Assembly: GCA_043719295.1 (NCBI GenBank)
Contig: JAYSUD010000008.1
Location: 8,216 to 72,215, forward strand
Length of the DNA stretch: 64,000 nt
Origin: a bacterium
GTDB lineage: Bacteria; Patescibacteriota; Minisyncoccia; Phycocordibacterales; UBA918
Direction of reading: 5' to 3'
Shown: piece after piece, positions 1 to 64,000 of the stretch
How the letters are laid out: every line of letters starts with the position of its first letter
How positions within the stretch are numbered: the stretch's first letter is position 1
Notes under the pieces: model-generated
What the model saw: only the letters and a program-made list of their open reading frames with translations
What the model was told of the DNA's origin: nothing
The model's database searches: none
Made by a program: the position numbers and the translations under genes

Positions 1-98
1 GTGCTGGGTTAACACAAAGTGATTTAGCAAAAAAGATTAAAACAACTCAAAGCGCCATAGCACGCATTGAAAGTGGTAAACAAAACATAAGCACCGAT

Positions 99-1460
99 AT
101 GATTAAAAAAATTAGTAAAGCACTCAATAAAAACCTTCTTACTCCAACTCCTGGTTCAATGAATCTTGAAATTCACGGTGGTAAAAAACTCGGCGGGATC
201 ATAGAGACAAACACCTCTAAAAATGGCGCAGTAGGACTTCTGTGTGCATCACTCCTTAACAAAGGAAAGACAACACTCTTGCACATGCCGAGGATTGAAG
301 AAGTCTACCGACTCATTGAGGTACTTGAGAGTATTGGTGTCAAAATTGAATGGAATGAGAACAATATCACCATCACTCCTCCGAAAGTCTATAACCTTAA
401 GAATATTGACGTTGAAGCTGCTCGAAAAACACGAAGTATTGTGATGTTTATTGGTCCGCTTATGCACCAGCTAAAAAAGTTTTCACTTCCGCAGTCAGGT
501 GGATGCAAACTTGGAAGTCGAACAGTGCGTCCACATTTCTATGCATTGGAACATTTTGGAGTACACATAGAAACAACAAACGATGCCTTTAAAGTAACCT
601 CAGAACCTGTATGTCCATCTGAAATCATATTGTACGAGTCAGGTGACACGGTCACTGAAAATGCACTCCTTGCTGCTTCGTTAACTAACGCTACAACAAC
701 CATCAAATACGCTTCTGCAAACTATATGGTTCAAGAGATGTGTGCATTCTTAATAGCTTGCGGAGTACAAATAGAAGGAGTTGGGACAACCACCCTTACC
801 GTGATAGGAGTTTCAAGTATCAATACCGACATTACCTACACACTAGCTGAAGATCCTACCGACAGTATGTTCTTTATCGCAGCTGCCATTGTCACGCACA
901 GTCCAATTACTATTACTCGTTGCCCAATTGAGTTTCTTGAACTTGAACTTCTCGTACTTGAAAAAATGGGGCTCCAATACTCAAAATCAAAAGTATATTT
1001 GTCACACAATGGCGTTACAAAACTTGTAGATCTTAAACTAAAACCAAGTAAGCTCACTGCGTCAGCTGAAAAAATCCACTCACGGCCCTACCCTGGTTTA
1101 AATGCTGACAACCTCCCTTTCTTTGCAGTTATCGCAACGCAAGCCACAGGTCAAACACTCATTCACGACTGGATGTATGAAAAGCGAGCAATTTACTTTA
1201 CCGAGCTAGACAAACTAGGTGCAGACACCGTCCTTGCAGATCCCCATCGAATTTATATCAACGGCCCAAGCAAACTGCGAGCAAATGAACTTGTCTGCCC
1301 TCCTGCGTTGCGCCCTGCTACGATACTTCTTATTGCAATGCTCGGAGCGTCAGGTCGCTCTGTCTTACGCAACATTTACAGCATCAACCGAGGCTACGAA
1401 AACCTAGTTGAACGCCTGACTTCATTAGGTGCTGAGGTACGATACTTAGAGGAGTTTTGA
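99..1460 (+). CDS. murA: UDP-N-acetylglucosamine 1-carboxyvinyltransferase (MurA). The reading frame is open from window position 3 and encodes an XRE-type HTH segment in frame upstream of the MurA domain.
   Basis: Product LEIHGGKKLGGIIETNTSKNGAVGLLCASLL... aligns with the MurA N-terminus and runs full length to YLEEF. Translation of positions 3-158 gives LTQSDLAKKIKTTQSAIARIESGKQNIS, a classic HTH_XRE, with no stop before the MurA domain. Confidence 0.9.
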   Translation: MIKKISKALNKNLLTPTPGSMNLEIHGGKKLGGIIETNTSKNGAVGLLCASLLNKGKTTLLHMPRIEEVYRLIEVLESIGVKIEWNENNITITPPKVYNLKNIDVEAARKTRSIVMFIGPLMHQLKKFSLPQSGGCKLGSRTVRPHFYALEHFGVHIETTNDAFKVTSEPVCPSEIILYESGDTVTENALLAASLTNATTTIKYASANYMVQEMCAFLIACGVQIEGVGTTTLTVIGVSSINTDITYTLAEDPTDSMFFIAAAIVTHSPITITRCPIEFLELELLVLEKMGLQYSKSKVYLSHNGVTKLVDLKLKPSKLTASAEKIHSRPYPGLNADNLPFFAVIATQATGQTLIHDWMYEKRAIYFTELDKLGADTVLADPHRIYINGPSKLRANELVCPPALRPATILLIAMLGASGRSVLRNIYSINRGYENLVERLTSLGAEVRYLEEF

Positions 1461-1470
1461 AGTGAGTAAA

Positions 1471-1600
1471 CGAGCGTAGCGACTATTACGAACTTCCGTC
1501 CAAGTTTCTGCTGCTGACCTAGAACATAACTGTCTGCCTCAGCGTTAGCTGTGCAGACAGTTATGTTCAGCAGAAACTTCTGGACGTCTCCAACGCTTAA
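1471..1600 (+). repeat. Intergenic hairpin repeat element, copy A (family also at 53631-53765 and, inverted, at 54301-54592).
   Basis: gagcgtagcgac...tttctgctgctgacctagaacataactgtctgc[ctcagcgttagctgt]gcagacagttatgttcagcagaaa: long imperfect hairpin with a conserved loop. Confidence 0.7.
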
Positions 1601-1681
1601 TTAACTCTACACTCTCGAAGTATGAGTCAATAAGAAGCTATCTTTTCTCGTTACGTAGCTATTTTGCTATACTGAACATCC

Positions 1682-3568
1682 ATGTTTGTTATTGAGGTTA
1701 TTCCCCTAAAACGAGGTATCGGTATTGAATCACTTTCCTACTATTCTGCGTTGTCATACAACGCGGGTACTATCATCTCTATTCCACTTCGAAATCAAGA
1801 GACAATGGCTGTAGTAATTGGATTTAAGCCAGTATCTGCTGCGAAAACTGCCCTTAAAACAGCAACGTTTTCACTCCGTAAACTGCAAGCACAACCTGAT
1901 GCACGAACACTTCCCCTTTCAATTATCAAAACAGCACAAAAACTTTGTCTTCAAAATCCTGCAAGTTTAGGTGCAATTTTATTTTCATTACTCCCGCCAC
2001 AGATCCGCAATGGTGAACGAATGTATCCTAAGGCAGAATCGAAGATAAATTCAGAAGATACTATTCCTAAAATATTAACGGCAATTGCATCGCATCGTTA
2101 CACTGAATACAAAAGCTGTATCCGACAAACCTTTGCCCATCGGGGGTCAGTTGTTTTTATTGTCCCTACTTCAATTGATGTGGAACACGCAAAGAAAAAA
2201 TTAGAAAGTGGGATTGAGAGTCGTGTCGTTACGTTTTCAAGTACCCATACAAAAAAGCAACTTGATGCATCATATGAGGCGTTTGAAGATTATCGACAAG
2301 CGAAGCTTTTTATTGTCACTCCAGCGTATTCGTTTTTAGACAGACACGACATTACCTCAATAATTATAGAAGGCGCTGGAAGTCAAAACTACATTATGCG
2401 AAGTCGTCCGTACTTAGACACTAAAGATGCATTAAAAATATTTGCAAAAGAAACAGGGCGTTCAATCCTACTTGCTGATGCGGTTGTTAAAACAGAAGAC
2501 GAAATCAAGCGAAGAGACGACATCTATACCACCTATAATGAACACACAATCCGTCTTGAACTCGGAGGTTTAGTCACCTTAGCTCACCATAAGAAACTTG
2601 AAGAGGGTGAGACGTTTTCACTCTGTACAGCTGAACTTAAAGAGACAATATCCCGAGTACTCTCAAACCGTGGACATGCTTTTTTGTATGCAGCGCGCAG
2701 GGGCTTGGCACCTGCAATTACGTGTTATGACTGCGGTCACGTGTTTCGCTGTCCTGATTCTGGTGCACCATACTCACTTCTTCGAACGTTTAAAGAAGAC
2801 GTAGAAGAGCGATGGTTTGTATCACACACCTCAGGCAAACGAGTACGGGCCGCTGACGTGTGCCCTAACTGTGGTGGATGGCGATTGCGGGAGCAAGGAA
2901 TTGGAATCCAGCAGGTATACGATGAGATTCGAAAAATCTTCCCAAAAATACAAATCTTCCTATTTGATCACCAAACAGCAACTACTAGTACGAAAGCAAA
3001 AAAAATCATAGCTGATTTCTATGATTCAAAAAAAGGAATCCTTATCGGTACGAATATGGTACTTCCGTATCTTCAGAAACAAGTTGATATTTCTGCAGTG
3101 ATCTCATACGAAGCAACCCGCACAGTTCCAACCTGGCGCGCTGATGAGACAATTTTTTCACTCCTTATTACACTCCGCGAACTGACGCTCAAGGATCTTG
3201 TGGTACAACTTCGAACTGAGGAAGACGAGTTACTCCAATTTGCATCAAAAGGACTTATTGATCAATTTTATTCAAACGAAATTGACGTGCGTAAAGCACT
3301 TTTGTATCCCCCGTATTCAGCATTTATTTTACTTTCCTTCAAAGGAACAAAAGATCAAACTGAAGAAATGGAAGACATGCTTGCGCATGTGCTTCAAGGC
3401 TATGAGGTTCAATTTTACAGTGCTCCCCTTTCAAATAAAAATGAAACATTACGATATGGACTCCTTCGCATTGAAGCCTCAAAATGGCCAAAAGCAGATC
3501 TTGTTGAGCGACTTCGGTCGTTACCGCCCTACATCAAAATTGAAGTCAATCCCGATCGCATAGTTTAA
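1682..3568 (+). CDS. priA: Primosomal protein N' (PriA)-like replication restart helicase with a degenerate Walker A region.
   Basis: 628 aa. PriA-like N-terminal 3' DNA-binding region and the Cys4 zinc ribbon CYDCGHVFRCPD...CPNCGG. Reads HRGSVVFIVPT where GSGKT is expected. Confidence 0.7.
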   Translation: MFVIEVIPLKRGIGIESLSYYSALSYNAGTIISIPLRNQETMAVVIGFKPVSAAKTALKTATFSLRKLQAQPDARTLPLSIIKTAQKLCLQNPASLGAILFSLLPPQIRNGERMYPKAESKINSEDTIPKILTAIASHRYTEYKSCIRQTFAHRGSVVFIVPTSIDVEHAKKKLESGIESRVVTFSSTHTKKQLDASYEAFEDYRQAKLFIVTPAYSFLDRHDITSIIIEGAGSQNYIMRSRPYLDTKDALKIFAKETGRSILLADAVVKTEDEIKRRDDIYTTYNEHTIRLELGGLVTLAHHKKLEEGETFSLCTAELKETISRVLSNRGHAFLYAARRGLAPAITCYDCGHVFRCPDSGAPYSLLRTFKEDVEERWFVSHTSGKRVRAADVCPNCGGWRLREQGIGIQQVYDEIRKIFPKIQIFLFDHQTATTSTKAKKIIADFYDSKKGILIGTNMVLPYLQKQVDISAVISYEATRTVPTWRADETIFSLLITLRELTLKDLVVQLRTEEDELLQFASKGLIDQFYSNEIDVRKALLYPPYSAFILLSFKGTKDQTEEMEDMLAHVLQGYEVQFYSAPLSNKNETLRYGLLRIEASKWPKADLVERLRSLPPYIKIEVNPDRIV

Positions 3569-3600
3569 TGAGCAAACGAGTGAGAAAGTCTAGTAGACTT

Positions 3601-3655
3601 TTGCAAGAGGTTGACTACTATTTTGAAGTATGAAAAATACTGACAACCTGAACAG
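3601..3655 (+). repeat. ~50-nt nested-hairpin module (TTGCAAGAGGTTG-[inner hairpin]-CAACCTGAACAG). Related copies at 26608-26656 and, inverted, 28254-28302.
   Basis: The outer stem AGGTTG/CAACCT and the flanks GCAAG...GAACAG are conserved. The inner hairpin differs between copies. Confidence 0.6.
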
Positions 3656-4089
3656 CTTCTGTAAGAAGTAAGCGACTTTTGCATTTAGCAGAAGCAGGAC
3701 GCTAAGCGTATAAGCTTCCTTGGAGGTCGCTTATACGAAGCGTCTACATAAGATACATATAGTCTCACTGTCGTGATACTTATGTATCTAAACTGCTGGA
3801 CGTCTCTTATATTAGGAGATTATGACTCATACGCATAAATATAAAAAGTAGTTTTTCCATAAAATTAGGTTATAGTACAACTATATCTATAGGACAAAGC
3901 TTGCACGAAAAAATCATAATGTCCTCAGGCTATTGCAGAAGAAGTGAGCTAAAATTAAAAAAACACATAAAACTGCCTTAAGAGGCGGTTTTAGTGCGAC
4001 AGAGCATCATCTGACATATACACAAGCAAAACGTTTAAAGCTGTAGGGTTGAAAATCATATTCCAACTGAGGTAATACGCTACGTTTTC

Positions 4090-4215
4090 TGGTGCAGTTA
4101 CGCAGGCTTCTTGTCTGACATCTTCTTTTTTTCTTCTTCACTCATACTTTTATTCTTATCATCGTGAGAGGCATTTTTTTGATTTGAATCCTTGTTTGAG
4201 TTTGAGTTTTTATTT
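4090..4215 (-). CDS. Possible small hydrophilic protein (41 aa, MEQNKNSNSNKDSNQKNASHDDKNKSMSEEEKKKMSDKKPA).
   Basis: Short ORF below the ORF-track cutoff, inside a 760-nt non-coding gap. Low-complexity and very uncertain. Confidence 0.15.
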
Positions 4216-4328
4216 TGTTCCATAATTTTCATATATTAATGTATGTGGTTAATGAACTATCGACCGTCTTATAGTGTTGCCGAGGCAGTGAGATTATTAT
4301 TGCAATTATAGCTTTCTACTAGGTGTTT

Positions 4329-4841
4329 TTATTCTTTATTGAACAACAACTTTAATTTCTCCAGACCCCGATGCGTTTTAACGGTAACCATATTTTTACT
4401 CTGCCCAGTTAGCAGTGCAACTTCAGCTACCGAAAGTTCCTGTACATAGCGCATGTGGACGATTGATTTGTATGATGGGGGTAATAACTCAATCATTTTA
4501 ACTGCAGACGCTCCATCGAGTTGATTTATCATTTTTGTAGATGAATCGACTCCAAGTTCAAGTCCTTTTTCAATAAGCTCTTCAAGCGAAACAGTTTTGC
4601 GCTTTCTATATTCATCAATAATCAAGCAATTTAAAATATGATACAGGAATGGTTTCATCAGATGAATTTTGCCCGTGTTGATCATATACTTCCAAGTTTT
4701 CATATACGCCTCTTGTACCAAATCATCACACAAAATATTGTCACCCACTTTAAAAAGCGCATATTTTTTGAGTTCCATCTCAAACTCGTTGTGAGCACTG
4801 ATCATGGTTAATTGTAGATCAGCTTTTTTTTGCGTATCCAT
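4329..4841 (-). CDS. RNA polymerase sigma-70 factor, ECF subfamily.
   Basis: 170 aa. Region 2 (DDLVQEAYMKTWKY) and a region 4 HTH (LSVAEVALLTGQSKNMVTVKTHRGLEKL). Confidence 0.75.
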   Translation of the reverse strand: MDTQKKADLQLTMISAHNEFEMELKKYALFKVGDNILCDDLVQEAYMKTWKYMINTGKIHLMKPFLYHILNCLIIDEYRKRKTVSLEELIEKGLELGVDSSTKMINQLDGASAVKMIELLPPSYKSIVHMRYVQELSVAEVALLTGQSKNMVTVKTHRGLEKLKLLFNKE

Positions 4842-5119
4842 TTACAATAGCCGTTTTATATAAGTTGATATTACAAAATTTTTTATAAGAATATGGATTA
4901 AAAATGGTATATGAAATATTTTTAATTCTTGTTCGGCACCTATATTGAACCCTCTCATATACAAACAAACACATCAGAAAAGATGTTGGAATGTTTTAAC
5001 GAGGTAGCTATGTGGTGAACAAAAAATGTCCCAACTTTTTATTTTGACTATTGTTGTCTACACATAGGTGCCCAAGTGATAGGAGTTGTACTAGGCTTAT
5101 TAACATAAAAAAACAACAT

Positions 5120-6205
5120 ATGACGTCAAAAATTGTAACGAAATCAACAAGTGCTATCGCCATCTTGGGTATGTTGGCGCTTGCTACTCCAACTGCTTTT
5201 GCGGGCACTATAACTGTAGAGACTAATAACACTGCTGAGGTGACAAATGACATCACGGTGATGGCTCATAGTGGTGGAAATACTTCACGTGGAAGTCGTG
5301 CTGCGCGAGGAGGTGATGGAGGAACTGTATCTACTGGAGCTAACGGTAGTTCTAATACCGCAGGCATGGGGGGTATAGGAGGCAATGGTGGTAACGGTGG
5401 CTCTATAACAACAGGTGATGCAATTGCTACAGCTGATATCAGCAACGATATCAATACTACCGAAACCAATGTTACTGAAGCACACATGACTGATACATTT
5501 AATGAAACACATCGTGTTCGGTCTTCTATTGGTATGGAATACGACGAATCAGCTACTATGAATTCAGATTATGGAGATAATTCATCTCATGAGTCTTCAC
5601 AAAGTGCATCAGAGGCATCAAGTGATTCAATGAGCGAATCTGGAGACAAAGATTCAAGTGCGAGTCAATCAGATTCAAGCACTGATGCTGCAACATCAAG
5701 CAATGATTCATCTGAAGAAAGTGCTTCAGAGAACAGTGCAAGTGAAAGTTATGCACTTGAATCAGACAGTGCACAGTCAAGCAGTAGTGAATCAGCTGAA
5801 TCACACACTAACGATATTTCTGATGTTCGAAGCACTTCATACGACAACACTGGAAGTGAATATGAAAACTATGAAATGGATTACACACGTACCTATGTTA
5901 ATACACAAGGTGACATTATGGTGACAAACACTAATGATGGCGCTGTTGGAAACACCGGTGCAGTTGATGCGCGAACAGGTGAAAACACATCAACAGGTGA
6001 CGAAGGTGCAATGGGATCAGATGGTGGTGATGTTACCCAAAGTGGAGCAGGTAGTACTACAACTACAGGTAGTAACACTGCAGGTAATGGTGCCAACGGT
6101 GGTGCTGGAGGTATGGGAGGAACCATACTCACTGGTATTTCTGACTCACTCCTTAAATTAGTGACGACTTCAGGTCGAACTATGACACGTATCGTTCGTA
6201 ATTAA
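5120..6205 (+). CDS. Secreted Gly/Ser/Asp-rich low-complexity protein.
   Basis: Signal peptide MTSKIVTKSTSAIAILGMLALATPTAFA, GGNGGNGG-type glycine repeats and a long acidic Ser/Asp-rich middle. Start taken at Met24 of the 5051 ORF. Followed by a hairpin terminator. Confidence 0.6.
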   Translation: MTSKIVTKSTSAIAILGMLALATPTAFAGTITVETNNTAEVTNDITVMAHSGGNTSRGSRAARGGDGGTVSTGANGSSNTAGMGGIGGNGGNGGSITTGDAIATADISNDINTTETNVTEAHMTDTFNETHRVRSSIGMEYDESATMNSDYGDNSSHESSQSASEASSDSMSESGDKDSSASQSDSSTDAATSSNDSSEESASENSASESYALESDSAQSSSSESAESHTNDISDVRSTSYDNTGSEYENYEMDYTRTYVNTQGDIMVTNTNDGAVGNTGAVDARTGENTSTGDEGAMGSDGGDVTQSGAGSTTTTGSNTAGNGANGGAGGMGGTILTGISDSLLKLVTTSGRTMTRIVRN

Positions 6206-6215
6206 ACAATACTCT

Positions 6216-6238
6216 AAAAACAGGCATCTCCTGTTTTT
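6216..6238 (+). terminator. Rho-independent terminator.
   Basis: aaaaacaggcatctcctgttttt: hairpin plus T-run after the Gly-rich gene. Confidence 0.6.
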
Positions 6239-6261
6239 AGATATCACTTTATACAGTTGAA

Positions 6262-8700
6262 GTGATGTCTAAAAACAGGAGCCCACACATCAATATGAAT
6301 TACAAAAATATAAAAAAGAGAGCATCACGCACAGCAAGTTTTATGCTTCTAGTAGTATCACTCATTGCACCACTAACTTCAATGAACGTAGTAATAGTAT
6401 CCGCAGAGGAGATAGAAGTGAGTGAAAATACTGCCATAGACGAATCTGCATCTGAAACGAATTTAAATACAGTGAATGTTGAGAGTTCTGAAATAGGAAG
6501 TGAGAAAACTACTACTACAACAACGGACGAAATCACTCCACACATACCAAATGCCACAAGTACAGAAATCGAGAGTTCTGAAACTACATTACAAAATGAT
6601 ACTGTAACTGCAAGTTCAACAGTTGCGATAACAACTGGAGACACCATTGCGTTAGCAAATATTCTCACAATTGCAAATACTAACTTAGTTAATTCAACCG
6701 GTACTATTATTTTTTCAAATCTAATTGAAGATCAAGTATCTCCAATTGATTTTCGAACAAACAATACAGCATCGACTTCTTGTGCGCTCGTGTACTGTGA
6801 AAAAAATTCAGGAGTTGAAGTTGCTGTTGTTAATGATGCCTACATACATAATATATTGATGATTGAAGCACAAAGTGGCGACAATAGTGTAGAGGGCACT
6901 CTGACAGAAACCTCAGGAGCAATTGTAACGGGCAATGCGTACGCAGGTCTAAACTTGGTTAATGTAGCTAATTCAAATTTTATCGATTCTCATTACCTAC
7001 TCATTACACTAAACGCGTTTGAAGATGTACATGGTGACATTATATTTCCAAGCTTAAGCAATCTTTTAAGCAATCAAGCGATGGCACTATCTCAAACAAC
7101 AGTGCAGACTAATGTAGCAACTGTTGAGAATTCAACAAACGTTACTGCAGAAACTGGTGCCAATACCTCAAACAGTTTGGTGACGGAGATTATTACAGGA
7201 CAAAGTATTGCAACAACCAATGTACTTAATTTGATTAACAGCACACTCTCAGGTGGCGAGAGTATCTCTATTTTGTTACGGGTTCATGGTACGTGGCTTG
7301 GAACAATTTTTGGAGGTGATCCGCGTCTAAACATAACCGACGCGGGTGATGGGTACTACTATATAACTTCAAATAACGTTGACACCTCAGGTCAAAATAA
7401 TTCGCTTGTAACCGGCACTAGTACTGCCTTAATACACAACGATATCAAAGTACTTGCGGGCACTGGAAATAACACACTATCCGACGTTGAGTCAGGGTTA
7501 ATTGAGACAGGAAATGCATTTTCTGGGGCAAATATTGTCAATATTGCTAACACCAATATCATCGGTAGAAATTGGACCTTAGCAATTATTAACATCTTTG
7601 GAGATTTTATTGGGAACCTTTCTTTTGGACAGCCTGATGTATGGATTGGAGAAAAAATTGCAGTACCAAAGGTTGTTCAAAAAGGTAGTGAAATCACCTA
7701 CACGTTCACGGTAACAAACAATGGTGACGCACCATCAACGCGTACACGAGTTAGTGACGCCTATGCAGCTTCAAATTTAAGCATACTTGAAAGTTCAAAT
7801 CCGTACTTACTCGACGCTGATAACAAATTGGTTTGGGAAATAGGAACTCTGCCTGCGGGAGCAACATCTTTAATTACGTACAAAGCCGTTGTAACTTCAG
7901 ATATTCCCGCAACTAACATCACAAATGTCGTTACCGTTACTTCATACGAAACGGACTTCAATGATAGCAATAACACAGATACAGGCACAGTTAAAACATC
8001 AGTGGTAGGAAATACAACTCAAGGGAGTACTGCAAAACGTGCACAGGTATCTTCTCTAACCGCGCCAGATGTTTTAGAGACAAGGGATTTCGTTCCTCCG
8101 ATGGTCACTCGACTAAACGCTATTTCACGTGTAGCCGAAAGTACTAGTGTCTCTACGCAGACACTTGTTATCAAAAATCAAAGTGAAAAAAGTATTCCAA
8201 ATATTGTCCTTCATGATTATGTAATAAGTCAAAGCGGTGCACAGATAGCAGACGAAGTCTGGTCTATTGGCACACTCCTTCCTTATGAGGAAATTACACT
8301 TAGTTATGATATTTCATTTACACCAGATGCACCCAATGGTCACTATACGCTTTCTACGGCACTTATTATGGAGGATGCCGATATATCGTTTTATGGTAAT
8401 GGTTCTATAGATGTACTCCGCAATTCCCTACCGCTTGCGGATGAAGATTCAGTTGTTTTCTTATCAACTGCAATGATAGAGAGTGTGACACCAAATGAGG
8501 ACACTATCACAGACGATGTTTTCGAGCCAACCTTTGCTTCAGCAATTGGACTTACACCAAATATTGCAGAAGCTGCAGATACAACACAATTGGCATCAGT
8601 TGCTGCATCAAAAACGAATATCCCTTTATCACTTATAATAATCTTTGGAGTAATTGGGTTTCTCGTTCTTATAAGTGCCTACCGTGAGCTTCGTGACTAA
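6262..8700 (+). CDS. Large surface protein with a DUF11-like repeat region and a C-terminal membrane anchor.
   Basis: 812 aa. N-terminal signal/TM, Thr/Ser/Asn-rich beta-type repeats, the segment ITYTFTVTNNGDAPSTRTRVSD typical of DUF11/'conserved repeat domain', and a C-terminal hydrophobic anchor IIIFGVIGFLVLISAY. Start may be Met12 at 6295. Confidence 0.6.
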   Translation: MMSKNRSPHINMNYKNIKKRASRTASFMLLVVSLIAPLTSMNVVIVSAEEIEVSENTAIDESASETNLNTVNVESSEIGSEKTTTTTTDEITPHIPNATSTEIESSETTLQNDTVTASSTVAITTGDTIALANILTIANTNLVNSTGTIIFSNLIEDQVSPIDFRTNNTASTSCALVYCEKNSGVEVAVVNDAYIHNILMIEAQSGDNSVEGTLTETSGAIVTGNAYAGLNLVNVANSNFIDSHYLLITLNAFEDVHGDIIFPSLSNLLSNQAMALSQTTVQTNVATVENSTNVTAETGANTSNSLVTEIITGQSIATTNVLNLINSTLSGGESISILLRVHGTWLGTIFGGDPRLNITDAGDGYYYITSNNVDTSGQNNSLVTGTSTALIHNDIKVLAGTGNNTLSDVESGLIETGNAFSGANIVNIANTNIIGRNWTLAIINIFGDFIGNLSFGQPDVWIGEKIAVPKVVQKGSEITYTFTVTNNGDAPSTRTRVSDAYAASNLSILESSNPYLLDADNKLVWEIGTLPAGATSLITYKAVVTSDIPATNITNVVTVTSYETDFNDSNNTDTGTVKTSVVGNTTQGSTAKRAQVSSLTAPDVLETRDFVPPMVTRLNAISRVAESTSVSTQTLVIKNQSEKSIPNIVLHDYVISQSGAQIADEVWSIGTLLPYEEITLSYDISFTPDAPNGHYTLSTALIMEDADISFYGNGSIDVLRNSLPLADEDSVVFLSTAMIESVTPNEDTITDDVFEPTFASAIGLTPNIAEAADTTQLASVAASKTNIPLSLIIIFGVIGFLVLISAYRELRD

Positions 8701-8764
8701 TCAAACAACTGTTTGTAATCTGTATATGTATGTAATACAAAACAACCTATTACGGCATACAGTC

Positions 8765-9334
8765 ATGATTAAATCAAAAGTGAAAGTCCAAAAACATGGT
8801 GCAGATTATTTTGAACAATTATGGGAAGAAAGTTGGACCTACATCAAAACCGTAGTTGATGTTGTGCGAGAGCCTGTAGTTATCTTAGATAAAAATCTCT
8901 GTGTTTTGGCAGCAAATGATCCGTTCTATAGCACTTTCCAAGTAGACCAAAAAGAAACAGAAAACACGCTTGTGTACAAACTAGGTAATGGACAGTGGGA
9001 CATTCCCGATTTGCGTCGACTCCTTGAAGATATCCTCCCAAAAAATACTTTTTTCAAAGGTTTTAAAGTGATGCACGAGTTTCCAGCTATCGGACGAAAA
9101 ATCATGATTCTTAATGCACGGCAAATTCATTATCGAGGTGATAGTAGCTCTGAAAAAGTCCCCCCAATTATCCTCCTTGCCATGGAAGACGTAACCGAGA
9201 TGATGGATGTAGCAGAATCGTTTGCAGGACACATAGAACAAGTAGAGAAAAAATTCTTTGAACGAGTTGATGGTTTTGAAACACAGTTGAAAACGCTTCA
9301 AGCTGAACTTGCACAGCTTAAGAGGAAGTCATAA
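8765..9334 (+). CDS. PAS-fold domain protein with a C-terminal coiled coil.
   Basis: PAS-like core VVREPVVILDKNLCVLAANDPFYSTFQV...GNGQWDIPDLRRLLEDIL. The start is uncertain because the ORF overlaps the previous gene; Met31 was chosen. Confidence 0.45.
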   Translation: MIKSKVKVQKHGADYFEQLWEESWTYIKTVVDVVREPVVILDKNLCVLAANDPFYSTFQVDQKETENTLVYKLGNGQWDIPDLRRLLEDILPKNTFFKGFKVMHEFPAIGRKIMILNARQIHYRGDSSSEKVPPIILLAMEDVTEMMDVAESFAGHIEQVEKKFFERVDGFETQLKTLQAELAQLKRKS

Positions 9335-9461
9335 TAAATACTAGTACTACTGTATATTGGCAAAATTAAATTGAAAAAGTTATTGCTGTAACTAAAAAAC
9401 AGAGTTCCGTATGGTTCATTTTTGGGCAGTTTTGTTGTATAGTTATTCTTAACTAGAGATT

Positions 9462-10013
9462 ATGGCAAAACTTGTACCAGAAAACCATCCTGTCTTACAC
9501 GCAATTGCAGAGGAAGTCACCCAAGATGAAATACAAAATGGCTTTGTTACAAAGCTGATTAAAGACATGAAAGGTGCCTTAAAAACCTATAGTGTTGATG
9601 GTTTTACTGCGGTTGCTATTGCAGCACCGCAAATTGGAGTTTCAAAGCGCCTTTTTATTATTGAGGATCAAAGTAAAGACCGCGATTCCCTTCCCTCACT
9701 TATTGCCATTAATCCCAAAATTATTAAGTCCTCTAAGAAAACGCACATCGTTGGAGAAGGTTGTTTATCACTTCCAGACTATTATGGTGAAGTAAAACGT
9801 CATACCAATGTCACTATGCGCGCTTTAGACGAACAAGGGAAACAGTACGAACGTGGCGCTGGAGGCTTATTAGCCCAAATCATCCAACATGAATACGACC
9901 ACCTTGATGGAATTTTATTTACCGACCGTGCAGAAAAAGTTTGGACAAAGAAGGAGTTAGACGCACTAAAAAAGAAAGAAGAAGCTGTGGCAAAAGAAGC
10001 ACACCATGAGTGA
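9462..10013 (+). CDS. def: Peptide deformylase.
   Basis: The three PDF motifs are present: GVSKRLF, EGCLSLP and QHEYDHLDG. Confidence 0.9.
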   Translation: MAKLVPENHPVLHAIAEEVTQDEIQNGFVTKLIKDMKGALKTYSVDGFTAVAIAAPQIGVSKRLFIIEDQSKDRDSLPSLIAINPKIIKSSKKTHIVGEGCLSLPDYYGEVKRHTNVTMRALDEQGKQYERGAGGLLAQIIQHEYDHLDGILFTDRAEKVWTKKELDALKKKEEAVAKEAHHE

Positions 10014-10863
10014 GAAAAAACTAAGAATTGCCTTTTTTGGAACGCCATACGTTGCGCGTGATACGTTCATGAAACTCGTTGCATCAGGTTTTGCACCCGA
10101 AGTTGTTATAACAAACAACGACACCAAACAAGGTCGAGGGCAGACACTCCAAATGTGTGTCACCAAAGTCTGGGCAACAGATGCGAAGATTCCTACCTTC
10201 TCGCCGTCTACAATTGACGATGTTGCAATTGAGGAAATCAAAAAATACAACTGTGATTATGCAGTTGTAGTAGCGTATGGAAAAATACTCCCGCAAGCAC
10301 TTATTGATACCTTCCCTAAGGGAATACTCAACATCCACTATTCCCTCTTACCAAAATACCGCGGTGCATCGCCTGTTGAAAGTGCTTTACTTAATGGAGA
10401 AACGGTAACAGGAGTTACCATACAAAAACTTGTACTTGCTATGGATGCAGGTGACATTATTGCTCAAAAAGAACTCACCATTGGTAAAGATGAAACAGCA
10501 CTACTTCTTAAAGAGCGTCTTATCACACTTGGTACAGAAATGCTTGTTGAAACACTTCCCCTCTTTGAAACAAACGAAGTAACATTCATCTCACAAAATC
10601 ATGAGAAAGCGACGTTTGCAAAGAAAATCAAAAAAGAAGAGCGGGAATTGAAAATTAGTGAAAACTCCCAAGAAAACTGGAATAAATACAGAGCATATGC
10701 TGAATCGCCAGGTACACACTTTTTTGTTCAAAAAAACGGTAAACCTACACGAGTAAAAATTGTTAGCGCTGAACTTACAGACGGAATCTTTACCCCTCTT
10801 CGAGTGATACCCGAAGGAAAGAAAGAAATGGACTTTACAGCATTCTTAAAGAGTTCTACTTAG
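10006..10863 (+). CDS. fmt: Methionyl-tRNA formyltransferase.
   Basis: 285 aa, overlaps def by 8 nt (conserved def-fmt pair). Formyltransferase core NIHYSLLPKYRGASP. Confidence 0.85.
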   Translation: MSEKKLRIAFFGTPYVARDTFMKLVASGFAPEVVITNNDTKQGRGQTLQMCVTKVWATDAKIPTFSPSTIDDVAIEEIKKYNCDYAVVVAYGKILPQALIDTFPKGILNIHYSLLPKYRGASPVESALLNGETVTGVTIQKLVLAMDAGDIIAQKELTIGKDETALLLKERLITLGTEMLVETLPLFETNEVTFISQNHEKATFAKKIKKEERELKISENSQENWNKYRAYAESPGTHFFVQKNGKPTRVKIVSAELTDGIFTPLRVIPEGKKEMDFTAFLKSST

Positions 10864-10864
10864 G

Positions 10865-11230
10865 TTATCTCCCAAAGCGCAACATTTCTTTGATTTTTCT
10901 ACTTCCTTTACGCATGAGGCTTTCACTTTTCTTATGCCGACGGAGTATCTCACTATCAAGCTCCCCTCGTACACGAGCTATTGCTTTTTCAAAAGAATCT
11001 TCCGTTGCTTCGGCCCTGTATAGTTTGCCCTTTAACCACACATTTGCTTCAAAGCGGAATACATTACCATGTTGATGTGGCGCTTCTTTCTCAAATTCAA
11101 CCTCAATTTTAACGTCAGTTGCATCGCCAAAATATTTCTGAAGTGTTCTAAACTTCTCTTCAACTTGATCTTTAAGATGATTTTTTAATTCAGTATTTGT
11201 AGCCTTGTATTTAATAGTTGGAAATGTCAT
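10865..11230 (-). CDS. hpf: Ribosome hibernation promoting factor / RaiA (S30AE family).
   Basis: TIKYKATNTELKNHLKDQVEEKFRTLQKYF...VEFEKE...FRFEANVWLKGK: typical short HPF. Confidence 0.8.
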   Translation of the reverse strand: MTFPTIKYKATNTELKNHLKDQVEEKFRTLQKYFGDATDVKIEVEFEKEAPHQHGNVFRFEANVWLKGKLYRAEATEDSFEKAIARVRGELDSEILRRHKKSESLMRKGSRKIKEMLRFGR

Positions 11231-11326
11231 AGAAATTTTCAATTAAACGATTAAATCCTATATACCGTCTAGAAATAAATTGAGTTTTGAGTGTTCTAAG
11301 AATGACGTAATTTCAAGATGGTATTT

Positions 11327-11635
11327 CTATTGGCAGGTATCACAGACTTCAGGACTTTGGTGGATCCTCAGTCCTCCAAATGAATTGCTAACTTGGGGAA
11401 TGTTACAGTGTTCATTGAGGTACGCAATAATGTCTTGGGATTCATACATTTTTTCCCCACGTTCTGTATCTACTAGATACGGCACCTGCTTCTTTCCACC
11501 CAGTTTTACAAGCTCGTCTATAAGGGCTGGATCAGCAGAAATATCTTTAAGAGTAACTTTAATAGATAACGCCTCAATTTCACCAAGCACCGCTTGGCAA
11601 TAGGGGCAACTGGGACGGTAATAGAGTGTAAGCAT
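11327..11635 (-). CDS. Glutaredoxin-like protein (CPYC active site) with a Cys-containing C-terminal tail.
   Basis: MLTLYYRPSCPYCQAVLGEIE...KKQVPYLVD: glutaredoxin fold. Confidence 0.7.
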   Translation of the reverse strand: MLTLYYRPSCPYCQAVLGEIEALSIKVTLKDISADPALIDELVKLGGKKQVPYLVDTERGEKMYESQDIIAYLNEHCNIPQVSNSFGGLRIHQSPEVCDTCQ

Positions 11636-11788
11636 GATAGATTTACTTATATCTTGTATGTATACAGTATACAACGTTTATTCAAACCTGTCAGACAGTG
11701 CTAAACCATAAACACCATAAGGTTGAAAACCCCACAGTTTTCTGTACAATAGCCCTACTTGAAGTAATTCAAGTATAGATTCTAAAGC

Positions 11789-12116
11789 TCCGGTGTAGCT
11801 CAGCGGTAGAGCAATCGACTGTAACATTGAACAATGTTCAAAATAGCAGCCTTATCGAGAAATTGATATTGCAAACAAGGTGAATTGCTGGAACCCCCAC
11901 GACACAAGTCAGGGCAATCAGCAGCCAAGCTTTTGGAGAAATCCAATTGAAGGTCCAGAGACTATCCCTTCGGGGAGTAGAATGCTCACAAATGCATTCG
12001 AAGCGCCTTGCACCGTCAGTGTAGTAATACAACCGGTGATGATATAGTCCACGCCATACAGTAACGTATGAATAAGTGTAATCGATTGGTCGCAGGTTCG
12101 AATCCTGCCGCCGGAG
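11789..12116 (+). tRNA. tRNA-Asn (anticodon GUU) interrupted by a group I intron in the anticodon loop. No CCA is encoded.
   Basis: Exons tccggtgtagctcagcggtagagcaatcgactgt + taatcgattggtcgcaggttcgaatcctgccgccggag fold into a 72-nt cloverleaf. Acceptor TCCGGTG/CGCCGGA, U8, T-loop TTCGAAT, G73, and a 5-nt variable loop that excludes Tyr. Confidence 0.75.
11823..12078 (+). ncRNA. Group I self-splicing intron (~256 nt) within tRNA-Asn.
   Basis: CCAAGCTTTTGG (P5-like), GTCCAGAGACTA (J6/7-P7) and ATATAGTCC (P7'/J8-7) match the group I consensus. The intron ends in G. Boundaries are good to about 2 nt. Confidence 0.7.
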
Positions 12117-12132
12117 CTTTAGAATTTAGAGA

Positions 12133-12153
12133 CCACCCGCAAGGGTGGTTTTT
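12133..12153 (+). terminator. Rho-independent terminator downstream of tRNA-Asn.
   Basis: ccacccgcaagggtgg followed by ttttt. Confidence 0.7.
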
Positions 12154-12162
12154 AAAATTCTT

Positions 12163-12184
12163 AGCTCCGGCGGCAGGATTCGAA
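12163..12184 (+). repeat. Perfect inverted copy (22 nt) of the tRNA-Asn 3' end.
   Basis: agctccggcggcaggattcgaa is the exact reverse complement of the tRNA 3' end ttcgaatcctgccgccggagct. Together with the tRNA it makes a ~35-bp inverted repeat enclosing the terminator. Confidence 0.85.
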
Positions 12185-12238
12185 GACCTTGCCTGATATC
12201 TTTTTGAGGTACGAAATAAAATAGTGACAAGGTGTACT

Positions 12239-12268
12239 GGTCGTGTAACGACCGAAATTCCTGCCGCC
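12239..12268 (+). repeat. tRNA-flanking module: hairpin with TGTAA loop, then GAAATTCC, then a direct copy of the tRNA 3' strand.
   Basis: ggtcgtgtaacgacc-gaaattcc-tgccgcc. The tail is complementary to 12170-12182. Homologous modules at 58386-58413, 62436-62462 and 63420-63456. Confidence 0.6.
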
Positions 12269-12282
12269 TAAACATCCATATT

Positions 12283-12291
12283 CGTGGTATA
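12283..12291 (+). promoter_or_regulatory. Extended -10 promoter element (TGGTATACT) upstream of the HNH gene.
   Basis: tggtatact lies ~16 nt before the ATG at 12307. Pattern only. Confidence 0.4.
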
Positions 12292-12306
12292 CTAAACAAA
12301 ACATAC

Positions 12307-12636
12307 CACATGACCCGTAAAGAAACACGCACCTACGCCGATCGAGCTGAGTATATGAAACTCGCTGTCATTAAACGTCGCAAAAAAGTGCGTGACATGG
12401 CACTTGAATACAAAGGTGGAGTCTGCCAAATCTGTAGATATAGTAAAAGTAAACGGGCACTCTCCTTTCATCACATCAATCCCAAAACAAAAGAATTTGG
12501 TATTTCATACAGAGGCTTTACTCGATCATGGGACAAGACAAAAGCAGAACTCGATAAATGCATTCTGCTTTGCATGAACTGTCATATGGAGATACACGAT
12601 GGAATTACAAAGTTACCAGAACTTTGCATTACCTGA
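12307..12636 (+). CDS. HNH endonuclease (zinc-finger HNH); likely a homing-type endonuclease tied to the adjacent intron-containing tRNA.
   Basis: MTRKETRTYADRAEY...CQICRY...SFHHINPK...CMNCHMEIHDG: HNH motif with CxxC pairs. Start taken at the internal Met after the promoter-like box. Confidence 0.7.
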   Translation, partial: HMTRKETRTYADRAEYMKLAVIKRRKKVRDMALEYKGGVCQICRYSKSKRALSFHHINPKTKEFGISYRGFTRSWDKTKAELDKCILLCMNCHMEIHDGITKLPELCIT

Positions 12637-12682
12637 ACACACCCCTTAACAATACATAAAAATACTATATACTACTCACTAT

Positions 12683-12817
12683 ATGACACGACAAATTGCA
12701 TTAAGCCCAAACAAGAACACTAAAACACGTCCTTATAAATCACCGAAGCGTTTAGAAGCAAAAAGAGTATTGCTTGCAAAGAAAACTAACAAGACAGGGG
12801 CAAAGAAAGCAAAGTAG
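12683..12817 (+). CDS. Small basic protein (44 aa, MTRQIALSPNKNTKTRPYKSPKRLEAKRVLLAKKTNKTGAKKAK); function unknown.
   Basis: Clean ATG..TAG ORF, pI >11, followed by the terminator at 12836-12861. Confidence 0.35.
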   Translation: MTRQIALSPNKNTKTRPYKSPKRLEAKRVLLAKKTNKTGAKKAK

Positions 12818-12835
12818 TAAGAATGAATAAAAAGT

Positions 12836-12861
12836 AAAAACCACCCACAAGGGTGGTTTTT
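12836..12861 (+). terminator. Rho-independent terminator.
   Basis: aaaaaccacccacaagggtggttttt. Confidence 0.7.
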
Positions 12862-13086
12862 ACTTTTTATTGATTTTCTAGTCTCTACAGTTTTGCTAAG
12901 GCAAGTTTATACGTATTACACCCACTGTCATAAAAGTAACGTACTCACGGCATTAGTATGTGGATAGAGAGCATCAAACATACTCACACACTACCTGCAA
13001 TATGCAGTGTGTATAAACAGGGAAACAAGCAGTTTACAAGCAATACTCCATTATAAAATAAACTATCGATTTAACCCTAAAACAAT

Positions 13087-13623
13087 ATGAAAAAGACAAT
13101 TTTTGCTTTATTCGACAATATTGATGTAGCTAATAATGCCATTAATAAATTACACAACCAATTCAACATTTTAAGTGATGATATTTCATATGTTTACAAA
13201 AATAAAGATGGACAGAAAGTTTCAGGTACAAACGACGATACAGAAGAAAGTACTGCCGCTGAAGGAGCGGTTACAGGTGCGACAACAGGAGGTATTATCG
13301 GTGCAACGGTAGGATTAATAGCTGTTGCTGGGCTACTTGGCCCACTTGGTCCTATTGTGGTTGCAGGACCACTTGCTACTTTTCTCGGTATTACAGGTGC
13401 TACTGGCGCCGTAATTGGAACAGGTATAGCTGGAGCAACCATTGGTGGACTTGTTGGAGCACTTATGTCAATGGGGGTAAGTGAACCGCAGGCACGTAAT
13501 TATGAAACACGCGTGGACGGAGGAGACGTGCTTGTGAGCATCACCGCTGAAAACACTGACGATGTAACTGCAATTTTGCGTGAATTTGATGCAAAAGAAA
13601 TAACGGTAGTTGAGAAAAATTAA
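13087..13623 (+). CDS. General stress protein 17M (YflT-like) with a glycine-zipper membrane segment.
   Basis: N-terminal YflT-like domain, long GxxxG repeats (TGGIIGATVGLIAVAGLLGPLGPIVVAG...), and a C-terminal small domain. Confidence 0.5.
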   Translation: MKKTIFALFDNIDVANNAINKLHNQFNILSDDISYVYKNKDGQKVSGTNDDTEESTAAEGAVTGATTGGIIGATVGLIAVAGLLGPLGPIVVAGPLATFLGITGATGAVIGTGIAGATIGGLVGALMSMGVSEPQARNYETRVDGGDVLVSITAENTDDVTAILREFDAKEITVVEKN

Positions 13624-13819
13624 TTGCAACACAATGAAGAAATACCATGACAAAGCCACTACTCTATAGTGGCTTTGTTAATTTATTTTTTAGGAAAGTT
13701 AATACTGAAAGGAATTGAAGTGCGGTAGAGAAGCAAATTCAGCAGTTGCATAGTTCATTCATGAAGAATAAAAACTTTCTGATATTCAATATGAGTCATA
13801 ACAAACCAACTATAAAACT

Positions 13820-14065
13820 TTACTTCGAAACTTTTTTTATTGGGTAGTCTTTATTTTCATGTGCAGCTTCCATATGCTCAATAGCAGCATCAATGTGCAC
13901 CTCAGCGGCTTCCTTGTGCACTTCAGCTGCTTCAATATGTATATCAGAAACAGTTTTGTGAGCTCCTTCCACTTTTCTCTCTACTTTCTCAGCTTTTATC
14001 TCAGAGACTTCAACGTCTTTATTATCAATTACTGGGCAAGACTGTTTTTTTGTATCGTTTGTCAT
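13820..14065 (-). CDS. Small His/Glu-rich protein with EAAEVH repeats.
   Basis: 81 aa: HIEAAEVHKEAAEVHIDAAIEHMEAAHE. Possible metal-binding function. Confidence 0.35.
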   Translation of the reverse strand: MTNDTKKQSCPVIDNKDVEVSEIKAEKVERKVEGAHKTVSDIHIEAAEVHKEAAEVHIDAAIEHMEAAHENKDYPIKKVSK

Positions 14066-14254
14066 AGTATTTGTTTAAAACTTTCATTAAAAATGTCCCT
14101 CCTGGGCTTGTTAGCACAAAAAACTATTTCCTATATGAGGGATAGTATCAAGCCGAACAGAACGAGGATCTATTACATACAAGAAAAACTACTATAAAAA
14201 TCTATGTTTACATCTCAGATTCGCATAAATATAAAATCTTTAATGTTTTTACAC

Positions 14255-14509
14255 TCAAGCCCGATGTGAACAACCTGCCCAACAACAGGGTCTTCGCTTC
14301 CCTTTTACAAGGTTCTCAGACATTATTCTTATTCGACGCTCTCTGGTTTCTTGTTGCTTTGCTGAAGTAATCCAACAAAGCCATTCATTGCGCGCAAGTG
14401 GAGTTATGTCTTCCCATACAGCCAATACAGCCTTTTTTGAAATAAGAAGTTTTCGCACATCAACCGGAACGTTGTGCACTACACCATTGGATATTCCTGC
14501 TTTACTCAT
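14255..14509 (-). CDS. YdeI/OmpD-associated (OmdA-like, bacteriocin-protection) family protein.
   Basis: LAVWEDITPLARNEWLCWITSAKQQETRERRIRIMSENL matches the OmdA-domain pattern (...REY..WI..AK..ETR..RI...). Confidence 0.45.
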   Translation of the reverse strand: MSKAGISNGVVHNVPVDVRKLLISKKAVLAVWEDITPLARNEWLCWITSAKQQETRERRIRIMSENLVKGKRRPCCWAGCSHRA

Positions 14510-14545
14510 AGCTACAGTATATCAAAACAATTGACCTGAGTATTT

Positions 14546-15076
14546 TTACCTTGTTTGCTGCTTAAGTTCTAGCAACTGTTGCAAAAGTCCCACTAACTCA
14601 GTGAGTAACTTTATCCGTAACTGTAGTTGCTGAATATTGGAACTTGCGACTTGTGGCAATACCGCAGGAATACACTCTTTCCATGGTGCTGTGCCTTGTT
14701 GTGTATATACATGCCGTGCATATCCCAAATTCCCTTCAACTGTCTTTAAGTCAAATCCGAGCTTTGCTGCTCCGTTACTATGGATACTTTCAAAGAATTG
14801 AAAAATCCCAACCATACCACCACCTGCTCCACCCCTTAAAACAGCACCACTGTCAGTAAACTGTCGAAACTTGGATTCACATTTTGCAATTTCTATCATC
14901 ACGGGAATATCGGCAAAGTACTCTCGGACCTGCTTTTCAATTGACTGTGCTGTTTGGGTTGTTGTAGCCAAACTCGAAGTAGCAACTACCTTTTTTTCAG
15001 CTGCAAAAGTAGCTTGTACCTGCACACAAAAAATACCAATAAAAAGCAACACTCCCCCTCCAATAAATTTATACAT
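14546..15076 (-). CDS. Secreted transglycosylase-like (Rpf-type) domain protein with a C-terminal coiled coil.
   Basis: Signal peptide MYKFIGGGVLLFIGIFCVQVQA, then IAKCESKFRQF...GGMVGIFQF...GTAPWKEC (the Rpf/transglycosylase-like CES...FQF...W pattern). Start taken at Met39 of the 15190 ORF. Confidence 0.55.
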   Translation of the reverse strand: MYKFIGGGVLLFIGIFCVQVQATFAAEKKVVATSSLATTTQTAQSIEKQVREYFADIPVMIEIAKCESKFRQFTDSGAVLRGGAGGGMVGIFQFFESIHSNGAAKLGFDLKTVEGNLGYARHVYTQQGTAPWKECIPAVLPQVASSNIQQLQLRIKLLTELVGLLQQLLELKQQTR

Positions 15077-15227
15077 AGTCCTCAGTATACCATTGTACGA
15101 ATCATGACTTGATACAGTAATATGTTTTTTACTATAGAAAATGGAGGCATGTGTAAGTGCCTCCATCATACCGTTTACACTCTCCGTCACTCCTTATCTA
15201 AAGGTAGAGAGTTATTTCAAATTTGGA

Positions 15228-15758
15228 TCAGGCCGCTTCAAGAAGACTGCCTTCGGCGGACGAGCCCAGCAAGGTCGCCATTGTCGCTTTGAGACCCTTA
15301 GATATAAAGATGCGATACGGAACCTTTGCTTCGATAGGAACCCGGTTGAGCACGCCGATGAAAAATTCGGCCAATTCCTTTGACTTATCGATATAGGCCG
15401 AGTAGTCCTGATAACGTGCTTTGTACACCTGCGCCAGTTCGTCGTCAAAGACTGACCACGTCTGTGCCGGTGTCATACTTCTGATTTCAGCAGATGTAAG
15501 CCCAGCCGACCGCAAAACAGCATTCACTTGACGTTGCCCAGATCCAACTGGCAGCACGGACTTAGCGTAATTGACACCACCTTTCATGACTGCGACAATC
15601 CAAGCAACTTGGCCCCAGCCACAACCACGAAAGCTGTAACCCTTACCAGTTTTGTCGATGCTTTCAACCCATTGGAATGGGACGAACTCACCAGCTTCAG
15701 CGGCTTGCCGCAAACCTTGGCTTGTGGCGTTCAAATGATTACGATTCCAGCTCATCAT
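15228..15758 (-). CDS. Hypothetical protein in a GC-rich segment, probably foreign.
   Basis: 176 aa with no recognised motif. Local GC is well above the window average. Confidence 0.4.
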   Translation of the reverse strand: MMSWNRNHLNATSQGLRQAAEAGEFVPFQWVESIDKTGKGYSFRGCGWGQVAWIVAVMKGGVNYAKSVLPVGSGQRQVNAVLRSAGLTSAEIRSMTPAQTWSVFDDELAQVYKARYQDYSAYIDKSKELAEFFIGVLNRVPIEAKVPYRIFISKGLKATMATLLGSSAEGSLLEAA

Positions 15759-15911
15759 CTAGCTCCAATCTGTTAATCTAAGAATCAGCGGATGCTGACC
15801 CTACATCCAAGTTTACACATTAAAATGTCTCTGTAAAGAAAATTTAGCTTTTAATCTTTTTTTAGAATTATCTACAATTACCCTGTTATACTTACCACAT
15901 ACAATACGCAT

Positions 15912-16449
15912 ATGGATTTTATTACTTCTCTTTCACTCTCACCATATGCCGTACTCACCCAAGTAATCGGTTTTCTTGCTTTTTTTTGTAGGAATATATG
16001 CGTTCACAAACAAAGACGACAAAAAACTACGTATTTGGCAAGCGGCTCAGTGTTTTTTACTTTCACTCCACTTTTTTCTTCTTGGCGCTCAGTCAGGAGC
16101 AGCAATAACCTTGCTAGCAGGTATACGTAATCTGATTTCGCTTCATAAACACACTACTCATGTAGGTGTTATATTTCTTGTACTTTACGTAGTTATTGGA
16201 ATAATTCGCTACGAAGTTCCACTTGATATTCTCCCTGTTTGCTCAGCACTCTTAGGCACTACTGCAATCTTTTACCTCTCTGGTATCAAAATGCGCATAT
16301 TCCTGATGGCAGGAACCTCGCTCTGGATAATTCATAACGCGCTCGTTTTTTCTATCGGCCCGTTTTTTATGGAATTCCTTATTCTCGGAGTTACACTCCA
16401 CACGACATACCAATTATGGAAAACCTCCCGTCTTAATCGTCATACTTGA
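15912..16449 (+). pseudogene. YgjV-like inner-membrane protein split by a frameshift in a T8 homopolymer.
   Basis: ORF 15912-16130 (MDFITSLSLSPYAVLTQVIGFLAFF...) and ORF 15976-16449 are adjacent frames of one membrane protein. They join if the T8 run at 15980-15987 were T7. Confidence 0.5.
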
Positions 16450-16525
16450 TTTTTTCATTGTATACGCGCACTATGGGCTCTGAAGACCTTGATCCTTCTA
16501 TAACACACAAGCGGGAGAACAGACC

Positions 16526-17662
16526 ATGTGTGCACATATTACCCCAACGAAGCCATGCGTTGCCAAAACGGTTATGAGTGTTGCAAGCATGACTCATCCT
16601 CATGCAAAAACAATCACGAATCGTGCAATCCCTCTTTCGGTGGATTTTGTACAAAAAATACTTTCCCTAACTCACTTTAGCTTTAGTGGTCGCAAACCAA
16701 GAAAGCAAAAAAACAAACGTGGAGAGAAGCGACCTACTGATATGGATCTCGCGTCCTTCTTGATCGGACTTTTGCAAAAGCCAACGATATTGGAATTGCC
16801 AGAGTACACGACTGCACTTCCGCGAACTGTCATTGCAGGCGAACGTCACCTAGACACCCGCCGGTATGGGCAACTCCTTAACCTTGTCTCACACAAAAGT
16901 CGACTTTCTTTTGGTGTCCGCATTCATGACGCAACTATAAAGCGACGTTCGTCTCTTGAAGAAGACAGGCTTGGAGCGCCACGAACCTTTATGATCATCA
17001 ATTACGAAGGCAAGTGGCACAGCGGATGGAAAGGTACATCATGGGACTTCAGAAAGGCCGAGCGGGGTTTCCGTGAACGGTATGACTTAAGTGCTGACAT
17101 ACACCATCTTGGATATAAGTATTTTGTACACCTTAACCGTCGACACAGCATTTTTAGCTACTCCCACTTGCTCTTGAAGCTTGTGTGGCAACGCATCGAA
17201 GATGAATTGGCATTCTACCGAGAGGAGCTGAAGCGTCTTGGCAATTACAACACCAATCCAAATAGCGATTACTTTAATGTGCTTGAAGTTGGTGCAAGCA
17301 CAAGTGTCATGGTTCCAAGCTTTGTCATGGCGCTTGAAGGCTATTCTTATACTGGTGAATATTCGCCAGTTGAAGCAAGTGAAGAAGGCTACAAAAAAGC
17401 CCAAGCACATGTTGATTTTCTTCAGTACCAACTTCGTCCACGCGTGCAATTTGTCGTTCGTGCAAACGAAGCCGCGTTTTATCATTACGGCAAACCTCAA
17501 GGGTATGTCGCAGGATGGATACGTGGTGTCTATTGGGAAAAAACTGGTGTGAATGATCAGTATCAGCAAGAGGCAACGTTTGCTTTCTCTGATTCGTTCA
17601 TCATGCGCTACAAATGCGATACCGTCTCGCAAGTGGTAGCACCTTCATACACAGGGGTCTAG
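16526..17662 (+). CDS. Hypothetical protein with elevated GC; no recognisable domain; start uncertain (possibly Met at 16742).
   Basis: 378-aa ORF with Trp/Tyr-rich composition, followed by a GC-rich terminator. Looks horizontally acquired. Confidence 0.4.
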   Translation: MCAHITPTKPCVAKTVMSVASMTHPHAKTITNRAIPLSVDFVQKILSLTHFSFSGRKPRKQKNKRGEKRPTDMDLASFLIGLLQKPTILELPEYTTALPRTVIAGERHLDTRRYGQLLNLVSHKSRLSFGVRIHDATIKRRSSLEEDRLGAPRTFMIINYEGKWHSGWKGTSWDFRKAERGFRERYDLSADIHHLGYKYFVHLNRRHSIFSYSHLLLKLVWQRIEDELAFYREELKRLGNYNTNPNSDYFNVLEVGASTSVMVPSFVMALEGYSYTGEYSPVEASEEGYKKAQAHVDFLQYQLRPRVQFVVRANEAAFYHYGKPQGYVAGWIRGVYWEKTGVNDQYQQEATFAFSDSFIMRYKCDTVSQVVAPSYTGV

Positions 17663-17672
17663 ATTGACCCCA

Positions 17673-17702
17673 AAAGCCGGCGTCACAACGCCGGCTTTTT
17701 TC
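17673..17702 (+). terminator. Rho-independent terminator.
   Basis: aaagccggcgtcacaacgccggcttttttt. Confidence 0.75.
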
Positions 17703-17740
17703 TGTAACAGAGTACAAATCAACTTTTTACTACGTTGCCT

Positions 17741-18208
17741 CTACCGCGTCAAACAATACGCGACACTTCCTGCAATGGGAGCTTCGGCATGTTTTGGTGC
17801 ACAGACGGTAAACCGTCCGAGCGTATCTTTTAATACGGTATAGAGTGTGTCGCCTGCTGTACCTCCATCGGGATCAAACGGTATTGCACTTGGGATGTAT
17901 GTTGGTACTAAACAAGAGAAATCGATGTTAGAACCCGCGATACCAATGTTGGTTGCAGTTCCAGAAACTGTTGTTCCGACACAGGTAAAAGTGCCTTTAT
18001 TATCTGCAATATTTTGTCCAATAGCATTAAGGAGTGTAGAGACGTTAGACTCGCGTTGTGTGTTTCGTGCTTGCGCAAATTGTCGCGAAGGGTTAATTGC
18101 AACAACGACAATGGAGGCCAGAATTGCAATTACGCCAATAACGATCAGTAGCTCTATGAGTGTAAAACCTTGGTCACGACGAACTTTTTTAATTGATGAG
18201 GTGGTCAT
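17741..18208 (-). CDS. Type IV pilin-like protein (prepilin N-terminal cleavage/methylation domain).
   Basis: Start at MTTSSIKKVRRDQ-GFTLIELLIVIGVIAILASIVV: canonical class III signal with Gly-1, Phe+1 and Glu+5. Confidence 0.8.
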   Translation of the reverse strand: MTTSSIKKVRRDQGFTLIELLIVIGVIAILASIVVVAINPSRQFAQARNTQRESNVSTLLNAIGQNIADNKGTFTCVGTTVSGTATNIGIAGSNIDFSCLVPTYIPSAIPFDPDGGTAGDTLYTVLKDTLGRFTVCAPKHAEAPIAGSVAYCLTR

Positions 18209-18315
18209 ACAAATTATGTGATGAACGTTACAACATTTAATAAGGACAGTGCGTTTATGGATAGCAGTATAAGTATATGCCTGTATAGAAAAAAAGAATT
18301 TTTTCTTGTGCACAT

Positions 18316-18804
18316 CTAAGGTAGTGACGGGAGTTCTTTCCAAGAAATAAGTTCACTCTCAAAAGAAGGTAATGGTGATAAAGGTGTATTAAGGGGAGGC
18401 GTTGCGATTTCATCAATTCGTATATCATGCATATCAAACTGCAGTTCAAGATTAGTAACAGAGTCACGAACCTTCCCTTGTACACGAAGTGTTACAAAAC
18501 CTGCTGTTGGAGTGTGCAGAGCTACTGGAAATACATAACACGTTCCCACGGCACTCGAGGTTGTGGCACCACCTTGGAATTCTGGATTTGCTATAAGCTC
18601 ACCAAGTGCCCTCTGTCCACACCCTTTCGCAAGTGTCTCTGACTGTTCTTTTGCTTCAACACCCAAGAGAGTGAATCGTGCTCGTGATCCAAACGTAGTA
18701 ATACTCACCGTCAGCACAAGCAAGACAGCGCCAATAACAATAGTTGCCATCAGTGCAATGTACCCATCAGAAACTTCCGGTGATTGTATATGTAAGTGTC
18801 GCAT
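18316..18804 (-). CDS. Pilus-associated protein (minor pilin or pseudopilin-like) with an N-terminal hydrophobic segment.
   Basis: 162 aa, SDGYIALMATIVIGAVLLVLTV... It overlaps both neighbours, so it lies in the same operon as the pilin and the giant protein. Confidence 0.4.
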   Translation of the reverse strand: MRHLHIQSPEVSDGYIALMATIVIGAVLLVLTVSITTFGSRARFTLLGVEAKEQSETLAKGCGQRALGELIANPEFQGGATTSSAVGTCYVFPVALHTPTAGFVTLRVQGKVRDSVTNLELQFDMHDIRIDEIATPPLNTPLSPLPSFESELISWKELPSLP

Positions 18805-21800
18805 TATAATTTCCAGCTTCAGTTAAGCTTTCTACATTTGCAATATAACGAAGGTCATACACAGAGACAGTCTCATCTCCTACTCCCGTTGCAACTAAAT
18901 CAGGAAACGACGCGCTGTCAAAGGCCCACAATAGTGAATTATAGGGTGACTGAGGAATACCATTACCTGAGGAGGTTGCAATTCGCATACCAAATTGCTC
19001 AGTACCGAGCAATGTTGCTGAAGGAGTGGCACCAATAGGAAGAAGCGTTGTATCAACGCACGCAGTACACGTGAGTGTATTTCCTGAAAGAGTGATGGTA
19101 TATCCGCCTGGCGCATTGGTAATTGCTGAAATAGTGTGAGCAACAGTTGTTGATGTTGTATTTCCAAGAGTATCTCCTGTTGCATATTTAGTAGTCACTG
19201 AAGATAATCCACCAAAACCAACAGTTGTATCTGAAATAGCCATAGTTATGTATTGTTCAGGTCTTTTTTTAAGATACCGCACACTCATCATTGCAAAATC
19301 CCACGCACGCGTGTCCCCTGCGGCTAATCGAGTTGAGGCTGAGCTACGAAGACGCAAGTTCATCAAATTATTAACCGTATCTACAAAATCATCAGGACCA
19401 TTTTGTTGTTCTACTATTCTAAAGGTATCGAAATACCCATACGTTGTTGCAGCGTTTACGTCAGTTCCGGGGGTACTTTGCCACCCTGCTCCTGTTGCCT
19501 CTCCACCTAAACCTGAAGTCCCTGCATAGTTTTTAAGCTGTACGTCACTTGTGATTGTGGTCACATTCGAACGAAACTTTGCTGCATAGTGGATACCCGT
19601 AATTGCTGTTGAAGATGGAACGGTAATAGGAAATGAAATGTTTGCCGAATGTGCGTACTCTGCATTTACCGCATCGTCGTCGTTATCAAGCGCATAGTAT
19701 GTGGAAGGATATTCAATGGCACTTGTTTGTTGCCAAGTTGCCGTTGATGAAGTTGCCGTAACTGCTTCACTCATTGTGCGCGTATTGGCACAATTAGCTG
19801 CTGTTCCCGTACCCCACGAAATTTCACATAAAGCACTGTTACTGTTTACTGATCCGAGCATTAAGTACATACGATCAAACTGAAGATTGTACACAACTCC
19901 TGGAGCATTAGTTAAAAAGCGAACGCGTACCTCCCCTGTTGAGGAAATGTGGTTAGCCATATTAAATCCACCTATAGAAGTATCGTTGAAGGTAAAGGCC
20001 ATATCTGCATCAGTTGCACAAGTAGCCCCGCCTATAGTCGTTGAGGCGTGTTGCGTCCAGGTTGTATTTTGAAAGTCATAGAGATATATGCCGAACGTCA
20101 AAGCAACGTTTGAGCGACAGATTTCAGCTGAGAATAAAATGGTATTCATGCCAGTGTATGTTTGCACATTTTTAAATGAGTAGTAGAAATCGGCTGCAGT
20201 TGAAATTGCAGTCATAGGGACCGTCATTTTGGTTGCATCACTTCCCGTGACGGTAGTATAGATACCTCCAAGTGTGTCAGAGATGAAGTTTGTCGTCACG
20301 CCGGCTGACGTTGTTGCAAAACCTGCGGGTTCGTAAATTGGATCGATAGCGACCTCTACTTGCGCGAAGTCAATACGGTGTTCAACGGTGTTGTTAACTG
20401 TTGAGTATGAACGGAGAATAATACGTCCACTTGTTGACGAAGCGAAGTTTGAAAGTGGTGTTGCAATGATTGTTCCAGGAGACGTCACACGCGTAGAGAA
20501 GTATCCGTCATATATTTCATAGACGCGTGTTATGTCAGTGGTATCAGTAAGGTTTGCGTCTTGTGGCTCGAGGTTGCGCCAACCACCTCCGGTACAACCT
20601 GCAGTTGCTGCGTTATCAACACCAGTATTGTCTACCCAATCACAAATTTGGTGTTGGTAGTTACTTCCAGTAGTAATATTGCCTGACTCTATTGTCAGCA
20701 AAAGCTTATTTGCACTATAGAGTTCAACATTGTCAAAATACAGCTGTGCGTCAAAACCAGTTGTTGTCCGTCTAAACGACCAATAGTTAGAATCGTTACC
20801 GAGTGTGCCTTTATAGTCTCCGGCGTTTACAAAAGAAGAAGACGAAGCGGTTCCAACTACAAGTGAACCACCTGTTGCAATATACTGACTCCGCAACGTT
20901 ACCCTACTTTGTTCATTGATAAAACGAACACTCATCATCGCAAAATCAATATCGCGAGTATCGCCTGACGCAACTCGAGTAGAGGCTGAGGTACGGATTC
21001 GCATGTTCATCACGTTGTTCTTAGTATCAACAAAATCATCAGAACCGTTTTGTTGTTCTACTATTCTAAATGAATCGAAATATCCATAGGTTGTAGATAA
21101 GTTAATATCGGCCCCTGGAGTACTTTGCCAGAATGACCCTGCTGCTTCGCCCGATACTCCTGAAGTCCCCGCGAAGTTCTTAATTTGAATGTCGTTGGTG
21201 ATAGTTGTCACGTTCGACCGGTGTTTTACTGCATAGTGAATACCCGTAATAGAGGTAGTTGAAGCAAGCGTAATTGGAAATGACAAGTTTGAAGAGTATG
21301 CATACTCAGCGTTGACCGCATCATCGTCATTATCAAGTGGATAGTATGTTGACGGATACTCAATGGCACTTGTTTGTTGCCACGTTGCGGTTGTCGGTGT
21401 GTCAGTAATTCCCTCTGCCATAGTGCGCGTATTTGAGCAATTGGCTGCCGTTCCCGTACCCCACGAAATTTCACACAAAGAACTATCAGTATTAACTGAT
21501 CCGAGCATCAAGTACAGTTGATCGAACTGCAAGTTATAGACGACTCCAGGGCCATTGGTTAAAAAACGCACACGTATTTCACCTGTAGAGGAAATATGGT
21601 CTTCCATATTAAAACCACTAACTGATGTATCGTTAAAGGTAAATACCATGTCTCTGTCAGTTGCACAGGTACTTGCACCAATAGTTGTTGATGCATGCTG
21701 CGTCCATGAAGTATTTTGAAAATCATACACATATATTCCAAACGTCAGCGCAGTGTTTGAGCGACAAATTTCTCCTGAGAACAAAATCGTATTCATCCCC

Positions 21801-22699
21801 GTATACGTTTTCACATTTTTAAATGAAAAGTAGAAGTCTGCTGGGGTTGAAACTGCAGTCATGGGCACAGTTAGTTTGTTAGCATCACTTGCCGTTAACA
21901 GGGTGTAGGTAGGAGGCCCAACCAAGTCAGAGATAAAGTTTGTCGTTACACCCGCTGACGTTGTTGCAAAGCCTGCGGGTTGATAGACCGGGTCAACAGC
22001 AACTTCTACCTGTGCGAAGTCAATACGATGCTCAACGGTGTTGTTAACTGTTGAGTACGAACGAAGAATAAATCGACTATTGTTTGAAGCATTGATAAAA
22101 TTTGACAACGGAGTACTTACGACAATTCCAGGCGACGTCACTCGTGTTGAAAAATAACCATCGTAAATTTCATAGACCCGAGTGTTGTCGGTTGTATCAA
22201 CAAAGTTTGTCCGTCTTGGTTGGAGTGTTCGCCATCCGCCTCCAGTACATTGTGCATCAACCGCGTTATCAACCCCTGTAGTTGAGACAAAGTCACAGAT
22301 TTGATGTACGTAGTTACTTCCTGTTGTGATGTTCGTTGATTCAATAGTGATAAGTATTTTATTGGCACTGTAGAGTTCTACATTGTCAAAATACAGTTGT
22401 GCATCAAAGCCAGTTGTAGTACGTCTAAACGACCAATAGTTAGAATCGTTACCAAGTGTTCCTTTATAATCGCCCGCGTTAACAAAAGATGAGGACGATG
22501 CGGTTCCGACAACAAGTAAACTTCCCGTTGCCCGATACTGTCCTGTTGCAAGTGCTGTTTCTGGAAGTAATGAATCGGCCGTTTGAGTACCTGACCCCAA
22601 ATCAAAAAAACTAAGTCCTCCAAAACCAACAAAAAGTGCCATAAGAAAAAAGAAAGTTCCTATAGACCACTGTACTTTTTTTTCAGAGGATATACTCAT
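18767..22699 (-). CDS. Giant (1310 aa) surface or pilus-associated adhesin-like protein made of two ~550-aa tandem repeat units.
   Basis: N-terminal signal-anchor. The blocks SLLVVGTASSSSFVNAGDYKGTLGNDSNYWSFRRTTTGFDAQLYFDNVELYSANK... and ...ILRSYSTVNNTVEHRIDFAQVEV... occur twice in the same order. Thr/Ser/Asn-rich beta-type composition. Confidence 0.7.
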   Translation of the reverse strand: MSISSEKKVQWSIGTFFFLMALFVGFGGLSFFDLGSGTQTADSLLPETALATGQYRATGSLLVVGTASSSSFVNAGDYKGTLGNDSNYWSFRRTTTGFDAQLYFDNVELYSANKILITIESTNITTGSNYVHQICDFVSTTGVDNAVDAQCTGGGWRTLQPRRTNFVDTTDNTRVYEIYDGYFSTRVTSPGIVVSTPLSNFINASNNSRFILRSYSTVNNTVEHRIDFAQVEVAVDPVYQPAGFATTSAGVTTNFISDLVGPPTYTLLTASDANKLTVPMTAVSTPADFYFSFKNVKTYTGMNTILFSGEICRSNTALTFGIYVYDFQNTSWTQHASTTIGASTCATDRDMVFTFNDTSVSGFNMEDHISSTGEIRVRFLTNGPGVVYNLQFDQLYLMLGSVNTDSSLCEISWGTGTAANCSNTRTMAEGITDTPTTATWQQTSAIEYPSTYYPLDNDDDAVNAEYAYSSNLSFPITLASTTSITGIHYAVKHRSNVTTITNDIQIKNFAGTSGVSGEAAGSFWQSTPGADINLSTTYGYFDSFRIVEQQNGSDDFVDTKNNVMNMRIRTSASTRVASGDTRDIDFAMMSVRFINEQSRVTLRSQYIATGGSLVVGTASSSSFVNAGDYKGTLGNDSNYWSFRRTTTGFDAQLYFDNVELYSANKLLLTIESGNITTGSNYQHQICDWVDNTGVDNAATAGCTGGGWRNLEPQDANLTDTTDITRVYEIYDGYFSTRVTSPGTIIATPLSNFASSTSGRIILRSYSTVNNTVEHRIDFAQVEVAIDPIYEPAGFATTSAGVTTNFISDTLGGIYTTVTGSDATKMTVPMTAISTAADFYYSFKNVQTYTGMNTILFSAEICRSNVALTFGIYLYDFQNTTWTQHASTTIGGATCATDADMAFTFNDTSIGGFNMANHISSTGEVRVRFLTNAPGVVYNLQFDRMYLMLGSVNSNSALCEISWGTGTAANCANTRTMSEAVTATSSTATWQQTSAIEYPSTYYALDNDDDAVNAEYAHSANISFPITVPSSTAITGIHYAAKFRSNVTTITSDVQLKNYAGTSGLGGEATGAGWQSTPGTDVNAATTYGYFDTFRIVEQQNGPDDFVDTVNNLMNLRLRSSASTRLAAGDTRAWDFAMMSVRYLKKRPEQYITMAISDTTVGFGGLSSVTTKYATGDTLGNTTSTTVAHTISAITNAPGGYTITLSGNTLTCTACVDTTLLPIGATPSATLLGTEQFGMRIATSSGNGIPQSPYNSLLWAFDSASFPDLVATGVGDETVSVYDLRYIANVESLTEAGNYNATLTYTITGSF
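19050..22540 (-). repeat. ~1.65-kb tandem duplication (2 units, ~70-75% nucleotide identity) inside the giant CDS.
   Basis: cactcatcatcgcaaaatc at ~20935 matches cactcatcattgcaaaatc at ~19274. gtaccccacgaaatttcaca(c/t)aaag occurs at ~21463 and ~19812. Period ~1.65 kb. Confidence 0.75.
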
Positions 22700-24255
22700 A
22701 TACGCATTCTTTCAGGTACAAAATCAATTTTGATTGTACTTGTATCGACACTAACCTCATATTCCCCTGTTTGGAGTTCTATAATATTCTCTTGTCTACT
22801 ATTAGTGTTAAGTGTCTGCGAAAATAACGATTTACTCACAATATCAAAGCCCATCACTGTATCACTTTGTGCTGTTGTCCAAAACAAAACTCCTGCTTTA
22901 AATTCAAGAATTGGATTTTTCATCATGACTGTTTCATCGGTAATTTTCTCAAAACTGCGGACGGTACCTGAGGCCATTTCTTGTAACCAGAGCGTCTGAA
23001 AACCTGAAGCGTCAGCAACTACTGTAGCAAAACTTGTTTGTGTCAGTGGTTTGAGACTGATAACCGTGCCGTCAATGGTAAAGATGTGGTACGAAACATA
23101 CTCTTGACCCTTAAAGATGATACGGAGTTCAAGTGCATGTTCTCCTACGTCAAATACACCTTGGGTAAAGGTAACTTGTAGCATACCAACTCCATCGTCA
23201 ACAAATTCTATCGGAGCTTTAGTTCCATCAACCAATGCAAAAGATGTAAGCACCACAGGGTTCGTTATTGCAATAATTTCTACTCCATCTTCTTCTGTTA
23301 CTACTGGAGAAAGCGCGATACTGACAGCTTCTATTTGATCATCCACAACAACATCACTACTTCCTTCTGAAGGATCGGTAGAAACTTGAGGGAGAGCATC
23401 AACTGGTATATCTACATCAATAGTTTCTTGGGTTCCCGAAGCTACTTCTTGAGGTTGCTCTACTACTTCAGATAGTTCTGTACTTGTTGCTTCTACATCT
23501 GAATTTTCTGGAGATACAACTTGCTCTGGTTCAGGTTCTGGTTTCGATTCAGATTCAGATTCAGAAACAACTGCAGGTGGAAGCTCCTGTCCTTCTGCTG
23601 TGGGAATGAGAAAATCAACTACATTTGAGAACGTTTCAGTCACGACATCAACCACAGCTTCAACAACACTCCCTTGATACGCATCAACAATAGCCTCCCC
23701 AATAGTATCAACAACCGTCTCTATAAACGTCGACAAAACTGTCCCCGTGGCCTGCTCTGCAGCTGTATACGAAAAAGTAAACGAGGGTATTTCATTAATT
23801 GCAAAGTTCATCTTTTCTGATCCAAGAATAAACGGAAGATCAACATTTGAAGTAGAAGAGGCCCTAGTGCGTTCAATAAGTGAATCCACAACAATAACTG
23901 GTTCAATTATTGGAGACCCAAGTGACTCATCCTCTTTGCTTGCGCTCTCACTTGTAGTTGAATTCTGAATATCTTCTTCGAACACAGGTGCCAAGATTTC
24001 ACCCTCAATAGGTGAAGAAGGCTCTATGGGCCCAATTAGCGGTAGAGTATCTCCTTCAGCATGATCACCTCCCTTACTGTCTGTTACTTCTATTTCTTGT
24101 TGTAAAGGCAGAGCAACTTCGGGTTCTGTAACCAGCACTTCACCTTGTTGTGCAAATGCAAAGGTATGCGGAATAACCGTTTCAACTACCAGTAGAAAAG
24201 CCAACAATACCTGCCCAATTTTGTACCTATATCCCATTGTTGTATCAGTATACAA
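22696..24255 (-). CDS. Secreted acidic protein (519 aa), first gene of the pilus/adhesin operon.
   Basis: Signal peptide, a SESESESKPEPEPEQ acidic linker and a C-terminal beta-rich region. Its stop overlaps the giant CDS start. Confidence 0.5.
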   Translation of the reverse strand: MYTDTTMGYRYKIGQVLLAFLLVVETVIPHTFAFAQQGEVLVTEPEVALPLQQEIEVTDSKGGDHAEGDTLPLIGPIEPSSPIEGEILAPVFEEDIQNSTTSESASKEDESLGSPIIEPVIVVDSLIERTRASSTSNVDLPFILGSEKMNFAINEIPSFTFSYTAAEQATGTVLSTFIETVVDTIGEAIVDAYQGSVVEAVVDVVTETFSNVVDFLIPTAEGQELPPAVVSESESESKPEPEPEQVVSPENSDVEATSTELSEVVEQPQEVASGTQETIDVDIPVDALPQVSTDPSEGSSDVVVDDQIEAVSIALSPVVTEEDGVEIIAITNPVVLTSFALVDGTKAPIEFVDDGVGMLQVTFTQGVFDVGEHALELRIIFKGQEYVSYHIFTIDGTVISLKPLTQTSFATVVADASGFQTLWLQEMASGTVRSFEKITDETVMMKNPILEFKAGVLFWTTAQSDTVMGFDIVSKSLFSQTLNTNSRQENIIELQTGEYEVSVDTSTIKIDFVPERMRI

Positions 24256-24290
24256 GAGAGGAGAAGCTAAAAACGTAACTTACTCACTAA

Positions 24291-25040
24291 CTATTCTAAG
24301 CCTAAAACCCTTTTCCGCTCTACAAGTGCTTTTACAATCTCTGCATCTGTCTCTTCATAGGCACCCTCACCAATATGGTCGTACACAATATTTCCATGTA
24401 TATCAATCAAATATTTTCTAGGCCAAAATCGGTTGCCATATGCATTCCATGTCGCATATTCATTATCCATAATAACGGGATACGTAATGCCGAACTTAAG
24501 CATTGCTTCTTCGACATTATCCTTATCTTTTTCAAACGCAAACTCAGGAGTATGAAGCCCAATAACAATCAATCCATCATCTTTATATGCTTCATACCAT
24601 GTATTCACATACGGAAATGTCGCCTGACAGTTACTACACGAATAGGTCATCACGTTAAGTACGATTACTTTTTTACCCACATATTCACCAATTGTAATAG
24701 GTTGATTATTACTGTTCACAAATCCTGATGGACGGACAATCTCAATATACTTTTTAAAATTGTTTGTACCTGTTTTTGGTAGTGCATTTTCTGTGACAAC
24801 AGAATCGGTTTGAGGAAGACCAGTACGTTCATTTGAATCTTTTTGAATACACACGGAACTTGTAGATGAGGTACTGCAACTTACGGAAGACTCTTCTTTC
24901 AAGTCCTTGGTATTTGGACTCATATCAGATAGAGAGACAATGTCTTGTTCGTTGTTTTTGATAGTAAATGCACCTGTAGCAACAAGACCTATAGAGGCGA
25001 GCCCAATTAGAAAGAGTGTAATACCAAGAACATACCGCAT
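24291..25040 (-). CDS. TlpA/ResA-like thiol-disulfide oxidoreductase (redoxin fold, membrane-anchored).
   Basis: N-terminal TM, CxxC site in VLNVMTYSCSNCQATFPYVNTWYEAYKDDGLIVIGLHTPEFAF: AhpC/TSA-redoxin pattern. Confidence 0.7.
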   Translation of the reverse strand: MRYVLGITLFLIGLASIGLVATGAFTIKNNEQDIVSLSDMSPNTKDLKEESSVSCSTSSTSSVCIQKDSNERTGLPQTDSVVTENALPKTGTNNFKKYIEIVRPSGFVNSNNQPITIGEYVGKKVIVLNVMTYSCSNCQATFPYVNTWYEAYKDDGLIVIGLHTPEFAFEKDKDNVEEAMLKFGITYPVIMDNEYATWNAYGNRFWPRKYLIDIHGNIVYDHIGEGAYEETDAEIVKALVERKRVLGLE

Positions 25041-25041
25041 A

Positions 25042-25764
25042 CTAAATTTTTTCTAATAGCTTGTGTTCAATTTTAGTAACGTCAAAGTAACCACGTTCAA
25101 TTAAGTTCGTTTCAAACTTTTTTTCAAGTCCTAACATAATTGAAAGACCAAGAAGAATAAAGAGCACCCCAAGTGAACGCTTAAACCAACCTCGTCCATC
25201 TGAGACGTTTGTCAGTTTTGCGGTAAATTTTTCACCTAACAATGCAATGAGTAAAAGGACTAACGATAAGCCCAATGTGTAAGCGAGCAAATACGTTGTA
25301 CCGAGCAAGAAACTTGCAGGCAGTACAGACGCTAAGATGACAAAGTACGTTGGTGAACAAGTAGAGAAAATTGGACCTAACGATGCTCCAACAATTACGT
25401 CACCCCAAACAGTTTTTTTAAGATGCCCTTTGCCAAGTAATTTATTTGAGCCAATAGAAAGTTTTGAAATGTACGGTATACGCTCCCACAAAGAAGGAAA
25501 CGAAAGTACCAGCCCAAACACGAAGATGATGCCTCCTGAAAGATACGTCCAGAATTCTTGTGGCACCGTAATAAACACTGTGGAGACTTTTAGGATAAAC
25601 GTAAACGCAATAATTGAAAGCGCTAACGATCCGACAACAATGTATGGTGTGTATGGACTTCTCCCTTGTGAAGACGTACCAATAACAACAGGTAATAACG
25701 GCAAAATACACGGTGCCAAGACCGTGAGAATGCCTGCTAAAAACGATACTATGAGTAACGTCAT
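25042..25764 (-). CDS. ccdA: Cytochrome c-type biogenesis protein CcdA (DsbD-family membrane thiol-disulfide transporter).
   Basis: LAGILTVLAPCILPLLPVVIG and a second conserved Cys (IFSTCSPTYF); six TM helices. Confidence 0.8.
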   Translation of the reverse strand: MTLLIVSFLAGILTVLAPCILPLLPVVIGTSSQGRSPYTPYIVVGSLALSIIAFTFILKVSTVFITVPQEFWTYLSGGIIFVFGLVLSFPSLWERIPYISKLSIGSNKLLGKGHLKKTVWGDVIVGASLGPIFSTCSPTYFVILASVLPASFLLGTTYLLAYTLGLSLVLLLIALLGEKFTAKLTNVSDGRGWFKRSLGVLFILLGLSIMLGLEKKFETNLIERGYFDVTKIEHKLLEKI

Positions 25765-25771
25765 ACTACTA

Positions 25772-26401
25772 TTATTTTACACTTGTCATCAAAGAAGCCA
25801 ATGTTGGTGAACCACTCCATTTAGCAATCTGTGTCCCGTTACTATCAACTTGCACAAACGTGTGTTGGTAGGTTACGCCATACTTTGTTTTAAGTGCCTG
25901 TGAGTTGTCGTAGTCAACTTCTAAAATAGTGAGACCGTCTTTGATTGAAGTTCTATTTGCCTTGATGTCTGCGTCAACTGCTTTACATGAAGGACACCAT
26001 GACGCTTTAAAAAATAGCACAACGTCACCTTTCTCTGCACGCGCAAGCTTACTTGCATCATAGGTCTCATAACTTCCCTTCTCCATCATTGTAGCTTCTG
26101 CTGGCTTAGCCATTGCATCTGTCTTCATCATAGAGTCATCTTTTTTCATCATTGCATCATCTTTCATCATAGAGTCTGCGTCTTTTGACATTGAGGTGTC
26201 ATCTTTTTTCATTGCCTCTGCTTCCATAATTGACTTTTCCTCCATAGCTTTTTTCTCCATCATCGCTTTTTCTTCCATCTCTAGCTTTTCTTGCATCACC
26301 TTTTGTTCTTGTGCCTTTGTATCAGTAGCGTTGTTTTGTAGTAAAAAATACCCAACTCCCCCGAGTACCACAACTCCCCCAATAAGTAACAAATTTTTCA
26401 T
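25772..26401 (-). CDS. Membrane-anchored thioredoxin-fold protein (WCPSCK) with a Met-rich repeat region.
   Basis: TM anchor, then MMEKKAMEEKSIMEAEAMKKDDTSMSKDADSMMKDDAMMKKDDSMMKTDAM, then a thioredoxin fold with the WCPSCKA active site. Confidence 0.7.
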   Translation of the reverse strand: MKNLLLIGGVVVLGGVGYFLLQNNATDTKAQEQKVMQEKLEMEEKAMMEKKAMEEKSIMEAEAMKKDDTSMSKDADSMMKDDAMMKKDDSMMKTDAMAKPAEATMMEKGSYETYDASKLARAEKGDVVLFFKASWCPSCKAVDADIKANRTSIKDGLTILEVDYDNSQALKTKYGVTYQHTFVQVDSNGTQIAKWSGSPTLASLMTSVK

Positions 26402-26607
26402 GTGTTTTGTATATATAATTGACAATACAAAAAGCATATACCATCGTATACAAAATGTAAAGTTAACTTTACATTTTATCTGTGGAAAAACTTAGGGGTG
26501 ATAAAATCAGAGGATTTATGAAAACGAGTGAGAAGTGATACAAAATCCACCACAAGAGTATTTCCATTTTTATAGTCGTCTTACGACTCCATAAAAATTA
26601 GGTCACT

Positions 26608-26656
26608 TCGCAAGAGGTTTCCTACTCTTTTGGAAAAAGAGTGAGAACCTGTACAG
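26608..26656 (+). repeat. Nested-hairpin module (same family as 3601-3655 and 28254-28302).
   Basis: tcgcaagAGGTTtcctaCTCTTTTggaAAAAGAGtgagAACCTgtacag. Confidence 0.6.
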
Positions 26657-26708
26657 TTCCTGTAAGGAACAAGAGAGATTAAGAAGTGTGCCGTTTCCAT
26701 AAAACCTG

Positions 26709-27068
26709 CTAATTGTAGGTGTCGGCAAACAACCTCGCACACAACTTTGAAATAACCATCACACCTAAGGTTACTGCAATCCATGGGTCAATTGCGTGAG
26801 AAAGTCCTTGAATAATAAGAGCGAGGGTCAATGTACCAATACCAGACAAGTACGCTACCCTTCCCGCATTCATACGATGCTGTAGTTCGCGTTCATCTCC
26901 ACTTTTTTCATACATGACAAAACCAGCCCAAATCAACAGTAATGAACACGCACCAAGCAATGCGAGCATTTGCGCCATGTCAGGCATCCAAAATGGAATC
27001 AGATCTGCAAGTGCAAGAAGTAATACTACTAAAACTAAAGCTACGACAATTTCAATTGTGTTATTTTT
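26709..27068 (-). CDS. Small membrane protein (DUF2178-like) paired with an XRE regulator.
   Basis: Three or four TM helices. Overlaps the upstream HTH gene by 8 nt, the typical HTH_XRE + membrane-protein pair. Confidence 0.45.
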   Translation of the reverse strand, partial: KNNTIEIVVALVLVVLLLALADLIPFWMPDMAQMLALLGACSLLLIWAGFVMYEKSGDERELQHRMNAGRVAYLSGIGTLTLALIIQGLSHAIDPWIAVTLGVMVISKLCARLFADTYN

Positions 27069-27273
27069 CATAAGCAATTTTAAAAACTTCTTCAACAGTA
27101 ACACCAAAAACCCGCGCAATCTTTATTGCGAGCAATACTGACGGCGTGTAATTCCCTTTCTCGATAGCAATTACCGTCTGCCGGCTAACGCCAATTTTTT
27201 GTGCAAACTCTTCTTGAGTAAAGCTTTTTTTACTACGGAGTGCGTGCACGTTATTTTTAATATATTCTGTCAT
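27061..27273 (-). CDS. XRE-family HTH transcriptional regulator.
   Basis: KSFTQEEFAQKIGVSRQTVIAIEKGNYTPSVLLAIKIARVFGV: Cro/C1-type HTH. Confidence 0.85.
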   Translation of the reverse strand: MTEYIKNNVHALRSKKSFTQEEFAQKIGVSRQTVIAIEKGNYTPSVLLAIKIARVFGVTVEEVFKIAYEK

Positions 27274-27324
27274 ATAAGACTTCCTCAGTATACTATGTGT
27301 TCAAACAAAGATGTCAAGTCAACT

Positions 27325-27696
27325 TCACACTGCTTGTTTTTTCTTCTTTGGCTTCGGTTTTGGTAATGAAGCAGAGAGTAACTGTAGAATTTCTGACAAA
27401 TTTTTAATCGAACGTATCTGTTCCTCTTCAACAACGTAATGTAATTTTGCACCAGTATAGGGAGAATCTTTTTCGCACATACTTTCAAGTTCAGAACTTG
27501 AAGGTACAATTTTTACATACAACAAATCATCACAGATAAGCGCCACAACTTTCCCGTCACAATACAAAGCATACTCCCCAAACATCGCTCTTGCTGTAAA
27601 AATGTGTGGTTTACGAGACCCCACATCGAAGACACCACCTTGTTGCCCTTCAAGAGTTTCAAGAATATGCGCAACAGTTTCTTTGTGGGTACTCAT
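27325..27696 (-). CDS. TfoX N-terminal domain protein.
   Basis: HILETLEG...ARAMFGEYALYCDGKVVALICDDLLYVKI matches the TfoX_N consensus. Confidence 0.65.
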   Translation of the reverse strand: MSTHKETVAHILETLEGQQGGVFDVGSRKPHIFTARAMFGEYALYCDGKVVALICDDLLYVKIVPSSSELESMCEKDSPYTGAKLHYVVEEEQIRSIKNLSEILQLLSASLPKPKPKKKKQAV

Positions 27697-27705
27697 TATA
27701 AGTAT

Positions 27706-28191
27706 CTATAAATAACTATCAAAATAGATTGCATGGCAAGTATAGCCACCCACATTCTTCTGCAAATAGTCCTGATGGTAACTTTCAGCAGGCCAAAAAC
27801 GTGTATACGGTTCAAGTGATGTAACAACAGGATTGTCCCAACGTTCACTCTCATTCACTACCTCAATCATCTCCTCTCCAATTTCTTTTTCTTTCTCATC
27901 TTTGTAGAAAATTGCAGAACGATACGAAGTGCCTTTGTCATTTCCCTGTTGATTTAAGGTTGTCGGGTTATGAACCTGGAAAAAGAAATCAAGAATTTGT
28001 TTGTATGAAATTACATTCTCATCATAGGTAACAAGAAGTGCTTCGGCGTGACCTTCATGTGATTCATACGTTGGATTTTCACCTTTGCCACCACTGTATC
28101 CAGCTTCAGTATCAAGAACACCTTTAAGATCACGAAAGAGTTCTTCCAATCCCCAGAAACACCCGCCAGCTATGATTGCTTCTTTTTGCAT
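27706..28191 (-). CDS. msrA: Peptide methionine sulfoxide reductase MsrA.
   Basis: MQKEAIIAGGCFWGLEELF... GCFWG active site. 161 aa. Confidence 0.9.
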   Translation of the reverse strand: MQKEAIIAGGCFWGLEELFRDLKGVLDTEAGYSGGKGENPTYESHEGHAEALLVTYDENVISYKQILDFFFQVHNPTTLNQQGNDKGTSYRSAIFYKDEKEKEIGEEMIEVVNESERWDNPVVTSLEPYTRFWPAESYHQDYLQKNVGGYTCHAIYFDSYL

Positions 28192-28250
28192 AGTTATTAT
28201 TATATTAAGAATTAACTTCTATTCTTTACTATCACCAGATAGCGACTCAG
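28151..28250 (-). repeat. Promoter/5'-CDS unit of msrA (copy 1, functional). Duplicated at 28487-28590 and, diverged, at 28321-28405.
   Basis: ~100 nt (ccccagaaacacccgccagctatgattgcttctttttgcatagttattattatattaagaattaacttctattctttactatca) recur nearly identically 336 nt upstream. Confidence 0.85.
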
Positions 28251-28320
28251 AATCTGTTCAGGTTGTCGCTCTTTTTCCAAAAGAGCAGGCAACCTCTTGC
28301 GAAGTGACATTTAGTCACTT

Positions 28321-28405
28321 CTCACCCCAGAAACATCCCCCTGCAAGTAAGGCTTCTTTTTGCATATAGTCTGATATATAAATTATGTACTTCTATTCTT
28401 ACAGA
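28321..28405 (-). pseudogene. Diverged decoy copy of the msrA start (would encode MQKEALLAGGCFWGEK*).
   Basis: On the minus strand reads ATGCAAAAAGAAGCCTTACTTGCAGGGGGATGTTTCTGGGGTGAGAAGTGA, then a hairpin and the nested-hairpin module. Confidence 0.6.
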
Positions 28406-28486
28406 ATCTGTCCACTCATTGGATTTTTTATTTCACTTCGTTCATAAAAACTCACAATGAGTCTTGCGACAGTCCCCCGGACTGTC

Positions 28487-28590
28487 TCACCCCAGAAACA
28501 CCCGCCAGCTATGATTGCTTCTTTTTGCATAGTTATTATTATATTAAGAATTAACTTCTATTCTTTACTATCAGTAGATAATGACTCAGG
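28487..28590 (-). pseudogene. Near-identical decoy copy of the msrA promoter plus first 14 codons, followed immediately by a hairpin and a U-run terminator.
   Basis: Minus-strand RNA: ...ATGCAAAAAGAAGCAATCATAGCTGGCGGGTGTTTCTGGGGTGAGACAGTCCGGGGGACTGTCGCAAGACTCATTGTGAGTTTTTAT. Confidence 0.7.
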
Positions 28591-28633
28591 ACCTGTCAAT
28601 TTGTCACTATTTTTAAAATAAAGTCACCTGACT

Positions 28634-29248
28634 TTATTTAATTTCTACTTGTACTTCATTACGATTCATCCAAGGTGGTGTCCATGGTGCATTGTATCCT
28701 GCGTACGAAGGTGTACCCACAATCACAACGCCATCTTTTGAAAGTGCATCTTGCAATAGTCTTTGTTTTTCAATTACACGTGATTCAGAACGAAACCAAG
28801 AAAAACGAAGTACCGCTATTTTTTGTGCTGGCACTTCTTTTAGGCTCACTCGTGCATCATTTGGAACAGGGAGTGTTGCCAATGTATATGAAGCTGGCAT
28901 CACAAATGAAATAACACGAGACGATCCTTCTAAACTCGCAACAACAGGGGCTGTCATTGCAATTTTTTCAGATGTCTTTTGAGTAACAGGAGCCGTCATT
29001 GCAATTTTTTCTTGAGCAGTATTGTCTCCAAAAATATATCCTGCAATAATACTAAATCCTTTGTTTAACGATTCGTCGTACGAACCTTCAACAGTGGTCT
29101 CTGCCACAATTCGAGCTTTATATTCCCGCACTTCATACATGCCTTCTTTTTTAAGAACCCCGTACTGTGCCTGTTCAACATTTGACCCAAAGTAACCCCA
29201 CACAGACCAAAGTACTAAAACAAGTACAACAATAATTAAAAATTTCAT
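28634..29248 (-). CDS. SOUL/HBP heme-binding family protein with an N-terminal membrane anchor.
   Basis: YEVREYKARIVAETTVEGSYDESLNKGFSIIAGYIFGDNTAQEKIAMTAPV... is SOUL-domain-like. A second IAMTAPV repeat is present. Confidence 0.5.
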   Translation of the reverse strand: MKFLIIVVLVLVLWSVWGYFGSNVEQAQYGVLKKEGMYEVREYKARIVAETTVEGSYDESLNKGFSIIAGYIFGDNTAQEKIAMTAPVTQKTSEKIAMTAPVVASLEGSSRVISFVMPASYTLATLPVPNDARVSLKEVPAQKIAVLRFSWFRSESRVIEKQRLLQDALSKDGVVIVGTPSYAGYNAPWTPPWMNRNEVQVEIK

Positions 29249-29405
29249 TGTTTTACTATAGCATTTTTTGCTTAACAGGTGGTGCGATTTTGTAACTGTA
29301 ATAATAAGGCAACCTATACGTCTATACTAAAGAGACTCCAACTTTTACTGTGTCTGTATAAATACAGCTCCACATCTCTATCATCTAATATATTTTAACT
29401 ACATT

Positions 29406-30332
29406 ATGGAAGACCCACAAAACCACAAAGAAGATACAACACATGATGGTCTTATATCGCCTGTAACATCACTCCAAACTGTCCCCAAGACTGCTACACA
29501 GAGCTCTTTATATCGTTATATTTTCTACGCAATTGTTGGATTAGTGCTTATTGGCACCGCATTTGTTGCATTTGCAATGCAAAGTATCCCTGGTGACACG
29601 CTCTATAGTGCAAAAACTTCAGTAGTTGAAAATGTTGCAGAGAAACTGTACCTTAGTAACAAAAGTAAAGCATCATACCAATTAACACTACTGCAACATC
29701 GACTCGCTGAAATCAAAGAACTATCAAAAAAAGAAACGGTACCTGAAGCTGATACACTCATTTTATCATCTCATATTGATACCCACACGGCGTCGCTTGA
29801 GTCGTTAATTGGAGCATCAATTGATAGTGCGTTCCCGAAAACAGAGGTTCTTAATTTACTGAACGAATTTGCAAGTGTTGCAGGCGCAATTGAGACCATT
29901 GGTGAAGGGACGCCAAAGCTTCAATCTGTTGGTGATACTGCAGAAAATGCACGAAGTGCATCTGTTTCACTCTACAAAAAACGAGCACTGAGTTTTGTGC
30001 AAACTGAAGCACCAACTGATGTGTATGCGTATATTGCTCTACAACTTAAAACCGTTAAAGACGATTTAAGCGAAAATGCAGTAAGTGAGGATGCTGCCGA
30101 AAAAGTTGATACCTATTTAGACAGAGTTGATCCTGCAATTGCCAAAAGTGACCTAACTAAAGTAATTGTATCAATTGCCGAAGCATACCGATTTATTGCT
30201 ATGGAAGTCTACAGTGGTGTCGTTCCTACAGAGGAACAAACTGTTCAGGACAGCACACAAGCAACATCAACAGAAACGGATACGAACGCTTCAACATCAG
30301 ACTCTAAAGTTAATGATGTTGTTGTTCCATAA
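29406..30332 (+). CDS. Hypothetical membrane-anchored protein (one TM, alpha-helical ectodomain, Thr/Ser-rich C-terminus).
   Basis: 308 aa with TM at residues ~40-62. No recognised motif. Confidence 0.4.
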   Translation: MEDPQNHKEDTTHDGLISPVTSLQTVPKTATQSSLYRYIFYAIVGLVLIGTAFVAFAMQSIPGDTLYSAKTSVVENVAEKLYLSNKSKASYQLTLLQHRLAEIKELSKKETVPEADTLILSSHIDTHTASLESLIGASIDSAFPKTEVLNLLNEFASVAGAIETIGEGTPKLQSVGDTAENARSASVSLYKKRALSFVQTEAPTDVYAYIALQLKTVKDDLSENAVSEDAAEKVDTYLDRVDPAIAKSDLTKVIVSIAEAYRFIAMEVYSGVVPTEEQTVQDSTQATSTETDTNASTSDSKVNDVVVP

Positions 30333-30531
30333 AATATGTTCGCAGAAAAATGACTCATAATTGAGTCATTTTTCTACACATTTTAATCACTTGTACAAAA
30401 TCCTATATAACCTAGACAAATGAGTGCAATTCGAGACGCACAAACAAAAAAGGACGAGTCGTACGCATAGTACGGTGAGGAGTATTTTCGTGCAGTGCAA
30501 CGAAGAAGTGTGCCATTTGTGTAGGTTATGT

Positions 30532-31134
30532 TTACTTCCCTTCAACCAAATACCTATACACCTGGAATCCAAGTATTGCGCCGATAATCGGCGCAAACAA
30601 ATACACAAAAGTAAGTGAATTGAGCGCAAATGCTACTGCGGGGTTTAATATTCCCGAAGCGCCTAAAAATGAAGCAATTAAAATTCCGAACAGAAGTGAT
30701 CCTCCTACCACCATTCCTGACATTTGTTCTTTGGCTTTCCCGTATACAACCGATGCAATCCCAAAGTTAAAGAAAAATGCTCCAAGCATCTCAGCTAAAA
30801 AAACCGTCACTTCAAACGGTGCAACTATAGCCGGAGTGACCGTGAAAAAAACTTTTGCAACAACTATTGCGCCAACTGCTCCAATGATTTGTGCAACAAT
30901 GTACCGAATTCCCTCAATACGTGAAATTTTTCGAACTGACATAAGTCCAAGTGTCACTGACGGATTAATGTGACAACCTGATACTGCTCCAATTGTGTAA
31001 ACAAAAAGACCAAGGGTAAAACCTGCGATAAGTGGTACCGCCATTGGAAGTGTTCCTGTAAATGAAACTGCTCCTAACACAACGGTTGCAAGTGCAAATG
31101 TTCCAACTGCTTCAGCAATATATTTTTGATACAT
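30532..31134 (-). CDS. Aquaporin / MIP-family channel.
   Basis: Two half-helix motifs HINPSVTLG and ILNPAVAFA (NPS/NPA), six TM helices. 200 aa. Confidence 0.8.
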   Translation of the reverse strand: MYQKYIAEAVGTFALATVVLGAVSFTGTLPMAVPLIAGFTLGLFVYTIGAVSGCHINPSVTLGLMSVRKISRIEGIRYIVAQIIGAVGAIVVAKVFFTVTPAIVAPFEVTVFLAEMLGAFFFNFGIASVVYGKAKEQMSGMVVGGSLLFGILIASFLGASGILNPAVAFALNSLTFVYLFAPIIGAILGFQVYRYLVEGK

Positions 31135-31196
31135 GAATTTAACTGTTTGTTATTAATACCTATAATGGTAGCACTCTTTATTTTGCAATTTAGAGC

Positions 31197-31430
31197 TTAT
31201 TTGATTTTTGAAGCGGTACGCATGCGATGCAGATAGAGCTTTTCAACTTTTTCCCGTGCCCAGGGGGTTTTACGTAAAAAAGTAAGACTTGAAGCTATGC
31301 TTGGGGTATCAGTAAAACACTTTATACGTATCTTTCTTCCAAGCTCTTCAAACCCAAGGTCATTAACAAGATACTCAAGTATCGCCTTGAGCATAATTCC
31401 ATGTAATGGGTTTTTAGGTTGTATTACCAT
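31197..31430 (-). CDS. Small conserved protein (DUF2132/VF530-like).
   Basis: NPLHGIMLKAILEYLVNDLGFEELGRKIRIKCF...LRKTPWAREKVEKLYL. Confidence 0.4.
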   Translation of the reverse strand: MVIQPKNPLHGIMLKAILEYLVNDLGFEELGRKIRIKCFTDTPSIASSLTFLRKTPWAREKVEKLYLHRMRTASKIK

Positions 31431-31446
31431 AGGTATATCAAAGTAT

Positions 31447-32295
31447 TTATTTAGAAGATGCGCTACGGTATGTAAGTGGAGCCTGCATCGACGGAGCTAC
31501 TCGAGCCCAAGTTATTTTACCATCAGAGATGTACGCATCAGAGACAACTTCATCAACCTCAATAGTTCGCTCTTCAACAATTGCGTTACATCGTCGCAAT
31601 GCTTCAAGAATAAAATCTCGCTCATCATCAACATCTACATCAATTCTATGTGAGGCTCTATACGTAAGCGGTGTAAAACCAAAACCAATATCTCGTGAAG
31701 CAGCTCCAACCCACGTAATTGGTTTCGTTAAATCAACTGAGTGTCGCGTAATCCAGTATCTGAAATCGCGTAAACCTATTCGAGGGTCTACGTTTGCTGC
31801 CCAAAAGCGTACATGGTGACGTTTACGAGGACTGTTGCCAATAGCGCGCTCAAACCCGTAATCCTGTTTACGACCAAAAAGAAATAATGGACTAAACGGA
31901 GCTTGGGGATAGGGTTTATTAAGCGCAAAGCAAACTACCAATTTAAAACCTGTTTTAATTGTTAACGGATCAGTTTCATACCATCCTGCATTTCTAAATG
32001 CATGAATAAGCTCAGGTGCAGTTGCTTCAAACAATAAGTTAACCGGGTCTGCAACAAGTCCGTCACCGGCTCTGGTCATTCGAGGAATACGTCCGCGACG
32101 TAGAAGTGTCACACCGATATTGATAAAAAGTGGAAGAACTACATAGAGCGGTACCATGTACGCAAGCAAAAGTGCAACAAACATTGGCAACTGTTCATCT
32201 AACGTTGCAAAAACACGCGTGACAAAAAACCAGACAATGCCGATCCCAAGCACAAACCAAATTGAACGTTGAAATACTCGACTGAGAAAATGCAT
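31447..32295 (-). CDS. Hypothetical membrane protein (N-terminal TM pair plus soluble domain; possibly LssY-C-like).
   Basis: 282 aa with hydrophobic N-terminus. Family assignment is weak. Confidence 0.35.
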   Translation of the reverse strand: MHFLSRVFQRSIWFVLGIGIVWFFVTRVFATLDEQLPMFVALLLAYMVPLYVVLPLFINIGVTLLRRGRIPRMTRAGDGLVADPVNLLFEATAPELIHAFRNAGWYETDPLTIKTGFKLVVCFALNKPYPQAPFSPLFLFGRKQDYGFERAIGNSPRKRHHVRFWAANVDPRIGLRDFRYWITRHSVDLTKPITWVGAASRDIGFGFTPLTYRASHRIDVDVDDERDFILEALRRCNAIVEERTIEVDEVVSDAYISDGKITWARVAPSMQAPLTYRSASSK

Positions 32296-32339
32296 AGTAT
32301 GCCAAGTATACCATTACTACAATATGCTAGAACAAATGT

Positions 32340-32744
32340 TTACCAATTCAAATACGTAATAGTCAGTTGCAATATAGTCGCAAAGGAAACCCAGAGTGTA
32401 TAGGGAATGTTTATGTAAGAAACCCATTTTATGTATGGATAAATTGCGATAAGCCCCCACACCAACGTTACCAAGACCAATAGAATATCAATTGATGCAA
32501 GCAAGTTATTTTGTAAGCCAAACTGAAGTGGAGTAAAAAGCGCATTGAAAATCAAGTTTAATGCAAATGGAACCGCAACCTTTTGTGGTATCTCTTTTTT
32601 ATATACTTTGTAAAAAACGGCAAAAAAAGAAACGGCGATGATTGCGTACAACACTGCCCACACAGGACCAAATAACCATGCTGGAGGTGCCCATTCTGGC
32701 TTAACCAATTCTGTGTACCAGTTATATGTTGTATTCATAATCAT
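32340..32744 (-). CDS. tspO: TspO/MBR family tryptophan-rich sensory protein.
   Basis: LVKPEWAPPAWLFGPVWAVLYAIIA..., five TM, many Trp. Confidence 0.8.
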   Translation of the reverse strand: MIMNTTYNWYTELVKPEWAPPAWLFGPVWAVLYAIIAVSFFAVFYKVYKKEIPQKVAVPFALNLIFNALFTPLQFGLQNNLLASIDILLVLVTLVWGLIAIYPYIKWVSYINIPYTLWVSFATILQLTITYLNW

Positions 32745-32835
32745 AGTATATCACTTTAAAGTACAAGAAATTGAAAAAGGGTGCGTCCGCAGATAGCGAT
32801 CGCACCCCTTCGTACTGGCATAATCCCAGCACTAG

Positions 32836-33090
32836 TCATAGCGACACCTGCCCGAACTCAGCGAGCAACAATGCCTCGGCTTCAGTATGAGAAAGTCCAG
32901 GTGTATGAACCCACAACAACATGAGGTGCATCACAACCTGTTTAGTCACCCCCTCAAAGCGCTCACGGAGCACTGATTCAGCATGGTGTGGGCGAAGACG
33001 GTAGCACCGCTTTGCCAACACCAATGCATTTTCTCTGAAGGTGGGGTGCTCCTTCGCGTATTCATGCAGACATTTTTCCCTAACTTTCAT
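32836..33090 (-). CDS. Hypothetical protein in a GC-rich (~55%) patch.
   Basis: 84 aa. The surrounding 32.8-33.6 kb has overlapping short ORFs on both strands, typical of degraded GC-rich DNA. Confidence 0.25.
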   Translation of the reverse strand: MKVREKCLHEYAKEHPTFRENALVLAKRCYRLRPHHAESVLRERFEGVTKQVVMHLMLLWVHTPGLSHTEAEALLLAEFGQVSL

Positions 33091-33496
33091 TCTTACACCC
33101 TTTCATGCAAGCCGGCGTATCCCAACAACTTGGAAAACTTCTCCCGGAATTGGTATTTGTACAATACTGTACCAATAGCAATTCCGAGGGGCGATGTTTT
33201 TAGCATCGCCCAGGGAAATAGTTTTGCTCTACCAGTGCCTTGTTCCTGTGGAGAGGTCGAGACGTCCTTTCCCACGCGGGTTTTTTGGATTATCCACGAA
33301 CGTCACTCTCTCCATTACTTTTGATGCAACAGGAAGATCCCCGTCTTCTCCGCATTGCATCAACCCAAACGTCCGAAGCGCTGGGTCAGATGAACAATCA
33401 TCTGACGGCACTCCGTCAGATCCAAAATCATGTTCTCTTGGCATTTTTCATCTTTCTTGAATTATGTACGTATCCCATACACGCACACCCGAGCCT

Positions 33497-33558
33497 CCCT
33501 GTAGCGACTCGGTGTACAGAGCTTTACTTGAAAGCTTCATACACCGAGTCGCTACAAC
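33497..33558 (+). repeat. Perfect 17-bp inverted repeat with a 28-nt spacer.
   Basis: tgtagcgactcggtgta...tacaccgagtcgctaca. Confidence 0.7.
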
Positions 33559-33855
33559 TATTTCCTATTCTTTTAAATGAACACGTACGTCATCTCTAAA
33601 CAAAAAACAAGTTCTACGCTTAGGTAGAACTTGTTTTTGTTTAGAGCACTTGTGCAAACTCATCGTAAAACAGTTCTATCTAGGTAGGTAAGACAGACAT
33701 GAGAAGCACGATTGAACGTGAACCCTGTGTCAAACTGTTTTTATTACGACGTTGCATACCTTCAGAATATACCCTTTCATAAAAAATCTGTCAAATAGAA
33801 AGACAAGTACGGCAAAACACTCACTACATTAATCTTTCTAGCTTCCCTTTTCGTT

Positions 33856-34212
33856 TCACAATGTTTTTATAGTCCCACTGGATTTCTTTTGATTTTTAAG
33901 CCACCGTCGTACGTCTTTAGAGTGGACCTCATCAAGCTTCGTATACCGTGCATCAGCAGCCTTAAAACTCCCTTCGTTTTGTAACCCCTCTTCTTCAAAC
34001 GATTGCCCGCTCCAAAACAGTAATCGGACAGAATCTTTTAACTTGCCATACCCAACAATTGGATTCCCTTTCAAAAACCAAACTGGGTGTCCATGCCACA
34101 CTTTACTTTCAGCGTTCTTAAGCACTCCTTCGATAAGTGACAATAATAAATCGCATATTGCTCTGTCCTCTTTTTTGAGTGCTTTGTTATACATACTAAT
34201 ATCTTTTGTCAT
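33856..34212 (-). CDS. DUF1801 (YdhG-like) domain protein.
   Basis: AESKVWHGHPVWFLKGNPIVGYGKLKDSVRLLFWSG. Confidence 0.45.
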   Translation of the reverse strand: MTKDISMYNKALKKEDRAICDLLLSLIEGVLKNAESKVWHGHPVWFLKGNPIVGYGKLKDSVRLLFWSGQSFEEEGLQNEGSFKAADARYTKLDEVHSKDVRRWLKNQKKSSGTIKTL

Positions 34213-34238
34213 GTATATTTTTTGCTTCGTTAAAGTTT

Positions 34239-34493
34239 TTAGAGTTTTTCAATTTCTTTAAGATCGTGATCAGGGATATATAAAAGAAGAACTCCGATTA
34301 TAATTCCAGCAAGTCCTGTCCAAAATAAATCCCCACCAAAGTAGAGTGCCTCAACAACATCAAGCACATGCCAAATACCCCGCCAAATCATCACAAGTCC
34401 AACTACAATAGAAAGTGTACGGACAAAGTATCTAAAGTCTTTATGTTTTTCCTTTCGCATATTTAGTATTGTATCACGCAGATACATACACAA
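34239..34493 (-). CDS. Small membrane protein.
   Basis: 84 aa, two TM. Confidence 0.35.
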   Translation of the reverse strand: MCMYLRDTILNMRKEKHKDFRYFVRTLSIVVGLVMIWRGIWHVLDVVEALYFGGDLFWTGLAGIIIGVLLLYIPDHDLKEIEKL

Positions 34494-34505
34494 GATGAAG
34501 AATAT

Positions 34506-35522
34506 CTATGTACGGGCAAGAAGTTCCACTTTTTGTTCTTGCGTTAAATTGGTATCAAGCATCTTGGATGCGCCGTATGTTTTAAGTGTGTATACAAATG
34601 CGTTATCTCCGTAATTTTTATCAGTTGCCGCTTGAAACGCTGTGTGTGCAAGCATGTAGTACACATCAAACCCTGTTAAGAGCTCCGATTGAGAGAGTGA
34701 TTCAATGGTGTCACTTTTTGTCCTAAATTCCCCATCAAACCACTCCAATACATTAGCCATAGTCCCCATCCCCGCAAAATAGGCATTGATAAAAAATGGT
34801 ACATAAAACTCTTTCTCAAAACGAACTGTATCACCATCAAAGAAGTTTAGTCTAATCCGTTCTAGAGCCTCACCACAGCGTGATTGAAAATAACTATTAA
34901 TTTGCGACAGGTATTTGTTAATCACAAACATTTGATCAGTAAGCGACTGTGGGTTCATTCCTGCATCTTTATGTTCGTTCCACACAAAAGACATAATCTG
35001 CATTAAGCTACGAGCACCATCTTCACTCACCTCCCCTGCATCATAGCCAGACTCAACAATCGGAAGTGCCTGAAATAACTTCTTAAGTTCTGTTTGTACC
35101 ACAAACGACACACCGTTAACTACAAGTGTCTCGCCTATATACTGCATTCGAGATCTATTATGTACATCATTTTTTGTGATCTCTGATGCAAAGGGTAAAA
35201 CATGTGGTAACTCTCTTTTATATACAATTGCATACGCATCAACGTCAGTATTAAACCAAATCGATTTTGATTCTTCATGAACAACTTCATGAGTATCTTC
35301 AAGATGACCTGAAAGTGACTCATCTTCTTCCTCAGCTACATCAAGTTTTGGTTCTGGTACGTCCACATCTTCATTTATATTTTCAATAGGCTGATTTAAA
35401 AGTGCAAATCCCCCAACCGCACCAACCGCCGCATTAGCTCCTAGTGCTCCCATAAACCATCTTCTTGTGACGTTTGGTGTCTCCTTTTTTGTACCACTCA
35501 CACGTTGTGGTTTTTCTGACAT
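34506..35522 (-). CDS. Secreted protein with a twin-arginine (Tat) signal peptide.
   Basis: N-terminus ...TRRWFMGALGANAAVGAVGGFALL: S/T-R-R-x-F-hydrophobic Tat motif. Confidence 0.5.
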   Translation of the reverse strand: MSEKPQRVSGTKKETPNVTRRWFMGALGANAAVGAVGGFALLNQPIENINEDVDVPEPKLDVAEEEDESLSGHLEDTHEVVHEESKSIWFNTDVDAYAIVYKRELPHVLPFASEITKNDVHNRSRMQYIGETLVVNGVSFVVQTELKKLFQALPIVESGYDAGEVSEDGARSLMQIMSFVWNEHKDAGMNPQSLTDQMFVINKYLSQINSYFQSRCGEALERIRLNFFDGDTVRFEKEFYVPFFINAYFAGMGTMANVLEWFDGEFRTKSDTIESLSQSELLTGFDVYYMLAHTAFQAATDKNYGDNAFVYTLKTYGASKMLDTNLTQEQKVELLART

Positions 35523-35715
35523 ACCTCTATTCTACCTAAAAAGTTTATTAACTGTAAATGTCATCACCAATATGGAAAATTTGATAGCTACAACTGGAAT
35601 CAGTGTAGCTATCAAAACCAAAAAAATCAAGACTGGAGGGGAGATTTTTTTGCCTATTTACTATGATTGATGCTTATAAAGCATTATTTTCACCAGTTGC
35701 TGCTGCTGTCAAAAA

Positions 35716-36900
35716 TTATTGGTACTGTATAAAAATTGGCTTCGGATTCAGTTGTAGAGCTTCAGAAGGTGTAAAAATACCAGTACTTGGTGCTTTAAGG
35801 TCATTTTTATAGAAAATCTTGAGCCCTGCAAACTGTACTGGTTCAGGTTGAATTACTTGTGCATAGGTCCCTCGTTTAAGATCCTTTGGGCCCCAACCAT
35901 CCATTACGATAATCACCTGCACTTCGGGTGTCGGCGTAATCAAAGCAGAGTCTTTCACCATATTTTGGGTAAACCGGTGGACCAAGAGTACCTTTGGCGA
36001 TAATTTATTGGTGCGAACAATTTCTGACATGTAGTTGATCACGTAGTTGATATCAGCAGCATTATGCGAGCCAATGACTGTACCAGGCTTATCCCCTGTT
36101 TTCATCGAAAACTCTGGGTCGAGTGCTAAATGAACTTCCGGACGTTCTAAATAGGTTTTAAATTTGGGCAACTCTCGCTCAATAGGACTAAGGCCAATTT
36201 GCATATCCAAAATGAGTATTGCATCTGCCTTCAGAGCCAAGGCATATGCTTTTTCGATTTCAGTTGCAGGCATCATTGCCCGATACATCCCATCCCTTCC
36301 GCCATCGGCCTGCGCTACCATCGCAATATATTCAATTGCCAATTGTACGGGAGTATTTGGATCAGCCGCTTCCCATAAGGCTTTAGTAGCATTGAGACGA
36401 CGCAAAACTTCATCCGGTTCATACTCACCTAAAATCCCCATGTGCCGTGAGTAGAAATTTCCATAGTAAGAAAGGATTCTTTTAAATGGCAAAATCGCCC
36501 CACCATGGGGATACAAAGCCGAAGCTGGCCAACGCTTCCCTTCAATAGTGACATTACTGCTACTACTGTACGTTGGAAGAATGGCTTTAAATACCGGTAC
36601 TGTAGTAGAACTTGATGTCCCTGAAGTAGTAAGAGGCTTTGGGGCAACGTAGTTTGCAAGTACAAGTAATCGCTTATCGTAATCTTCCGTATCAAGGGGT
36701 AATGGCCACGAAGGAGCCGCCACTTCTGTAACTACTTCAGAATCAGTTCTTGAGAGCGCTGAACTTGTGCCACTTTGTACAGCACTTTTATCATAACTGA
36801 CTTTACTCACACTCAAAGCTTGCACCCCAAACGCCCCCGCAAACAAAACCGGAATGGCAAGCGCAAACAACAACTTATATTTTTTAGCATCTTCAATCAT
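35716..36900 (-). CDS. Hypothetical exported protein (signal anchor; glycosyl-hydrolase-like C-terminal region uncertain).
   Basis: ~395 aa, TM KLLFALAIPVLFAGAFGV, Ser/Thr-rich linker. Confidence 0.4.
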   Translation of the reverse strand: MIEDAKKYKLLFALAIPVLFAGAFGVQALSVSKVSYDKSAVQSGTSSALSRTDSEVVTEVAAPSWPLPLDTEDYDKRLLVLANYVAPKPLTTSGTSSSTTVPVFKAILPTYSSSSNVTIEGKRWPASALYPHGGAILPFKRILSYYGNFYSRHMGILGEYEPDEVLRRLNATKALWEAADPNTPVQLAIEYIAMVAQADGGRDGMYRAMMPATEIEKAYALALKADAILILDMQIGLSPIERELPKFKTYLERPEVHLALDPEFSMKTGDKPGTVIGSHNAADINYVINYMSEIVRTNKLSPKVLLVHRFTQNMVKDSALITPTPEVQVIIVMDGWGPKDLKRGTYAQVIQPEPVQFAGLKIFYKNDLKAPSTGIFTPSEALQLNPKPIFIQYQ

Positions 36901-36953
36901 ATATGTGATGATATCACAGTACCAAAGCATATGTACAAAATACAGGTACTGCT

Positions 36954-38384
36954 TTAGATGTGTATAGATGAATCAGTAACACTAAAGGTAATTTTTGAAT
37001 TCTTCTTAAGAATATGAGATGAGAGAATCCGATAGGTATCAAAGTCAAACGGCTGATTGATCTCCTCTTCTACGTACCCTTCTGCAGTATATTCATATTT
37101 TTTAATAATCTTCCATTGATTAATTACATACGCAGTACCCTCTGTAGCCTCCTGGTCTTCTGGTACAACTATTGAGCCCTTAAATGGCCACGAACGAAGA
37201 CGCATCTTATTAAACGCTTCTTCAAAACGTTTATTATACAAACTGACATCTTCTTTCCCAATACAGGCACCTTTACACTTTCCTAACTGATATTGAAAGC
37301 AAGCACCGCTACCTGTTTCAAGTCCAGATAGCTTAGGACAAAGTTGGTGTGTAGCTAGTAACTGATGAATTACCGCCTTTCCACTTGAGAGTGTGCGGAA
37401 TATCCCTTCGATGTTGGTAAGCTCAACGATATCCGATTTGTTTTGATACAAGAGAGTACTTGTTTTATAACCGAGTGTATTGAAACTACTTTTATGAACC
37501 GCGAGCTTTGAAGCTGACCTTAATCGCCGATTAAAGACCGGCTGTAATTCTTTAATAAGAGCTGACTCTTTAAGTAACGCTGAAAGTTCCCCTGAGGTAG
37601 TCTCACAATCAATATGCGTAACCTGGTTAGTAAGCATACGTTCTTTAGCACTCATGTAGTCTTGACCAAAGTGTGAACGAACTCTGTTTTTTATATCAAC
37701 ACTTTTGCCGATGTACAAAAGAGTATCGTCTTTGTCATAAAAGAAATACACTCCAGGAGCATGGGGTAATTGCTCAATGATTTTAGGATCCATAGTCGAC
37801 GGTAATGTGTACGTCAAAAGACATTTTGTTACACACTCCTTAACTACTTCAGGTGTTAGTTTGCGCTCCGCTACACGTAAAAAATCGACCATTGCTTCTG
37901 CATCTGCCAACGCTCGATGTCGATTTTTAACCTTGATACCGTGGGATTCTATAATTGATTGAAGGCTGTGACTTTTTTGCTCACTAAAAAGTTGACGTGA
38001 CATTTTTACTGTGCAGAGTGTTTTTGCATTCCATACGATACCTAAACGCATAAACTCATTTTTGATAAAGCCATAATCAAAGCGGACATTGTGTGCAACA
38101 AACACAGCTCCCGCTAAAAGCTCTTGTATGTGTAACGCGACTTCATCAAACCGAGGCTTCCCCTCCAGATCACTATCTTTAATGCCCGTTATATCAGTTA
38201 TAAATGAAGGTAAGATTCTATCTGGCTGGATTAAGGTCTCAAATGTTTCAACAATTTCCCCATCTTCAACACGAATAATACCAACCTCAATTATTTGTCC
38301 GTATCGTGAATTAGCTCCTGTTGTTTCAACATCAACAAAAGCATATGAAGCGCCTTTTAAAGATTGAAGTATTACTGAAACCAT
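36954..38384 (-). CDS. Fusion of a DnaQ-like 3'-5' exonuclease (DEDDh) with a GIY-YIG nuclease domain (Cho/UvrC-N-like).
   Basis: N-terminus FVDVETTG...IIEVGIIRV and HNVRFD (exo motifs I-III). Middle PGVYFFYDKDDTLLYIGKSVDIKNRVRSHF (GIY-YIG). Confidence 0.7.
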   Translation of the reverse strand: MVSVILQSLKGASYAFVDVETTGANSRYGQIIEVGIIRVEDGEIVETFETLIQPDRILPSFITDITGIKDSDLEGKPRFDEVALHIQELLAGAVFVAHNVRFDYGFIKNEFMRLGIVWNAKTLCTVKMSRQLFSEQKSHSLQSIIESHGIKVKNRHRALADAEAMVDFLRVAERKLTPEVVKECVTKCLLTYTLPSTMDPKIIEQLPHAPGVYFFYDKDDTLLYIGKSVDIKNRVRSHFGQDYMSAKERMLTNQVTHIDCETTSGELSALLKESALIKELQPVFNRRLRSASKLAVHKSSFNTLGYKTSTLLYQNKSDIVELTNIEGIFRTLSSGKAVIHQLLATHQLCPKLSGLETGSGACFQYQLGKCKGACIGKEDVSLYNKRFEEAFNKMRLRSWPFKGSIVVPEDQEATEGTAYVINQWKIIKKYEYTAEGYVEEEINQPFDFDTYRILSSHILKKNSKITFSVTDSSIHI

Positions 38385-38584
38385 ACAAATGAACTAGTAA
38401 TTGTAATTGAATTTACCAATTGAGTACAGTTTGGCCACGTACCTCGTGGAAGTGTCCTGTTCTAGCAGAAACAAAAGTTATTTTTGAATAAAGATATTAA
38501 TTTTTAATTGCTTAATAAGTTCGTGAAGATACGCATCAAAGCACCACAAGCAACCAAAACTCTCACTACAAAGTTATAAAGAGT

Positions 38585-38884
38585 ATGAAATGGAATCCAC
38601 TTGTACATGCACTCGCTGCATCTTTATACATTGGCCTTGTAGCCCTATTTATGCGTTTTATTGAATCTATTCGTCACGATACTCCTGATACCTTTGTTGA
38701 TGGACTCGGCTTTTTATCACTTTTTGTTTGTTCTGTTGCAATAATGGCATTTCTTTTTTTCTACCAACCCGTAGCATTACTCATTGAGGGAAAAAAGAAA
38801 GAAGCACTAGTGTATTTTATAAAAACCATTGGTAGCTTTGCACTTATTACGGTTTGCATCTTAATACTTACAAGCCTTCAGTGA
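38585..38884 (+). CDS. Small membrane protein (3 TM).
   Basis: 99 aa, hydrophobic. Confidence 0.4.
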   Translation: MKWNPLVHALAASLYIGLVALFMRFIESIRHDTPDTFVDGLGFLSLFVCSVAIMAFLFFYQPVALLIEGKKKEALVYFIKTIGSFALITVCILILTSLQ

Positions 38885-39033
38885 GTAGTTGTTACGGCTA
38901 CCTGTGATAATGCCAGAAAAGTAAAAATCCCCTCTTCGGGGATTTTGTGCTAAGAGCTGGCTGTATGGGAGGATGTTAGAACCTATTTACATAAAATTCA
39001 TCAAGATTTCTGATATCTCAAAAAAATAAGAAA

Positions 39034-39864
39034 CTACTCACTAAAAACAATTGGAACTTTTTGTTGTACTTTATTTAAGTAATCAATCAAAGATACACTG
39101 CTATTCTTGTATTCATTTAGCCAGCTATATTCTTCTGGTAAAGGTTTAGAAAAATCTGTAGAAAAGATATCGAGGCCTACATCACTGTAATAGTCAAACC
39201 TTAGTGCGCCTGAGTCGCTAACTCGTATAATTCTTTCATCGCTTCCAGAAGAAAAGACTAAGAATTGGTAATTAATACCAGCACTTTGCAAAAGTTGTTG
39301 TAACTGTAGTCCATCAACATGTACTAGAGCAGTTAATTTAGGAGCACTTGCGACAATGGTTGCTCTATCTCTAATACCACTAGGTAAACTTGAGGGCAGT
39401 GTGGCAAATATAGTGTTTAAGCCATCAATATTTTTTTGCAAACATGAATCTAGATATTCAAATTCTGCTTGCGAAAACTTATACTTAATATCATTGTGTG
39501 ATGCTAGTTTTTCATTTGGCATAAAAAGCACCAAATCATTATTTGTGTTTGAAGATGTATAGGTTGATATATTTATATCTGTATTTATAGGTAGAATATA
39601 ATTCCACTCACTCGAATTAATCAAAGGTCCTCCGCCCAGAGTGATATTTTTTATTGCACTTGTACTGTACTGAATTTTATATGAGGCACCATCTCCTTCT
39701 AGCGCATTTGGTCTCAAATCCAAACGGACATCAATTTTTGAAAGATTACAATCAATCGTACCAATCAATTTTGTGTTTTGCTGCTTTTCAAAATAATTGA
39801 AACCGACCCAAATTAAAATAACAAATCCTATTAAAGTAAATACTACAATCCTATTTTTTGACAT
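39034..39864 (-). CDS. Hypothetical membrane-anchored extracellular protein.
   Basis: 276 aa, N-terminal TM IVVFTLIGFVILIWVGF. Confidence 0.4.
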   Translation of the reverse strand: MSKNRIVVFTLIGFVILIWVGFNYFEKQQNTKLIGTIDCNLSKIDVRLDLRPNALEGDGASYKIQYSTSAIKNITLGGGPLINSSEWNYILPINTDINISTYTSSNTNNDLVLFMPNEKLASHNDIKYKFSQAEFEYLDSCLQKNIDGLNTIFATLPSSLPSGIRDRATIVASAPKLTALVHVDGLQLQQLLQSAGINYQFLVFSSGSDERIIRVSDSGALRFDYYSDVGLDIFSTDFSKPLPEEYSWLNEYKNSSVSLIDYLNKVQQKVPIVFSE

Positions 39865-40016
39865 ACCTATACTATATCACCCTTGACTTTGTTGTAGCTT
39901 CGATGTCTGGGATGAGGTTAAAACTTTTTTATTAGAAAAACACTCTACCTAAACCAGTTGATTATTACTGGAATTGCAAAGACCTAAAATAGCAAGACGA
40001 GTGTTCGCGGGGACTT

Positions 40017-40238
40017 TTAGAGTGTAACTGAAACCTCACTCGAACTTTCTGTACGCAAAATACGCTTTGGAAGGAGCCGATTAAAGAAAGCTAAACGAAT
40101 GCCCAAAAATTCAAGTCCGAGCACAGCGAACAAGGCTCCGGGCAAAATGGGAAGAATGAGGCCAATTATGCCCAAAATAATAAGGAGTATCCCTATTGTT
40201 TTGCGTAACCAGTTTCTTGAATAGATATATGTTTTCAT
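40017..40238 (-). CDS. YbaN/DUF454-family inner membrane protein.
   Basis: TIGILLIILGIIGLILPILPGALFAVLGLEFLG. Confidence 0.5.
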   Translation of the reverse strand: MKTYIYSRNWLRKTIGILLIILGIIGLILPILPGALFAVLGLEFLGIRLAFFNRLLPKRILRTESSSEVSVTL

Positions 40239-40383
40239 ACCTGCCTCTATACTCCTTCTGACGTGTATAATCTTTATTTCTTACAGAGAATGCAGATTTT
40301 TCCCGTGATTCGGCAAGCAACGGCAAACGCCGTAAACAAATACTTGTTTACGGCGTGCCGATTGCTGACTGTCTGGGATGAGG

Positions 40384-40620
40384 TTAGAACTTTTTGTAGA
40401 GATACAAACCTCCAGAAACCAACAATAATGCAATTCCCGCTTTAAAAAATAAACTCGCGTAAGCTGGTGAAGTGAGGAGTATAAATCTACCAAAATCAGT
40501 TGCTGATGAAACTACGGATAAAATTCCAAAGGGCTTTAAGTTTGTCCATAGAAAACTTAATAGAAAAAGAAATAAACCTACACTGAAAGTGATTTTAACT
40601 AATTTAAATTTTTCAATCAT
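40384..40620 (-). CDS. Small membrane protein.
   Basis: 78 aa, two or three TM. Confidence 0.35.
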   Translation of the reverse strand: MIEKFKLVKITFSVGLFLFLLSFLWTNLKPFGILSVVSSATDFGRFILLTSPAYASLFFKAGIALLLVSGGLYLYKKF

Positions 40621-40656
40621 AGAAATTCATTGTAACACCTTTAGCTCAACCGTTTG

Positions 40657-40709
40657 CTGCCAGACTTGGACTCGAACCAAGATAACATCCTCCAGAGGGA
40701 TGTGTCCTA
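40657..40709 (-). pseudogene. Partial copy of tRNA-Gln (anticodon arm through 3' end, lacking acceptor 5' and D arm) ~55 nt downstream of the intact gene.
   Basis: Minus strand: ...gtaggacacatccctctggaggatgttatcttggttcgagtccaagtctggcag matches the intact tRNA from the D-loop end to the 3' end. Confidence 0.65.
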
Positions 40710-40767
40710 CAGTCAAATGAGTGAGCGAAACGAGGAAATGGATATTTCTTATTATTTACGTGCTTTG

Positions 40768-40838
40768 CTGCCAGACTTGGACTCGAACCAAGATGATATC
40801 CTCCAGAGGGATACATCCTACCATTAGATGATCTGGCA
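40768..40838 (-). tRNA. tRNA-Gln (anticodon CUG); no encoded CCA.
   Basis: Minus strand tgccagatcatctaatggtaggatgtatccctctggaggatatcatcttggttcgagtccaagtctggcag. Acceptor TGCCAGA/TCTGGCA, anticodon loop CUCUGGA, T-loop TTCGAGT. Confidence 0.7.
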
Positions 40839-40908
40839 GCACAGCACACAAATTATGAAATATTCATTTACTCATTTCCGAACGAAAGCAGATTGTATGG
40901 TTTCCATA

Positions 40909-40926
40909 CCATTAGACGATCTAGCA
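40909..40926 (-). repeat. Short imperfect copy of the tRNA-Gln 5' end, upstream of the intact gene.
   Basis: ccattagacgatctagca versus ccattagatgatctggca (2 mismatches). Confidence 0.35.
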
Positions 40927-41114
40927 ATGTGTGTGTCTGTTTGTTTGTTTCTTATTTGTCTTTAACCTACCAATACAGCTTCATGTGAAGCGCTACTTTT
41001 CATGAAGCCTGTTTGGTACATTTCTTGCGTTTTTGACGTAAGCAACACTATAGTGCCAAAATTCCTCGATAAATCAAGCTTTGTATGTCCTTAAGTCCTC
41101 AACTCTTCATACAC

Positions 41115-41744
41115 TCATTCCGCAAAGTGCGCGTGGTCGTTCCACATTTCTAGATGCCATGAGCTCTTATCGAAGGTAAAAGTGCTGATACTTGTATTAC
41201 TCATAGAAGAAATTGCATTTTTAAAATCAATATTTTCTGAAGGTGTTTGTGCTCCATGATGCAGTATGAAAATTAGAATTGATTTAATCAACGATTCATG
41301 ACTTACTACTAAAATGTGTTCTTCAGGATGACTTGCTAATTTGGCAAGCCCTAACTCTATTCTCTTATGTAGATCAGTGTAATTTTCTGCATCCTCATAC
41401 CTGGCACCTGTAACTTCATAGCACTGCTTTAGGTTTTCAAAGTATTCTTTTGCTTCAGGTCCGTTTTTTGGCTTGCCATGCATTGATGAAGCAAATTTAA
41501 TGCCACTAAAACAGTCTTCTATCTCAATCGGCAAACCAGTTACATTACTAATATATTCTGCAGTCTGGATTGTTCGTTTTAGTGATCCTGCTAGGAGTGT
41601 GGTTATGGGTAGCGATTGAATACGTTCTGCAATAAACTTTGATTGCTGATGTCCAAGTTCAGTCAATACAGCTGTCGGAAGTTTGAAAATCTTTTCTAAG
41701 TTTCCTTCAGCTTGACCATGCCGGATAAAGTAAATTGTTTTCAT
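41115..41744 (-). CDS. Histidine phosphatase family protein (phosphoglycerate mutase-like), paralog 1.
   Basis: MKTIYFIRHGQAEGN... (RHG catalytic motif) ...SHESLIKS. Ends WNDHAHFAE, the same as its neighbour. Confidence 0.75.
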   Translation of the reverse strand: MKTIYFIRHGQAEGNLEKIFKLPTAVLTELGHQQSKFIAERIQSLPITTLLAGSLKRTIQTAEYISNVTGLPIEIEDCFSGIKFASSMHGKPKNGPEAKEYFENLKQCYEVTGARYEDAENYTDLHKRIELGLAKLASHPEEHILVVSHESLIKSILIFILHHGAQTPSENIDFKNAISSMSNTSISTFTFDKSSWHLEMWNDHAHFAE

Positions 41745-41748
41745 ACAC

Positions 41749-42384
41749 TCATTCCGCAAAGTGCGCGTGGTCGTTCCAGAGGACCAATCGCCATCCCCTA
41801 TCTTCACTGTACTCAAATAAGGTAATGCCTGTGTTACTAATTTTAAAAGTAGAAGCAAGGTTGTGCCATACGTGAGTAGTTGATTCTGCTTTAAGTAGTA
41901 CAGCTGACGCAAAACACATCATAAAGAAACTATGGGAAACAACTAAAATTGTTTCTGCGTCATCTGTTTCAAGAAGTGATTTTGCTTGTTGTACACGAGC
42001 AAAAATGTCTTCGAAGTTCTCTCCGTCTTCTTGTCGCCACGTTGGGTTTTCTACATTTGCATTTCTGTTTTTACGGTGCGACAGAACTCGCTCATCTTCT
42101 TCAGATATATTGAACAATGAAGATGGTTCAATTACCTCTCCAAAGACTGGAGCGGTATTTGGAACAATGTTTTTCAATAGAGCAATTGGCTCTGTTGTCT
42201 GCTCAGCTCGGAGAAAATCACTTACGTATATTTTCTTAATTTCTAAATCTTTCACACGCGATGCAACAAGTTCTGCTTGTGCGAATCCATTAAGATTTAG
42301 CGGTTCAGCTTTACTCGGCACGTACCGCTCTACATTCGAATCAGTCTCTCCATGTCGTACAAAATATATTCGTTTGGTTGTCAT
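41749..42384 (-). CDS. Histidine phosphatase family protein, paralog 2 (tandem).
   Basis: MTTKRIYFVRHGETDSN... ...VSHSFFM. The last ~32 nt (cactcattccgcaaagtgcgcgtggtcgttcca) are identical to paralog 1. Confidence 0.75.
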   Translation of the reverse strand: MTTKRIYFVRHGETDSNVERYVPSKAEPLNLNGFAQAELVASRVKDLEIKKIYVSDFLRAEQTTEPIALLKNIVPNTAPVFGEVIEPSSLFNISEEDERVLSHRKNRNANVENPTWRQEDGENFEDIFARVQQAKSLLETDDAETILVVSHSFFMMCFASAVLLKAESTTHVWHNLASTFKISNTGITLFEYSEDRGWRLVLWNDHAHFAE

Positions 42385-42395
42385 ATGTATTTAAA

Positions 42396-43430
42396 TTATT
42401 TGGTACAACTCTCGATAATTGCTAACTCGAGCGGTAACTGGGGTAATACTGTTTTTCCTATTTGTTCGGACGCACCAAGAAGTGCCACAAGGAGATGTGA
42501 ATTTAAGTTTGATGGAGTAGCTTTTGCAAGTGTTTTTAAAAGTTCAGCATCTGCAACGCTAAATGCTGAAAGCAACTTTGCTTCGCTTTGTGGTGCATTT
42601 CGTAACAACATCACCGCACGTACACGCTCAAGCAACAAACACATGAAAAGTTTCATGTCAGCGTTTGCTTCAATCGCCTCCCCAACTTCGTTCAAAGCGG
42701 ATTCAACGTCTTTTTCATGAAGTGCCTGTAACAAGTTCTGCAGCGTCTTTGCTTTTGGTGCACCAATAATTCCTGCTACTTCGTCAGCATTTCCAATAGT
42801 GTCCCCCGACGCCATAATCACCTTTTGCGTTACACCAATTGCGTCACGAAACGAACCATCAGCAGCAATTGCAATTAAGTCTGCAGCATCGGGTGAAAGT
42901 TCAAAACCTTCTTTTTTTGCAATGTCAGTTACAGTTTTTGCAAGTACTTCCCGTGAAGGCGAATGCATACGGAATACCTGACAACGTGACAAAATTGTAT
43001 CGAGCAACTTTTCTTCTTCAGTTGTTGCTAAGATAAACACCACGTGCGACGGAGGTTCTTCAAGCGTTTTTAAAAGCGCATTAAAAGCTTCTTTAGTGAG
43101 CATGTGAACCTCGTCAATGATGTACACCTTTCGTTCACTTTCATACGGTAGTGTATAAACTGCTTCGCGAAGTTCACGAATGTCATCAATACCGCGGTTA
43201 CTAGCAGCATCAATTTCATAGAGATCAACATCACTTACACCAATTGCTTTTGCAAAAATGCGCGCAAGGGTTGTCTTCCCTGTTCCTCTGGTACCTGAAA
43301 ACAAAATCGCATGAGGAATAGTCTTTTTTGCAATTGCACCTTTAAGAACTGACACAATGTGATCTTGATCACGAACATCGTCAAAAGAAAGTGGCCGGTA
43401 TTTTCGATAGAGCGCAAGATTTTCTGACAT
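42396..43430 (-). CDS. dnaX: DNA polymerase III gamma/tau subunit, short form (344 aa).
   Basis: AILFSGTRGTGKTTLARIFAKAI (Walker A), DEVHML, and the SRC sensor motif (LSRCQVF). Confidence 0.85.
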   Translation of the reverse strand: MSENLALYRKYRPLSFDDVRDQDHIVSVLKGAIAKKTIPHAILFSGTRGTGKTTLARIFAKAIGVSDVDLYEIDAASNRGIDDIRELREAVYTLPYESERKVYIIDEVHMLTKEAFNALLKTLEEPPSHVVFILATTEEEKLLDTILSRCQVFRMHSPSREVLAKTVTDIAKKEGFELSPDAADLIAIAADGSFRDAIGVTQKVIMASGDTIGNADEVAGIIGAPKAKTLQNLLQALHEKDVESALNEVGEAIEANADMKLFMCLLLERVRAVMLLRNAPQSEAKLLSAFSVADAELLKTLAKATPSNLNSHLLVALLGASEQIGKTVLPQLPLELAIIESCTK

Positions 43431-43591
43431 ATTTTTTTAAATTTTCATTAGTATAGAACTTTCACAAATGGATGCAATTCGAGACGTACAAATAAAATAT
43501 GACGAAACGTACTTGATGTACGTTGAGGATTATTTTTTGCAGTACAACGAAGAAGTGCGCCGTTTGTGTAGGTTCTATATAGTATAACAGA

Positions 43592-44449
43592 TTACTCTAA
43601 TCTGACCTTTTGCTGTACTTCCGCTCGCAAAAGCTGTATATCGCTTTTTATGTGTTCGCTTTTAAGAATCACGTAACACACAAGTATCTTCTGTCCTGTA
43701 GCTAGTGTTTCTTCAAAAATTGCTACATCGGTACGTCCTGCTTCTTTTGTAAACCCATGTTTACCCCCTTTGTACCCATCCTCTTGAACTAGAGGGTTAT
43801 TGTTACGCCAACCGGTGTTGCTCCCAATAAACTGCGTCAGACGGGTGATGTCAAAAATGTGTGGATACGTGTCATACAAATGCATACTCAATAATCCAAG
43901 CTCTTGTGCAGATGAGGTGTCTAGAGCAGATAAGCCTGAAGTGTCGGAAAAAGTCGTATCTGTAAGACCTTTTTCTTGTACATACGCATTCATTTTTATG
44001 ACAATATCTGGTGACACTCGATCAACCACAAACGCTGCATCGTTTGACGATTCAAGAAGTAATGGGTACATGAGTTCTCGATATGTATAGACATCACCAT
44101 ACCCAAGTCTGCCTGCCTCTCCTTCGTTTGCAATGTCAGCCCACGTAATGGACGTTGTTGCTTTAAGGTTTACATCACGATAAAAAAGTGCCGCTGACAG
44201 TAGTTTTGTTATCGAGGCTATTGGCAAGACTACGTTTTCATTCTTTGTGGCGATAACTTCCCCTGTCTCAACTCTGATCACATACAATGAAGTAGCGGAA
44301 ACTAAAGAGGTATCAAATTGATGCGAAGTCAATGTTGGCGTGTATGTTACCGCATCTTCAACACTCCATACTGCAATGGAAAAAAGTCCGATACCAAGTG
44401 TCGCAAACAATACGGTAAAGACAGTAATTCTGCCAAGAGTTTTTCGCAT
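43592..44449 (-). CDS. D-alanyl-D-alanine carboxypeptidase (peptidase S11, PBP5-like).
   Basis: SxxK (ASITKLLSA), SxN (LLESSNDAAF) and KTG-like (KGGKHGFT) motifs; signal anchor. Confidence 0.8.
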   Translation of the reverse strand: MRKTLGRITVFTVLFATLGIGLFSIAVWSVEDAVTYTPTLTSHQFDTSLVSATSLYVIRVETGEVIATKNENVVLPIASITKLLSAALFYRDVNLKATTSITWADIANEGEAGRLGYGDVYTYRELMYPLLLESSNDAAFVVDRVSPDIVIKMNAYVQEKGLTDTTFSDTSGLSALDTSSAQELGLLSMHLYDTYPHIFDITRLTQFIGSNTGWRNNNPLVQEDGYKGGKHGFTKEAGRTDVAIFEETLATGQKILVCYVILKSEHIKSDIQLLRAEVQQKVRLE

Positions 44450-44517
44450 TAGTTAATAATACAGCGTTGATCTCTAAACGAGACCAACGCTGTATTATCT
44501 TCTGTGTATAGAGAAAA

Positions 44518-45000
44518 TTAGTTCTTTGCTACAACTTTCTTAGCTGGAGCTTTTGCTACAGCCTTCTTAACAGCTGGTGCAACTTTCTTTGCAACCGTTG
44601 TTGCCTTTTTAACTACTTTCTTTGCAGGTGTAGCTGCTTTCTTTGCCTTGTTTACCTTAGCCATTCCCATCTTAGCTAATCCTCTCCAGTTTTCACTCAT
44701 TTCATTTTTGAAGTCACTGAGTTCATTTCGAGAAATCTTTTGTGCATTGCTGTATGTAGCTACAACAGTACTTACTAAGTTGTTAAACTCTTCTTCAGTA
44801 ATTTTTTCTGCCTTTTCAATTGCTTCAAGTACTTCACCTTTAGCTTTAATAGCCCAACTTTTTACCACTTTTCGATTTTTTGCAGCCCCCTTACTTCCGT
44901 ATAAAAAGTATGCTCCTGCAGCAGCAACTGCGGCGGTAGTAAGTCCTACACCAATACCGAGTTTTTGTGCGTTTGAAATTGCTGGTTGTTTCTTTACCAT
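44518..45000 (-). CDS. Histone H1-like Lys/Ala-rich DNA-binding protein.
   Basis: C-terminal KKAATPAKKVVKKATTVAKKVAPAVKKAVAKAPAKKVVAKN repeats. Confidence 0.6.
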   Translation of the reverse strand: MVKKQPAISNAQKLGIGVGLTTAAVAAAGAYFLYGSKGAAKNRKVVKSWAIKAKGEVLEAIEKAEKITEEEFNNLVSTVVATYSNAQKISRNELSDFKNEMSENWRGLAKMGMAKVNKAKKAATPAKKVVKKATTVAKKVAPAVKKAVAKAPAKKVVAKN

Positions 45001-45028
45001 ATTGTAGTCTTAGTTACGTATAATTAAA

Positions 45029-45304
45029 TTACTCTTTTTTCTTGCGTGTCGCCTTTCGTGCTTTTGTCCCCATGACAAAACTCAACACTTGTGAGACGAG
45101 ACTTCCTTCGGTTACATACGCACGTAATTGTGATACATCTTCGGCAATCACCTCACTTCCTTCATCTATCCGAGCGACAATGCGTCGAATCGACTTGAGA
45201 ATTTTGATTACCTGATATATCGCAACGCATAGTAACACTGTAAACAGTACTACAGACGCACTTGTTATTGCGAAGAAAATATTTGTTTGTAATATCTCAC
45301 TCAT
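45029..45304 (-). CDS. DUF948-like small membrane-anchored protein.
   Basis: N-terminal TM then a coiled coil. 91 aa. Confidence 0.35.
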   Translation of the reverse strand: MSEILQTNIFFAITSASVVLFTVLLCVAIYQVIKILKSIRRIVARIDEGSEVIAEDVSQLRAYVTEGSLVSQVLSFVMGTKARKATRKKKE

Positions 45305-45470
45305 AAGTACAGTATACCTTACAGGTACTGTCTACTCACTTGTTTTTTATCCACTCCGTTCCCAAAAGACTCAGTGAGTCTTGCGAAATGCTTCAAGCAT
45401 TTCTCACCATGCACCAGTAGCGAACATGTTGCTATGTGTGGATGAATACTCTGAAAGTGATACAGAATAA

Positions 45471-46601
45471 TCACTTCATTGAAGCCGTATGAAGTTCCAA
45501 TATATTTCCAACTTCACTCGCATTTTCTGCAACCATTAATAAAGCACGTAGTTCCACCGCACCCTCAAATCCATTGATATACGCTTTGTAGTGTTTTTTC
45601 ATCAGTGCAAAGCTTTTGTGTGGCAAGAGTTCCTCAAAAAGCTGTGTGTGTTCTATTACTGCTTCAAATCGTTCTGTAAGAGTAACTAACTCAATTTCAG
45701 ATTGCAATATACTCAAAGCGTTTTCCTGAGGTGAAGAGCGAGGAAGAGCAAAGTTGTGAAGTGAGTCGTACGTTGTAGTACGGCGATCGAGCAACAAAGA
45801 CTCTGACGAAGTTATTCGCTCAGGTAAACGCTTTGAGGGATGGAACAACCACGGGTTGCCAAATATGGCTCTCCCAAGCATCACTCCATCAGCTCCTGTT
45901 GCTGTTATTTTCTCTTTTGCATCCTCAAGTGATAGCACATCGCCATTACCAATAATTAATGTCTCACTTTTAAGTTCATCTCGAATCTCTACCGCACGCT
46001 TCACGCGTTCCCATCGCGCAGGAACTTTACTCATTTCTTTTCGGGTGCGTGCGTGGACCGTAATTGCCGCTGGATTTGCCTTAAGTAAAAACGGAAGCCA
46101 CGTTTCAAGTTCGTCAGTGTTATATCCTAACCGTGTTTTAACTGATACCGGTAATCCATTACTACCTTTCTTAGCTGCCTCAATAACCGCTTCTGCAATC
46201 TGTGGAGTTTTAATCATCGCCGACCCACACCCTTGCTTTTCAATCCCTTTATCAGGGCACCCCATGTTGATATCAATTCCATCAAAACCAAGTTCGCGAC
46301 ACAGTCGTGCAGCTTTCTCCATGTATTCTGGATGACTTGAAAACAGTTGTGCAACAATTGGTCGTTCTTCTTCGGCATAGAGCAAGTCAGCCATAAGCTT
46401 TTTCTTCCCTTCTTCGGTTGCACGAATGAGTCCATCAGCAGACACGAACTCTGTCCACATAACGTCAGGCCCTCCAACAGTTCCGTCCTTTCGCTCATGA
46501 GCCGAGCACTTTGCAATCATGCGTCGAAACGACACATCAGTAACATCCGCCATAGGCGCAAGTACAAAAAACGGTTTTGGGAGATCTTGCCAGAAGTTCA
46601 T
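45471..46601 (-). CDS. dus: tRNA-dihydrouridine synthase (Dus family).
   Basis: LAPMADVTDVSFRRMIAKCS...INMGCP...VKTRLG: FMN TIM-barrel Dus motifs; extended C-terminus. Confidence 0.8.
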   Translation of the reverse strand: MNFWQDLPKPFFVLAPMADVTDVSFRRMIAKCSAHERKDGTVGGPDVMWTEFVSADGLIRATEEGKKKLMADLLYAEEERPIVAQLFSSHPEYMEKAARLCRELGFDGIDINMGCPDKGIEKQGCGSAMIKTPQIAEAVIEAAKKGSNGLPVSVKTRLGYNTDELETWLPFLLKANPAAITVHARTRKEMSKVPARWERVKRAVEIRDELKSETLIIGNGDVLSLEDAKEKITATGADGVMLGRAIFGNPWLFHPSKRLPERITSSESLLLDRRTTTYDSLHNFALPRSSPQENALSILQSEIELVTLTERFEAVIEHTQLFEELLPHKSFALMKKHYKAYINGFEGAVELRALLMVAENASEVGNILELHTASMK

Positions 46602-46652
46602 AAGAATAGTACTGTACTCGCCGGGTTCAAAAAAGCAAGAGGGGCTATATCA

Positions 46653-46895
46653 ATGACAGAAAATTCCAAAGGACCGATTGTATTCGTTATGATTGCATTG
46701 TTTCTTCTATCGTTAATACTGCCAGTGGTATTAACCCCAATAGCAGTTTACACGAATCAAATCCTGATTTGGCAAACAGCAAATGTTGCGTCGCTCATAT
46801 TAGAAATTTTGGCTCTATTGGGAGCAATCGCTTTAGCAGGCGGAATCACAAAAGAACAATACTTCAGAGTTGTAAGGCTACTGCCCTTACTCTGA
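46653..46895 (+). CDS. Small membrane protein (2 TM).
   Basis: MTENSKGPIVFVMIALFLLSLILPVVL... Start at the internal Met of the long 46347 ORF, which otherwise runs antisense to dus. Confidence 0.4.
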   Translation: MTENSKGPIVFVMIALFLLSLILPVVLTPIAVYTNQILIWQTANVASLILEILALLGAIALAGGITKEQYFRVVRLLPLL

Positions 46896-47012
46896 CAAAC
46901 CGCCATCTGGCGCTCGGGGAGTCCGCGCGTTTGTGGCGGTCTTTTCATTTAATTTTAGTACGATATATCGTACTAAATAAAAACCGTTTTTAAGTCCTAA
47001 AAACAGAATAGT

Positions 47013-47912
47013 CTATTCTGTCACAGAGTTTTCTTCACTTATTTCTACTGAACTTGTTGCTGTTACTTCTTTTGCTTCATTTACAAAAACCTTATCACCA
47101 AACCGTAAGTCAATGTATTGAAACGATCCTGGTTCTGTATCAACAAATTCCTTTGAGTTTAGAATTGTTTCTAAGTTTTCAAATGTTTTCTCCATGGGAA
47201 TAGTCTGTGAAACTTTAATAATCGCCCCACCAGAGATAGTATATTCAACATCATAATTCCCCACTTTTGTGACGTGTGTTACATACAGAGACAACTTCTC
47301 TTTGAGGTTTTCTATAAAAGTATTGGTTTGTTTAATATATTCTCCATCAAAAGAAGCATTCTTAATTTGAGGAGTAACTCCATTTTCTACATATCTAACA
47401 AAAGCACTTCCTTCTAGGGAAGGTGCGGGGGAAAATGCATAGCCAACGCTATCAATAAACAAACAAGATTCAGTGTCTTTATGTTCGCACCACAGAGCAT
47501 AAGGAGTGTACTCTTCAAAGACTACTGCAAGTGTTTGATTATCACTTCTTTCAATTGCAACATTCTTTACACGATTAAATGCGAACACACTTTCAACCAA
47601 CGCATCGTGCGGATAAAATGGAATAAACCGCTTAGGTACTAATTTAAAATACGAACCTTCAATCCCGCCTTCTACCACCTTCACAATTGCATCATGTGGA
47701 ATTGTTTGACCACCAACAACCTCAACCGTGCGTAATTGAAATGACTCAACGCGCGTAATGAAATACACAAGTGTAAAAAGGATTGTAACAACTACTACAA
47801 TCGAGCATCCAGTGAGGATTTGCAGTTGCAGTTGTGTGAGTCTTCGCTTTGCAACTTTTTTACGCAATACAACCGGTTGTGTATTCCGTTTAAATTTTTG
47901 AAAAAAGGCGCG
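47013..47912 (-). CDS. ftsQ: Cell division protein FtsQ/DivIB-like (POTRA domain).
   Basis: Basic N-terminus, one TM, then FQLRTVEVVGGQTIPHDAIVKVVEG...: POTRA_FtsQ pattern. Confidence 0.6.
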   Translation of the reverse strand, partial: RAFFQKFKRNTQPVVLRKKVAKRRLTQLQLQILTGCSIVVVVTILFTLVYFITRVESFQLRTVEVVGGQTIPHDAIVKVVEGGIEGSYFKLVPKRFIPFYPHDALVESVFAFNRVKNVAIERSDNQTLAVVFEEYTPYALWCEHKDTESCLFIDSVGYAFSPAPSLEGSAFVRYVENGVTPQIKNASFDGEYIKQTNTFIENLKEKLSLYVTHVTKVGNYDVEYTISGGAIIKVSQTIPMEKTFENLETILNSKEFVDTEPGSFQYIDLRFGDKVFVNEAKEVTATSSVEISEENSVTE

Positions 47913-48088
47913 CATCGAAGTATGGTAGCACACGGAAAATACCTTTTTTGAAACTATCACTAAACTACAACACAATAAAAGTCCTCAGATACGCGAAGCA
48001 CAAAGAAATTTTTGCGAGCCCTACTTGATGTAGGGTAAGAAAAAATTTCTGCAGTGCGACAAAGTAGCTGATACTTTTAGTGAGTTAT

Positions 48089-49354
48089 CTATGCTATTTC
48101 TGTACGGCCGGCCATGTACTTCTGCAATGGCTCTGGAATTCTAATGCTACCATCTTCTTGCTGGAAGTTTTCAATCATTGATACGAGAATCCGTGGGGTC
48201 GGAATTGCAGTACAGTTAAGTGAGTGTGCATAGCGCATTTTTCCCTCTGCATCTTTATACCGAATGTTGAATCGTCGTGTTTGGAAATCGTGGAAGTAAG
48301 ACGCACTACTAATTTCACGATACTTTCCTTCAAGTGGCACCCACAATTCAACGTCATACTTCTTTACCTGACCTTGTCCAATGTCGCCTCCACAGTTTAA
48401 AACAGTATGGTATGGAATCCCGAGTGACTCAATAAACTCTTCAGTGTTTCGATTGATTTCTTCGTGCAATCGTACAGACTCAACGTGTGACGCTTCACAA
48501 ATAACTACCTGCTCTACTTTATAAAATTCATGTACCCGAATGAGTCCTTTAGTATCCTTTCCATGACTTCCTGCTTCACGTCTAAAACATGGGGAGAATG
48601 CTAAGTGCTTAATTGGAAACAAGCTTTGTTCAAGTACCTCGTCGGCATAGTACCCCATAGTTGATACTTCACTCGTGCCAATTAAGTAATCTTCGTCTTG
48701 AGTGTTGTATACATCCTCCGCATCGTTTGGTAAGTGTCCTGTTCCATACAAGTTACTCTTTCGGACAATTGCGGGGACCAACATTGGATCAAATCCTTTT
48801 GCTCCAAAAAAATCATTTGCGTAATTCCATATTGCCCATGACAGTCGCGCTCCGTCGCCAAGTAGATAGTAGCCTCGAAATCCATGCACCTTTGTTCCTC
48901 GTTCAAAATCAACCATTTTGAGTTTGGTCATTATTTCCACATGGTCTTTTGGAGTAAACCCAAACTTCGGTTTTTCTCCCCACGCTTTAACTTCAACGTT
49001 ATCAGCGTCACTGTCTCCATCGGGAACTGACATGTCGGGGACATTAGGTACCTGCAACATCAATGCCTGCCACTCTTGCATCACTGGTTTTAACTTTTCT
49101 TCATCTACCCCAATCTCTGCCTTAAGTGCTTGCATCTCTCCAATAAGTTGCTGTTTAATCACTGGTTCTTGCGCGCCTACAATGTCAACAGAAACACGAT
49201 TCTGTTCTGCCTTTTTTGTTTCGATAGTTTGCATCAATTCTTTACGGGAATCGTCAACAGCAATCAATCTGTCTAAGTCAATTTTGATATGCTTCTTTGT
49301 TGCCGCCATCTTAACGATGTCGAGATTCTCCCTGATGAATTTAATGTCTAGCAT
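48089..49354 (-). CDS. serS: Seryl-tRNA synthetase.
   Basis: 421 aa, N-terminal coiled coil, class II motifs (FRREAGSHGKDTKGLIRVHEF, GIPYHTVLNCGGDIG). Confidence 0.9.
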   Translation of the reverse strand: MLDIKFIRENLDIVKMAATKKHIKIDLDRLIAVDDSRKELMQTIETKKAEQNRVSVDIVGAQEPVIKQQLIGEMQALKAEIGVDEEKLKPVMQEWQALMLQVPNVPDMSVPDGDSDADNVEVKAWGEKPKFGFTPKDHVEIMTKLKMVDFERGTKVHGFRGYYLLGDGARLSWAIWNYANDFFGAKGFDPMLVPAIVRKSNLYGTGHLPNDAEDVYNTQDEDYLIGTSEVSTMGYYADEVLEQSLFPIKHLAFSPCFRREAGSHGKDTKGLIRVHEFYKVEQVVICEASHVESVRLHEEINRNTEEFIESLGIPYHTVLNCGGDIGQGQVKKYDVELWVPLEGKYREISSASYFHDFQTRRFNIRYKDAEGKMRYAHSLNCTAIPTPRILVSMIENFQQEDGSIRIPEPLQKYMAGRTEIA

Positions 49355-49451
49355 AAATATGTAATGAAATTACACTCTACTATATCTAGAGACAAACGAA
49401 AAGGCCACACAAGTGATGCAGCCTTCGCGCAACACTGCATGGCCTGTAGAT

Positions 49452-50222
49452 CTAGAACACCAACTTGAGACCTCCTTTAAGGATCCACTCATCAGCGTTT
49501 ACTTCGCCGACAAGTGTCTTACCCCAAATATCAACACTCTCTTTCATGCCGAATTCTGGAAAAGAAATCCCCACGTCGTAACTTAGGCTCAAACGCCCTC
49601 GCCCTCGATTTGGACCTCTGTGCTCAAAACTAAGTCCAGGCACAAACATGTCCATACCCCAGCCGTCGTGACAACCCATAACTTGGAAACTTGGGGAATT
49701 TCCAAATACACATAGTGACATCTCTTTTCCGACAAGTCCTGCAGTGGCAAAAAGTGCATCGTTTGGAGTAAGGAGTACTCCACCACGAATACTCAATTCT
49801 GCAGCGGCCGTCTGACTGTATCTGACACCAATAGTGTATTCATCGTAGGTCCAGGAAGTTGAACCTCGGACACTTCCCTTTCGATACGTTCCTTCAGCAC
49901 CCAAAATAAATGGTGAGTTTGGAATCTGCCAAAGCAAAACAGCTGTGCCTCCTGACATAGAGCCACTGTACGAGAGCTTATAGAGCTCCGCACCAAGGCC
50001 GTATTCAGGAAGAGCAAGTGACGTCGTCTGCTCTCCTTGAGTATAATCAGCAGACACCCCAATGCTAAGACCATTCCAGTTTGGCGCATCTTGAGGAAAC
50101 ACTCGCGTCGCGAAGACGCAAGAACCCAAAACTGCCGCAATCAGGAACCCAATCGCCGAAGCAATGAATCCACCTAAATTAGACGGAACTTCCTTCACAC
50201 TGTTTCTACCATCACGCATCAT
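49452..50222 (-). CDS. Putative beta-barrel outer-membrane-like protein (signal peptide; C-terminal aromatic residue).
   Basis: Signal peptide, alternating amphipathic beta-strand pattern, ends ...GGLKLVF (terminal Phe, the OMP assembly signature). Confidence 0.4.
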   Translation of the reverse strand: MMRDGRNSVKEVPSNLGGFIASAIGFLIAAVLGSCVFATRVFPQDAPNWNGLSIGVSADYTQGEQTTSLALPEYGLGAELYKLSYSGSMSGGTAVLLWQIPNSPFILGAEGTYRKGSVRGSTSWTYDEYTIGVRYSQTAAAELSIRGGVLLTPNDALFATAGLVGKEMSLCVFGNSPSFQVMGCHDGWGMDMFVPGLSFEHRGPNRGRGRLSLSYDVGISFPEFGMKESVDIWGKTLVGEVNADEWILKGGLKLVF

Positions 50223-50331
50223 CCTGCCCCTTTTCAAATTGCTGCGTTGCACTATTGCGAACGCTTGTGTATACTATACTACATTTTTAGCTAAAAGTCA
50301 ATCTACACCTCTCCGTGCTACCATTTTATAT

Positions 50332-51207
50332 ATGTCCTTTCCTATATATGAAGTGAAAGAAAATGAGTTTCCACCACTGTTACGTGAGATTCCTCAGGTA
50401 CCGAAATCACTTAATTACCGAGGGATACTTCCCTCTTCCTCTATGAAACTCCTCGCTGTTGTAGGGTCACGAAAACATACCACCTATGGCAAACAAGTTG
50501 TTGAGCACCTCCTTGCAGGATTAGAAGGATACGATGTCGGCATTGTTTCGGGTCTGGCACTCGGCATTGATTCGCTCGCACACGAGAGTGCACTTACTCA
50601 CCATCTCTATACGCTTGCTGTTCCTGGTTCAGGAATAGACGACAGTGTCATCTACCCAGCTTCACACAAACCGCTTGCACGAAAAATTCTTGAGGGTGGT
50701 GGTGGACTTCTTTCAGAATTTGATCCTACCTTTACCGCGACGAAGTGGTCGTTCACGCAACGTAACCGCATCATGGCAGGAATCGCACATGCAACCTTGC
50801 TTATTGAAGCAGGCGAGAAATCGGGGACGTTAATCACCGCACGCATGGCAACCGACTACAACCGCGAACTTTTAGTAGTACCAGGAAACATTTTTTCTCA
50901 AAACAGTATCGGGACGCATCAATTTTTAAAATTAGGAGCAACGCCGGTTACAGACGCTTCTGATATTTTATACGCACTCGGTTTTAGTCAAGAAGAAGTG
51001 GAACAAAAACAAAAAACTTTTACACCACATACAGACCTAACTTCAGATGAACAGAGAGTACTTACTCTTCTTCGTGAACCAACTGATAAAGACTCACTCA
51101 TACGCGGACTCATGCTTCCCTCCCACACTGCAAATGCACTTTTAATGCAGATGGAAATGAAAGGTTTGATTCATGAAGACAACAACCAGTATAAAGCTGT
51201 GAGTTGA
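50332..51207 (+). CDS. dprA: DNA processing protein DprA (Smf).
   Basis: LAVVGSRKHTTYGKQVVEHL...VSGLALGIDSLAHESAL...: Rossmann DprA core plus C-terminal winged helix. Start at the internal Met (MSFPIYEVK). Confidence 0.8.
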   Translation: MSFPIYEVKENEFPPLLREIPQVPKSLNYRGILPSSSMKLLAVVGSRKHTTYGKQVVEHLLAGLEGYDVGIVSGLALGIDSLAHESALTHHLYTLAVPGSGIDDSVIYPASHKPLARKILEGGGGLLSEFDPTFTATKWSFTQRNRIMAGIAHATLLIEAGEKSGTLITARMATDYNRELLVVPGNIFSQNSIGTHQFLKLGATPVTDASDILYALGFSQEEVEQKQKTFTPHTDLTSDEQRVLTLLREPTDKDSLIRGLMLPSHTANALLMQMEMKGLIHEDNNQYKAVS

Positions 51208-51255
51208 CATACATTGACATATATTAGTAAGGGTAGTATTTGTTATCCAATATAT

Positions 51256-53619
51256 ATGGCAAAAACAGCGACAAAGACAACATTGGTGATTGTTGAATCC
51301 CCTGCAAAGGCAAAAACTATCGAGAAATATCTAGGACCTGGATTTAAGGTGCGTTCTTCTATTGGTCACGTACGTGATTTACCTAAAAGCAACAAAGACG
51401 CCGTTGACATTGAAGCAGGGTTTGTTCCTCGCTATATCATTTCTCCAGGAAAAGAAAAGGTTATTGCTGAACTTCAAAGAGAGGCTAAAAATGCTGACTT
51501 GGTACTGTTGGCATCTGACCCCGACCGTGAAGGAGAAGCTATTGCGTGGCATGTAGCTGAACTCATAAAAAAAGAAAACAAAAATCAGAAGCGAATTGTA
51601 TTTCATGAAATCACCGAAGACGCGGTTAAAGAAGCCCTCCTCCATCCCCGTGCAATTGATGTAAACCTTAAAGAGGCACAAGAGGCACGTCGGGTGCTTG
51701 ATAGACTCGTGGGGTATGACCTTTCGGGACTCATATGGAAAAAAGTTCGGTATGGACTTTCTGCCGGAAGAGTACAGTCCCCCGCGTTACGAATCTTGAT
51801 GGAACGTGAACGAGAAATACGTGCATTTAACCCTGAAGCTTTTTTCGTACTCACCGCACATACAGAGAAAGCAAAAATGCAGATTCCTTTTACCTGTGCT
51901 GAAGAACCAAAGGTACAGAAGGAGGCTGACCGCATTAAAACTGTCGGAGAAAAAAATAATTGGGAGGTTACTTCTATTAAAGAGACCGAAGCAAAGCGAT
52001 CTCCAAAACCTCCTTTTACTACTTCAACCTTACAGCAAGCTGCATCAACTCGACTTGGTTTTTCTCCATCACGCACCATGGGTGCTGCTCAAAAGCTCTA
52101 TGAAGCGGGACACATTACCTACATGCGAACAGACAGTACAACCATGAGCAAAGTTGCGCTTACACAAATTCTTGCACTTATAAGCAAGGACTATGGGAAA
52201 GAATATCTCCAACCACGAACCTTTAAAACTAAAAGTAAGTCGGCCCAAGAAGCGCACGAAGCGGTACGTCCAACAAACTTCAAACATCGATCTTCAGGAT
52301 TAACCGGTGATCAAAAAGCACTCTATGAACTTATTTGGAAACGTTCTGTCTCTTCTCAGATGGCAGATGCTCGGCTATTGCGCACGAAAATATTAACCAA
52401 CATCACAAATGACAAGGAGCCAATTCCTGATTTTAGTGTGAACGGATCACGAGTAATCTTTGACGGATGGCTCAAGGCTGACGTTGGTGCACGTGGCGAA
52501 GATACAGAAGTCCCAAAGCTAACCATAGGCGACACGCTTACGCTCAAAGAAATTGAGATTGAAGCAAAACACACACAACCTCCAAGTCGCTATTCCGAAG
52601 CAGGACTTATTAAAGAACTTGAAAAGCGAGGTATTGGTCGTCCTTCAACCTATGCTTCAATCATGAAGACTATTATTGATCGGGGATATACTATCAAAGA
52701 GGGACGCACACTTATTCCAACCGACACCGGAGACGTTGTCTCATCATTCCTTGAAGAGCACTTTAGTGAATACATTGGGGACGACTTTACAAGTGGAATG
52801 GAAGACAAACTCGACTTAATTGCAGAAGGCAAAGCACAGTATAAAAAAGTGTTAACCGATTTTTATAAACCTTTCTCGAAAGCAGTTGAAGCAAAAGAAG
52901 ATATTCCAAAACTCACCAATCTAGGTGATGGACCAAAAGAATTTCCTTGTCCAAAGTGTGGCAAACCTATGGTCATAAAGTTAGGGCGTGGTGGAAAGTT
53001 TCTCTCATGTGGCACCTTCCCCGATTGTGATGGAGCGCGCACCCTTGAAGGTGGAGAAGTTGGAGAAAGTGAATCACTTGGAAATCACCCAGAAACAGGT
53101 GAAGCAATATTTGTACTTGATGGTCGTTTTGGACCCTATGTACAACTAGGATCAACTCCTGATAAAAAAGACAAGAAAGCTCCGAAGCCAAAACGCGCAT
53201 CGTTGCCTGACGGGAAACTCCCCGCTTTAGTCACACTTGAAGAAGCAGTTCATTATTTAATTCTGCCGCGTGAACTCGGGATACATCAAGCAACGGGAGA
53301 ACCAATCCAAGCGAACACCGGAAAGTTTGGTCCCTATGTAGTACATGCAGGTGACTACCGTTCACTTAAGGGTGCAGATAACCCATACGACATTACGCTC
53401 GAACGGGCACTCAAAATCTTCGCAGAACCAAAACAAGGACGTAAAGGTGAAAAGCTTGTAAAAGAACTCGGACTAAACCCTAAAACAAAAAAGATGGTAA
53501 ATGTGTACGAATCAAAATCAGGAAGGTATTTACGCAAAGGTTTCAAACGATTGTCACTACCTGATGATGTAGATCTAGAAAAGTTTACTATTGAAGATGC
53601 GTTACTTATTTTAAAATGA
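51256..53619 (+). CDS. topA: DNA topoisomerase I.
   Basis: MAKTATKTTLVIVESPAKAKTIEKYLG (Toprim), active-site Tyr region, C-terminal zinc ribbon CPKCGKPMVIKLGRGGKFLSCGTFPDC. Confidence 0.9.
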   Translation: MAKTATKTTLVIVESPAKAKTIEKYLGPGFKVRSSIGHVRDLPKSNKDAVDIEAGFVPRYIISPGKEKVIAELQREAKNADLVLLASDPDREGEAIAWHVAELIKKENKNQKRIVFHEITEDAVKEALLHPRAIDVNLKEAQEARRVLDRLVGYDLSGLIWKKVRYGLSAGRVQSPALRILMEREREIRAFNPEAFFVLTAHTEKAKMQIPFTCAEEPKVQKEADRIKTVGEKNNWEVTSIKETEAKRSPKPPFTTSTLQQAASTRLGFSPSRTMGAAQKLYEAGHITYMRTDSTTMSKVALTQILALISKDYGKEYLQPRTFKTKSKSAQEAHEAVRPTNFKHRSSGLTGDQKALYELIWKRSVSSQMADARLLRTKILTNITNDKEPIPDFSVNGSRVIFDGWLKADVGARGEDTEVPKLTIGDTLTLKEIEIEAKHTQPPSRYSEAGLIKELEKRGIGRPSTYASIMKTIIDRGYTIKEGRTLIPTDTGDVVSSFLEEHFSEYIGDDFTSGMEDKLDLIAEGKAQYKKVLTDFYKPFSKAVEAKEDIPKLTNLGDGPKEFPCPKCGKPMVIKLGRGGKFLSCGTFPDCDGARTLEGGEVGESESLGNHPETGEAIFVLDGRFGPYVQLGSTPDKKDKKAPKPKRASLPDGKLPALVTLEEAVHYLILPRELGIHQATGEPIQANTGKFGPYVVHAGDYRSLKGADNPYDITLERALKIFAEPKQGRKGEKLVKELGLNPKTKKMVNVYESKSGRYLRKGFKRLSLPDDVDLEKFTIEDALLILK

Positions 53620-53630
53620 ACTGAGCTACA

Positions 53631-53765
53631 GAGCGTAGCGACAATAGCGAAGTTCGTTCCTAATTTTCTGCTGCTGACCTAGAACATACTGTAGAACCTC
53701 GGCGCTAGCCGTGTTCTACAGTATGTTCAGCAGAAAATAGGAACACCCCAACGCTCAGATATCTC
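53631..53765 (+). repeat. Intergenic hairpin repeat element, copy B.
   Basis: gagcgtagcgacaatagcgaagttcgttcctaattttctgctgctgacctagaacatactgtagaac[ctcggcgctagccgt]gttctacagtatgttcagcagaaaataggaac. Confidence 0.7.
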
Positions 53766-53870
53766 CGCCACTTACAACAACTAATTATTTCGAGTTTATC
53801 CTAATTTTGAATTAACAAAGGGCACACATGACGTGCGCCCTTTTGGCATCTGCTCGATGCCCTCATATTA

Positions 53871-54227
53871 TCAGAAAACCGTGCCACAAGCTCCGATTTT
53901 CTTAGGCCCTAAAGAAGTCGTAGTCGCAAGAATTTTCCCTTGCCAACCGTTTCGCTCCGTATTAGCGCGATTGATTGCGTCAATGGCTTGACGCGTCTGA
54001 CCTGCAAAAGGCTTCCGCACAACCAACAGTGTTTGAACAGGAGCAACAGGCTCTGCTACAATCCGCACCGGTGCCAAAGCAACTTTTTTCTTAGGCTTTT
54101 TTGGCACCTTTGATGCATCCAAGGCAGGCAAAATTGAATTTTCGCCAAAATATTTAAGCTCTTGCCTTGCTGGTATACGTGGACTTCCTTTAGGCATTTT
54201 GCCCCTCACTTTCTTTTGTTTAAACAA
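53871..54227 (-). CDS. Hypothetical basic protein.
   Basis: 118 aa, Lys/Pro-rich, no recognised motif. Confidence 0.3.
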   Translation of the reverse strand: MFKQKKVRGKMPKGSPRIPARQELKYFGENSILPALDASKVPKKPKKKVALAPVRIVAEPVAPVQTLLVVRKPFAGQTRQAIDAINRANTERNGWQGKILATTTSLGPKKIGACGTVF

Positions 54228-54300
54228 ACTGGTCTTTCCAGCAAGTGCTATTTAACCATACTAACTGTTTTTGTCAACTTTTTGCATCATTGTATATGTG

Positions 54301-54592
54301 TATGCGGAGGTCTATTGTTATTGGAGAGTTCCAGCAGTTTCTGCTGAGCCTAGTGTAGGACACTGCTAACGCTGAGGTCCTACACTTGTCTCTAGGTCAG
54401 CAGCAGAAACTGTAAACAAAGTTCGCCATTGTCGCTTGCGTATATGCGGAGTCATATTGTTGTTGGAGAGTTCCAGCAGTTTTCGCTGAGTAACATTCAA
54501 AGCACAGCTAACGCTGAGGCTTTGAATGTTACTCTGGGTCAGCGCAAAAACTGGGTGAAAAGCGAATACTTGGAGCTTCGCAAGACTCATTG
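54301..54592 (-). repeat. Two tandem copies (C 54301-54440, D 54441-54592) of the hairpin repeat element in inverted orientation; a third partial unit at ~54640-54675.
   Basis: Both units share the tatatgcggag...gagagttccagcag leader and the ctcagcgttagc(a/t)gt loop (rc). Their stems differ but stay complementary (covariation). Confidence 0.7.
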
Positions 54593-54724
54593 AGGTTCTA
54601 TGGAACGAAGTGGAGTAGAATCCAATGAGTGGACAGCTTCTGTAAGAAGAGGAGTTCGCCATTCTCGCTTGCGCTCTGTGGCTCACTCCTTGCTAACAAA
54701 CCGTTACGGCCATACAATGAATTT

Positions 54725-56275
54725 ATGCGAACGGTTAAAGAAATACTGGTTGAACTTAACTCTCCTACCGAGGCTGATACGGTCCTTATTAATAAGGCCT
54801 ATGCACTCACCTCTTTGGCTTTTAGAGACATTAAACGCTACTCAGGTGAACCGTACATGTCACACATTTCTGAGGTGGGCTACAAGCTTGCAAAAATGGG
54901 TATGGGGCCACGTACTATCGCGGCTGGTTTGCTTCACGATATCATTGAGGATACCCCAACTACAGCTGACGACATCAAAGAACAGTTTGGAGAAGAAATA
55001 CTCTTTTTGGTTGAAGGGGTTACTAAACTAAGTTCTGTACGCTACTACGGAACGGATCGCCACAACGAAAGTCTCCGAAAACTTTTTGTCGCTACTTCTC
55101 AAGATATCCGTGTGTTAATCATTAAGCTTAATGACCGGCTCCACAACATGGAAACGTTACAGTTCGTTCCCAAAGAAAAGCAAATGCGTATCGCACGCGA
55201 GACCCTAGAAATCTACGTACCAGTTGCCCACCGTCTTGGAATGGGGCGAATTCGTAAGGAACTTGAGGACCTTGCCTTTCCCTATGTGTATCCAGAAGAA
55301 TATAAAAAAGTATGTGACCTTCTTGCAAAGAGCACTGAGAAGTCACTTCTCATGCTTGAGCGTGAGCGTAAATCAATGCAAAAACGTCTTGCTGATTCTG
55401 GACTCCTTAAGTTTAATACCTCATATCGAGTAAAAGGTCTCTATAGCCTCTTTCACAAACTCAAGCGAAAAGATTGGGATATTCATGACGTATACGACCT
55501 CCTTGCGATGCGGGTTGTAGTTAACTCTGTTGAGGATTGTTACAAGGCACTTGGTGTCATTCACGAAATGTGGCGACCATTGCCAAAACGAATGAAAGAC
55601 TACATTGCATTTCCAAAACCAAACGGCTATAAATCAATTCACACAACAGTTACGACACCTCACGGGACAATTCTTGAAATTCAAATTCGTACTCAACAGA
55701 TGCATCACGAATCAGAGTACGGAGTTGCATCACACTTGATCTATAAACAACAGGCAGTGCAAGGTGACCAAATAGCTTCAACAAGTTCTTGGTTTAGTAA
55801 CCTTATTCCATCACTGTTTAAACCATTCGCATGGAAAGAAAGTAAAAATTCTGTTCCGATTAAAAGTGCGAAAGATGTGCCCCATACAGAAAAAATTCCC
55901 TATTGGATAAACCAGATTGGTGAAATGTACGCGTCGGAAAAAACTACTGGTGAAGAGTTCATGTCCGACATGCGTAAGGATTTCTTCAGTAACAGAATCT
56001 TCGTTTTTACTCCAAATGGCGACGTTGTTGATTTACCCATGGGTGCAAACCCTATCGACTTTGCATACGCCATCCACTCAGAAATTGGTGACCATATTGC
56101 GGGGGTTCATGTAAACAACAAACTCGTGCAGTTTGATACAGAACTTAAAAATGGTGACATCGTGCGCGTTGAAACAAAGAAGTCTGCACACCCAACTGCA
56201 AAGTGGATTTTGATGGCACAGACGTCGATTGCAAAACGGAAGATTAGAGCGTACCTTGCTGAACATTCAGTGTAG
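54725..56275 (+). CDS. Small bifunctional (p)ppGpp synthetase/hydrolase (HD + RelA/SpoT synthetase + TGS, no ACT domain).
   Basis: HD motif (LLHDIIEDT), synthetase region (DLLAMRVVV...YKSIHTTV), TGS (VFTPNGDVVDLPMGANPIDFAYAIHSEIG). Start at MRTVKEIL, after the repeats. Confidence 0.8.
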   Translation: MRTVKEILVELNSPTEADTVLINKAYALTSLAFRDIKRYSGEPYMSHISEVGYKLAKMGMGPRTIAAGLLHDIIEDTPTTADDIKEQFGEEILFLVEGVTKLSSVRYYGTDRHNESLRKLFVATSQDIRVLIIKLNDRLHNMETLQFVPKEKQMRIARETLEIYVPVAHRLGMGRIRKELEDLAFPYVYPEEYKKVCDLLAKSTEKSLLMLERERKSMQKRLADSGLLKFNTSYRVKGLYSLFHKLKRKDWDIHDVYDLLAMRVVVNSVEDCYKALGVIHEMWRPLPKRMKDYIAFPKPNGYKSIHTTVTTPHGTILEIQIRTQQMHHESEYGVASHLIYKQQAVQGDQIASTSSWFSNLIPSLFKPFAWKESKNSVPIKSAKDVPHTEKIPYWINQIGEMYASEKTTGEEFMSDMRKDFFSNRIFVFTPNGDVVDLPMGANPIDFAYAIHSEIGDHIAGVHVNNKLVQFDTELKNGDIVRVETKKSAHPTAKWILMAQTSIAKRKIRAYLAEHSV

Positions 56276-56339
56276 AAAAAATATGGATATAAAAAATGGA
56301 AGGCAAAGCCTTCCATTTTTTATATCCATATACCTACTC

Positions 56340-57920
56340 CTACAACCCAAAGTTCTTCATTGAATACAAGTCATCGTCATCATCTTTTTTTGCTGGAGTT
56401 GGTTCTTTAGTTTCTGTGACAACAGCTTGTTGTATAGGTTCACTTTGCACAACTTCTTGCATAACGATTACGGGTTCAATTTTTTGTTCGAAGTTTGTAG
56501 CACGTGGTGTTAAGAAATCAGTGCCTTCAAAAGAAGGAGCTTCTGCTTTCGCTTCATTGTTCAATTTTTGCATATTTGCCTTTAGAGCATCTTGCATACC
56601 ATCTCCGTTTTGATCTGTCCCGTTTGAGCTTTGAGGTTGCATAACTGCATTTGAAACAACGGGATACGTTGTATACGAAGTACCGTACGCCTCTTCTTCA
56701 ACAACAGGACGTTCATAGGCTACATACCCACTTGGTGGTACTTTCATATCTTCTCGTTCTTGCATCTGTGCCTGTGTCTCACTTCCTTCTTGGTAACTGG
56801 TATGAACTTCATTTGTATCAAGTGCATGGCGTTGTGTACCATCTCTTGATGGTTCTTGTGTGGCGTTAGAAAGTCCTGCAAATTCTGCATTCTCTGCAAT
56901 CACATTCTCAAGCTCCTCCCTAACTGCTTGCTCTGCCTCAAGTGCGTCTTCAACCCGAATCTCATCTTCTACGCGCTCAGGCTGTGGTTCTACCAACTCA
57001 AGTACGGTAGCATCTGTAATCTTTTCAAGTTCTTGGATATGGGTAGTGCTACTTTCTTCTTCACCTCCCGCCATATGGAAATCAGTAATCTTTCCTTGCG
57101 ACTTCATAATTGCCAACAGTTTCTGAAGGTCTTCATCAGAGAAGTAATCAATAGTGAGCTTTCCCCCAAAGTCAGTTTTAAGAATTTGCACACGCGTGCC
57201 TAATGTATCGGTAAACTCTCGTTCAATCTCAATCAAGACTGCATCCGTGTTTGCCCAGTTCTTCTTTCGCACTTTGTCTGATGCAATTTTTCGAACAATG
57301 CGTTCAACTTCACGTACTGAAAGTTTTTTCAAAAGAATCTCACGGAAGATAACGTCCTGCTCTTCAGGTTTATCATTAAGCATCAACAGCGTCCGCGCGT
57401 GACCCTCGCTAATGTCAGCAGTTCGAAGCGATGAGAGCATATAGTCAGGCAATCCCAAAAGACGAATGGTATTTGAAACGTACTCACGACTTCGTCCTAC
57501 TTTTTTTGCAACAGCTGCATGCGGAAGATTAAACACGTCAGCTAACTGTCGAAACGCAAGAGCTCTGTCAACAGCGTTTAAGTCCTCTCGCTGTAAGTTT
57601 TCAATAATAGCAAGTTCAAGTTTTTCCTGCTCAGAGTTTTCACCCGTTCGGATAATAACAGGGACTTGCTCCATGCCTGCAAGGCGTGATGCACGTAACC
57701 GACGTTCACCAGCGATAAGTTCGTATTGTGTGAAAAAAGCACCGTCTTTGGTTTGTATTTCTTTTCGTGTAACGGTCAGAGGTTGCAGAATCCCGTACAT
57801 GCGGATAGACTCCGACAATTCTTTGAGTTTTGATTCATCAAATTCCCGCCGTGGTTGAAACGGATTGGGAACGATTTTTTCTACCTCCACCCAAAAAATT
57901 GAATCTCCTTGAAAAGCCAT
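56340..57920 (-). CDS. parB: ParB-like partition protein with a long low-complexity acidic C-terminal extension.
   Basis: ParB/Srx box GILQPLTVT...YELIAGERRLRASRLAG...VPVII, HTH region, then ~250 aa of E/Q/T-rich disordered sequence. Confidence 0.7.
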   Translation of the reverse strand: MAFQGDSIFWVEVEKIVPNPFQPRREFDESKLKELSESIRMYGILQPLTVTRKEIQTKDGAFFTQYELIAGERRLRASRLAGMEQVPVIIRTGENSEQEKLELAIIENLQREDLNAVDRALAFRQLADVFNLPHAAVAKKVGRSREYVSNTIRLLGLPDYMLSSLRTADISEGHARTLLMLNDKPEEQDVIFREILLKKLSVREVERIVRKIASDKVRKKNWANTDAVLIEIEREFTDTLGTRVQILKTDFGGKLTIDYFSDEDLQKLLAIMKSQGKITDFHMAGGEEESSTTHIQELEKITDATVLELVEPQPERVEDEIRVEDALEAEQAVREELENVIAENAEFAGLSNATQEPSRDGTQRHALDTNEVHTSYQEGSETQAQMQEREDMKVPPSGYVAYERPVVEEEAYGTSYTTYPVVSNAVMQPQSSNGTDQNGDGMQDALKANMQKLNNEAKAEAPSFEGTDFLTPRATNFEQKIEPVIVMQEVVQSEPIQQAVVTETKEPTPAKKDDDDDLYSMKNFGL

Positions 57921-58054
57921 AACAAAAACACATAACCACGAAAAAATGCCTCTCATTTCTTCGCTTTTCCTCCTAACTCCCCCATTCTACCACAGCAAAG
58001 TTTTTGAGTGGCTGTTTATAACTTTCAAAGAATCTGTTACACTTGCCCTTGCCT

Positions 58055-58136
58055 GCCTCGGTGGCGGAATTGGTATACGCGCACGACTCAAAATCGTGTG
58101 CCGCAAGGCTTGAGGGTTCGACCCCCTCCCGAGGCA
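58055..58136 (+). tRNA. tRNA-Leu (anticodon CAA), type II with a long variable arm; no CCA.
   Basis: gcctcggtggcggaattggtatacgcgcacgactcaaaatcgtgtgccgcaaggcttgagggttcgaccccctcccgaggca. Acceptor GCCTCGG/CCGAGGC, loop CUCAAAA. Confidence 0.75.
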
Positions 58137-58145
58137 CAATAAAAC

Positions 58146-58167
58146 AGCACCTTTTGGTGCTTTTTTA
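58146..58167 (+). terminator. Rho-independent terminator after tRNA-Leu.
   Basis: agcaccttttggtgcttttttat. Confidence 0.7.
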
Positions 58168-58317
58168 TGTGACGAGGAGAAAGCAAACTTCTTTGCTTTT
58201 GTGAGGGTGTCGAAAGACGGAACGATGCCGAAGGCAAGTGAGCCGGGGTCGCAGAAATTTCTGAAAGAAATTATCTGTGACCGCCCACCGAGGAACAAGT
58301 GACTGAATGTCACTTGT

Positions 58318-58413
58318 GGGAGGGGGTCGAAAAGGTTGCCTGATATTTTGTGACGTAAGGAAACAAAATATCGATAACCTGTACTGAACATGTAATGTTC
58401 GATTCCCCTCGAC
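58318..58413 (+). repeat. tRNA-Leu flanking modules: inverted copy of the tRNA T-loop/acceptor (58318-58331) followed by the TGTAA-hairpin module (58386-58413).
   Basis: gggagggggtcgaa = rc of ttcgaccccctccc. Then gaacatgtaatgttc-gattcc-cctcgac. Confidence 0.55.
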
Positions 58414-58500
58414 TTTCCCCAATTTTTCTATAAGCTACTGTACAGACCAGTCCTTTGTAAGCAGGAGCTGGTTTCCTCACAATTTAACCGAGCACTGGAG

Positions 58501-59256
58501 GTGCAAATGCCCATATTCCTTACTTCCAAAGACCTAGGTTGTGGTATCTGGCTCGCATTGGACATGGACAACTTCGAGGAAGCTCTCGACTTGACCGGTC
58601 AAACCGGCGAATATATTGATGGTGTCAAAGTTCATGGCATCGTTGAAGACGCTATGAAGGAAAAACTTGGCAAGCTCCGTAAAGTTGGTGCAAAAAAAAT
58701 TTGGCTCGACCGAAAGGTCGATGACACCCCAGGGACCGTCAAGATCGTTTCGAGGAACGCTCACGACTGTGGTGCCGACAGAATGACCGTCATGGCATCT
58801 GCTGGCATTGAGGCAATGATGACTGCCATCAATCATGGTCCTGCCGAAATTGTCGCCGTCACCGACCTCACTTCACTTTCAAAAGCCGAAATTGGAATGT
58901 CGCGTGGAATGCCGGCCGACGCCTCTGTGCTTCAAAAAGCACAATGGGCAAAGCTTGCTGGAGTTAAGCTTGTTGTCTGTTCAGTTGAGGAGGTGGCTGA
59001 ACTGGACAAACGCCGAGGATATTCCAGACTGGCAGATTGCCATCTGGAACTGAATGGAATGAAGTTTACAGTCCCAGGCAGCAGAACCATCACGGACATT
59101 CTGAAAGGACAAGTGCGGAGCAACACCGCAATGGCGACCCTTGCTGCCGGAGCCGATGAACTGGTGCTCGGGAGCGAAGTTTGGGAAGCCAGACAGCCCT
59201 TCGATGCACTTCAACAGGTCTATCATTCAATTCTAGAATACATGAACAAACAATAA
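58501..59256 (+). CDS. Orotidine 5'-phosphate decarboxylase-family (PyrF/KGPDC-like) protein, in a GC-rich island.
   Basis: IWLALDMDNFEEALDLTGQ...KIWLDRKVDDTPGTV resembles the OMPDC-family (ALD..., D-K-D-P-T) motifs. GC ~55% versus ~40% for the window. Confidence 0.45.
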   Translation: MQMPIFLTSKDLGCGIWLALDMDNFEEALDLTGQTGEYIDGVKVHGIVEDAMKEKLGKLRKVGAKKIWLDRKVDDTPGTVKIVSRNAHDCGADRMTVMASAGIEAMMTAINHGPAEIVAVTDLTSLSKAEIGMSRGMPADASVLQKAQWAKLAGVKLVVCSVEEVAELDKRRGYSRLADCHLELNGMKFTVPGSRTITDILKGQVRSNTAMATLAAGADELVLGSEVWEARQPFDALQQVYHSILEYMNKQ

Positions 59257-59487
59257 AACCCTCCGGCGAGATTCTGCATACATTCACGAAGCTGAATGTA
59301 TCCAAAATCTCGCCGGACACCTCAAACCGTCGGTTTTGGAAAGTATACACATCGTATATTTCCCCAAGCCGACGGTTTTTTCTTTTCTTGTATTTTTTAT
59401 ATTTTAGAGTAGTCTACAATTCATCACCAAACCGTCACACATGTGACTTTATCGGGAGGATTGTACCTTGAGAGCACTTACAGAAGT

Positions 59488-60160
59488 TATGGCTGAGGCT
59501 CATACCGTCGCTGAAGTTTTTACCGACAAACACTTTATCTACACGGGAGGAGATCACGGCGATGGATACGTGAACTACAGACCACTTGGGGCTGTGGGGT
59601 CTGAGTTCCTTCTTCGCGAGGTATGTGTGCATCTGGTCCGCAATATGCTCATTGGAGTTCCTGTTGAGAAATACAGAAACATTGTCATCATTGGCCCAGA
59701 AACGATGGGTGCAAAAATGGTAAAGCAAATCGGTTGCACCTTGGAAGATGAGCTTCCTTATATCATCCATACGAGGACTTTTGTCAAAGACCCCAACAAG
59801 GCAAAAAGCTTTTTGTGGAATGCTGATCCGGAAAAACTGCTCGATGAAGATTCTCTGGTTTTGTGGATTGACGATCTCCTGAACGGAGGGACGACGTTTG
59901 AAGCAACCGCACCGATGATTCACTACTACGATGCACAGGTGTACGGCATCGGGGTTATCGGCGACCGCAGTGGACTTACTCCAGAAAAGCTTAGCGTTCG
60001 CCGTATCACATCGCTTGAGCAGTTTAGCCTCAAGAGATACCCTGAGGCAGAGTGCCCTTCTTGCCGCGACCACATCCCAATTGTTGATAATCTTGGACAC
60101 GGTGCGAAGTTCAAGGCAACTCATCCAAGCTATCAAGGTGGATTCATTCCTGCCAGATAG
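59488..60160 (+). CDS. Type I phosphoribosyltransferase (orotate PRTase-like), in the GC-rich island.
   Basis: PRPP-binding motif LVLWIDDLLNGGTTF. Start may be TTG at 59468. Confidence 0.5.
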
Positions 60161-60239
60161 CATGCATGACCTTCAACGGGCGGACTATACACTCTCAGAT
60201 GAGAATACATTGTCAGCCCGTTGGAGAAATACGACGCCG

Positions 60240-60285
60240 TTACCCTTCATCGGATACGGCGTTTCTTTTTTTCTAAAATTCAACA
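60240..60285 (+). terminator. Rho-independent terminator closing the GC-rich island.
   Basis: acgacgccgttacccttcatcggatacggcgtttcttttttt. Confidence 0.6.
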
Positions 60286-60525
60286 ACGAGAATTTATAAT
60301 AACAATACCAGTAAGGAAATTAGATTCTTCACGTCATCACGAATAACATGTACATACGCACACAAAATTATTGGATGATGAAGACCTTTACCTCACGTAC
60401 GCCTTTTTGGCGACTGGTTTTGTTTCGGTATATCATCTAACTCCCCTTTTTTTGAAATAACACAACAGAACCAGTCTCTAAGACTGGTTCTGTTCTTTTT
60501 GGTTCTTTAAATAAGGAGGAAGCCT

Positions 60526-60828
60526 ATGTCCGAAATTTGTTTTGTTCCTGTAATTGGGTATGTTCCAAGTATGCATCCAAATCAACAACTTGGATATGAA
60601 ATCTGGGTAAGTAATCCACAACGTGCAGTACCGTACATCTTCAAAACAACACTGCAAGAATATAACAAACAACAAGGTGGTAATCTGTTTGGACAAGAGT
60701 GCATGATATATGGTTTATATCTTCATGTATCTCCCTTAGCTTTGTACGCAACAAAGGAACAGGCCTTGTTTGCACTCGGGGTTTTTATTCCTACAAAAAC
60801 AATGTACGATCTTGATGCCGCGCGTTAG
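60526..60828 (+). CDS. Hypothetical small protein.
   Basis: 100 aa, no motif. Preceded by a hairpin/T-run at 60465-60500. Confidence 0.35.
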   Translation: MSEICFVPVIGYVPSMHPNQQLGYEIWVSNPQRAVPYIFKTTLQEYNKQQGGNLFGQECMIYGLYLHVSPLALYATKEQALFALGVFIPTKTMYDLDAAR

Positions 60829-60870
60829 CGCGGCATTTCTTTTTCCTGTTTCTTTGCTACACTTCCCAAA

Positions 60871-61797
60871 ATGGAATCACACAAAAAACCTAAAGTTATC
60901 GTTATAGTCGGCCCAACCGCTTCCGGAAAAACGGCGCTTTCTTTAATGCTTGCAAAACAATTAAAGGGCGAAGTGATTAACGCTGATTCACGCCAAGTAT
61001 ACAAAAGACTTGATGTTGGTACCGAGAAAATTACGTATGAAGAAATGGAAGGAATCCCTCACCACTTGTTAAGTATCGTCGACATCAACACAGTCTACAC
61101 CGCCATGGATTTTAAAAAAGATGCAGAAACTGCAATTACAGAAATTACAGAACGTGGCAATATCCCCATTATTGCAGGGGGTACTTTTTTCTACATTGAT
61201 ACGTTGTTAGGAAAGATGGGTACTTCTCCTGTAGAACCAAATTGGGAACTTCGGGAAGAACTGGAAAAATATTCGACAGAAGAATTGTTCACGTTATTAC
61301 AGAAAAAAGATCCACGGCGTGGAGATACCATTGAAAAGGATAATAAACGACGTCTCATTCGTGCACTTGAAATTGTCGATAAGCTTCAAAGTGTCCCCGC
61401 ACAAAACCCAAATGCAGAATGCCCATACGATGTCCTTACAATCGGTATTTCTGTTGAAAAAGAAGTCCTCAAAGAACGTCTTCGCATACGTGCGCAAGAC
61501 GCACTCACAAGAGGACTCATTGAAGAAACACAATCGCTCCTAGCCTGTGGAGTTTCAAAGGAACGGCTTTTAGAAATCGGCCTGCAGTACAAAGTTGTCA
61601 TGGAATACATTGACGGGATAATCACCGATACAGAACTAATCCAAAAACTTGGAGAAAAGAACTGGCAGTACGCAAAGCGCCAACTGCTCTGGTTAAAACG
61701 AAATGAGGATATTGTCTGGTTTAAACGCGAAGACACAGATGCTCTATCTGGAGTTGTATCAGAATTTCTCAAAAACTATCCAAAATCAATTCGTTGA
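60871..61797 (+). CDS. miaA: tRNA dimethylallyltransferase.
   Basis: VIVIVGPTASGKTALS...DSRQVYK...GGTFFY: MiaA P-loop and conserved blocks. Confidence 0.9.
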   Translation: MESHKKPKVIVIVGPTASGKTALSLMLAKQLKGEVINADSRQVYKRLDVGTEKITYEEMEGIPHHLLSIVDINTVYTAMDFKKDAETAITEITERGNIPIIAGGTFFYIDTLLGKMGTSPVEPNWELREELEKYSTEELFTLLQKKDPRRGDTIEKDNKRRLIRALEIVDKLQSVPAQNPNAECPYDVLTIGISVEKEVLKERLRIRAQDALTRGLIEETQSLLACGVSKERLLEIGLQYKVVMEYIDGIITDTELIQKLGEKNWQYAKRQLLWLKRNEDIVWFKREDTDALSGVVSEFLKNYPKSIR

Positions 61798-61855
61798 TTT
61801 TTAACCTATTTTCACATACACTGTTGAACACCAAGAAATTGGTACAAAGAACTAC

Positions 61856-61987
61856 GGGCCTATAGTTCTATGGAAAGAAATCAAAGATTTCTTCCTTCCA
61901 GCACTCACTCGGAAATGTAAGCGAGCTTCCATTTCTCTCGTGTCGTTTGGAAGGAGAATTTCCGGTTTCCAAAACCGTAGATCGAGG
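61856..61987 (+). pseudogene. Partial tandem copy of tRNA-Trp (5' end through T-stem 5' strand) carrying an ~83-nt structured insertion in the D-loop; lacks T-loop and 3' acceptor.
   Basis: gggcctatagttctatgg + [aaagaaatcaaagatttcttcc...ggaagg] + agaatttccggtttccaaaaccgtagatcgagg. The intact gene follows 18 nt later. Confidence 0.6.
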
Positions 61988-62004
61988 ACTTGTAGAAAAT
62001 ATTG

Positions 62005-62075
62005 GGGCCTATAGTTCAATGGTAGAATTCCGGTTTCCAAAACCGTAGATCGAGGTTCGAATCCTCGTGGGCTCG
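62005..62075 (+). tRNA. tRNA-Trp (anticodon CCA); no CCA.
   Basis: gggcctatagttcaatggtagaattccggtttccaaaaccgtagatcgaggttcgaatcctcgtgggctcg. Acceptor with two G-U pairs, loop UUCCAAA. Confidence 0.7.
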
Positions 62076-62462
62076 CTCGAGTAAAGAAAAAACATAATGC
62101 TGAAGCATTATGTTTTTTCTTTAGAACCTGACCTGCGTCAGGTTCGTGCTCGAGCGAGAGACGGAGACATGTCGCCTGCGACAGTCGAGTCGGGGTCGAG
62201 AGTACTTATGATTTGAGGAGGTACGACGATAATCATTAGTAACTCGTGACCGCAGTGAGCCCACGAGGCATAGCTTTTTGAAAAAATGCGTAGTGCGATT
62301 CGAAGCCCGATTGAGATAATTTTGGAGCGAAGCGAACAAAATTATCCAATTGGGATACTGGTCGTGTAAGCAAAGCTTTCTTTCACTGCATTCCTATTAC
62401 AAATAAAAATGAACTTTTCTTTGAATACTCATTTGTGAAAGTAACGACCGAAATTCCTCGTT
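62076..62462 (+). repeat. Highly structured tRNA-Trp 3' flank: nested stems pairing with the tRNA 3' end, then the TGTAA-hairpin/GAAATTCC module.
   Basis: gctcgctcgag (62071-81) pairs ctcgagcgag (62151-60). gagcccacgagg (62257-68) is the exact complement of the tRNA 3' cctcgtgggctc. Module gtgaaagtaacgaccgaaattcctcg at 62436-62462. Confidence 0.55.
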
Positions 62463-62466
62463 GTCT

Positions 62467-62859
62467 CTAACACTCACCAATCTCATTCCACTGTCCAAAT
62501 CCAGATTCAGCACTCACCAGTCCTTTCATAACAGTATCAATAATCAACCAACCTGCAATAATGATTACAAACCCAATAATGATATTACTTACCATCCCTT
62601 TTGCTTTCTCCATTGCTCCACTATTGCCTTGAGAGATAACTAACTGAAATCCGGCATACATCACCATCATCACCGCTGCTAAAGTCAGAAGTACAAACAA
62701 AAAATCAAAAACACGATCAACCATCTGTACGAGAGTACAAAAATCACAATTAGGTTGACCTGCGTTGCCACAGGTAACCAGTCCGTCAGCGGCAAACGTA
62801 ACGTGAGCCAAAAGACTTGTGACAAAAAATATCAAGGAAAATAGCAATACAAACTTCAT
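62467..62859 (-). CDS. Small secreted/membrane protein resembling TrbC/VirB2-type (type IV secretion) pilins.
   Basis: Signal peptide, Cys-containing segment, then ...MMVMYAGFQLVISQGNSGAMEKAKGMVSNIIIGFVIIIAGWLIID...: hydrophobic helix - polar loop - hydrophobic helix layout typical of VirB2/TrbC/PrgF pilins. Confidence 0.35.
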   Translation of the reverse strand: MKFVLLFSLIFFVTSLLAHVTFAADGLVTCGNAGQPNCDFCTLVQMVDRVFDFLFVLLTLAAVMMVMYAGFQLVISQGNSGAMEKAKGMVSNIIIGFVIIIAGWLIIDTVMKGLVSAESGFGQWNEIGEC

Positions 62860-62981
62860 ACGTAATACAATAATACTAGCACAGCACTACTTCAAATTTG
62901 ACACCCCTTTCCTATCCCCTCCTAATATGATAGTTTATAAGCCTTGTGGTCTCACTAAAATTTGACTCAAGAGTTGCTAAA

Positions 62982-62996
62982 TACAACTATGCGTCG
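62982..62996 (+). repeat. 15-nt copy of the tRNA-Tyr 5' end, ~170 nt upstream of the intact gene.
   Basis: gcgtcggtggcagag is identical to the first 15 nt of the tRNA, followed by the hairpin gatgaaaagtgaatagtttcacttttcatc. Confidence 0.55.
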
Positions 62997-63165
62997 GTGG
63001 CAGAGCGGATGAAAAGTGAATAGTTTCACTTTTCATCTGGTCTACGAGCGAATGCGAGTAGATTGGTCGCTGTGAGTAATTGCGAAGCTTTTATGAACAG
63101 ACCAAAGGAGGAAGACGAGTCCAACGCTCAGAAACATAAAAACGTTCTTGAGCAAGCATAACATT

Positions 63166-63248
63166 GCGTCGGTGGCAGAGTGGTCAATTGCAAGAGACTG
63201 TAAATCTCTCGGCTTCGGCCTACGAAGGTTCAAATCCCTCCCGGCGCA
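63166..63248 (+). tRNA. tRNA-Tyr (anticodon GUA), type II with a long variable arm; no CCA.
   Basis: gcgtcggtggcagagtggtcaattgcaagagactgtaaatctctcggcttcggcctacgaaggttcaaatccctcccggcgca. Acceptor GCGTCGG/CCGGCGC, loop CUGUAAA, A73. Confidence 0.75.
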
Positions 63249-63260
63249 CAAAATACCAAA

Positions 63261-63285
63261 ACCCAAAGCGGATGCTTTGGGTTTT
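63261..63285 (+). terminator. Rho-independent terminator after tRNA-Tyr.
   Basis: acccaaagcggatgctttgggttttgtt. Confidence 0.7.
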
Positions 63286-63295
63286 GTTGTATTTT

Positions 63296-63456
63296 GGCGT
63301 CGGGAGGGATTTGCACCACAAGAGTATTTCCATTTTTATATTCCCTTCAGTCATTAAAAATTAAGTCAAGACCTTTTGAGATAGATTTGACTGAAAGGAA
63401 AATATACCCAAAAGGTGTACCGGTCATGTAATGACCAAAATTCCCTCCCGGCGCAC
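63296..63456 (+). repeat. tRNA-Tyr flanking modules: inverted 3'-end copy (63296-63313), a 27-nt block shared with 26546-26572, and the TGTAA-hairpin module ending in a direct copy of the tRNA 3' strand (63420-63456).
   Basis: ggcgtcgggagggatttg is close to rc of caaatccctcccggcgc. caccacaagagtatttccatttttata is repeated at 26546. ccggtcatgtaatgacc-aaaattcc-ctcccggcgcac. Confidence 0.6.
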
Positions 63457-63497
63457 TTTTTAAAAACGAGCGTCTACTTTTGTAGGTGCCGTTTTTA

Positions 63498-63878
63498 TTA
63501 GTGTTTAATTAATTCCCAAGTATTGTATAAAACTGGATATGATCCATCTATAAACCAAGCAAGCAAAACTATACTAACTAAAACTAGCGAAATGCCAAAT
63601 ACCATCTTATCTACTTCTCTAGGTGAATTTTTAAGAGATTTGAAACTTAAAATAAAAGCCAGAAGATAACTCGCGTGGATAATAAATATTCCAAAATTAA
63701 CAGATAACTGCATCCATGCTAAATGGGCAGTAGTTGGAACAGAAAAGAATGTCAGTATTTTTGAAAATACACCATTAAAAGTATCTATTGACGCCAATCC
63801 GGAAATTGTCACTATGATTCCAGCGAAAAACAAAACAAACGATAATTTATATTTTTTCATGCAATAAAATTTTAGCAC
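63498..63878 (-). CDS. Hypothetical membrane protein (4 TM).
   Basis: 126 aa, hydrophobic, no motif. Confidence 0.4.
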   Translation of the reverse strand: MLKFYCMKKYKLSFVLFFAGIIVTISGLASIDTFNGVFSKILTFFSVPTTAHLAWMQLSVNFGIFIIHASYLLAFILSFKSLKNSPREVDKMVFGISLVLVSIVLLAWFIDGSYPVLYNTWELIKH

Positions 63879-64000
63879 AAAGTTGTCTAATCAACTCCAG
63901 CTCGGCGCACAAGTCCCACCACTTGACCATCTCTCATTAAACGTTAAGCTTAGTTGGTTAACTGCACAGCTGTCACAAGGGAGGACCCCAGCATGCGTTT

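Follow-up and report, generated by a model that had tools for sequence, protein, structure and literature searches.

Whether a helix-turn-helix (HTH) domain of the XRE type and the cell-wall enzyme MurA are really made as one protein at the left edge of this 64,000-nt stretch of DNA (the window), and what such a protein would do, is the question raised by this locus. MurA catalyzes the first committed step of peptidoglycan synthesis and is the target of fosfomycin. The gene is the murA locus of a Paceibacteria (Patescibacteria/CPR) clade, and its neighbours are a priA-like gene and, in relatives, mreB. The first-pass annotation had described an XRE-type HTH in frame with MurA, with no stop between them, in a gene cut by the window edge. 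We confirmed both points: frame 3 of the plus strand contains no stop from base 3 through the codon at 1455-1457, giving one open frame at 3-1460 (Table 1). The HTH and MurA peptides that had been quoted (GLTQSDLAKKIKTTQSAIARIESGKQNISTDMIKKISKAL and MNLEIHGGKKLGG) and the LTPTPGS linker were recovered exactly in the window translation, and ATG codons were found at 99 and 159 as described. Through a protein cluster search, we found a full-length protein of 499 aa (P0001), 100% identical to the window product, which lacks only the first 14 residues (MEHIGSRITLVRES). The first 14 codons, the promoter, and the candidate operator sit immediately left of the window, outside its sequence. No Rfam family matched the hairpin located 3' of the gene.

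Table 1. Features of the HTH-MurA gene in the window; residue numbers are those of the full-length protein.
Feature	Position	Strand	Basis
HTH-MurA gene, 3' 485 codons and stop	3..1460	+	Open frame; P0001, 100% identity
XRE/Cro-C1 type helix-turn-helix, residues 15-55	3..125	+	Pfam HTH_3, 50.4 bits; AF2 helices
HTH helix 2	15-38	+	Within 3..125
Recognition helix TTQSAIARI	48-74	+	Within HTH 3..125
HTH helix 4	93-125	+	Within 3..125
Linker NKNLLTPTPGSM, 12 residues (56-67), the last being the non-conserved internal Met at 159-161	126..161	+	Model pLDDT ~70
MurA (UDP-N-acetylglucosamine 1-carboxyvinyltransferase) domain, residues 68-499	162..1457	+	PF00275, NF006873, phmmer, Foldseek
Lys87 codon, equivalent of E. 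coli MurA Lys22	219..221	+	Alignments; invariant
Cys182 codon in loop GGCKLGSR, equivalent of E. coli MurA Cys115 (catalytic, fosfomycin-targeted)	504..506	+	PDB MurA alignment; invariant
Stop codon TGA	1458..1460	+	Open frame

The comparison of homologues proposed in the first-pass annotation showed the same architecture, HTH and MurA together at about 499 aa, in all of the best 120 protein clusters (77-100% identity), and the clusters with a full-length fusion number more than 120. Among the GTDB species loci kept, which belong to Paceibacteria/Kaiserbacteria of the candidate phyla radiation, 78 of 80 also encode the fusion at full length. This rules out the stop or frameshift just upstream that had been named as a possible refutation. 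A ribosome binding site before the internal Met at 159 was another point to be checked. The results showed that the codon of residue 67 (window 159) is ATG, GTG, or TTG in only 31 of 77 species, and that a Shine-Dalgarno-like 4-mer lies ahead of it in 1 of 77, so that an internal start is not conserved. Translation most likely begins at the HTH, probably on a leaderless transcript, and not at the internal Met, because the promoter -10 box in relatives ends 6-11 nt 5' of the first ATG of the HTH. These results show that the XRE-HTH/MurA fusion is real and conserved.

Both domain families that had been expected were matched by Pfam. HTH_3 (PF01381) covered residues 2-45 of the window product (E 2.3e-13, 50.4 bits, cut-off 23), followed by HTH_19, HTH_31, and HTH_26. 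In the AF2 model (pLDDT 88, pTM 0.88), the HTH forms a bundle of four helices (4-14, 19-26, 30-38, and 45-55). The motif TQ..LA...TTQSA.AR.E.G.QN is invariant or nearly so in the alignments, and 61 clusters show no variation at T18, Q19, T29, Q30, S31, A32, A34, R35, E37, G39, and N42. With a family model above its cut-off, a helical bundle, and the recognition-helix motif, the domain belongs to the XRE/Cro-C1 family.

EPSP_synthase (PF00275) matched residues 58-472 of the window product over model positions 2-417 of 417 (E 2.2e-42, 145.7 bits, cut-off 22.8), and the NCBIfam model NF006873 (UDP-GlcNAc 1-carboxyvinyltransferase) scored 314.4 bits against a cut-off of 297. Solved MurA structures share 33-35% sequence identity with this domain (phmmer), and Foldseek aligned them to the model with target-normalised TM-scores of 0.85-0.93 and E about 1e-38. 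AF2 and Foldseek thus both gave the two-lobed inside-out alpha/beta barrel of MurA. The catalytic residues of E. coli MurA are Lys22, Arg91, Cys115 (or Asp), Arg120, Asp305, Asp369, Arg371, and Arg397. K87, R158, C182, R187, D383, R451, and R477, the equivalents of K22, R91, C115, R120, D305, R371, and R397, are present and invariant, suggesting that the domain is catalytically equipped and probably active as an enzyme. MurA is generally regarded as a monomeric enzyme, a point against the pairing of HTH domains proposed below.

We then turned to the DNA upstream of the gene, which was read in relatives with protein identity of at most 83% and readable upstream sequence. Their promoters contain a palindrome of 16-18 bp, (T)ATAGC-N6-GCTAT(A), which overlaps an extended -10 box and mostly lies 9-14 nt 5' of the ATG, while the intergenic positions flanking it are unconserved. 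Across 568 kb from the 80 loci there are 76 perfect matches to ATAGC-N6-GCTAT, every one of them upstream of the HTH-MurA gene (75 within 200 nt and one at -270), and the 568 kb contain no others. The right half of the palindrome is itself the extended -10 box, and the promoters of priA-like genes (42 loci) have the same -10 consensus, TTTGCTATA(C/A)T, with no ATAGC left half. Since the right half coincides with this general consensus, the independent evidence is the left half and the spacing only. The palindrome is absent upstream of two relatives, one with no HTH (L084) and one with a degenerate HTH (L216). Distant fused lineages have upstream palindromes of the same 5-N6-5 form with other half-sites: ATCTC..GAGAT in L085, ATATC..GATAT in L086, L213, and L090, and ATAAC..GCTAT in L214.

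In metagenomic DNA, 77 exact 18-mers were located away from contig ends. An XRE recognition helix of the pattern T[KT]QS[AV][IV][AS]R[LIM]E was encoded within 1 kb downstream of 35 of them, compared with 0 of 637 control positions, and such an HTH was missing near the remaining 42. The genes behind these palindromes were operons of a Gp49 toxin and an HTH_3 antitoxin, together with 8 further HTH-MurA genes. These results show, at the level of sequence, that the palindrome tracks with this HTH subfamily across unrelated contexts.

Several other explanations of the palindrome were considered and set aside. A local promoter type did not fit, as the priA-like promoters share the -10 consensus without the left half and the 568 kb hold no further exact site. 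Back-to-back -10 boxes of the divergent mreB and murA genes were rejected on three observations: the sixth hexamer position on the minus strand is unconserved, mreB has -10-like boxes closer to its own ATG (judged by eye), and the palindrome remains at L065 and L074, where the gene upstream runs in the same direction. The window was also searched for a second operator, and the only match, GTAGCTATTTTGCTAT at 1655-1670, has one mismatch (about 1.5 such matches are expected by chance) and has no conserved counterpart at the same gene in relatives; it was judged to be a promoter plus chance. A simple recognition code, in which a TT or TK helix reads ATAGC and a TS helix reads ATATC, fits L086, L090, and L213, and fails at L214 and at L085, where a TS helix is found with ATCTC.

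Taken together, we consider, with a probability of about 0.68, that this protein is bifunctional, a MurA enzyme and an autorepressor whose N-terminal XRE HTH is predicted to control its own gene. HTH-MurA probably represses its own gene, which we propose because the gene's own promoter in relatives carries the site matching the HTH; the likely meaning of the fusion comes from this candidate operator. One HTH domain would sit on each half-site, with 11 bp, that is, one helical turn, between the half-site centres, and binding would occlude the -10 box and repress transcription, resulting in negative autoregulation of MurA dosage. Occupancy might be modulated by the open or closed, ligand-bound state of MurA (UDP-GlcNAc, PEP, UDP-MurNAc). 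At the level of the family, a regulatory role is supported by distant paralogues (described below) that have kept the HTH beside mur genes after losing the catalytic residues, and their preserved MurA fold is an indirect hint of ligand control. The HTH and its operator appear to share ancestry, as a cassette, with Gp49/XRE toxin-antitoxin operons.

A wider form of this proposal is, as a whole, rather unlikely. It sees the protein as a metabolite-sensing transcription factor-enzyme, in which the open or closed state of MurA would set the occupancy of the operator on its own -10 box; the DNA-binding module and the operator would have been captured together from a toxin-antitoxin operon, and the family would then have given rise to dedicated pseudo-enzyme regulators of murA, murB, and mur-ligase operons. 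Because the candidate operator lies 40-100 nt upstream of the divergent mreB, the cell-shape actin could also be affected. If this is true, the protein would be a one-protein homeostat of cell-wall precursor flux for minimal-genome CPR bacteria.

It could instead be argued that the HTH is an inert remnant and that the palindrome is a promoter feature or the site of another XRE protein, since its right half equals the general -10 consensus and toxin-antitoxin antitoxins with the same palindrome could act in trans. We regard this as improbable. The pN/pS ratio is 0.29 for the HTH and 0.22 for MurA, with synonymous sites saturated (pS ~0.8), and mean pairwise amino acid identity is 67% and 76%, respectively, which shows from sequence comparison that purifying selection acts on both domains; the recognition residues are invariant. 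Moreover, the left half-site occurs only at the HTH-MurA gene in the 568 kb, and the palindrome was lost in the two relatives without an intact HTH.

The protein might also be a transcription factor only, with the MurA fold as a ligand sensor and the true MurA encoded elsewhere in the genome. Distant paralogues (P0130, P0133, and P0140) have indeed kept the HTH and lost the MurA catalytic residues, and their genes lie next to genuine murA, murB, ddl, and Mur-ligase genes or are transcribed divergently from them; these dead paralogues suggest an unrecognised transcription-factor family with a MurA-like sensor domain. In the present protein, the equivalent of Asp369 is Ala449 (in the motif PPALRP), and the cut-off of the stricter equivalog model TIGR01072 was missed (300.2 against 392.7). 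Several results speak against this possibility and leave it with little probability. All remaining catalytic residues are invariant, and conservation is higher in the MurA part than in the HTH. Ala at this position is also found in the unfused relatives P0122, P0123, and P0126, and the unfused CPR MurA P0122 has the PPALRP motif too. In L084, the murA place between mreB and priA is taken by an unfused orthologue, and the ORF list, together with a small number of Pfam scans, gave no evident second MurA-like ORF in the 64-kb window.

Another possibility is that the HTH is a RodZ-like protein-interaction module tethering MurA to MreB filaments, in which case the neighbouring mreB would reflect a partnership. 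RodZ binds MreB through an XRE-type HTH, and of the 76 loci classified, roughly 70 have mreB as the divergent gene upstream (L065 and L074 have other neighbours). We consider such a tether very improbable: the Pfam matches are HTH_3, HTH_19, HTH_31, and HTH_26, with no match to the RodZ-type HTH_25 (PF13413) at E <= 0.01, TQ..LA...TTQSAIARIE.G, the canonical motif for DNA recognition, does not vary, and the palindrome tracks the HTH in places without mreB, namely in toxin-antitoxin operons and at L065 and L074. Finally, split or fragmented genes in a few database entries (P0271-P0276, L091, and L092) might suggest an assembly or frameshift artefact at the junction, or two domains made separately through an internal start, but the chance of this is negligible, as the fusion is present across hundreds of independent assemblies, the split cases, including the short HTH matches P0271-P0276 considered as natural split genes, come from contig ends or from genes broken more than once, neither the internal start codon nor its Shine-Dalgarno sequence is conserved, and the artefact part is already refuted by the protein clusters and species loci.

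A full-text search of a limited literature collection found no published description of an HTH-MurA fusion. The palindrome, its absence from the two relatives without an intact HTH, the link to Gp49/XRE toxin-antitoxin systems, and the catalytically dead paralogues are new in this analysis. A MurA equipped with a DNA-binding domain and an operator of its own would represent a new and very economical control of precursor flux, in a major uncultured bacterial radiation with few transcription factors, and would clearly illustrate how a housekeeping gene can take over the HTH/operator cassette of a toxin-antitoxin system. Because a fused homologue with intact catalytic residues and 54% identity (WP_214634277.1) exists in the cultivable Nonomuraea, where the candidate cognate palindrome is ATCTC-N6-GAGAT, the idea is directly testable.

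Compared with known systems, HTH-MurA resembles RodZ in having an XRE-type HTH in a cell-wall or morphogenesis protein and in its genetic linkage to mreB. In RodZ, HTH_25 is followed by a transmembrane segment, whereas HTH-MurA has no HTH_25 match, no apparent transmembrane segment in the AF2 model, the MurA fold directly after the HTH, and a candidate cognate DNA palindrome. The nearest stand-alone relatives of its HTH are the XRE antitoxins of Gp49 (PF05973, HigB/RelE-like) toxin-antitoxin systems. The recognition helices of the antitoxin and HTH-MurA are near-identical (TKQSVISRLESG versus TTQSAIARIESG), and the Gp49 operons share the palindrome TATAGCATATATGCTATA, located a few to some tens of nt 5' of the first ORF and further upstream where the HTH gene is not the first in the operon. 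A type II antitoxin is a small HTH protein beside a Gp49/HigB-like toxin, while HTH-MurA has 499 aa, no toxin partner, a 433-aa enzyme in place of the C-terminal part, and the housekeeping neighbours mreB and priA.

Canonical MurA (E. coli, E. cloacae, and Gram-positive MurAA) shares with HTH-MurA the fold (TM ~0.9), the Cys115 loop, and the equivalents of Lys22, Arg91, Arg120, Asp305, Arg371, and Arg397, and differs in lacking the ~66 extra N-terminal residues (HTH and linker) and the Ala at the Asp369 equivalent. Known control of MurA is post-translational, through ClpCP/ReoM/PrkA proteolysis and UDP-MurNAc feedback, and to our knowledge a built-in DNA-binding domain is no part of it. The closest functional parallels are BirA (biotin ligase and wHTH), PutA (RHH and proline dehydrogenase), and NadR (HTH and NMN adenylyltransferase). 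HTH-MurA differs from them in its EPSP-synthase-fold MurA enzyme and its XRE/Cro-C1 DNA-binding fold, and ligand-dependent switching and dimerisation are established for BirA and PutA, while in HTH-MurA both would be predicted features. Like these enzyme-repressor fusions, it joins a catalytic domain and an N-terminal DNA-binding domain in one polypeptide, is accompanied by a palindrome (here a predicted operator) overlapping the promoter of its own or a pathway gene, and is proposed to let the state of the enzyme or its metabolites feed back on transcription.

Translation of the window showed that frame 3 of the forward strand is open from base 3 to the TGA at 1458-1460, and the peptide AGLTQSDLAKKIKTTQSAIARIESGKQNISTDMIKKISKALNKNLLTPTPGSMNLEIHGGKKLGG... 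of the first-pass annotation was recovered in its product. The second domain scored 314 bits with the NCBIfam model NF006873 (UDP-N-acetylglucosamine 1-carboxyvinyltransferase; cut-off 297) and 300 with the stricter equivalog TIGR01072, below its cut-off of 392.7. A public protein of 499 aa (P0001) is 100% identical to the product; therefore, the window is missing only MEHIGSRITLVRES and all DNA upstream of the gene. In the AlphaFold2 model (pLDDT 88, pTM 0.88), the N terminus forms four helices and is joined to a MurA fold by a linker predicted with lower confidence.

That annotation had proposed an in-frame fusion of an XRE-type HTH to MurA, and relatives confirmed that the fusion is real. 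Both Pfam domains were found in all of the best 120 clusters at 90% identity (77-100% identical to the window product), whose fused proteins are mostly 498-516 aa long, the few 483-aa entries reflecting a later start call. Scanning a single genome for each GTDB species gave 80 loci. The fusion is full-length in 78; of the other two, L081 is truncated where its contig ends and L084 encodes MurA without the HTH. The loci are assigned to Kaiserbacteria, Paceibacteria, Parcubacteria, Nomurabacteria and Minisyncoccia, which all belong to the Patescibacteria/CPR. Among the 77 species compared, mean pairwise amino-acid identity was 67% for the HTH and 76% for the MurA domain, with pN/pS of 0.29 and 0.22, respectively, at saturated synonymous sites (pS ~0.8), and both domains are under selection. 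Residues T29, Q30, S31, A32, A34, R35, E37, G39 and N42 of the recognition helix did not vary across 61 clusters. The alternative of translation from an internal start at Met67 (window 159) does not hold: the codon is start-capable (ATG, GTG or TTG) in only 31 of the 77 species and otherwise GTC, GTT, GTA, CTC or similar, and an SD-like 4-mer precedes it in one. Separate HTH-only proteins were also rejected, the few short database entries being contig ends or multiply broken genes.

Alignment to solved MurAs (33-35% identity; 5ujs, E 3e-50) showed that the equivalents of Lys22, Arg91, Cys115, Arg120, Asp305, Arg371 and Arg397 are present, and the predicted fold superposed on PDB MurAs with TM-scores of ~0.9. 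With these catalytic residues retained, the domain looks like an enzyme. Throughout the clade, and likewise in the unfused proteins P0122, P0123 and P0126, the Asp369 equivalent is Ala (motif PPALRP), with possible consequences for catalysis or fosfomycin sensitivity. A divergent mreB lies upstream in ~70 of 76 classified loci and a priA-like gene downstream. Because this position is conserved and the unfused orthologue L084 occupies the same place, HTH-MurA is most likely the housekeeping murA.

A long hairpin with almost perfect pairing and ~40-nt arms lies in the 1461-1681 spacer 3' of the murA stop; the folding energy of this spacer is -78 kcal/mol (z = -6.6 relative to shuffled sequences). 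The hairpin is not followed by a T-run, and neither an Rfam family nor a second copy in the window was found; a role as a terminator-like element or processing site is possible. Elsewhere in the window, a tRNA gene absent from the ARAGORN output has its anticodon loop split by a group I intron, and its 3' end recurs as an inverted copy on the other side of a terminator-like hairpin. This repeat and the free-standing HNH ORF that follows it may represent a homing or integration remnant.

The window's own promoter lies outside the sequence read, and the sequences preceding the start codon were aligned across relatives. Nearly all carry the palindrome (T)ATAGC-ATATAT-GCTAT(A), with half-site centres 11 bp apart. 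In 568 kb from the 80 loci, exact ATAGC-N6-GCTAT occurred 76 times, 75 within 200 nt upstream of an HTH-MurA gene and one at -270, and nowhere else. A position table of 77 sites showed that the right half leads into an extended -10 box, TGCTATA(C/T)T, with no conserved -35 box and random flanking positions. As the palindrome ends so near the ATG (mostly 9-14 nt), the spacing suggests a transcript with little or no leader, starting at the ATG of the HTH. In 42 promoters of the priA-like gene, TTTGCTATA(C/A)T stands at 8-10 nt from the ATG without the ATAGC left half, which shows the general promoter type of these organisms; the left half-site is therefore a feature specific to the HTH-MurA gene. 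The right half coincides with this consensus, and the independent evidence is the left half of the palindrome only. A reading of the palindrome as a promoter of the divergent mreB was rejected. The minus strand shows no conservation at the sixth position of the hexamer, which is critical; the mreB ATG is 40-100 nt away with -10-like boxes nearer to it in individual sequences; and the palindrome is kept at loci such as L065 and L074, whose upstream gene is not mreB.

In the genes examined in L001-L084 and at window 1640-1684, the extended -10 TTTGCTATA(C/A)T ends ~8-11 nt before the ATG, with no conserved -35 and usually no Shine-Dalgarno, implying leaderless or near-leaderless mRNAs for the Paceibacteria genes examined. 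The window site GTAGCTATTTTGCTAT, one mismatch from the operator core and 11 nt before the priA-like ATG (gene 1682-3568), was rejected as a second operator: a match of this kind is expected by chance, 41 relatives do not conserve it, and its right half is the extended -10 box of that gene.

The palindrome follows the HTH. It is absent from L084, and where the HTH motif has decayed (P0125, locus L216) an ordinary TTGACA-N17-TAATTT promoter is found instead. Distant fused lineages (32-54% identity) have palindromes of the same 5-N6-5 design just upstream of the start; none of this type was found in the upstream DNA of two further lineages (L089, L215). A simple helix-to-base recognition code failed to hold across lineages. 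In the reverse test, occurrences of the 18-mer TATAGCATATATGCTATA were located in metagenome contigs and the neighbouring DNA was inspected. Among 122 sites, 77 were not near a contig end, and the XRE recognition helix T[KT]QS[AV][IV][AS]R[LIM]E lay within 1 kb downstream of 35 of these, compared with 0 of 637 control positions on the same contigs. The helix was present at 50 of the 122 sites overall; in 26 cases it reads TKQSVISRLE and belongs to a small ORF. Those inspected encode XRE antitoxins, in some cases behind a Gp49 (PF05973) toxin gene, and small antitoxin-like proteins of this kind are also the closest free-standing relatives of the HTH of HTH-MurA. Eight further sites lie upstream of HTH-MurA genes with intact catalytic motifs. 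The same HTH subfamily and the same site thus occur together at both toxin-antitoxin (TA) operons and HTH-MurA genes, two unrelated contexts, and this co-occurrence is the strongest evidence at present that the HTH reads the site.

A search of 1.8 billion representative proteins revealed three kinds of relative: unfused (P0122, P0123, P0126); fused with an intact active site (this clade, P0125 and P0121 from cultured Nonomuraea); and fused with the HTH kept and catalytic residues lost (P0130, P0133, P0140, P0141, P0142, P0240, P0266). The last, pseudo-enzyme kind lacks the Cys115 loop, Arg91, Arg120 and Arg371, and mostly Arg397. Three were placed on contigs, head-to-head with or beside genuine murA (judged by the loop PGGC.LG.R), murB, ddl and Mur-ligase genes. 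At L086 and L214, the palindrome lies in the intergenic region shared with a divergent murA; at L213, this region faces a 164-aa gene, a Mur ligase and murA. This classic pathway-regulator arrangement supports a regulatory role of the HTH family-wide, and the pseudo-enzymes could form a new family of transcription factors whose sensor domain resembles MurA. P0121 occurs in cultured actinomycetes and offers a tractable test organism; its 90% cluster has 246 members and is annotated in RefSeq as MurA or 'helix-turn-helix domain-containing protein'. The Nonomuraea gene adjoins a gene for a phage-type integrase and carries a palindrome of its own, which suggests horizontal spread.

Positions of features in the window and at loci of relatives
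Feature	Sequence	Position	Strand	Details
HTH_3 PF01381	window product	residues 2-45	+	Pfam E 2.3e-13; 50 bits, cut-off 23
EPSP_synthase PF00275	window product	residues 58-472	+	end-to-end; Pfam E 2.2e-42
Cys115 equivalent	window	504-506	+	Cys codon; loop GGCKLGSR
PPALRPA motif	window	1338-1358	+	Ala449 codon 1347-1349, by position arithmetic
Hairpin	window	1497-1586		1522-1537 pairs with 1553-1568
Operator-like site	window	1655-1670		GTAGCTATTTTGCTAT
ECF-type sigma factor, small	window	4329-4841	-	Sigma70_r2 + r4_2; ~3 kb downstream of murA
Intron-split tRNA gene	window	~11790-12118		
Group I intron	window	11828-12071		Rfam RF00028, 80 bits
Inverted tRNA 3' end	window	12097-12117 / 12164-12184		
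HNH endonuclease ORF	window	12310-12636		108 aa; Pfam HNH, 24.5 bits against 21.4
HTH-MurA gene	L085 (Nonomuraea sp. NEAU-A123, JAHFZZ010000002.1)	3001-4530		54% identical, catalytic residues intact
Pseudo-enzyme gene	L086	3001-4503		HTH + MurA-like
Pseudo-enzyme gene	L213	3001-4506		HTH + MurA-like
Pseudo-enzyme gene	L214	3001-4530		HTH + MurA-like
Palindrome	L085	upstream of start		ATCTCATATGTGAGAT
Palindrome	L086, L213	upstream of start		ATATCATATATGATAT
Palindrome	L090	upstream of start		ATATCAGATATGATAT
Palindrome	L214	upstream of start		ATAACATATATGCTAT

Considering the fusion, the selection on both domains, the catalytic residues, the operator-like palindrome over the -10 box and its co-occurrence with this HTH type, we read HTH-MurA as an enzyme and autorepressor, with a probability of roughly two in three. 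Two HTHs would occupy the two half-sites and keep RNA polymerase off the -10 box, resulting in negative autoregulation of MurA. Bound 40-100 nt upstream of mreB, the protein could influence that gene as well, and the HTH/operator cassette may share ancestry with TA operons. The MurA domain may provide dimerisation and/or ligand dependence, by analogy with the enzyme-repressors BirA, PutA and NadR; ligand-switched control seems less likely than not.

Public databases already list this architecture under automatically assigned names, and our full-text search found no description of an HTH-MurA fusion in the papers it covered. Conceptually, HTH-MurA is a variant within the known class of enzyme-repressor fusions; the novelty would lie in MurA being the enzyme, in the pairing of an XRE module with an operator of TA type, and in derived pseudo-enzymes as mur-gene regulators.

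Follow-up and report, generated by a model that had tools for sequence, protein, structure and literature searches.

The window, by which we mean the whole 64-kb stretch of DNA analysed here (G+C about 0.40), belongs to a Paceibacteria/Kaiserbacteria-like CPR genome and contains murA, topA and a gene for a RelA/SpoT protein (rel), three names that had been assigned beforehand and that are backed by Pfam; dprA and parB were also recognised by Pfam. The window starts inside murA (1-1460). Its MurA (99-1460, cut at the window start) is 73-83% identical to homologues from MAGs labelled Kaiserbacteria, Paceibacteria, Parcubacteria or Saccharibacteria, and in this lineage MurA is fused to an N-terminal HTH_3 domain (homologues of 499 aa, PF01381 + PF00275). 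An NCBI contig of 72.9 kb encodes a 499-aa MurA identical to it. Directly behind murA and topA, and in the spacer before rel, lie copies of an intergenic hairpin element that is the subject of this analysis.

Copies and anatomy of the hairpin element

To locate the element we used R1, a covariance model built from seven full copies and run over the window with filters off. Exactly four full-copy matches were returned (119-143 bits), at the four places where full copies had been proposed; the next best score (~21 bits) belonged to the antisense strands of these same loci, and no further full copy was found in the window. The element and its fragments are distributed as follows, copy number being counted for the 64-kb window and a few contigs of relatives:

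1458-1612 (+): copy A, directly 3' of murA; R1 1471-1595(+), 143 bits; nhmmer 1463-1614
3790-3806 (+): isolated fragment AAACTGCTGGACGTCTC, the 3' strand of the lower and outer helix
15274-15288 (-): 15-mer resembling the 5' box, AGCGACAATGGCGAC; isolated, no hairpin after it, status uncertain
53617-53775 (+): copy B, directly 3' of topA; R1 53630-53753(+), 126 bits; nhmmer 53622-53773
53818-53847 (no strand assigned): bidirectional terminator-like hairpin AAAGGGCACACATGACGTGCGCCCTTTTGG, between the convergent topA and ORF 53871-54227
54296-54446 (-): copy C; R1 54319-54443(-), 127 bits; nhmmer 54299-54446
54440-54592 (-): copy D; R1 54461-54584(-), 119 bits; nhmmer 54440-54589
54627-54686 (-): partial unit, leader GAGCCACAGAGC and 5' box AGCGAGAATGGCGAA (54655-54669) joined to another repeat module, CTCCTCTTCTTACAGAAGCTGTCCACTCATTGG

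Copies C and D are arranged head-to-tail with a 142-nt period. The loop 12-mer CTCRGCGYTAGC has 4 matches in the window against 0.4 expected, a number reached in none of 100 shuffles. The smaller pieces that had been suspected were recovered as well: the partial unit sought near 54640-54675 is a 5' box followed by a different repeat module (R1 score 12.5 bits, E 0.5), it abuts a promoter-like site of rel (54690-54718), and its junction with the other repeat module is found also in the relative L086; the 3' box fragment sought near 3785-3800 has 0.01 matches expected by chance and sits within a repeat-rich spacer of 760 nt.

Copy A was dissected along its plus strand:

1458-1460 (+): murA stop codon TGA
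1461-1471 (+): leader AGTGAGTAAAC
1472-1486 (+): 5' box GAGCGTAGCGACTAT
1497-1504 with 1577-1586 (+): outer helix, with a CT bulge on the 3' side (1580-1581)
1505-1512 with 1569-1576 (+): lower helix
1513-1521 (+): conserved bulge GCTGACCTA
1522-1537 with 1553-1568 (+): variable inner helix, 16 bp
1538-1552 (+): apical loop CTCAGCGTTAGCTGT, holding a 4-bp mini-helix closed by GUUA
from 1587 (+): tail TCTCCAACG, CTCCAAC...

The corresponding parts of the other copies are:

Copy B (+): stop codon TGA 53617-53619; 5' box 53631-53645; loop CTCGGCGCTAGCCGT 53698-53712; tail ending in CTCCGCC
Copy C (-): 5' box ACGCAAGCGACAATGGCGAA; loop 54362-54376
Copy D (-): loop 54504-54518; perfectly paired "D-type" inner stem GAGTAACATTCAAAGC

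Loop CTCGGCGCTAGCCGT of copy B is a variant in which the change in the mini-helix is compensated. Copy C has two mismatches in the inner stem and one in the mini-helix, and therefore looks slightly decayed. This anatomy revises the original prediction in several respects. The proposed extent of ~130 nt was too short, since nhmmer delimits about 150 nt for each of the four copies: on the 5' side the unit reaches the stop codon (TGAAsTGAG...), and on the 3' side it continues ~20 nt further, to CTCCGC in copies B, C and D. The 5' box said to be common to all copies is absent from copy D, which has another 5' module (CTTGCGA, a small hairpin, TTTCACC) that is present elsewhere in the window too. 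What had been called a 15-nt loop is indeed a near-invariant tip but is not all open, as it holds the 4-bp mini-helix with a GUUA or GCUA tetraloop, and the "3' box" exists as the 3' strand of the lower and outer helix. We would accordingly describe the unit as a 5' leader starting at, or 3-4 nt past, a stop codon and continuing with the box GAGCGTAGCGAyTAT, followed by a 5-bp outer helix carrying the CT bulge on its 3' side and by a lower helix of 8-10 bp, to which the long form adds an inner module made of the conserved 9-nt bulge, a 16-bp helix of free sequence and fixed length, and the conserved 15-nt tip.

The window holds further repeats and structured features. An 80-bit match to the group I intron family (Rfam RF00028) covers 11828-12071; just past the intron, TTCGAATCCTGCCGCCGGAGC (~12097-12120) resembles the 3' half of a tRNA at a place where ARAGORN calls none, and a 42-nt stretch past the intron has an inverted copy at 12143-12184. 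A repeat family (...GTGACAAGGTGTACTGGTCGTGTAACGACCGAAATTCCT) closely follows tRNA genes, namely the one with the intron, tRNA-Leu, tRNA-Trp and tRNA-Tyr, with sites at 12212-12262, 58359-58395, 62333-62369, 62441-62458 and 63395-63445, and a 68-nt stretch overlapping tRNA-Gln (40767-40838, -) is duplicated 111 nt away at 87% identity (40653-40838), where ARAGORN calls one tRNA only. The start of msrA (27706-28191, -) is present three times, in 81-nt copies at 28146, 28320 and 28485 that each end in the ATG region (MQKEA..GGCFWGE) and have other repeat modules between them, as if the 5' end of the gene had been invaded by repeats and duplicated. A second repeat of ~130 nt (30404-30534 and 43452-43581, 78-84% identity) has inverted-repeat ends, AACCTAGACAAATG ... 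CATTTGTGTAGGTT, and no Rfam match at gathering score. Finally, 19269-22397 holds large internal direct repeats with a period of about 1650 nt (70-83% identity), inside a 1310-codon ORF without a Pfam match.

Pairing and conserved unpaired motifs

Minimum free energy z-scores are -7.8, -9.2, -3.7 and -7.1 for copies A, B, C and D, respectively, and copy A, in which 36 of 36 pairs are Watson-Crick, folds as RNA at -59.5 kcal/mol. Covariation was measured on nine copies, the four of the window and those recovered from relatives. Compensated double changes, altering both sides, were found in 19 of the 36 pairs, and standard pairs occupy 93.8% of cells versus 75.3% in column shuffles, none of 500 shuffles reaching the observed value; sliding the 3' partners lowers pairing to 33-43% of cells. 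The stems thus change while staying complementary and the loop is kept, just as had been noticed in copies C and D.

This constraint differs between the parts of the hairpin. Identity in every pairwise comparison of copies is 11-15/15 in the loop and 7-9/9 in the bulge, while the inner arms are identical at only 3-14/16 positions; when the window is compared with the relatives yielding these copies, the four-fold degenerate sites of topA prove saturated, with an identity of only 44-54%. With the inner arms free but paired and the four-fold sites saturated, it follows that the stems evolve at a roughly neutral rate within the limits set by pairing. Conservation of the unpaired loop and bulge lies far above what neutral change would leave.

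The kind of pairing was informative as well. Inner helices are 16/16 Watson-Crick at constant arm length in copies A, B, D and in two copies from relatives (L083B and L086D), and the inner stems contain about 2 G.U in roughly 125 cells. Such perfect Watson-Crick inner helices would fit DNA-level generation through template switching, by which a single event can create perfect base pairing for a whole hairpin (PMC10710096). Across all helices, the foldable non-Watson-Crick pairs comprise 7 G.T on the element strand versus 1 A.C (one-sided binomial about 0.04), and this wobble excess, together with the sense orientation behind stop codons, leans towards a strand-specific, probably transcribed structure. 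Altogether, these results show that selection keeps one strand foldable and keeps the sequences of the loop, the bulge and the 5' box; these wobble and conservation features would be expected of a transcribed RNA and of a single-stranded DNA intermediate of transposition alike. The original prediction had taken the covariation as the signature of a selected RNA structure rather than a drifting repeat. Complementarity is indeed kept, but the contrast is a false one: the repeat moves or is exchanged (see below), and REPINs, which are mobile DNA, have been described with the same signature, namely modules that are conserved, a spacer of fixed length and compensatory changes as a common feature (Bertels & Rainey 2011, PMC3116915).

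Filled sites, empty sites and module exchange

Contigs of close relatives were obtained through TopA homologues, and the site behind topA could be followed from one genome to the next (identities relative to the window TopA):

L082 (TopA 100%): copy identical to B behind topA
L085 (TopA 95%): element behind topA
L083 (TopA 95%): orthologous element behind topA, inner stem differing from B
L084 (TopA 94%): orthologous element behind topA, inner stem differing from B
L086 (TopA 88-89%): site empty; ordinary hairpin and T-run terminator
L092 (TopA 88-89%): site empty; ordinary hairpin and T-run terminator
L093 (TopA 88-89%): site empty; short spacer only
L087 (TopA 87%): site empty; ordinary hairpin and T-run terminator

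This one orthologous site carries three different inner stems (GAACATACTGTAGAAC, GAGTTACATTCAGAGC and GAGCATAGTTTAG...). The whole topA-rel spacer of L083 measures 187 nt and holds a single element; that of the window spans about 1.1 kb, with copies B, C and D, other repeats and an unannotated ORF of 118 codons. This basic ORF (53871-54227, -), which has no Pfam match, lies between the inverted copies B(+) and C(-); it is missing from L083, the closest relative with a complete topA-rel spacer, and its place is taken by an unrelated small ORF in L092 (64 aa) and L086 (about 69 aa). Several independent assemblies break inside the palindrome. We did not accept these contig breaks as proof of high copy number; a long perfect palindrome also interrupts de Bruijn assembly, which makes the breaks ambiguous.

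The murA site was compared with 80 loci of more distant relatives, taken from a murA homologue scan, and with L091, whose MurA is 89% identical. The place of copy A holds a G+C-rich hairpin and a small gene in L091, and the murA 3' site is without a related element in 79 of the 80 more distant loci, many of which have a hairpin followed by a T-run; only L069 has a related short element behind murA. A loop-motif match in L074 was rejected as a copy, being located inside the murA coding sequence. The reverse situation was met at serS, whose 3' end is empty in the window: L092 has a full copy directly behind serS (R1, 134 bits), where ~190 nt starting with TGAAGTGAG replace the TAATAAT of L086 between closely aligning flanks. 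No clear target-site duplication or excision footprint could be defined in this comparison of a filled (L092) and an empty (L086) site. Copies are therefore acquired, lost and swapped among sites as well as among related genomes. Close relatives differ in whether a given orthologous site is occupied, so the element is no fixed RNA gene, and its absence behind the same essential genes in such relatives makes it dispensable at each site.

Exchange was also apparent within the unit. The D-type inner stem is 13-14/16 identical at three non-orthologous sites of three genomes, namely behind serS in L092 (GAGTTACGTTCAGTGC), in copy D of the window (GAGTAACATTCAAAGC) and behind topA in L083 (GAGTTACATTCAGAGC), and the stems of the window and of L083 differ by two changes, both compensated. 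Over leader and 5' box, copy A and the serS copy of L092 agree at 41 of 44 nt, including TGAAGTGAGTAAAC, while their cores differ, that of the serS copy being D-type. 5' modules, cores and tails occur in varying combinations, which shows that modules recombine. Given saturated neutral sites, a D-type stem at three sites in three genomes requires recent movement or exchange, and is not accounted for by vertical descent of fixed loci; this sharing of stem types between genomes could stem from homologous recombination between strains and gene conversion, with no transposition.

The family extends to short forms. R1 detected these at 25-34 bits in L012, L020, L062, L069, L086 and L092, and one more was found in L083 through a 5'-box pattern search. 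Most have the same 5' box, which is diverged in L069 and unrecognisable in L020. The outer 5-bp helix covaries among L092, L062, L069, L020 and L012 (GTTCC/GGAAC, GTCC/GGAC, CTTCC/GGAAG, GCTCT/AGAGC), and in the same five the CT bulge is present, as is a helix of 8-10 bp whose sequence is free; the short forms of L086 and L083 are one continuous stem from which the CT bulge is absent. The apical loop is small and pyrimidine-rich. Because short forms combine the same outer parts with a small loop, the long form looks like a short form that carries the inner hairpin module in its loop. An unrelated repeat module is nested in the loop of the L012 short form (L012 1218-1349), and this module, CACCACAAGAGTATTTCCATTTTTATAGTC, occurs twice in the window, at 26548-26577 and 63314-63343.

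Other repeat modules, CAGCTTCTGTAAGAAG, GTCCACTCATTGG and CTTGCGA-small variable hairpin-TCTCACC, recur beside the element in varying order (window 3628-3664, 28248-28470, 45318-45410 and 54577-54655; L086 8380-8560; L062 ~2050-2090). The 5' box of the element lies, in L086, in the loop of a CAGCTTCTGTAAGAAG/CTTCTTACAGAAGCTG hairpin.

Gene-adjacent copies share a characteristic placement. Behind murA, topA, serS and a 343-codon ORF, the 5' box is in sense orientation and begins 9 or 14 nt past the stop codon of the long reading frame. The stop codon is TGA in three of four independent filled sites and TAA or TAG at the empty orthologous sites; as TGA makes up 30% of window stop codons, this is only suggestive of TGA being part of the element. 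Copy B is located between the topA stop and the terminator-like hairpin AAAGGGCACACATGACGTGCGCCCTTTTGG (reported by the terminator scan in its minus-strand form, 53836-53822), hence inside the presumed topA transcript, and is probably transcribed with topA. The scan of 1300-1800 gave no terminator-like site, and none after copy A. The C/D array, like those of L086 and L092, is found in the divergent spacer ahead of rel, not behind a gene, and one short form (L083 7438, L086 4367) runs antisense to the called genes on both sides of it. Copies A and B are on the plus strand and C and D on the minus strand, in a window whose cumulative GC skew has no turning point.

Nature of the element

Known families were searched at several levels. 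A gathering-threshold scan of the whole window against Rfam 15 returned only the group I intron and 4 tRNAs, and permissive scans (53560-54760, 1440-1690 and L062 2040-2200) gave chance-level hits only (E >= 0.4, far below gathering), so that the element has no Rfam counterpart at either threshold. No transposase, integrase, RAYT/Y1_Tnp or reverse transcriptase was found by Pfam in the 61 ORFs of the window, the genes called in L083, L086, L087 and L092 likewise include none of these, and no autonomous IS sharing the element ends is present in the window or the related loci. Two exact patterns had 0 matches in viral contigs; blastn gave only chance matches of 33-38 nt to phages and nothing to plasmids. 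An exact-pattern scan of metagenomes (CTGACCYAGA...) produced one chance match in a high-GC coding region, with a pattern so strict that it would miss a real L086 copy (CTGACCAAGA). The variable stems have no match within 2 mismatches in the window or loci except their own arms and D-type relatives, and so do not look like guides.

Several defined classes were considered and rejected. The element is not an intrinsic terminator, as it is followed by CTCCAAC and no T-run, the scan behind murA was empty, and relatives have canonical terminators there. An integron attC was dismissed because the helix base GTTCC ... GGAAC has the opposite order to R''/R' and because no integrase matched. A gene-specific cis-regulatory RNA is at odds with positions behind murA, topA, serS and another ORF and in a divergent spacer, and with a presence that varies among close relatives. 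Hammerhead and other small ribozymes, group II intron domain V, retron msd, 6S or Y RNA, IS omega RNAs and bridge RNAs were rejected on sequence features or for want of an Rfam match, and no partner gene is present for any of these candidates.

Comparison with known extragenic repeats was more productive. A REPIN is a repetitive extragenic palindrome that folds as a long hairpin, and the element, with four intergenic copies in 64 kb and 36 pairs, agrees with this. Both are non-autonomous extragenic units of ~100-150 nt that form one long hairpin, occur singly, in tandem clusters and nested, and have conserved modules flanking a segment of which only length and pairing matter; in line with this pattern, the element combines a fairly conserved lower helix (AGTTTCTGCTG with CAGCAGAAACT) with an inner helix of free sequence. 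However, REPINs conserve their two inverted REP arms, whereas conservation in the element is highest in an unpaired tip, an asymmetric bulge and a single-stranded 5' box, and its 5' and 3' halves are not equivalent. REPINs are mobilised by RAYT transposases, none of which was found in the sequence available here; abutment on a stop codon is a trait of the element that does not define REPINs; there is no sequence similarity, and the host of the element is a CPR bacterium.

Bacterial MITEs (Correia/NEMIS of Neisseria, ERIC, RUP, BOX, the Rickettsia palindromic elements) are 100-170 nt long with long inverted arms, are often co-transcribed as hairpin RNA and show insertion polymorphism between strains, and BOX has modular variants. 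Classical MITEs keep their arm sequence because the TIRs bind transposase, and have target-site duplications and related full-length IS; the arm sequence of the element, in contrast, is free. The ends of copy B, and partly those of copy A, show a short complementarity (GAGCGT with ACGCTC). The SDR of Nostoc punctiforme, units of 21-27 nt in cyanobacteria, are reportedly modules nested inside other repeats or hairpins (an observation attributed to Elhai et al. 2008), and the element shares with them the occurrence of different modules in the same structural context (the loop of the L012 short form), with no sequence relation. PMC3116915 lists the SDR among comparable classes. The attC sites, imperfect hairpins of single-stranded DNA behind ORFs, resemble the element in keeping structure rather than sequence and in having extrahelical bases, but they have R''/R' cores of the form RYYYAAC ... 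GTTRRRY and a variable tip; the tip of the element is conserved, and its upstream genes are essential housekeeping genes, not cassettes. In its working the element would be most like REPINs or MITEs, and we place it in no named family.

We somewhat favour the view that the element belongs to a REPIN/MITE-like family of palindromic repeats, small, modular and non-autonomous, which is restricted to one lineage and hosted by a CPR bacterium of the Paceibacteria type. The conserved unpaired motifs would then be the recognition site of a trans-acting protein, either a mobilising enzyme or a host nucleic-acid-binding factor, which would be encoded outside the window. From their sense landing behind stop codons, we infer that the elements are co-transcribed; the RNA would form a long 3'-UTR hairpin that may be tolerated or mildly useful as a 3'-end barrier, and copy A would stand where relatives have an intrinsic terminator.

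Other explanations account for part of these observations. One is a host-selected cis-acting RNA module of 3' UTRs. Its hairpin, with the conserved loop and bulge, would be bound or processed by an RNase or an RNA-binding protein, with the effect of stabilising or ending the mRNA upstream or of shielding it from the next gene, and duplication and recombination would have spread it secondarily. Sense placement right behind stops in four independent gene contexts, the position of copy B ahead of a terminator, where it should be transcribed, that of copy A where many relatives have an intrinsic terminator, the covarying stems with kept unpaired motifs, the 7-to-1 ratio of sense-strand G.U and an orientation not tied to one replication strand all speak for such a module. 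We nevertheless hold it rather unlikely, for other sequence stands behind the same essential genes (topA in L086, L087 and L092, murA in L091), the C/D tandem and the L086 and L092 arrays occupy a divergent promoter region instead of the 3' end of a gene, one short form runs antisense to both neighbours, and the hairpin has no U-run, no Rfam relative and inner stems nearly free of G.U. These last stems, 16/16 Watson-Crick in five copies, are what would be expected of selfish or neutral DNA palindromes whose complementarity is kept mechanically, by intrastrand template switching or quasi-palindrome correction, as one template switch can perfect a whole hairpin (PMC10710096), and the assemblies that break inside the palindrome agree with this. 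Left unexplained by a mechanical origin, which we consider very unlikely, are the conservation of a non-palindromic loop, bulge, 5' box and CT bulge despite saturated neutral sites, the sense wobble excess, the orientation and stop-codon placement, and the same architecture with other stem sequences in distant relatives.

Transcripts could also have been the source of the copies. Gene-adjacent copies are all sense and start at the stop codon, and the structural constraint is strand-specific, as if the element were an RNA-mediated (retro-type) or RNA-guided mobile module whose 3'-UTR transcript is the intermediate or guide and whose loop is the handle of a reverse transcriptase or nuclease; but no RT, TnpB, IscB or IS110-type gene occurs in the window or related loci, there is no poly-A or other retro-insertion hallmark, and the variable stems are unlike guides, which leaves this the least probable of the readings. 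Quite unlikely too, but worth stating, is a further possibility: a mobile structured RNA module rather than mobile DNA (a 3'-UTR cassette with its own stop codon, copied or targeted via its transcript along a retro-type or RNA-guided route), or a docking site, domesticated by CPR bacteria, for a lineage-specific RNA-binding protein that would set mRNA 3' ends where canonical terminators were replaced.

The element is a genuine family of intergenic repeats in a single Paceibacteria lineage, structured, modular and either mobile or exchangeable, that had not been described before. CPR genomes measure about 1 Mb and tend to be regarded as streamlined, with little mobile DNA, and our literature search on the topic returned no description of such repeats in the Candidate Phyla Radiation. 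That a structured, modular repeat family is evidently dynamic shows that selfish or semi-domesticated elements turn over even in these genomes. It also has practical consequences: the elements break short-read assemblies exactly at their sites, which matters for MAG quality, and they offer strain-level markers. More generally, covariation and a conserved loop do not by themselves identify an RNA gene. Finally, the strongly conserved loop, bulge and 5' box point to a predicted sequence-specific nucleic-acid-binding protein in organisms that are not yet genetically tractable.

Follow-up and report, generated by a model that had tools for sequence, protein, structure and literature searches.

The spacer between priA and a neighbouring sigma factor gene holds one copy of a family of non-coding elements, ~88–105 nt long, that fold into three consecutive hairpins (P1, P2, and P3) on one strand. 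As judged only from comparisons between sequences, the element is probably a new non-autonomous mobile structured element, and within the scope of searches in Rfam, IMG/VR, plasmid and phage collections, and the literature, the family appears to be undescribed. The copy lies in a 64-kb stretch of DNA (the window) with a G+C content of ~40%, whose PriA and MsrA homologues all come from Parcubacteria, Kaiserbacteria, or Nomurabacteria-type MAGs, which assigns it to a Patescibacteria (CPR) genome.

Architecture and conservation of the element

Copy A, located downstream of priA, is a single 88-nt unit (3581–3668) in which GUGAG, P1, GCAAGA, P2, UGAACAG, and P3 (NNNC-UGUAA-GNNN) follow one another. 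UGAG occupies positions 3581–3584, P1 3584–3602, GCAAGA 3603–3608, P2 3609–3648, UGAACAG 3649–3655, and P3 3656–3668. The single-stranded segments GUGAG, GCAAGA, and UGAACAG, as well as the loop UGUAA, are nearly invariant in the family, and in P2 an internal loop separates the outer stem of 5 bp from an AU-rich inner stem (in copy A, GGUUG/CAACC for the outer and UAUUUU/AAAAUA for the inner stem). The original prediction had described a nested hairpin and a small hairpin (ACAG-CUUC-UGUAA-GAAG) as distinct modules, but together with P1 at 3584–3602, which was overlooked, they form one 88-nt unit. The small hairpin does recur at 54634–54655 and 28400–28420 as claimed, but not as a separate motif, since it constitutes P3 of two full copies with another P2 stem.

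The nested hairpin had been proposed to recur at 26608–26656 and, inverted, at 28254–28302, and this proved correct. A window search with the pattern GCAAGAGGTT-N(20-40)-AACCTGNACAG gave three matches compared with 0.00 expected, all of the form GCAAGAGGTT-N(26-32)-AACCTGNACAG (3603–3655 and 26610–26656 on the plus strand, and 28254–28300 on the minus strand), and the continuation AACCTGWACAGNTNCTG is present at the same three sites. A repeat finder paired 3600–3661 with 26602–26662 and, inverted, with 28248–28308, and also 28389–28425 with 54619–54655. With the covariance model, nine copies are detected in the window at E<0.01 (Table 1).

Table 1. Copies of the element and other features discussed in the text, in window coordinates.
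Feature	Position	Strand	Covariance-model match and score	Remarks
Copy A	3581–3668	+	3576–3669; 89.9 bits, E 5e-21	
Copy B	26529–26669	+	26587–26670; 62 bits	~63-nt insertion in P1 loop
Copy C	28221–28324	-	28220–28329; 73.5 bits	After codon 14 of a diverged msrA 5′ copy; 23-nt insertion in P3 loop
Copy D	28395–28489	-	28394–28494; 56.4 bits	After codon 14 of another msrA 5′ copy; P2 variant CUCAUUG/CAAUGAG
Copy	45314–45411	-	49.3 bits	P2 variant CUCAC
Copy	54551–54650	+	41.6 bits	P2 variant CUCAUUG; P3 is the hairpin at 54634–54655
tRNA-linked variant	12147–12253	+	27.6 bits	After tRNA-Asn
tRNA-linked variant	58314–58400	+	41.6 bits	After tRNA-Leu
tRNA-linked variant	63346–63436	+	20.2 bits	After tRNA-Tyr
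Further copy	~62290–62460			Seen by eye only; large P3 insert
17-nt 3′ box (AAACTGCTGGACGTCTC)	3790–3806	+		Common to the 130-nt hairpin family (lineage-specific)
Possible 5′ partner box (GTAAGCGAC) of the 130-nt hairpin family	3668–3676			From alignment with the 130-nt family
Stable 47-nt hairpin GACGCU-AAG-CGUAUAAGC...GCUUAUACG-A-AGCGUC	3698–3744	+		Unique; no match elsewhere by BLASTN
Bidirectional intrinsic-terminator-like hairpin CTGCC-ttaaga-GGCGG, flanked by A-run and T-run	3960–3996 (hairpin 3973–3988)	.		By sequence
Possible 44-aa low-complexity ORF, downstream of the sigma factor gene	4098–4232	-		Candidate small gene
Strain-specific 5.9-kb segment	3569–9461	.		Absent from four relatives with priA, def, and fmt adjacent

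The fold is supported by covariation. When 103 copies are aligned with MAFFT alone, pairing in the four helices reaches 85%, compared with 73% for shuffles and no more than 53% for slid partners. In a model-guided alignment of 143 copies, which leans towards the covariance model, 92.1% of the cells are paired, compared with 69.6% in shuffles and again at most 53% with slid partners, and the number of double-change cells is 665 versus 172. Compensatory changes occur in all 24 of 24 base pairs. The observation in the original prediction that the outer stem is kept while the inner hairpin is swapped also holds, the changes in the inner stem being compensatory. P1 is represented by at least 45 distinct stem sequences, and because G·U pairs outnumber A·C 49 to 3, the fold appears to be selected on the given strand, in an RNA-like or other single-stranded form. 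Because the outer P2 stem and both junctions were prescribed by the seed pattern, their near-invariance in the first alignment is partly by construction; variants found by the covariance model, in which CUCAU/AUGAG or CCUUG/CAAGG replaces GGUUG/CAACC, still retain the junctions. A closing helix between the flanks (GUGAG/CUCAC), hinted at by a few copies, was rejected, the complementarity being 6.47 compared with 6.46 for mismatched controls.

The priA–sigma factor gap and the 5.9-kb segment

The identities assigned earlier to the two flanking genes stand. The ORF at 1682–3568 lacks a Pfam match at E<0.001 and is matched by the NCBIfam priA models (E 1e-38 to 1e-40), and is by its sequence a diverged PriA, while the ORF at 4329–4841 on the minus strand is an ECF-type sigma factor gene. 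The two genes are convergent, with their stop codons 760 nt apart, and copy A starts 13 nt past the priA stop codon (3566–3568). Weak similarity between a P3-loop insert and the 3′ end of priA is due to chance in AT-rich sequence; the ORF is the diverged PriA, and priA was dismissed as a part of the element.

The original prediction held that the gap is built of reused modules. A sensitive BLASTN comparison of the whole gap with the window and 115 related loci confirmed a repeat at 3570–3670 but not in the rest of the gap, and since the matches are limited to this interval, the gap is not a repeat mosaic. One element and a 17-nt box account for about one-seventh of it, and the unique sequence amounts to ~520 of the 760 nt. 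The claim of a fragment from the 3′ box of a 130-nt hairpin family was correct: the box, AAACTKCTGGAMSTCTC, is present in three copies of that family and once at 3790–3806 (four matches compared with 0 expected). The interval 3666–3810 is not a complete family member, as it aligns only at the 3′ box and perhaps at a 9-nt 5′ box. Several small structured repeat families coexist in the genome, namely the 88-nt element, the 130-nt hairpin family, and a GGGGTCG...GTGACCGC hairpin.

Owing to the element and the unique hairpin at 3698–3744, the region 3566–3760 folds far better than shuffles (−56.8 kcal/mol, z −4.1). The gap had also been called non-coding, which is not clearly true of all of it. 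The hairpin at 3973–3988 looks like a bidirectional terminator that divides the priA and sigma factor transcription units; it is not called by a simple terminator scan, and the Rfam near-matches at this position reflect a terminator-like shape only. Further downstream, the 44-aa ORF on the minus strand may be a small gene, and in an independent Logan contig the gene caller places a 41-aa ORF at the same site. From 3642 onwards to the right, this contig and the window agree in every base; at 3642, inside P2, the contig breaks off, as expected of a repeat that disrupts assembly graphs.

In four relatives (PriA 92, 71, 69, and 69% identical), priA is followed after 68–185 nt by def and fmt, and the element is absent. 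In the window, def begins at 9462 (92% identical to that of the closest relative) and fmt at 10006. Because def directly follows priA in the relatives, the segment 3569–9461 represents a strain-specific 5.9-kb insertion; it contains the element, the gap, the ECF-type sigma factor gene on the minus strand, an unknown ORF, a DUF11 surface protein, and a second unknown ORF. Copy A lies at its left edge. The length of the gap is explained by its position: it is the edge of the insertion that separates priA from def, and two transcription units converge there. At its present locus, copy A would be harmless in the priA 3′ region, and the remainder of the gap is mostly unique sequence belonging to the 5.9-kb insertion.

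Distribution, target sites, and interrupted genes

A pattern scan of one genome per species returned at least 115 loci; among the loci listed, almost all are from Patescibacteria MAGs, often with several contigs per MAG, and three of the at least 115 (L069, L075, and L108) are chance matches without flanking hairpins. The covariance model identifies at least 143 copies in 100 sources (the window and 99 loci), and the core of the element is found in MAGs labelled Saccharibacteria, Kaiserbacteria, Paceibacteria, and Nomurabacteria. Copies are also carried by MAGs labelled Patiriisocius and Azotimanducaceae, labels that are doubtful since the PriA encoded by these MAGs is CPR-type. One MAG labelled Acidimicrobiales (label as given) carries copies as well. 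The copies cluster in arrays, and the family is abundant in Patescibacteria, with several copies per MAG.

The element begins with the U of UGAG, directly after RRG in the target, and the end of P3 is also the end of the element. In the upstream flank, 104 of 108 copies have G at position −1, purines or G predominate at positions −2 and −3, and the sequence farther out is random. When interrupted and intact targets are compared, exactly 2 nt have been replaced in 9 of 13 informative cases, two more being ambiguous by 1 nt; the replaced dinucleotides are CA, CC, CG, TA, and others. Terminal inverted repeats are absent, the 5′ end UGAGAAAG not being complementary to the P3 3′ end, and the comparison with intact targets shows a loss of 2 nt and no target-site duplication. 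A long target-site duplication by staggered cuts does not apply, as in most cases the target from +3 onward follows the element. Neither does a serine-recombinase crossover at 2 nt, since the dinucleotide is missing from both junctions rather than present at both.

These ends bear on the proposal of a REP/IS200-IS605-like ssDNA element, whose hairpins would be recognised by a chromosomal HUH (RAYT-like) transposase and moved by cut-and-paste beside a short motif. Insertion directly 3′ of RRG, without target duplication or inverted ends, resembles IS200/IS605 and agrees with what is expected of IS200/IS605-derived elements (PATE), and the strand-specific hairpins, the non-autonomous nature, the high copy number, and the arrays of copies can all be accommodated. 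The 2-nt deletion, however, is foreign to IS200/IS605 insertion and does not fit PATE, which insert 3′ of a fixed tetra- or pentanucleotide and neither duplicate nor remove target bases, the restriction to gene starts in the sense orientation (see below) is not predicted, and the core is nearly identical across classes, whereas REPs are species-specific. Furthermore, neither a RAYT nor any Y1 HUH gene was found among the ORFs scanned in the 64-kb window or in the 8-kb loci near copies, and, as a weak argument, seven of ten window copies are off the lagging-strand template suggested by GC skew. An ssDNA element of this type is rather improbable.

For 22 of 110 copies (20%), the 22 nt preceding the element are found a second time no more than 500 nt downstream, compared with 0 in a reversed-query control. 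All 22 recurring flanks are gene starts in the sense orientation, and the downstream repeat is in each case the intact gene. The genes with interrupted starts include tRNA-Asn (in several genomes), tRNA-Val, tRNA-Tyr, tRNA-Met, msrA (in the window and three further genomes, including L056 and L088), rnhB (in L037 and L087), and others. At the tRNA-Asn hot spot GGUAGAG/CA (slash, insertion point), the P1 and P2 variants inserted differ between genomes, and two msrA hot spots, GCAGGAG/ and UUCUGGGG/, both within the first 45 nt, are likewise shared by different genomes and different variants; in L128, one dead msrA start bears two elements, one at each of these sites. Only 6 of 115 copies show the opposite arrangement, with the 3′ flank repeated upstream, and most of these are tRNA-linked variants. 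Empty sites are represented by the tRNA-Asn of the window, which lacks the upstream element present there in nine loci from other genomes, and by priA of the four relatives, which is not followed by an element.

The linked duplication of gene starts fits no simple insertion chemistry, and three origins are possible. It may be a product of the insertion process, it may have been left by selection, if an insertion kills the cell whenever the essential gene is present only once, so that those observed are the rescued ones, or it may have been made by recombination after DNA uptake. An RNA-only origin of the duplicated starts is doubtful, as a promoter-like −10 region is part of the copy in L090. 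Recombination is central to a further alternative, in which the element is a passive repeat that is not self-mobile. Natural transformation and recombination, whether homologous or illegitimate, would have spread it along with fragments of the flanking genes, and the copies would provide portable homology at which indels, the 5.9-kb insertion among them, could be seeded. Compared with the native gene, the middle msrA fragment of the window carries eight changes, of which six are at third, two at first, and none at second codon positions; counted by hand, they include four synonymous changes and two conservative, first-position Ile-to-Leu replacements. Since the changes sit at third and conservative first positions, the fragment is suggested to be a foreign functional allele. 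L056 provides a second case of a diverged msrA start between two elements, copy A is at the edge of a strain-specific island, and a TfoX-like competence gene is present in the window. A passive repeat explains neither the exact ends, the 2-nt replacement, and the target sites shared by different variants, nor the nucleotide conservation of the junctions, and is highly improbable.

A benefit to the host must also be considered. The element could be a cis-acting RNA, serving as a UTR module (a stabiliser, a processing or termination signal, or a tRNA-precursor accessory) that has spread by duplication and selection. The strong purifying selection on junctions and fold, the position of copy A only 13 nt past a stop codon, and the RNA implied by a fold on the given strand would agree with such a role, as would the enrichment near tRNA genes, with 32 of 142 copies at most 600 nt from a tRNA. 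The occupation of the same tRNA-Asn site in the nine loci from other genomes points in the same direction: copies at one site upstream of tRNA-Asn in several species could be old, stably inherited, and possibly host-useful rather than the result of repeated insertion. On the other hand, this site carries different P1/P2 variants in different genomes, copies break gene starts and leave dead fragments, and close relatives lack a copy after priA. The orientation relative to neighbouring protein genes is near random, with 40 co-directional copies and 30 that are antisense to both neighbours, which fits poorly with obligatory co-transcription. P3 is not trailed by a T-run and a terminator scan does not call the element, which also excludes an intrinsic terminator as such. 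On balance, a host-beneficial cis-acting RNA is unlikely.

Relation to known elements and possible mode of movement

The tRNA-linked variants follow four tRNAs in the window, and tRNA-Asn in L057, L061, L091, and L109, while L019 represents the empty state, with no element downstream of tRNA-Asn. In these variants, the tRNA and a trailer with a terminator hairpin come first. Next is an inverted arm that repeats the trailer and the final ~22 nt of the tRNA, and that is often split by P1 where its anti-acceptor and anti-T parts adjoin; then come AAG(A), P2, UGUACNG, P3, and a direct copy of the tRNA from the T-loop to the 3′ end. As an example, the tRNA-Asn variant at 12147–12253 consists of the inverted tRNA 3′ end, AAGA, P2, UGUACUG, P3, and the direct copy of the tRNA 3′ end. 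The arms can form a long helix that resembles an acceptor/T minihelix. This arrangement is not readily derived from a simple insertion, and a tRNA primer-binding site was rejected as an explanation, since the inverted arms run into the genomic trailer and terminator and not into CCA.

In Rfam 15, the region 3576–3669 has no match at the gathering score, nor at E≤10 with permissive filters; in the whole window, only a group I intron (11828–12071) and four tRNAs are found. The models compared include those for hammerhead, twister, hatchet, pistol, and HDV-like ribozymes, tRNA, IS605-orfB, and HEARO. A phage- or plasmid-borne element is not indicated, as the five IMG/VR matches are all in coding sequence and lack P1 or P3 (chance matches), and the element is absent from the plasmid and phage collections. 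Two all-against-all clusterings of the ORFs within 1.5–3 kb of copies gave no conserved partner gene, but only housekeeping synteny or translations through the element itself. No autonomous version with an ORF in a loop was detected, the unpaired half-elements being variants and the largest P2 insert being ~330 nt (L044). Because the element encodes nothing and adjoins no conserved gene, it must be moved in trans. Full-text literature searches returned no description of such an element.

The element had been likened to BIME, RPE, and Correia-type systems while matching none of them. A dispersed intergenic repeat unlike the known ones is what we find, but the analogy is only partial, as inverted ends and target duplication are absent, and it is limited further by junctions conserved across whole Patescibacteria classes and by the exact ends and target sites. 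In Enterobacteria and Pseudomonas, REP/BIME sequences are short, non-coding, strand-specific intergenic hairpins of high copy number that occur in clusters and are moved in trans by RAYTs. Individual REPs are single imperfect palindromes of 20–40 nt, preceded by GTAG/GTGG and specific to a species or genus. The present unit of three hairpins and 88–105 nt, with unpaired junctions and a core common to several classes, and with interruption of genes at exact sites, is not of this type. The RPEs of Rickettsia are structured repeats of ~100–150 nt, inserted between genes and in genes, including RNA genes, where they are in frame and remain within working genes. Compared with RPEs, by description only, our element leaves a dead interrupted copy followed by an intact one, has no overall palindrome, and occurs in another host group. 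Correia/NEMIS, ERIC, BOX, and RUP are likewise small non-autonomous repeats, and BOX elements are modular mosaics. These repeats have terminal inverted repeats and a target duplication (TA for Correia), neither of which is present here, and the same absence argues against a MITE of the Correia/ERIC type. For an integron attC site, the order R′′(RYYYAAC)...R′(GTTRRRY) and a single hairpin with extrahelical bases are required, whereas inspection of the element reveals the order GTT...AAC on either strand and three hairpins. A self-splicing group I or II intron is incompatible with the two missing target nucleotides, the decayed interrupted copies, and the intact copy alongside. Integrative elements at tRNA genes and gene ends similarly duplicate the gene end, leave the gene intact, and form arrays at tRNA genes, but they span kilobases and encode an integrase, whereas our element is ~90 nt long, geneless, and loses 2 nt rather than sharing them at both junctions.

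For a mobile element moved in trans, the conserved fold and junctions would be the part recognised by the mobility machinery, or might themselves act as machinery or catalyst. The strand-specific G·U pairs, together with the sense-only pattern at gene starts, point to a single-stranded, probably RNA, intermediate. More speculatively, the element could be a protein-less mobile RNA, with a fold that is either catalytic or mimics the tRNA elbow and is thereby recognised by a conserved RNA enzyme or reverse transcriptase of the host, a possibility we put forward only tentatively. By eye, the P3 loop UGUAA fits the T-loop motif U-G-N-R-A, many P1 loops contain GG, and the tRNA-linked copies add an acceptor/T-like helix. 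Such an RNA would insert into the sense strand or a transcript, with replacement of 2 nt, and subsequently become fixed in DNA.

By analogy only, SINEs and R2 share with our element the protein-less structured RNA unit that relies on trans machinery, the links to tRNA, the sense-strand logic, and the small target deletions; R2 deletes 2 bp at its target site. In contrast to these, the element has no known reverse transcriptase partner and no poly-A or tail, and we know of no bacterial precedent for SINE/R2-type retrotransposition of such a unit. Similarities are also noted with the hatchet, pistol, twister-sister, and HDV-like ribozymes, which are 50–100 nt long and multicopy, with few helices and conserved unpaired nucleotides, and cluster with other structured RNAs; a defined 5′ boundary is found in hatchet and HDV-like ribozymes. 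Unlike these, the element is matched by no Rfam ribozyme model. No transposition chemistry known in prokaryotes agrees with the features of the element, and a new enzyme or ribozyme might therefore be discovered through this family.

The exact ends, the 2-nt replacement, the sense-only insertion at gene starts, and the hot spots (the tRNA-Asn D-arm and two msrA sites) provide a sharp, testable signature, and the covariance model can be used at once to annotate the family. The dead gene-start fragments left by the element could mislead annotation and tRNA counts. Patescibacteria genomes are tiny and streamlined, and yet one such non-coding element is found per ~6 kb of the window. Should the family prove to be an undescribed mobile or structured RNA, it would constitute a major unannotated part of Patescibacteria genomes, and if a mobile RNA is indeed involved, the family would parallel SINEs or retrozymes in bacteria and form a new, Patescibacteria-specific class of mobile element.

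Repeats of the window

Several families of short structured sequences share the window with the three-hairpin element (P1–P3). Members of the 130-nt hairpin family are located immediately 3' of stop codons, and consist of a 5' box (GCGTAGCGAC), a long hairpin and a 3' box (CTGCTGGAMSTCTCCAA). The distal stem of the hairpin covaries, and the loop CTCAGCGTTAGCTGT is conserved. The 3' box was found only in the lineage of the window, where it is present in the relative with 92% PriA identity (L122) and in a contig from the same strain (L001). A third structured repeat has the layout GAGAGACGG...AGTGAG-CCGGGGTCG-hairpin-GTGACCGC, and sequences resembling GGGGTCGAGAACACTTAGTAG are found 3' of elements in four related loci (L023, L036, L083 and L102). 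The intergenic repeat pair contains GCAATTCGAGACG...AAGAAGTGTGCC and ends in a tail, AAGAAGTGTGCCGTTT, that is also present 3' of element copy B, at ~26683.

Features of the window and, where noted, of related loci (L-numbers)
Feature	Window position	Remarks
130-nt hairpin family	1458-1600; 53617-53760; 54286-54445 (-); 54428-54566 (-)	
Third structured repeat	58195-58300; 62160-62265	Between tRNA and element
Intergenic repeat pair, ~130 nt	30404-30534; 43452-43581	78-84% identity
msrA 5'UTR and first 46 nt, three copies	28146-28630 (-)	Alternating with elements
P3-loop insert, ~75 nt	62370-62446	3' of UGUAA; also L128 (1094-1165), L099, L042, L085, L066
P1 insert, ~55-63 nt	26545-26600; 63314-63365	Also L040, L064
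tRNA-Asn(GUU)	11788-12117	Anticodon loop split by group I intron
Long near-perfect palindromes	12097-12184; 63227-63317	Centred on terminator loop 3' of tRNA
tRNA-like pair	40653-40720; 40764-40831 (-)	87% identity, spacing 111 nt

Repetition is also seen within coding sequence: a 1310-aa ORF (18767-22699, minus strand) has internal repeats of ~1650 nt that are 70-83% identical (repeat search, families D1-D3). In the array of msrA starts, the middle copy codes for MQKEALLAGGCFWG in place of MQKEAIIAGGCFWG; the changes are mostly synonymous, and the differences look as though this copy were derived from another lineage.

Inserts in element copies and at the priA-def site

Some element copies carry additional sequence. 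The P3-loop insert (GCAAAGCTTTCTTTCACTGC...GTGAAAGTA) may define an extended P3 subfamily, or it may itself be a small insertion element of a second kind; in L063 it is located within the T-stem of a partially copied tRNA. The P1 insert (CCACAAGAGTATTTCCATTTTTATAGTC...AAAAATTAGGTC) either replaces or lengthens P1, is 97% identical between its two window copies, and also occurs in Kaiserbacteria loci. At the priA-def site, where the window has its 5.9-kb segment, L122 has a different element of ~125 nt (2053-2175), whose terminal inverted repeats (TCTGCCCTAAAAA...TTTTTAGGGCAGA) are perfect over 13 bp.

tRNA-associated features

The group I intron of tRNA-Asn(GUU) gives an Rfam match at 11828-12071 (80 bits), and tRNA-Asn with the same intron is also present in L009, L077 and L080. 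The motif TTCTGTACAAT, at 11740-11752 in the window and also in L019, L063, L077 and L080, lies 45-110 nt 5' of tRNA-Asn loci, and probably represents the extended -10 type of promoter (TGTACAAT) that is typical of the group to which the window belongs. In both palindromes, the downstream half is a mirror image of the 3' end of the tRNA together with its trailer and terminator. A 134-aa ORF (12232-12636, plus strand) has its start codon within the tRNA-linked element; its match to HNH endonucleases is weak (E 0.0017) and does not reach the Pfam cut-off. Only the second member of the tRNA-like pair is called as a tRNA (Gln).

Taxon labels of element-bearing assemblies

According to record titles, the element is present in MAGs labelled Acidimicrobiales (L011/L030), Patiriisocius (L047/L062) and Azotimanducaceae (L033). 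Because the latter two also have CPR-type PriA, and the Azotimanducaceae-labelled MAG additionally CPR-type MsrA, all within 50-76% identity, both are probably mislabelled or contaminated bins.
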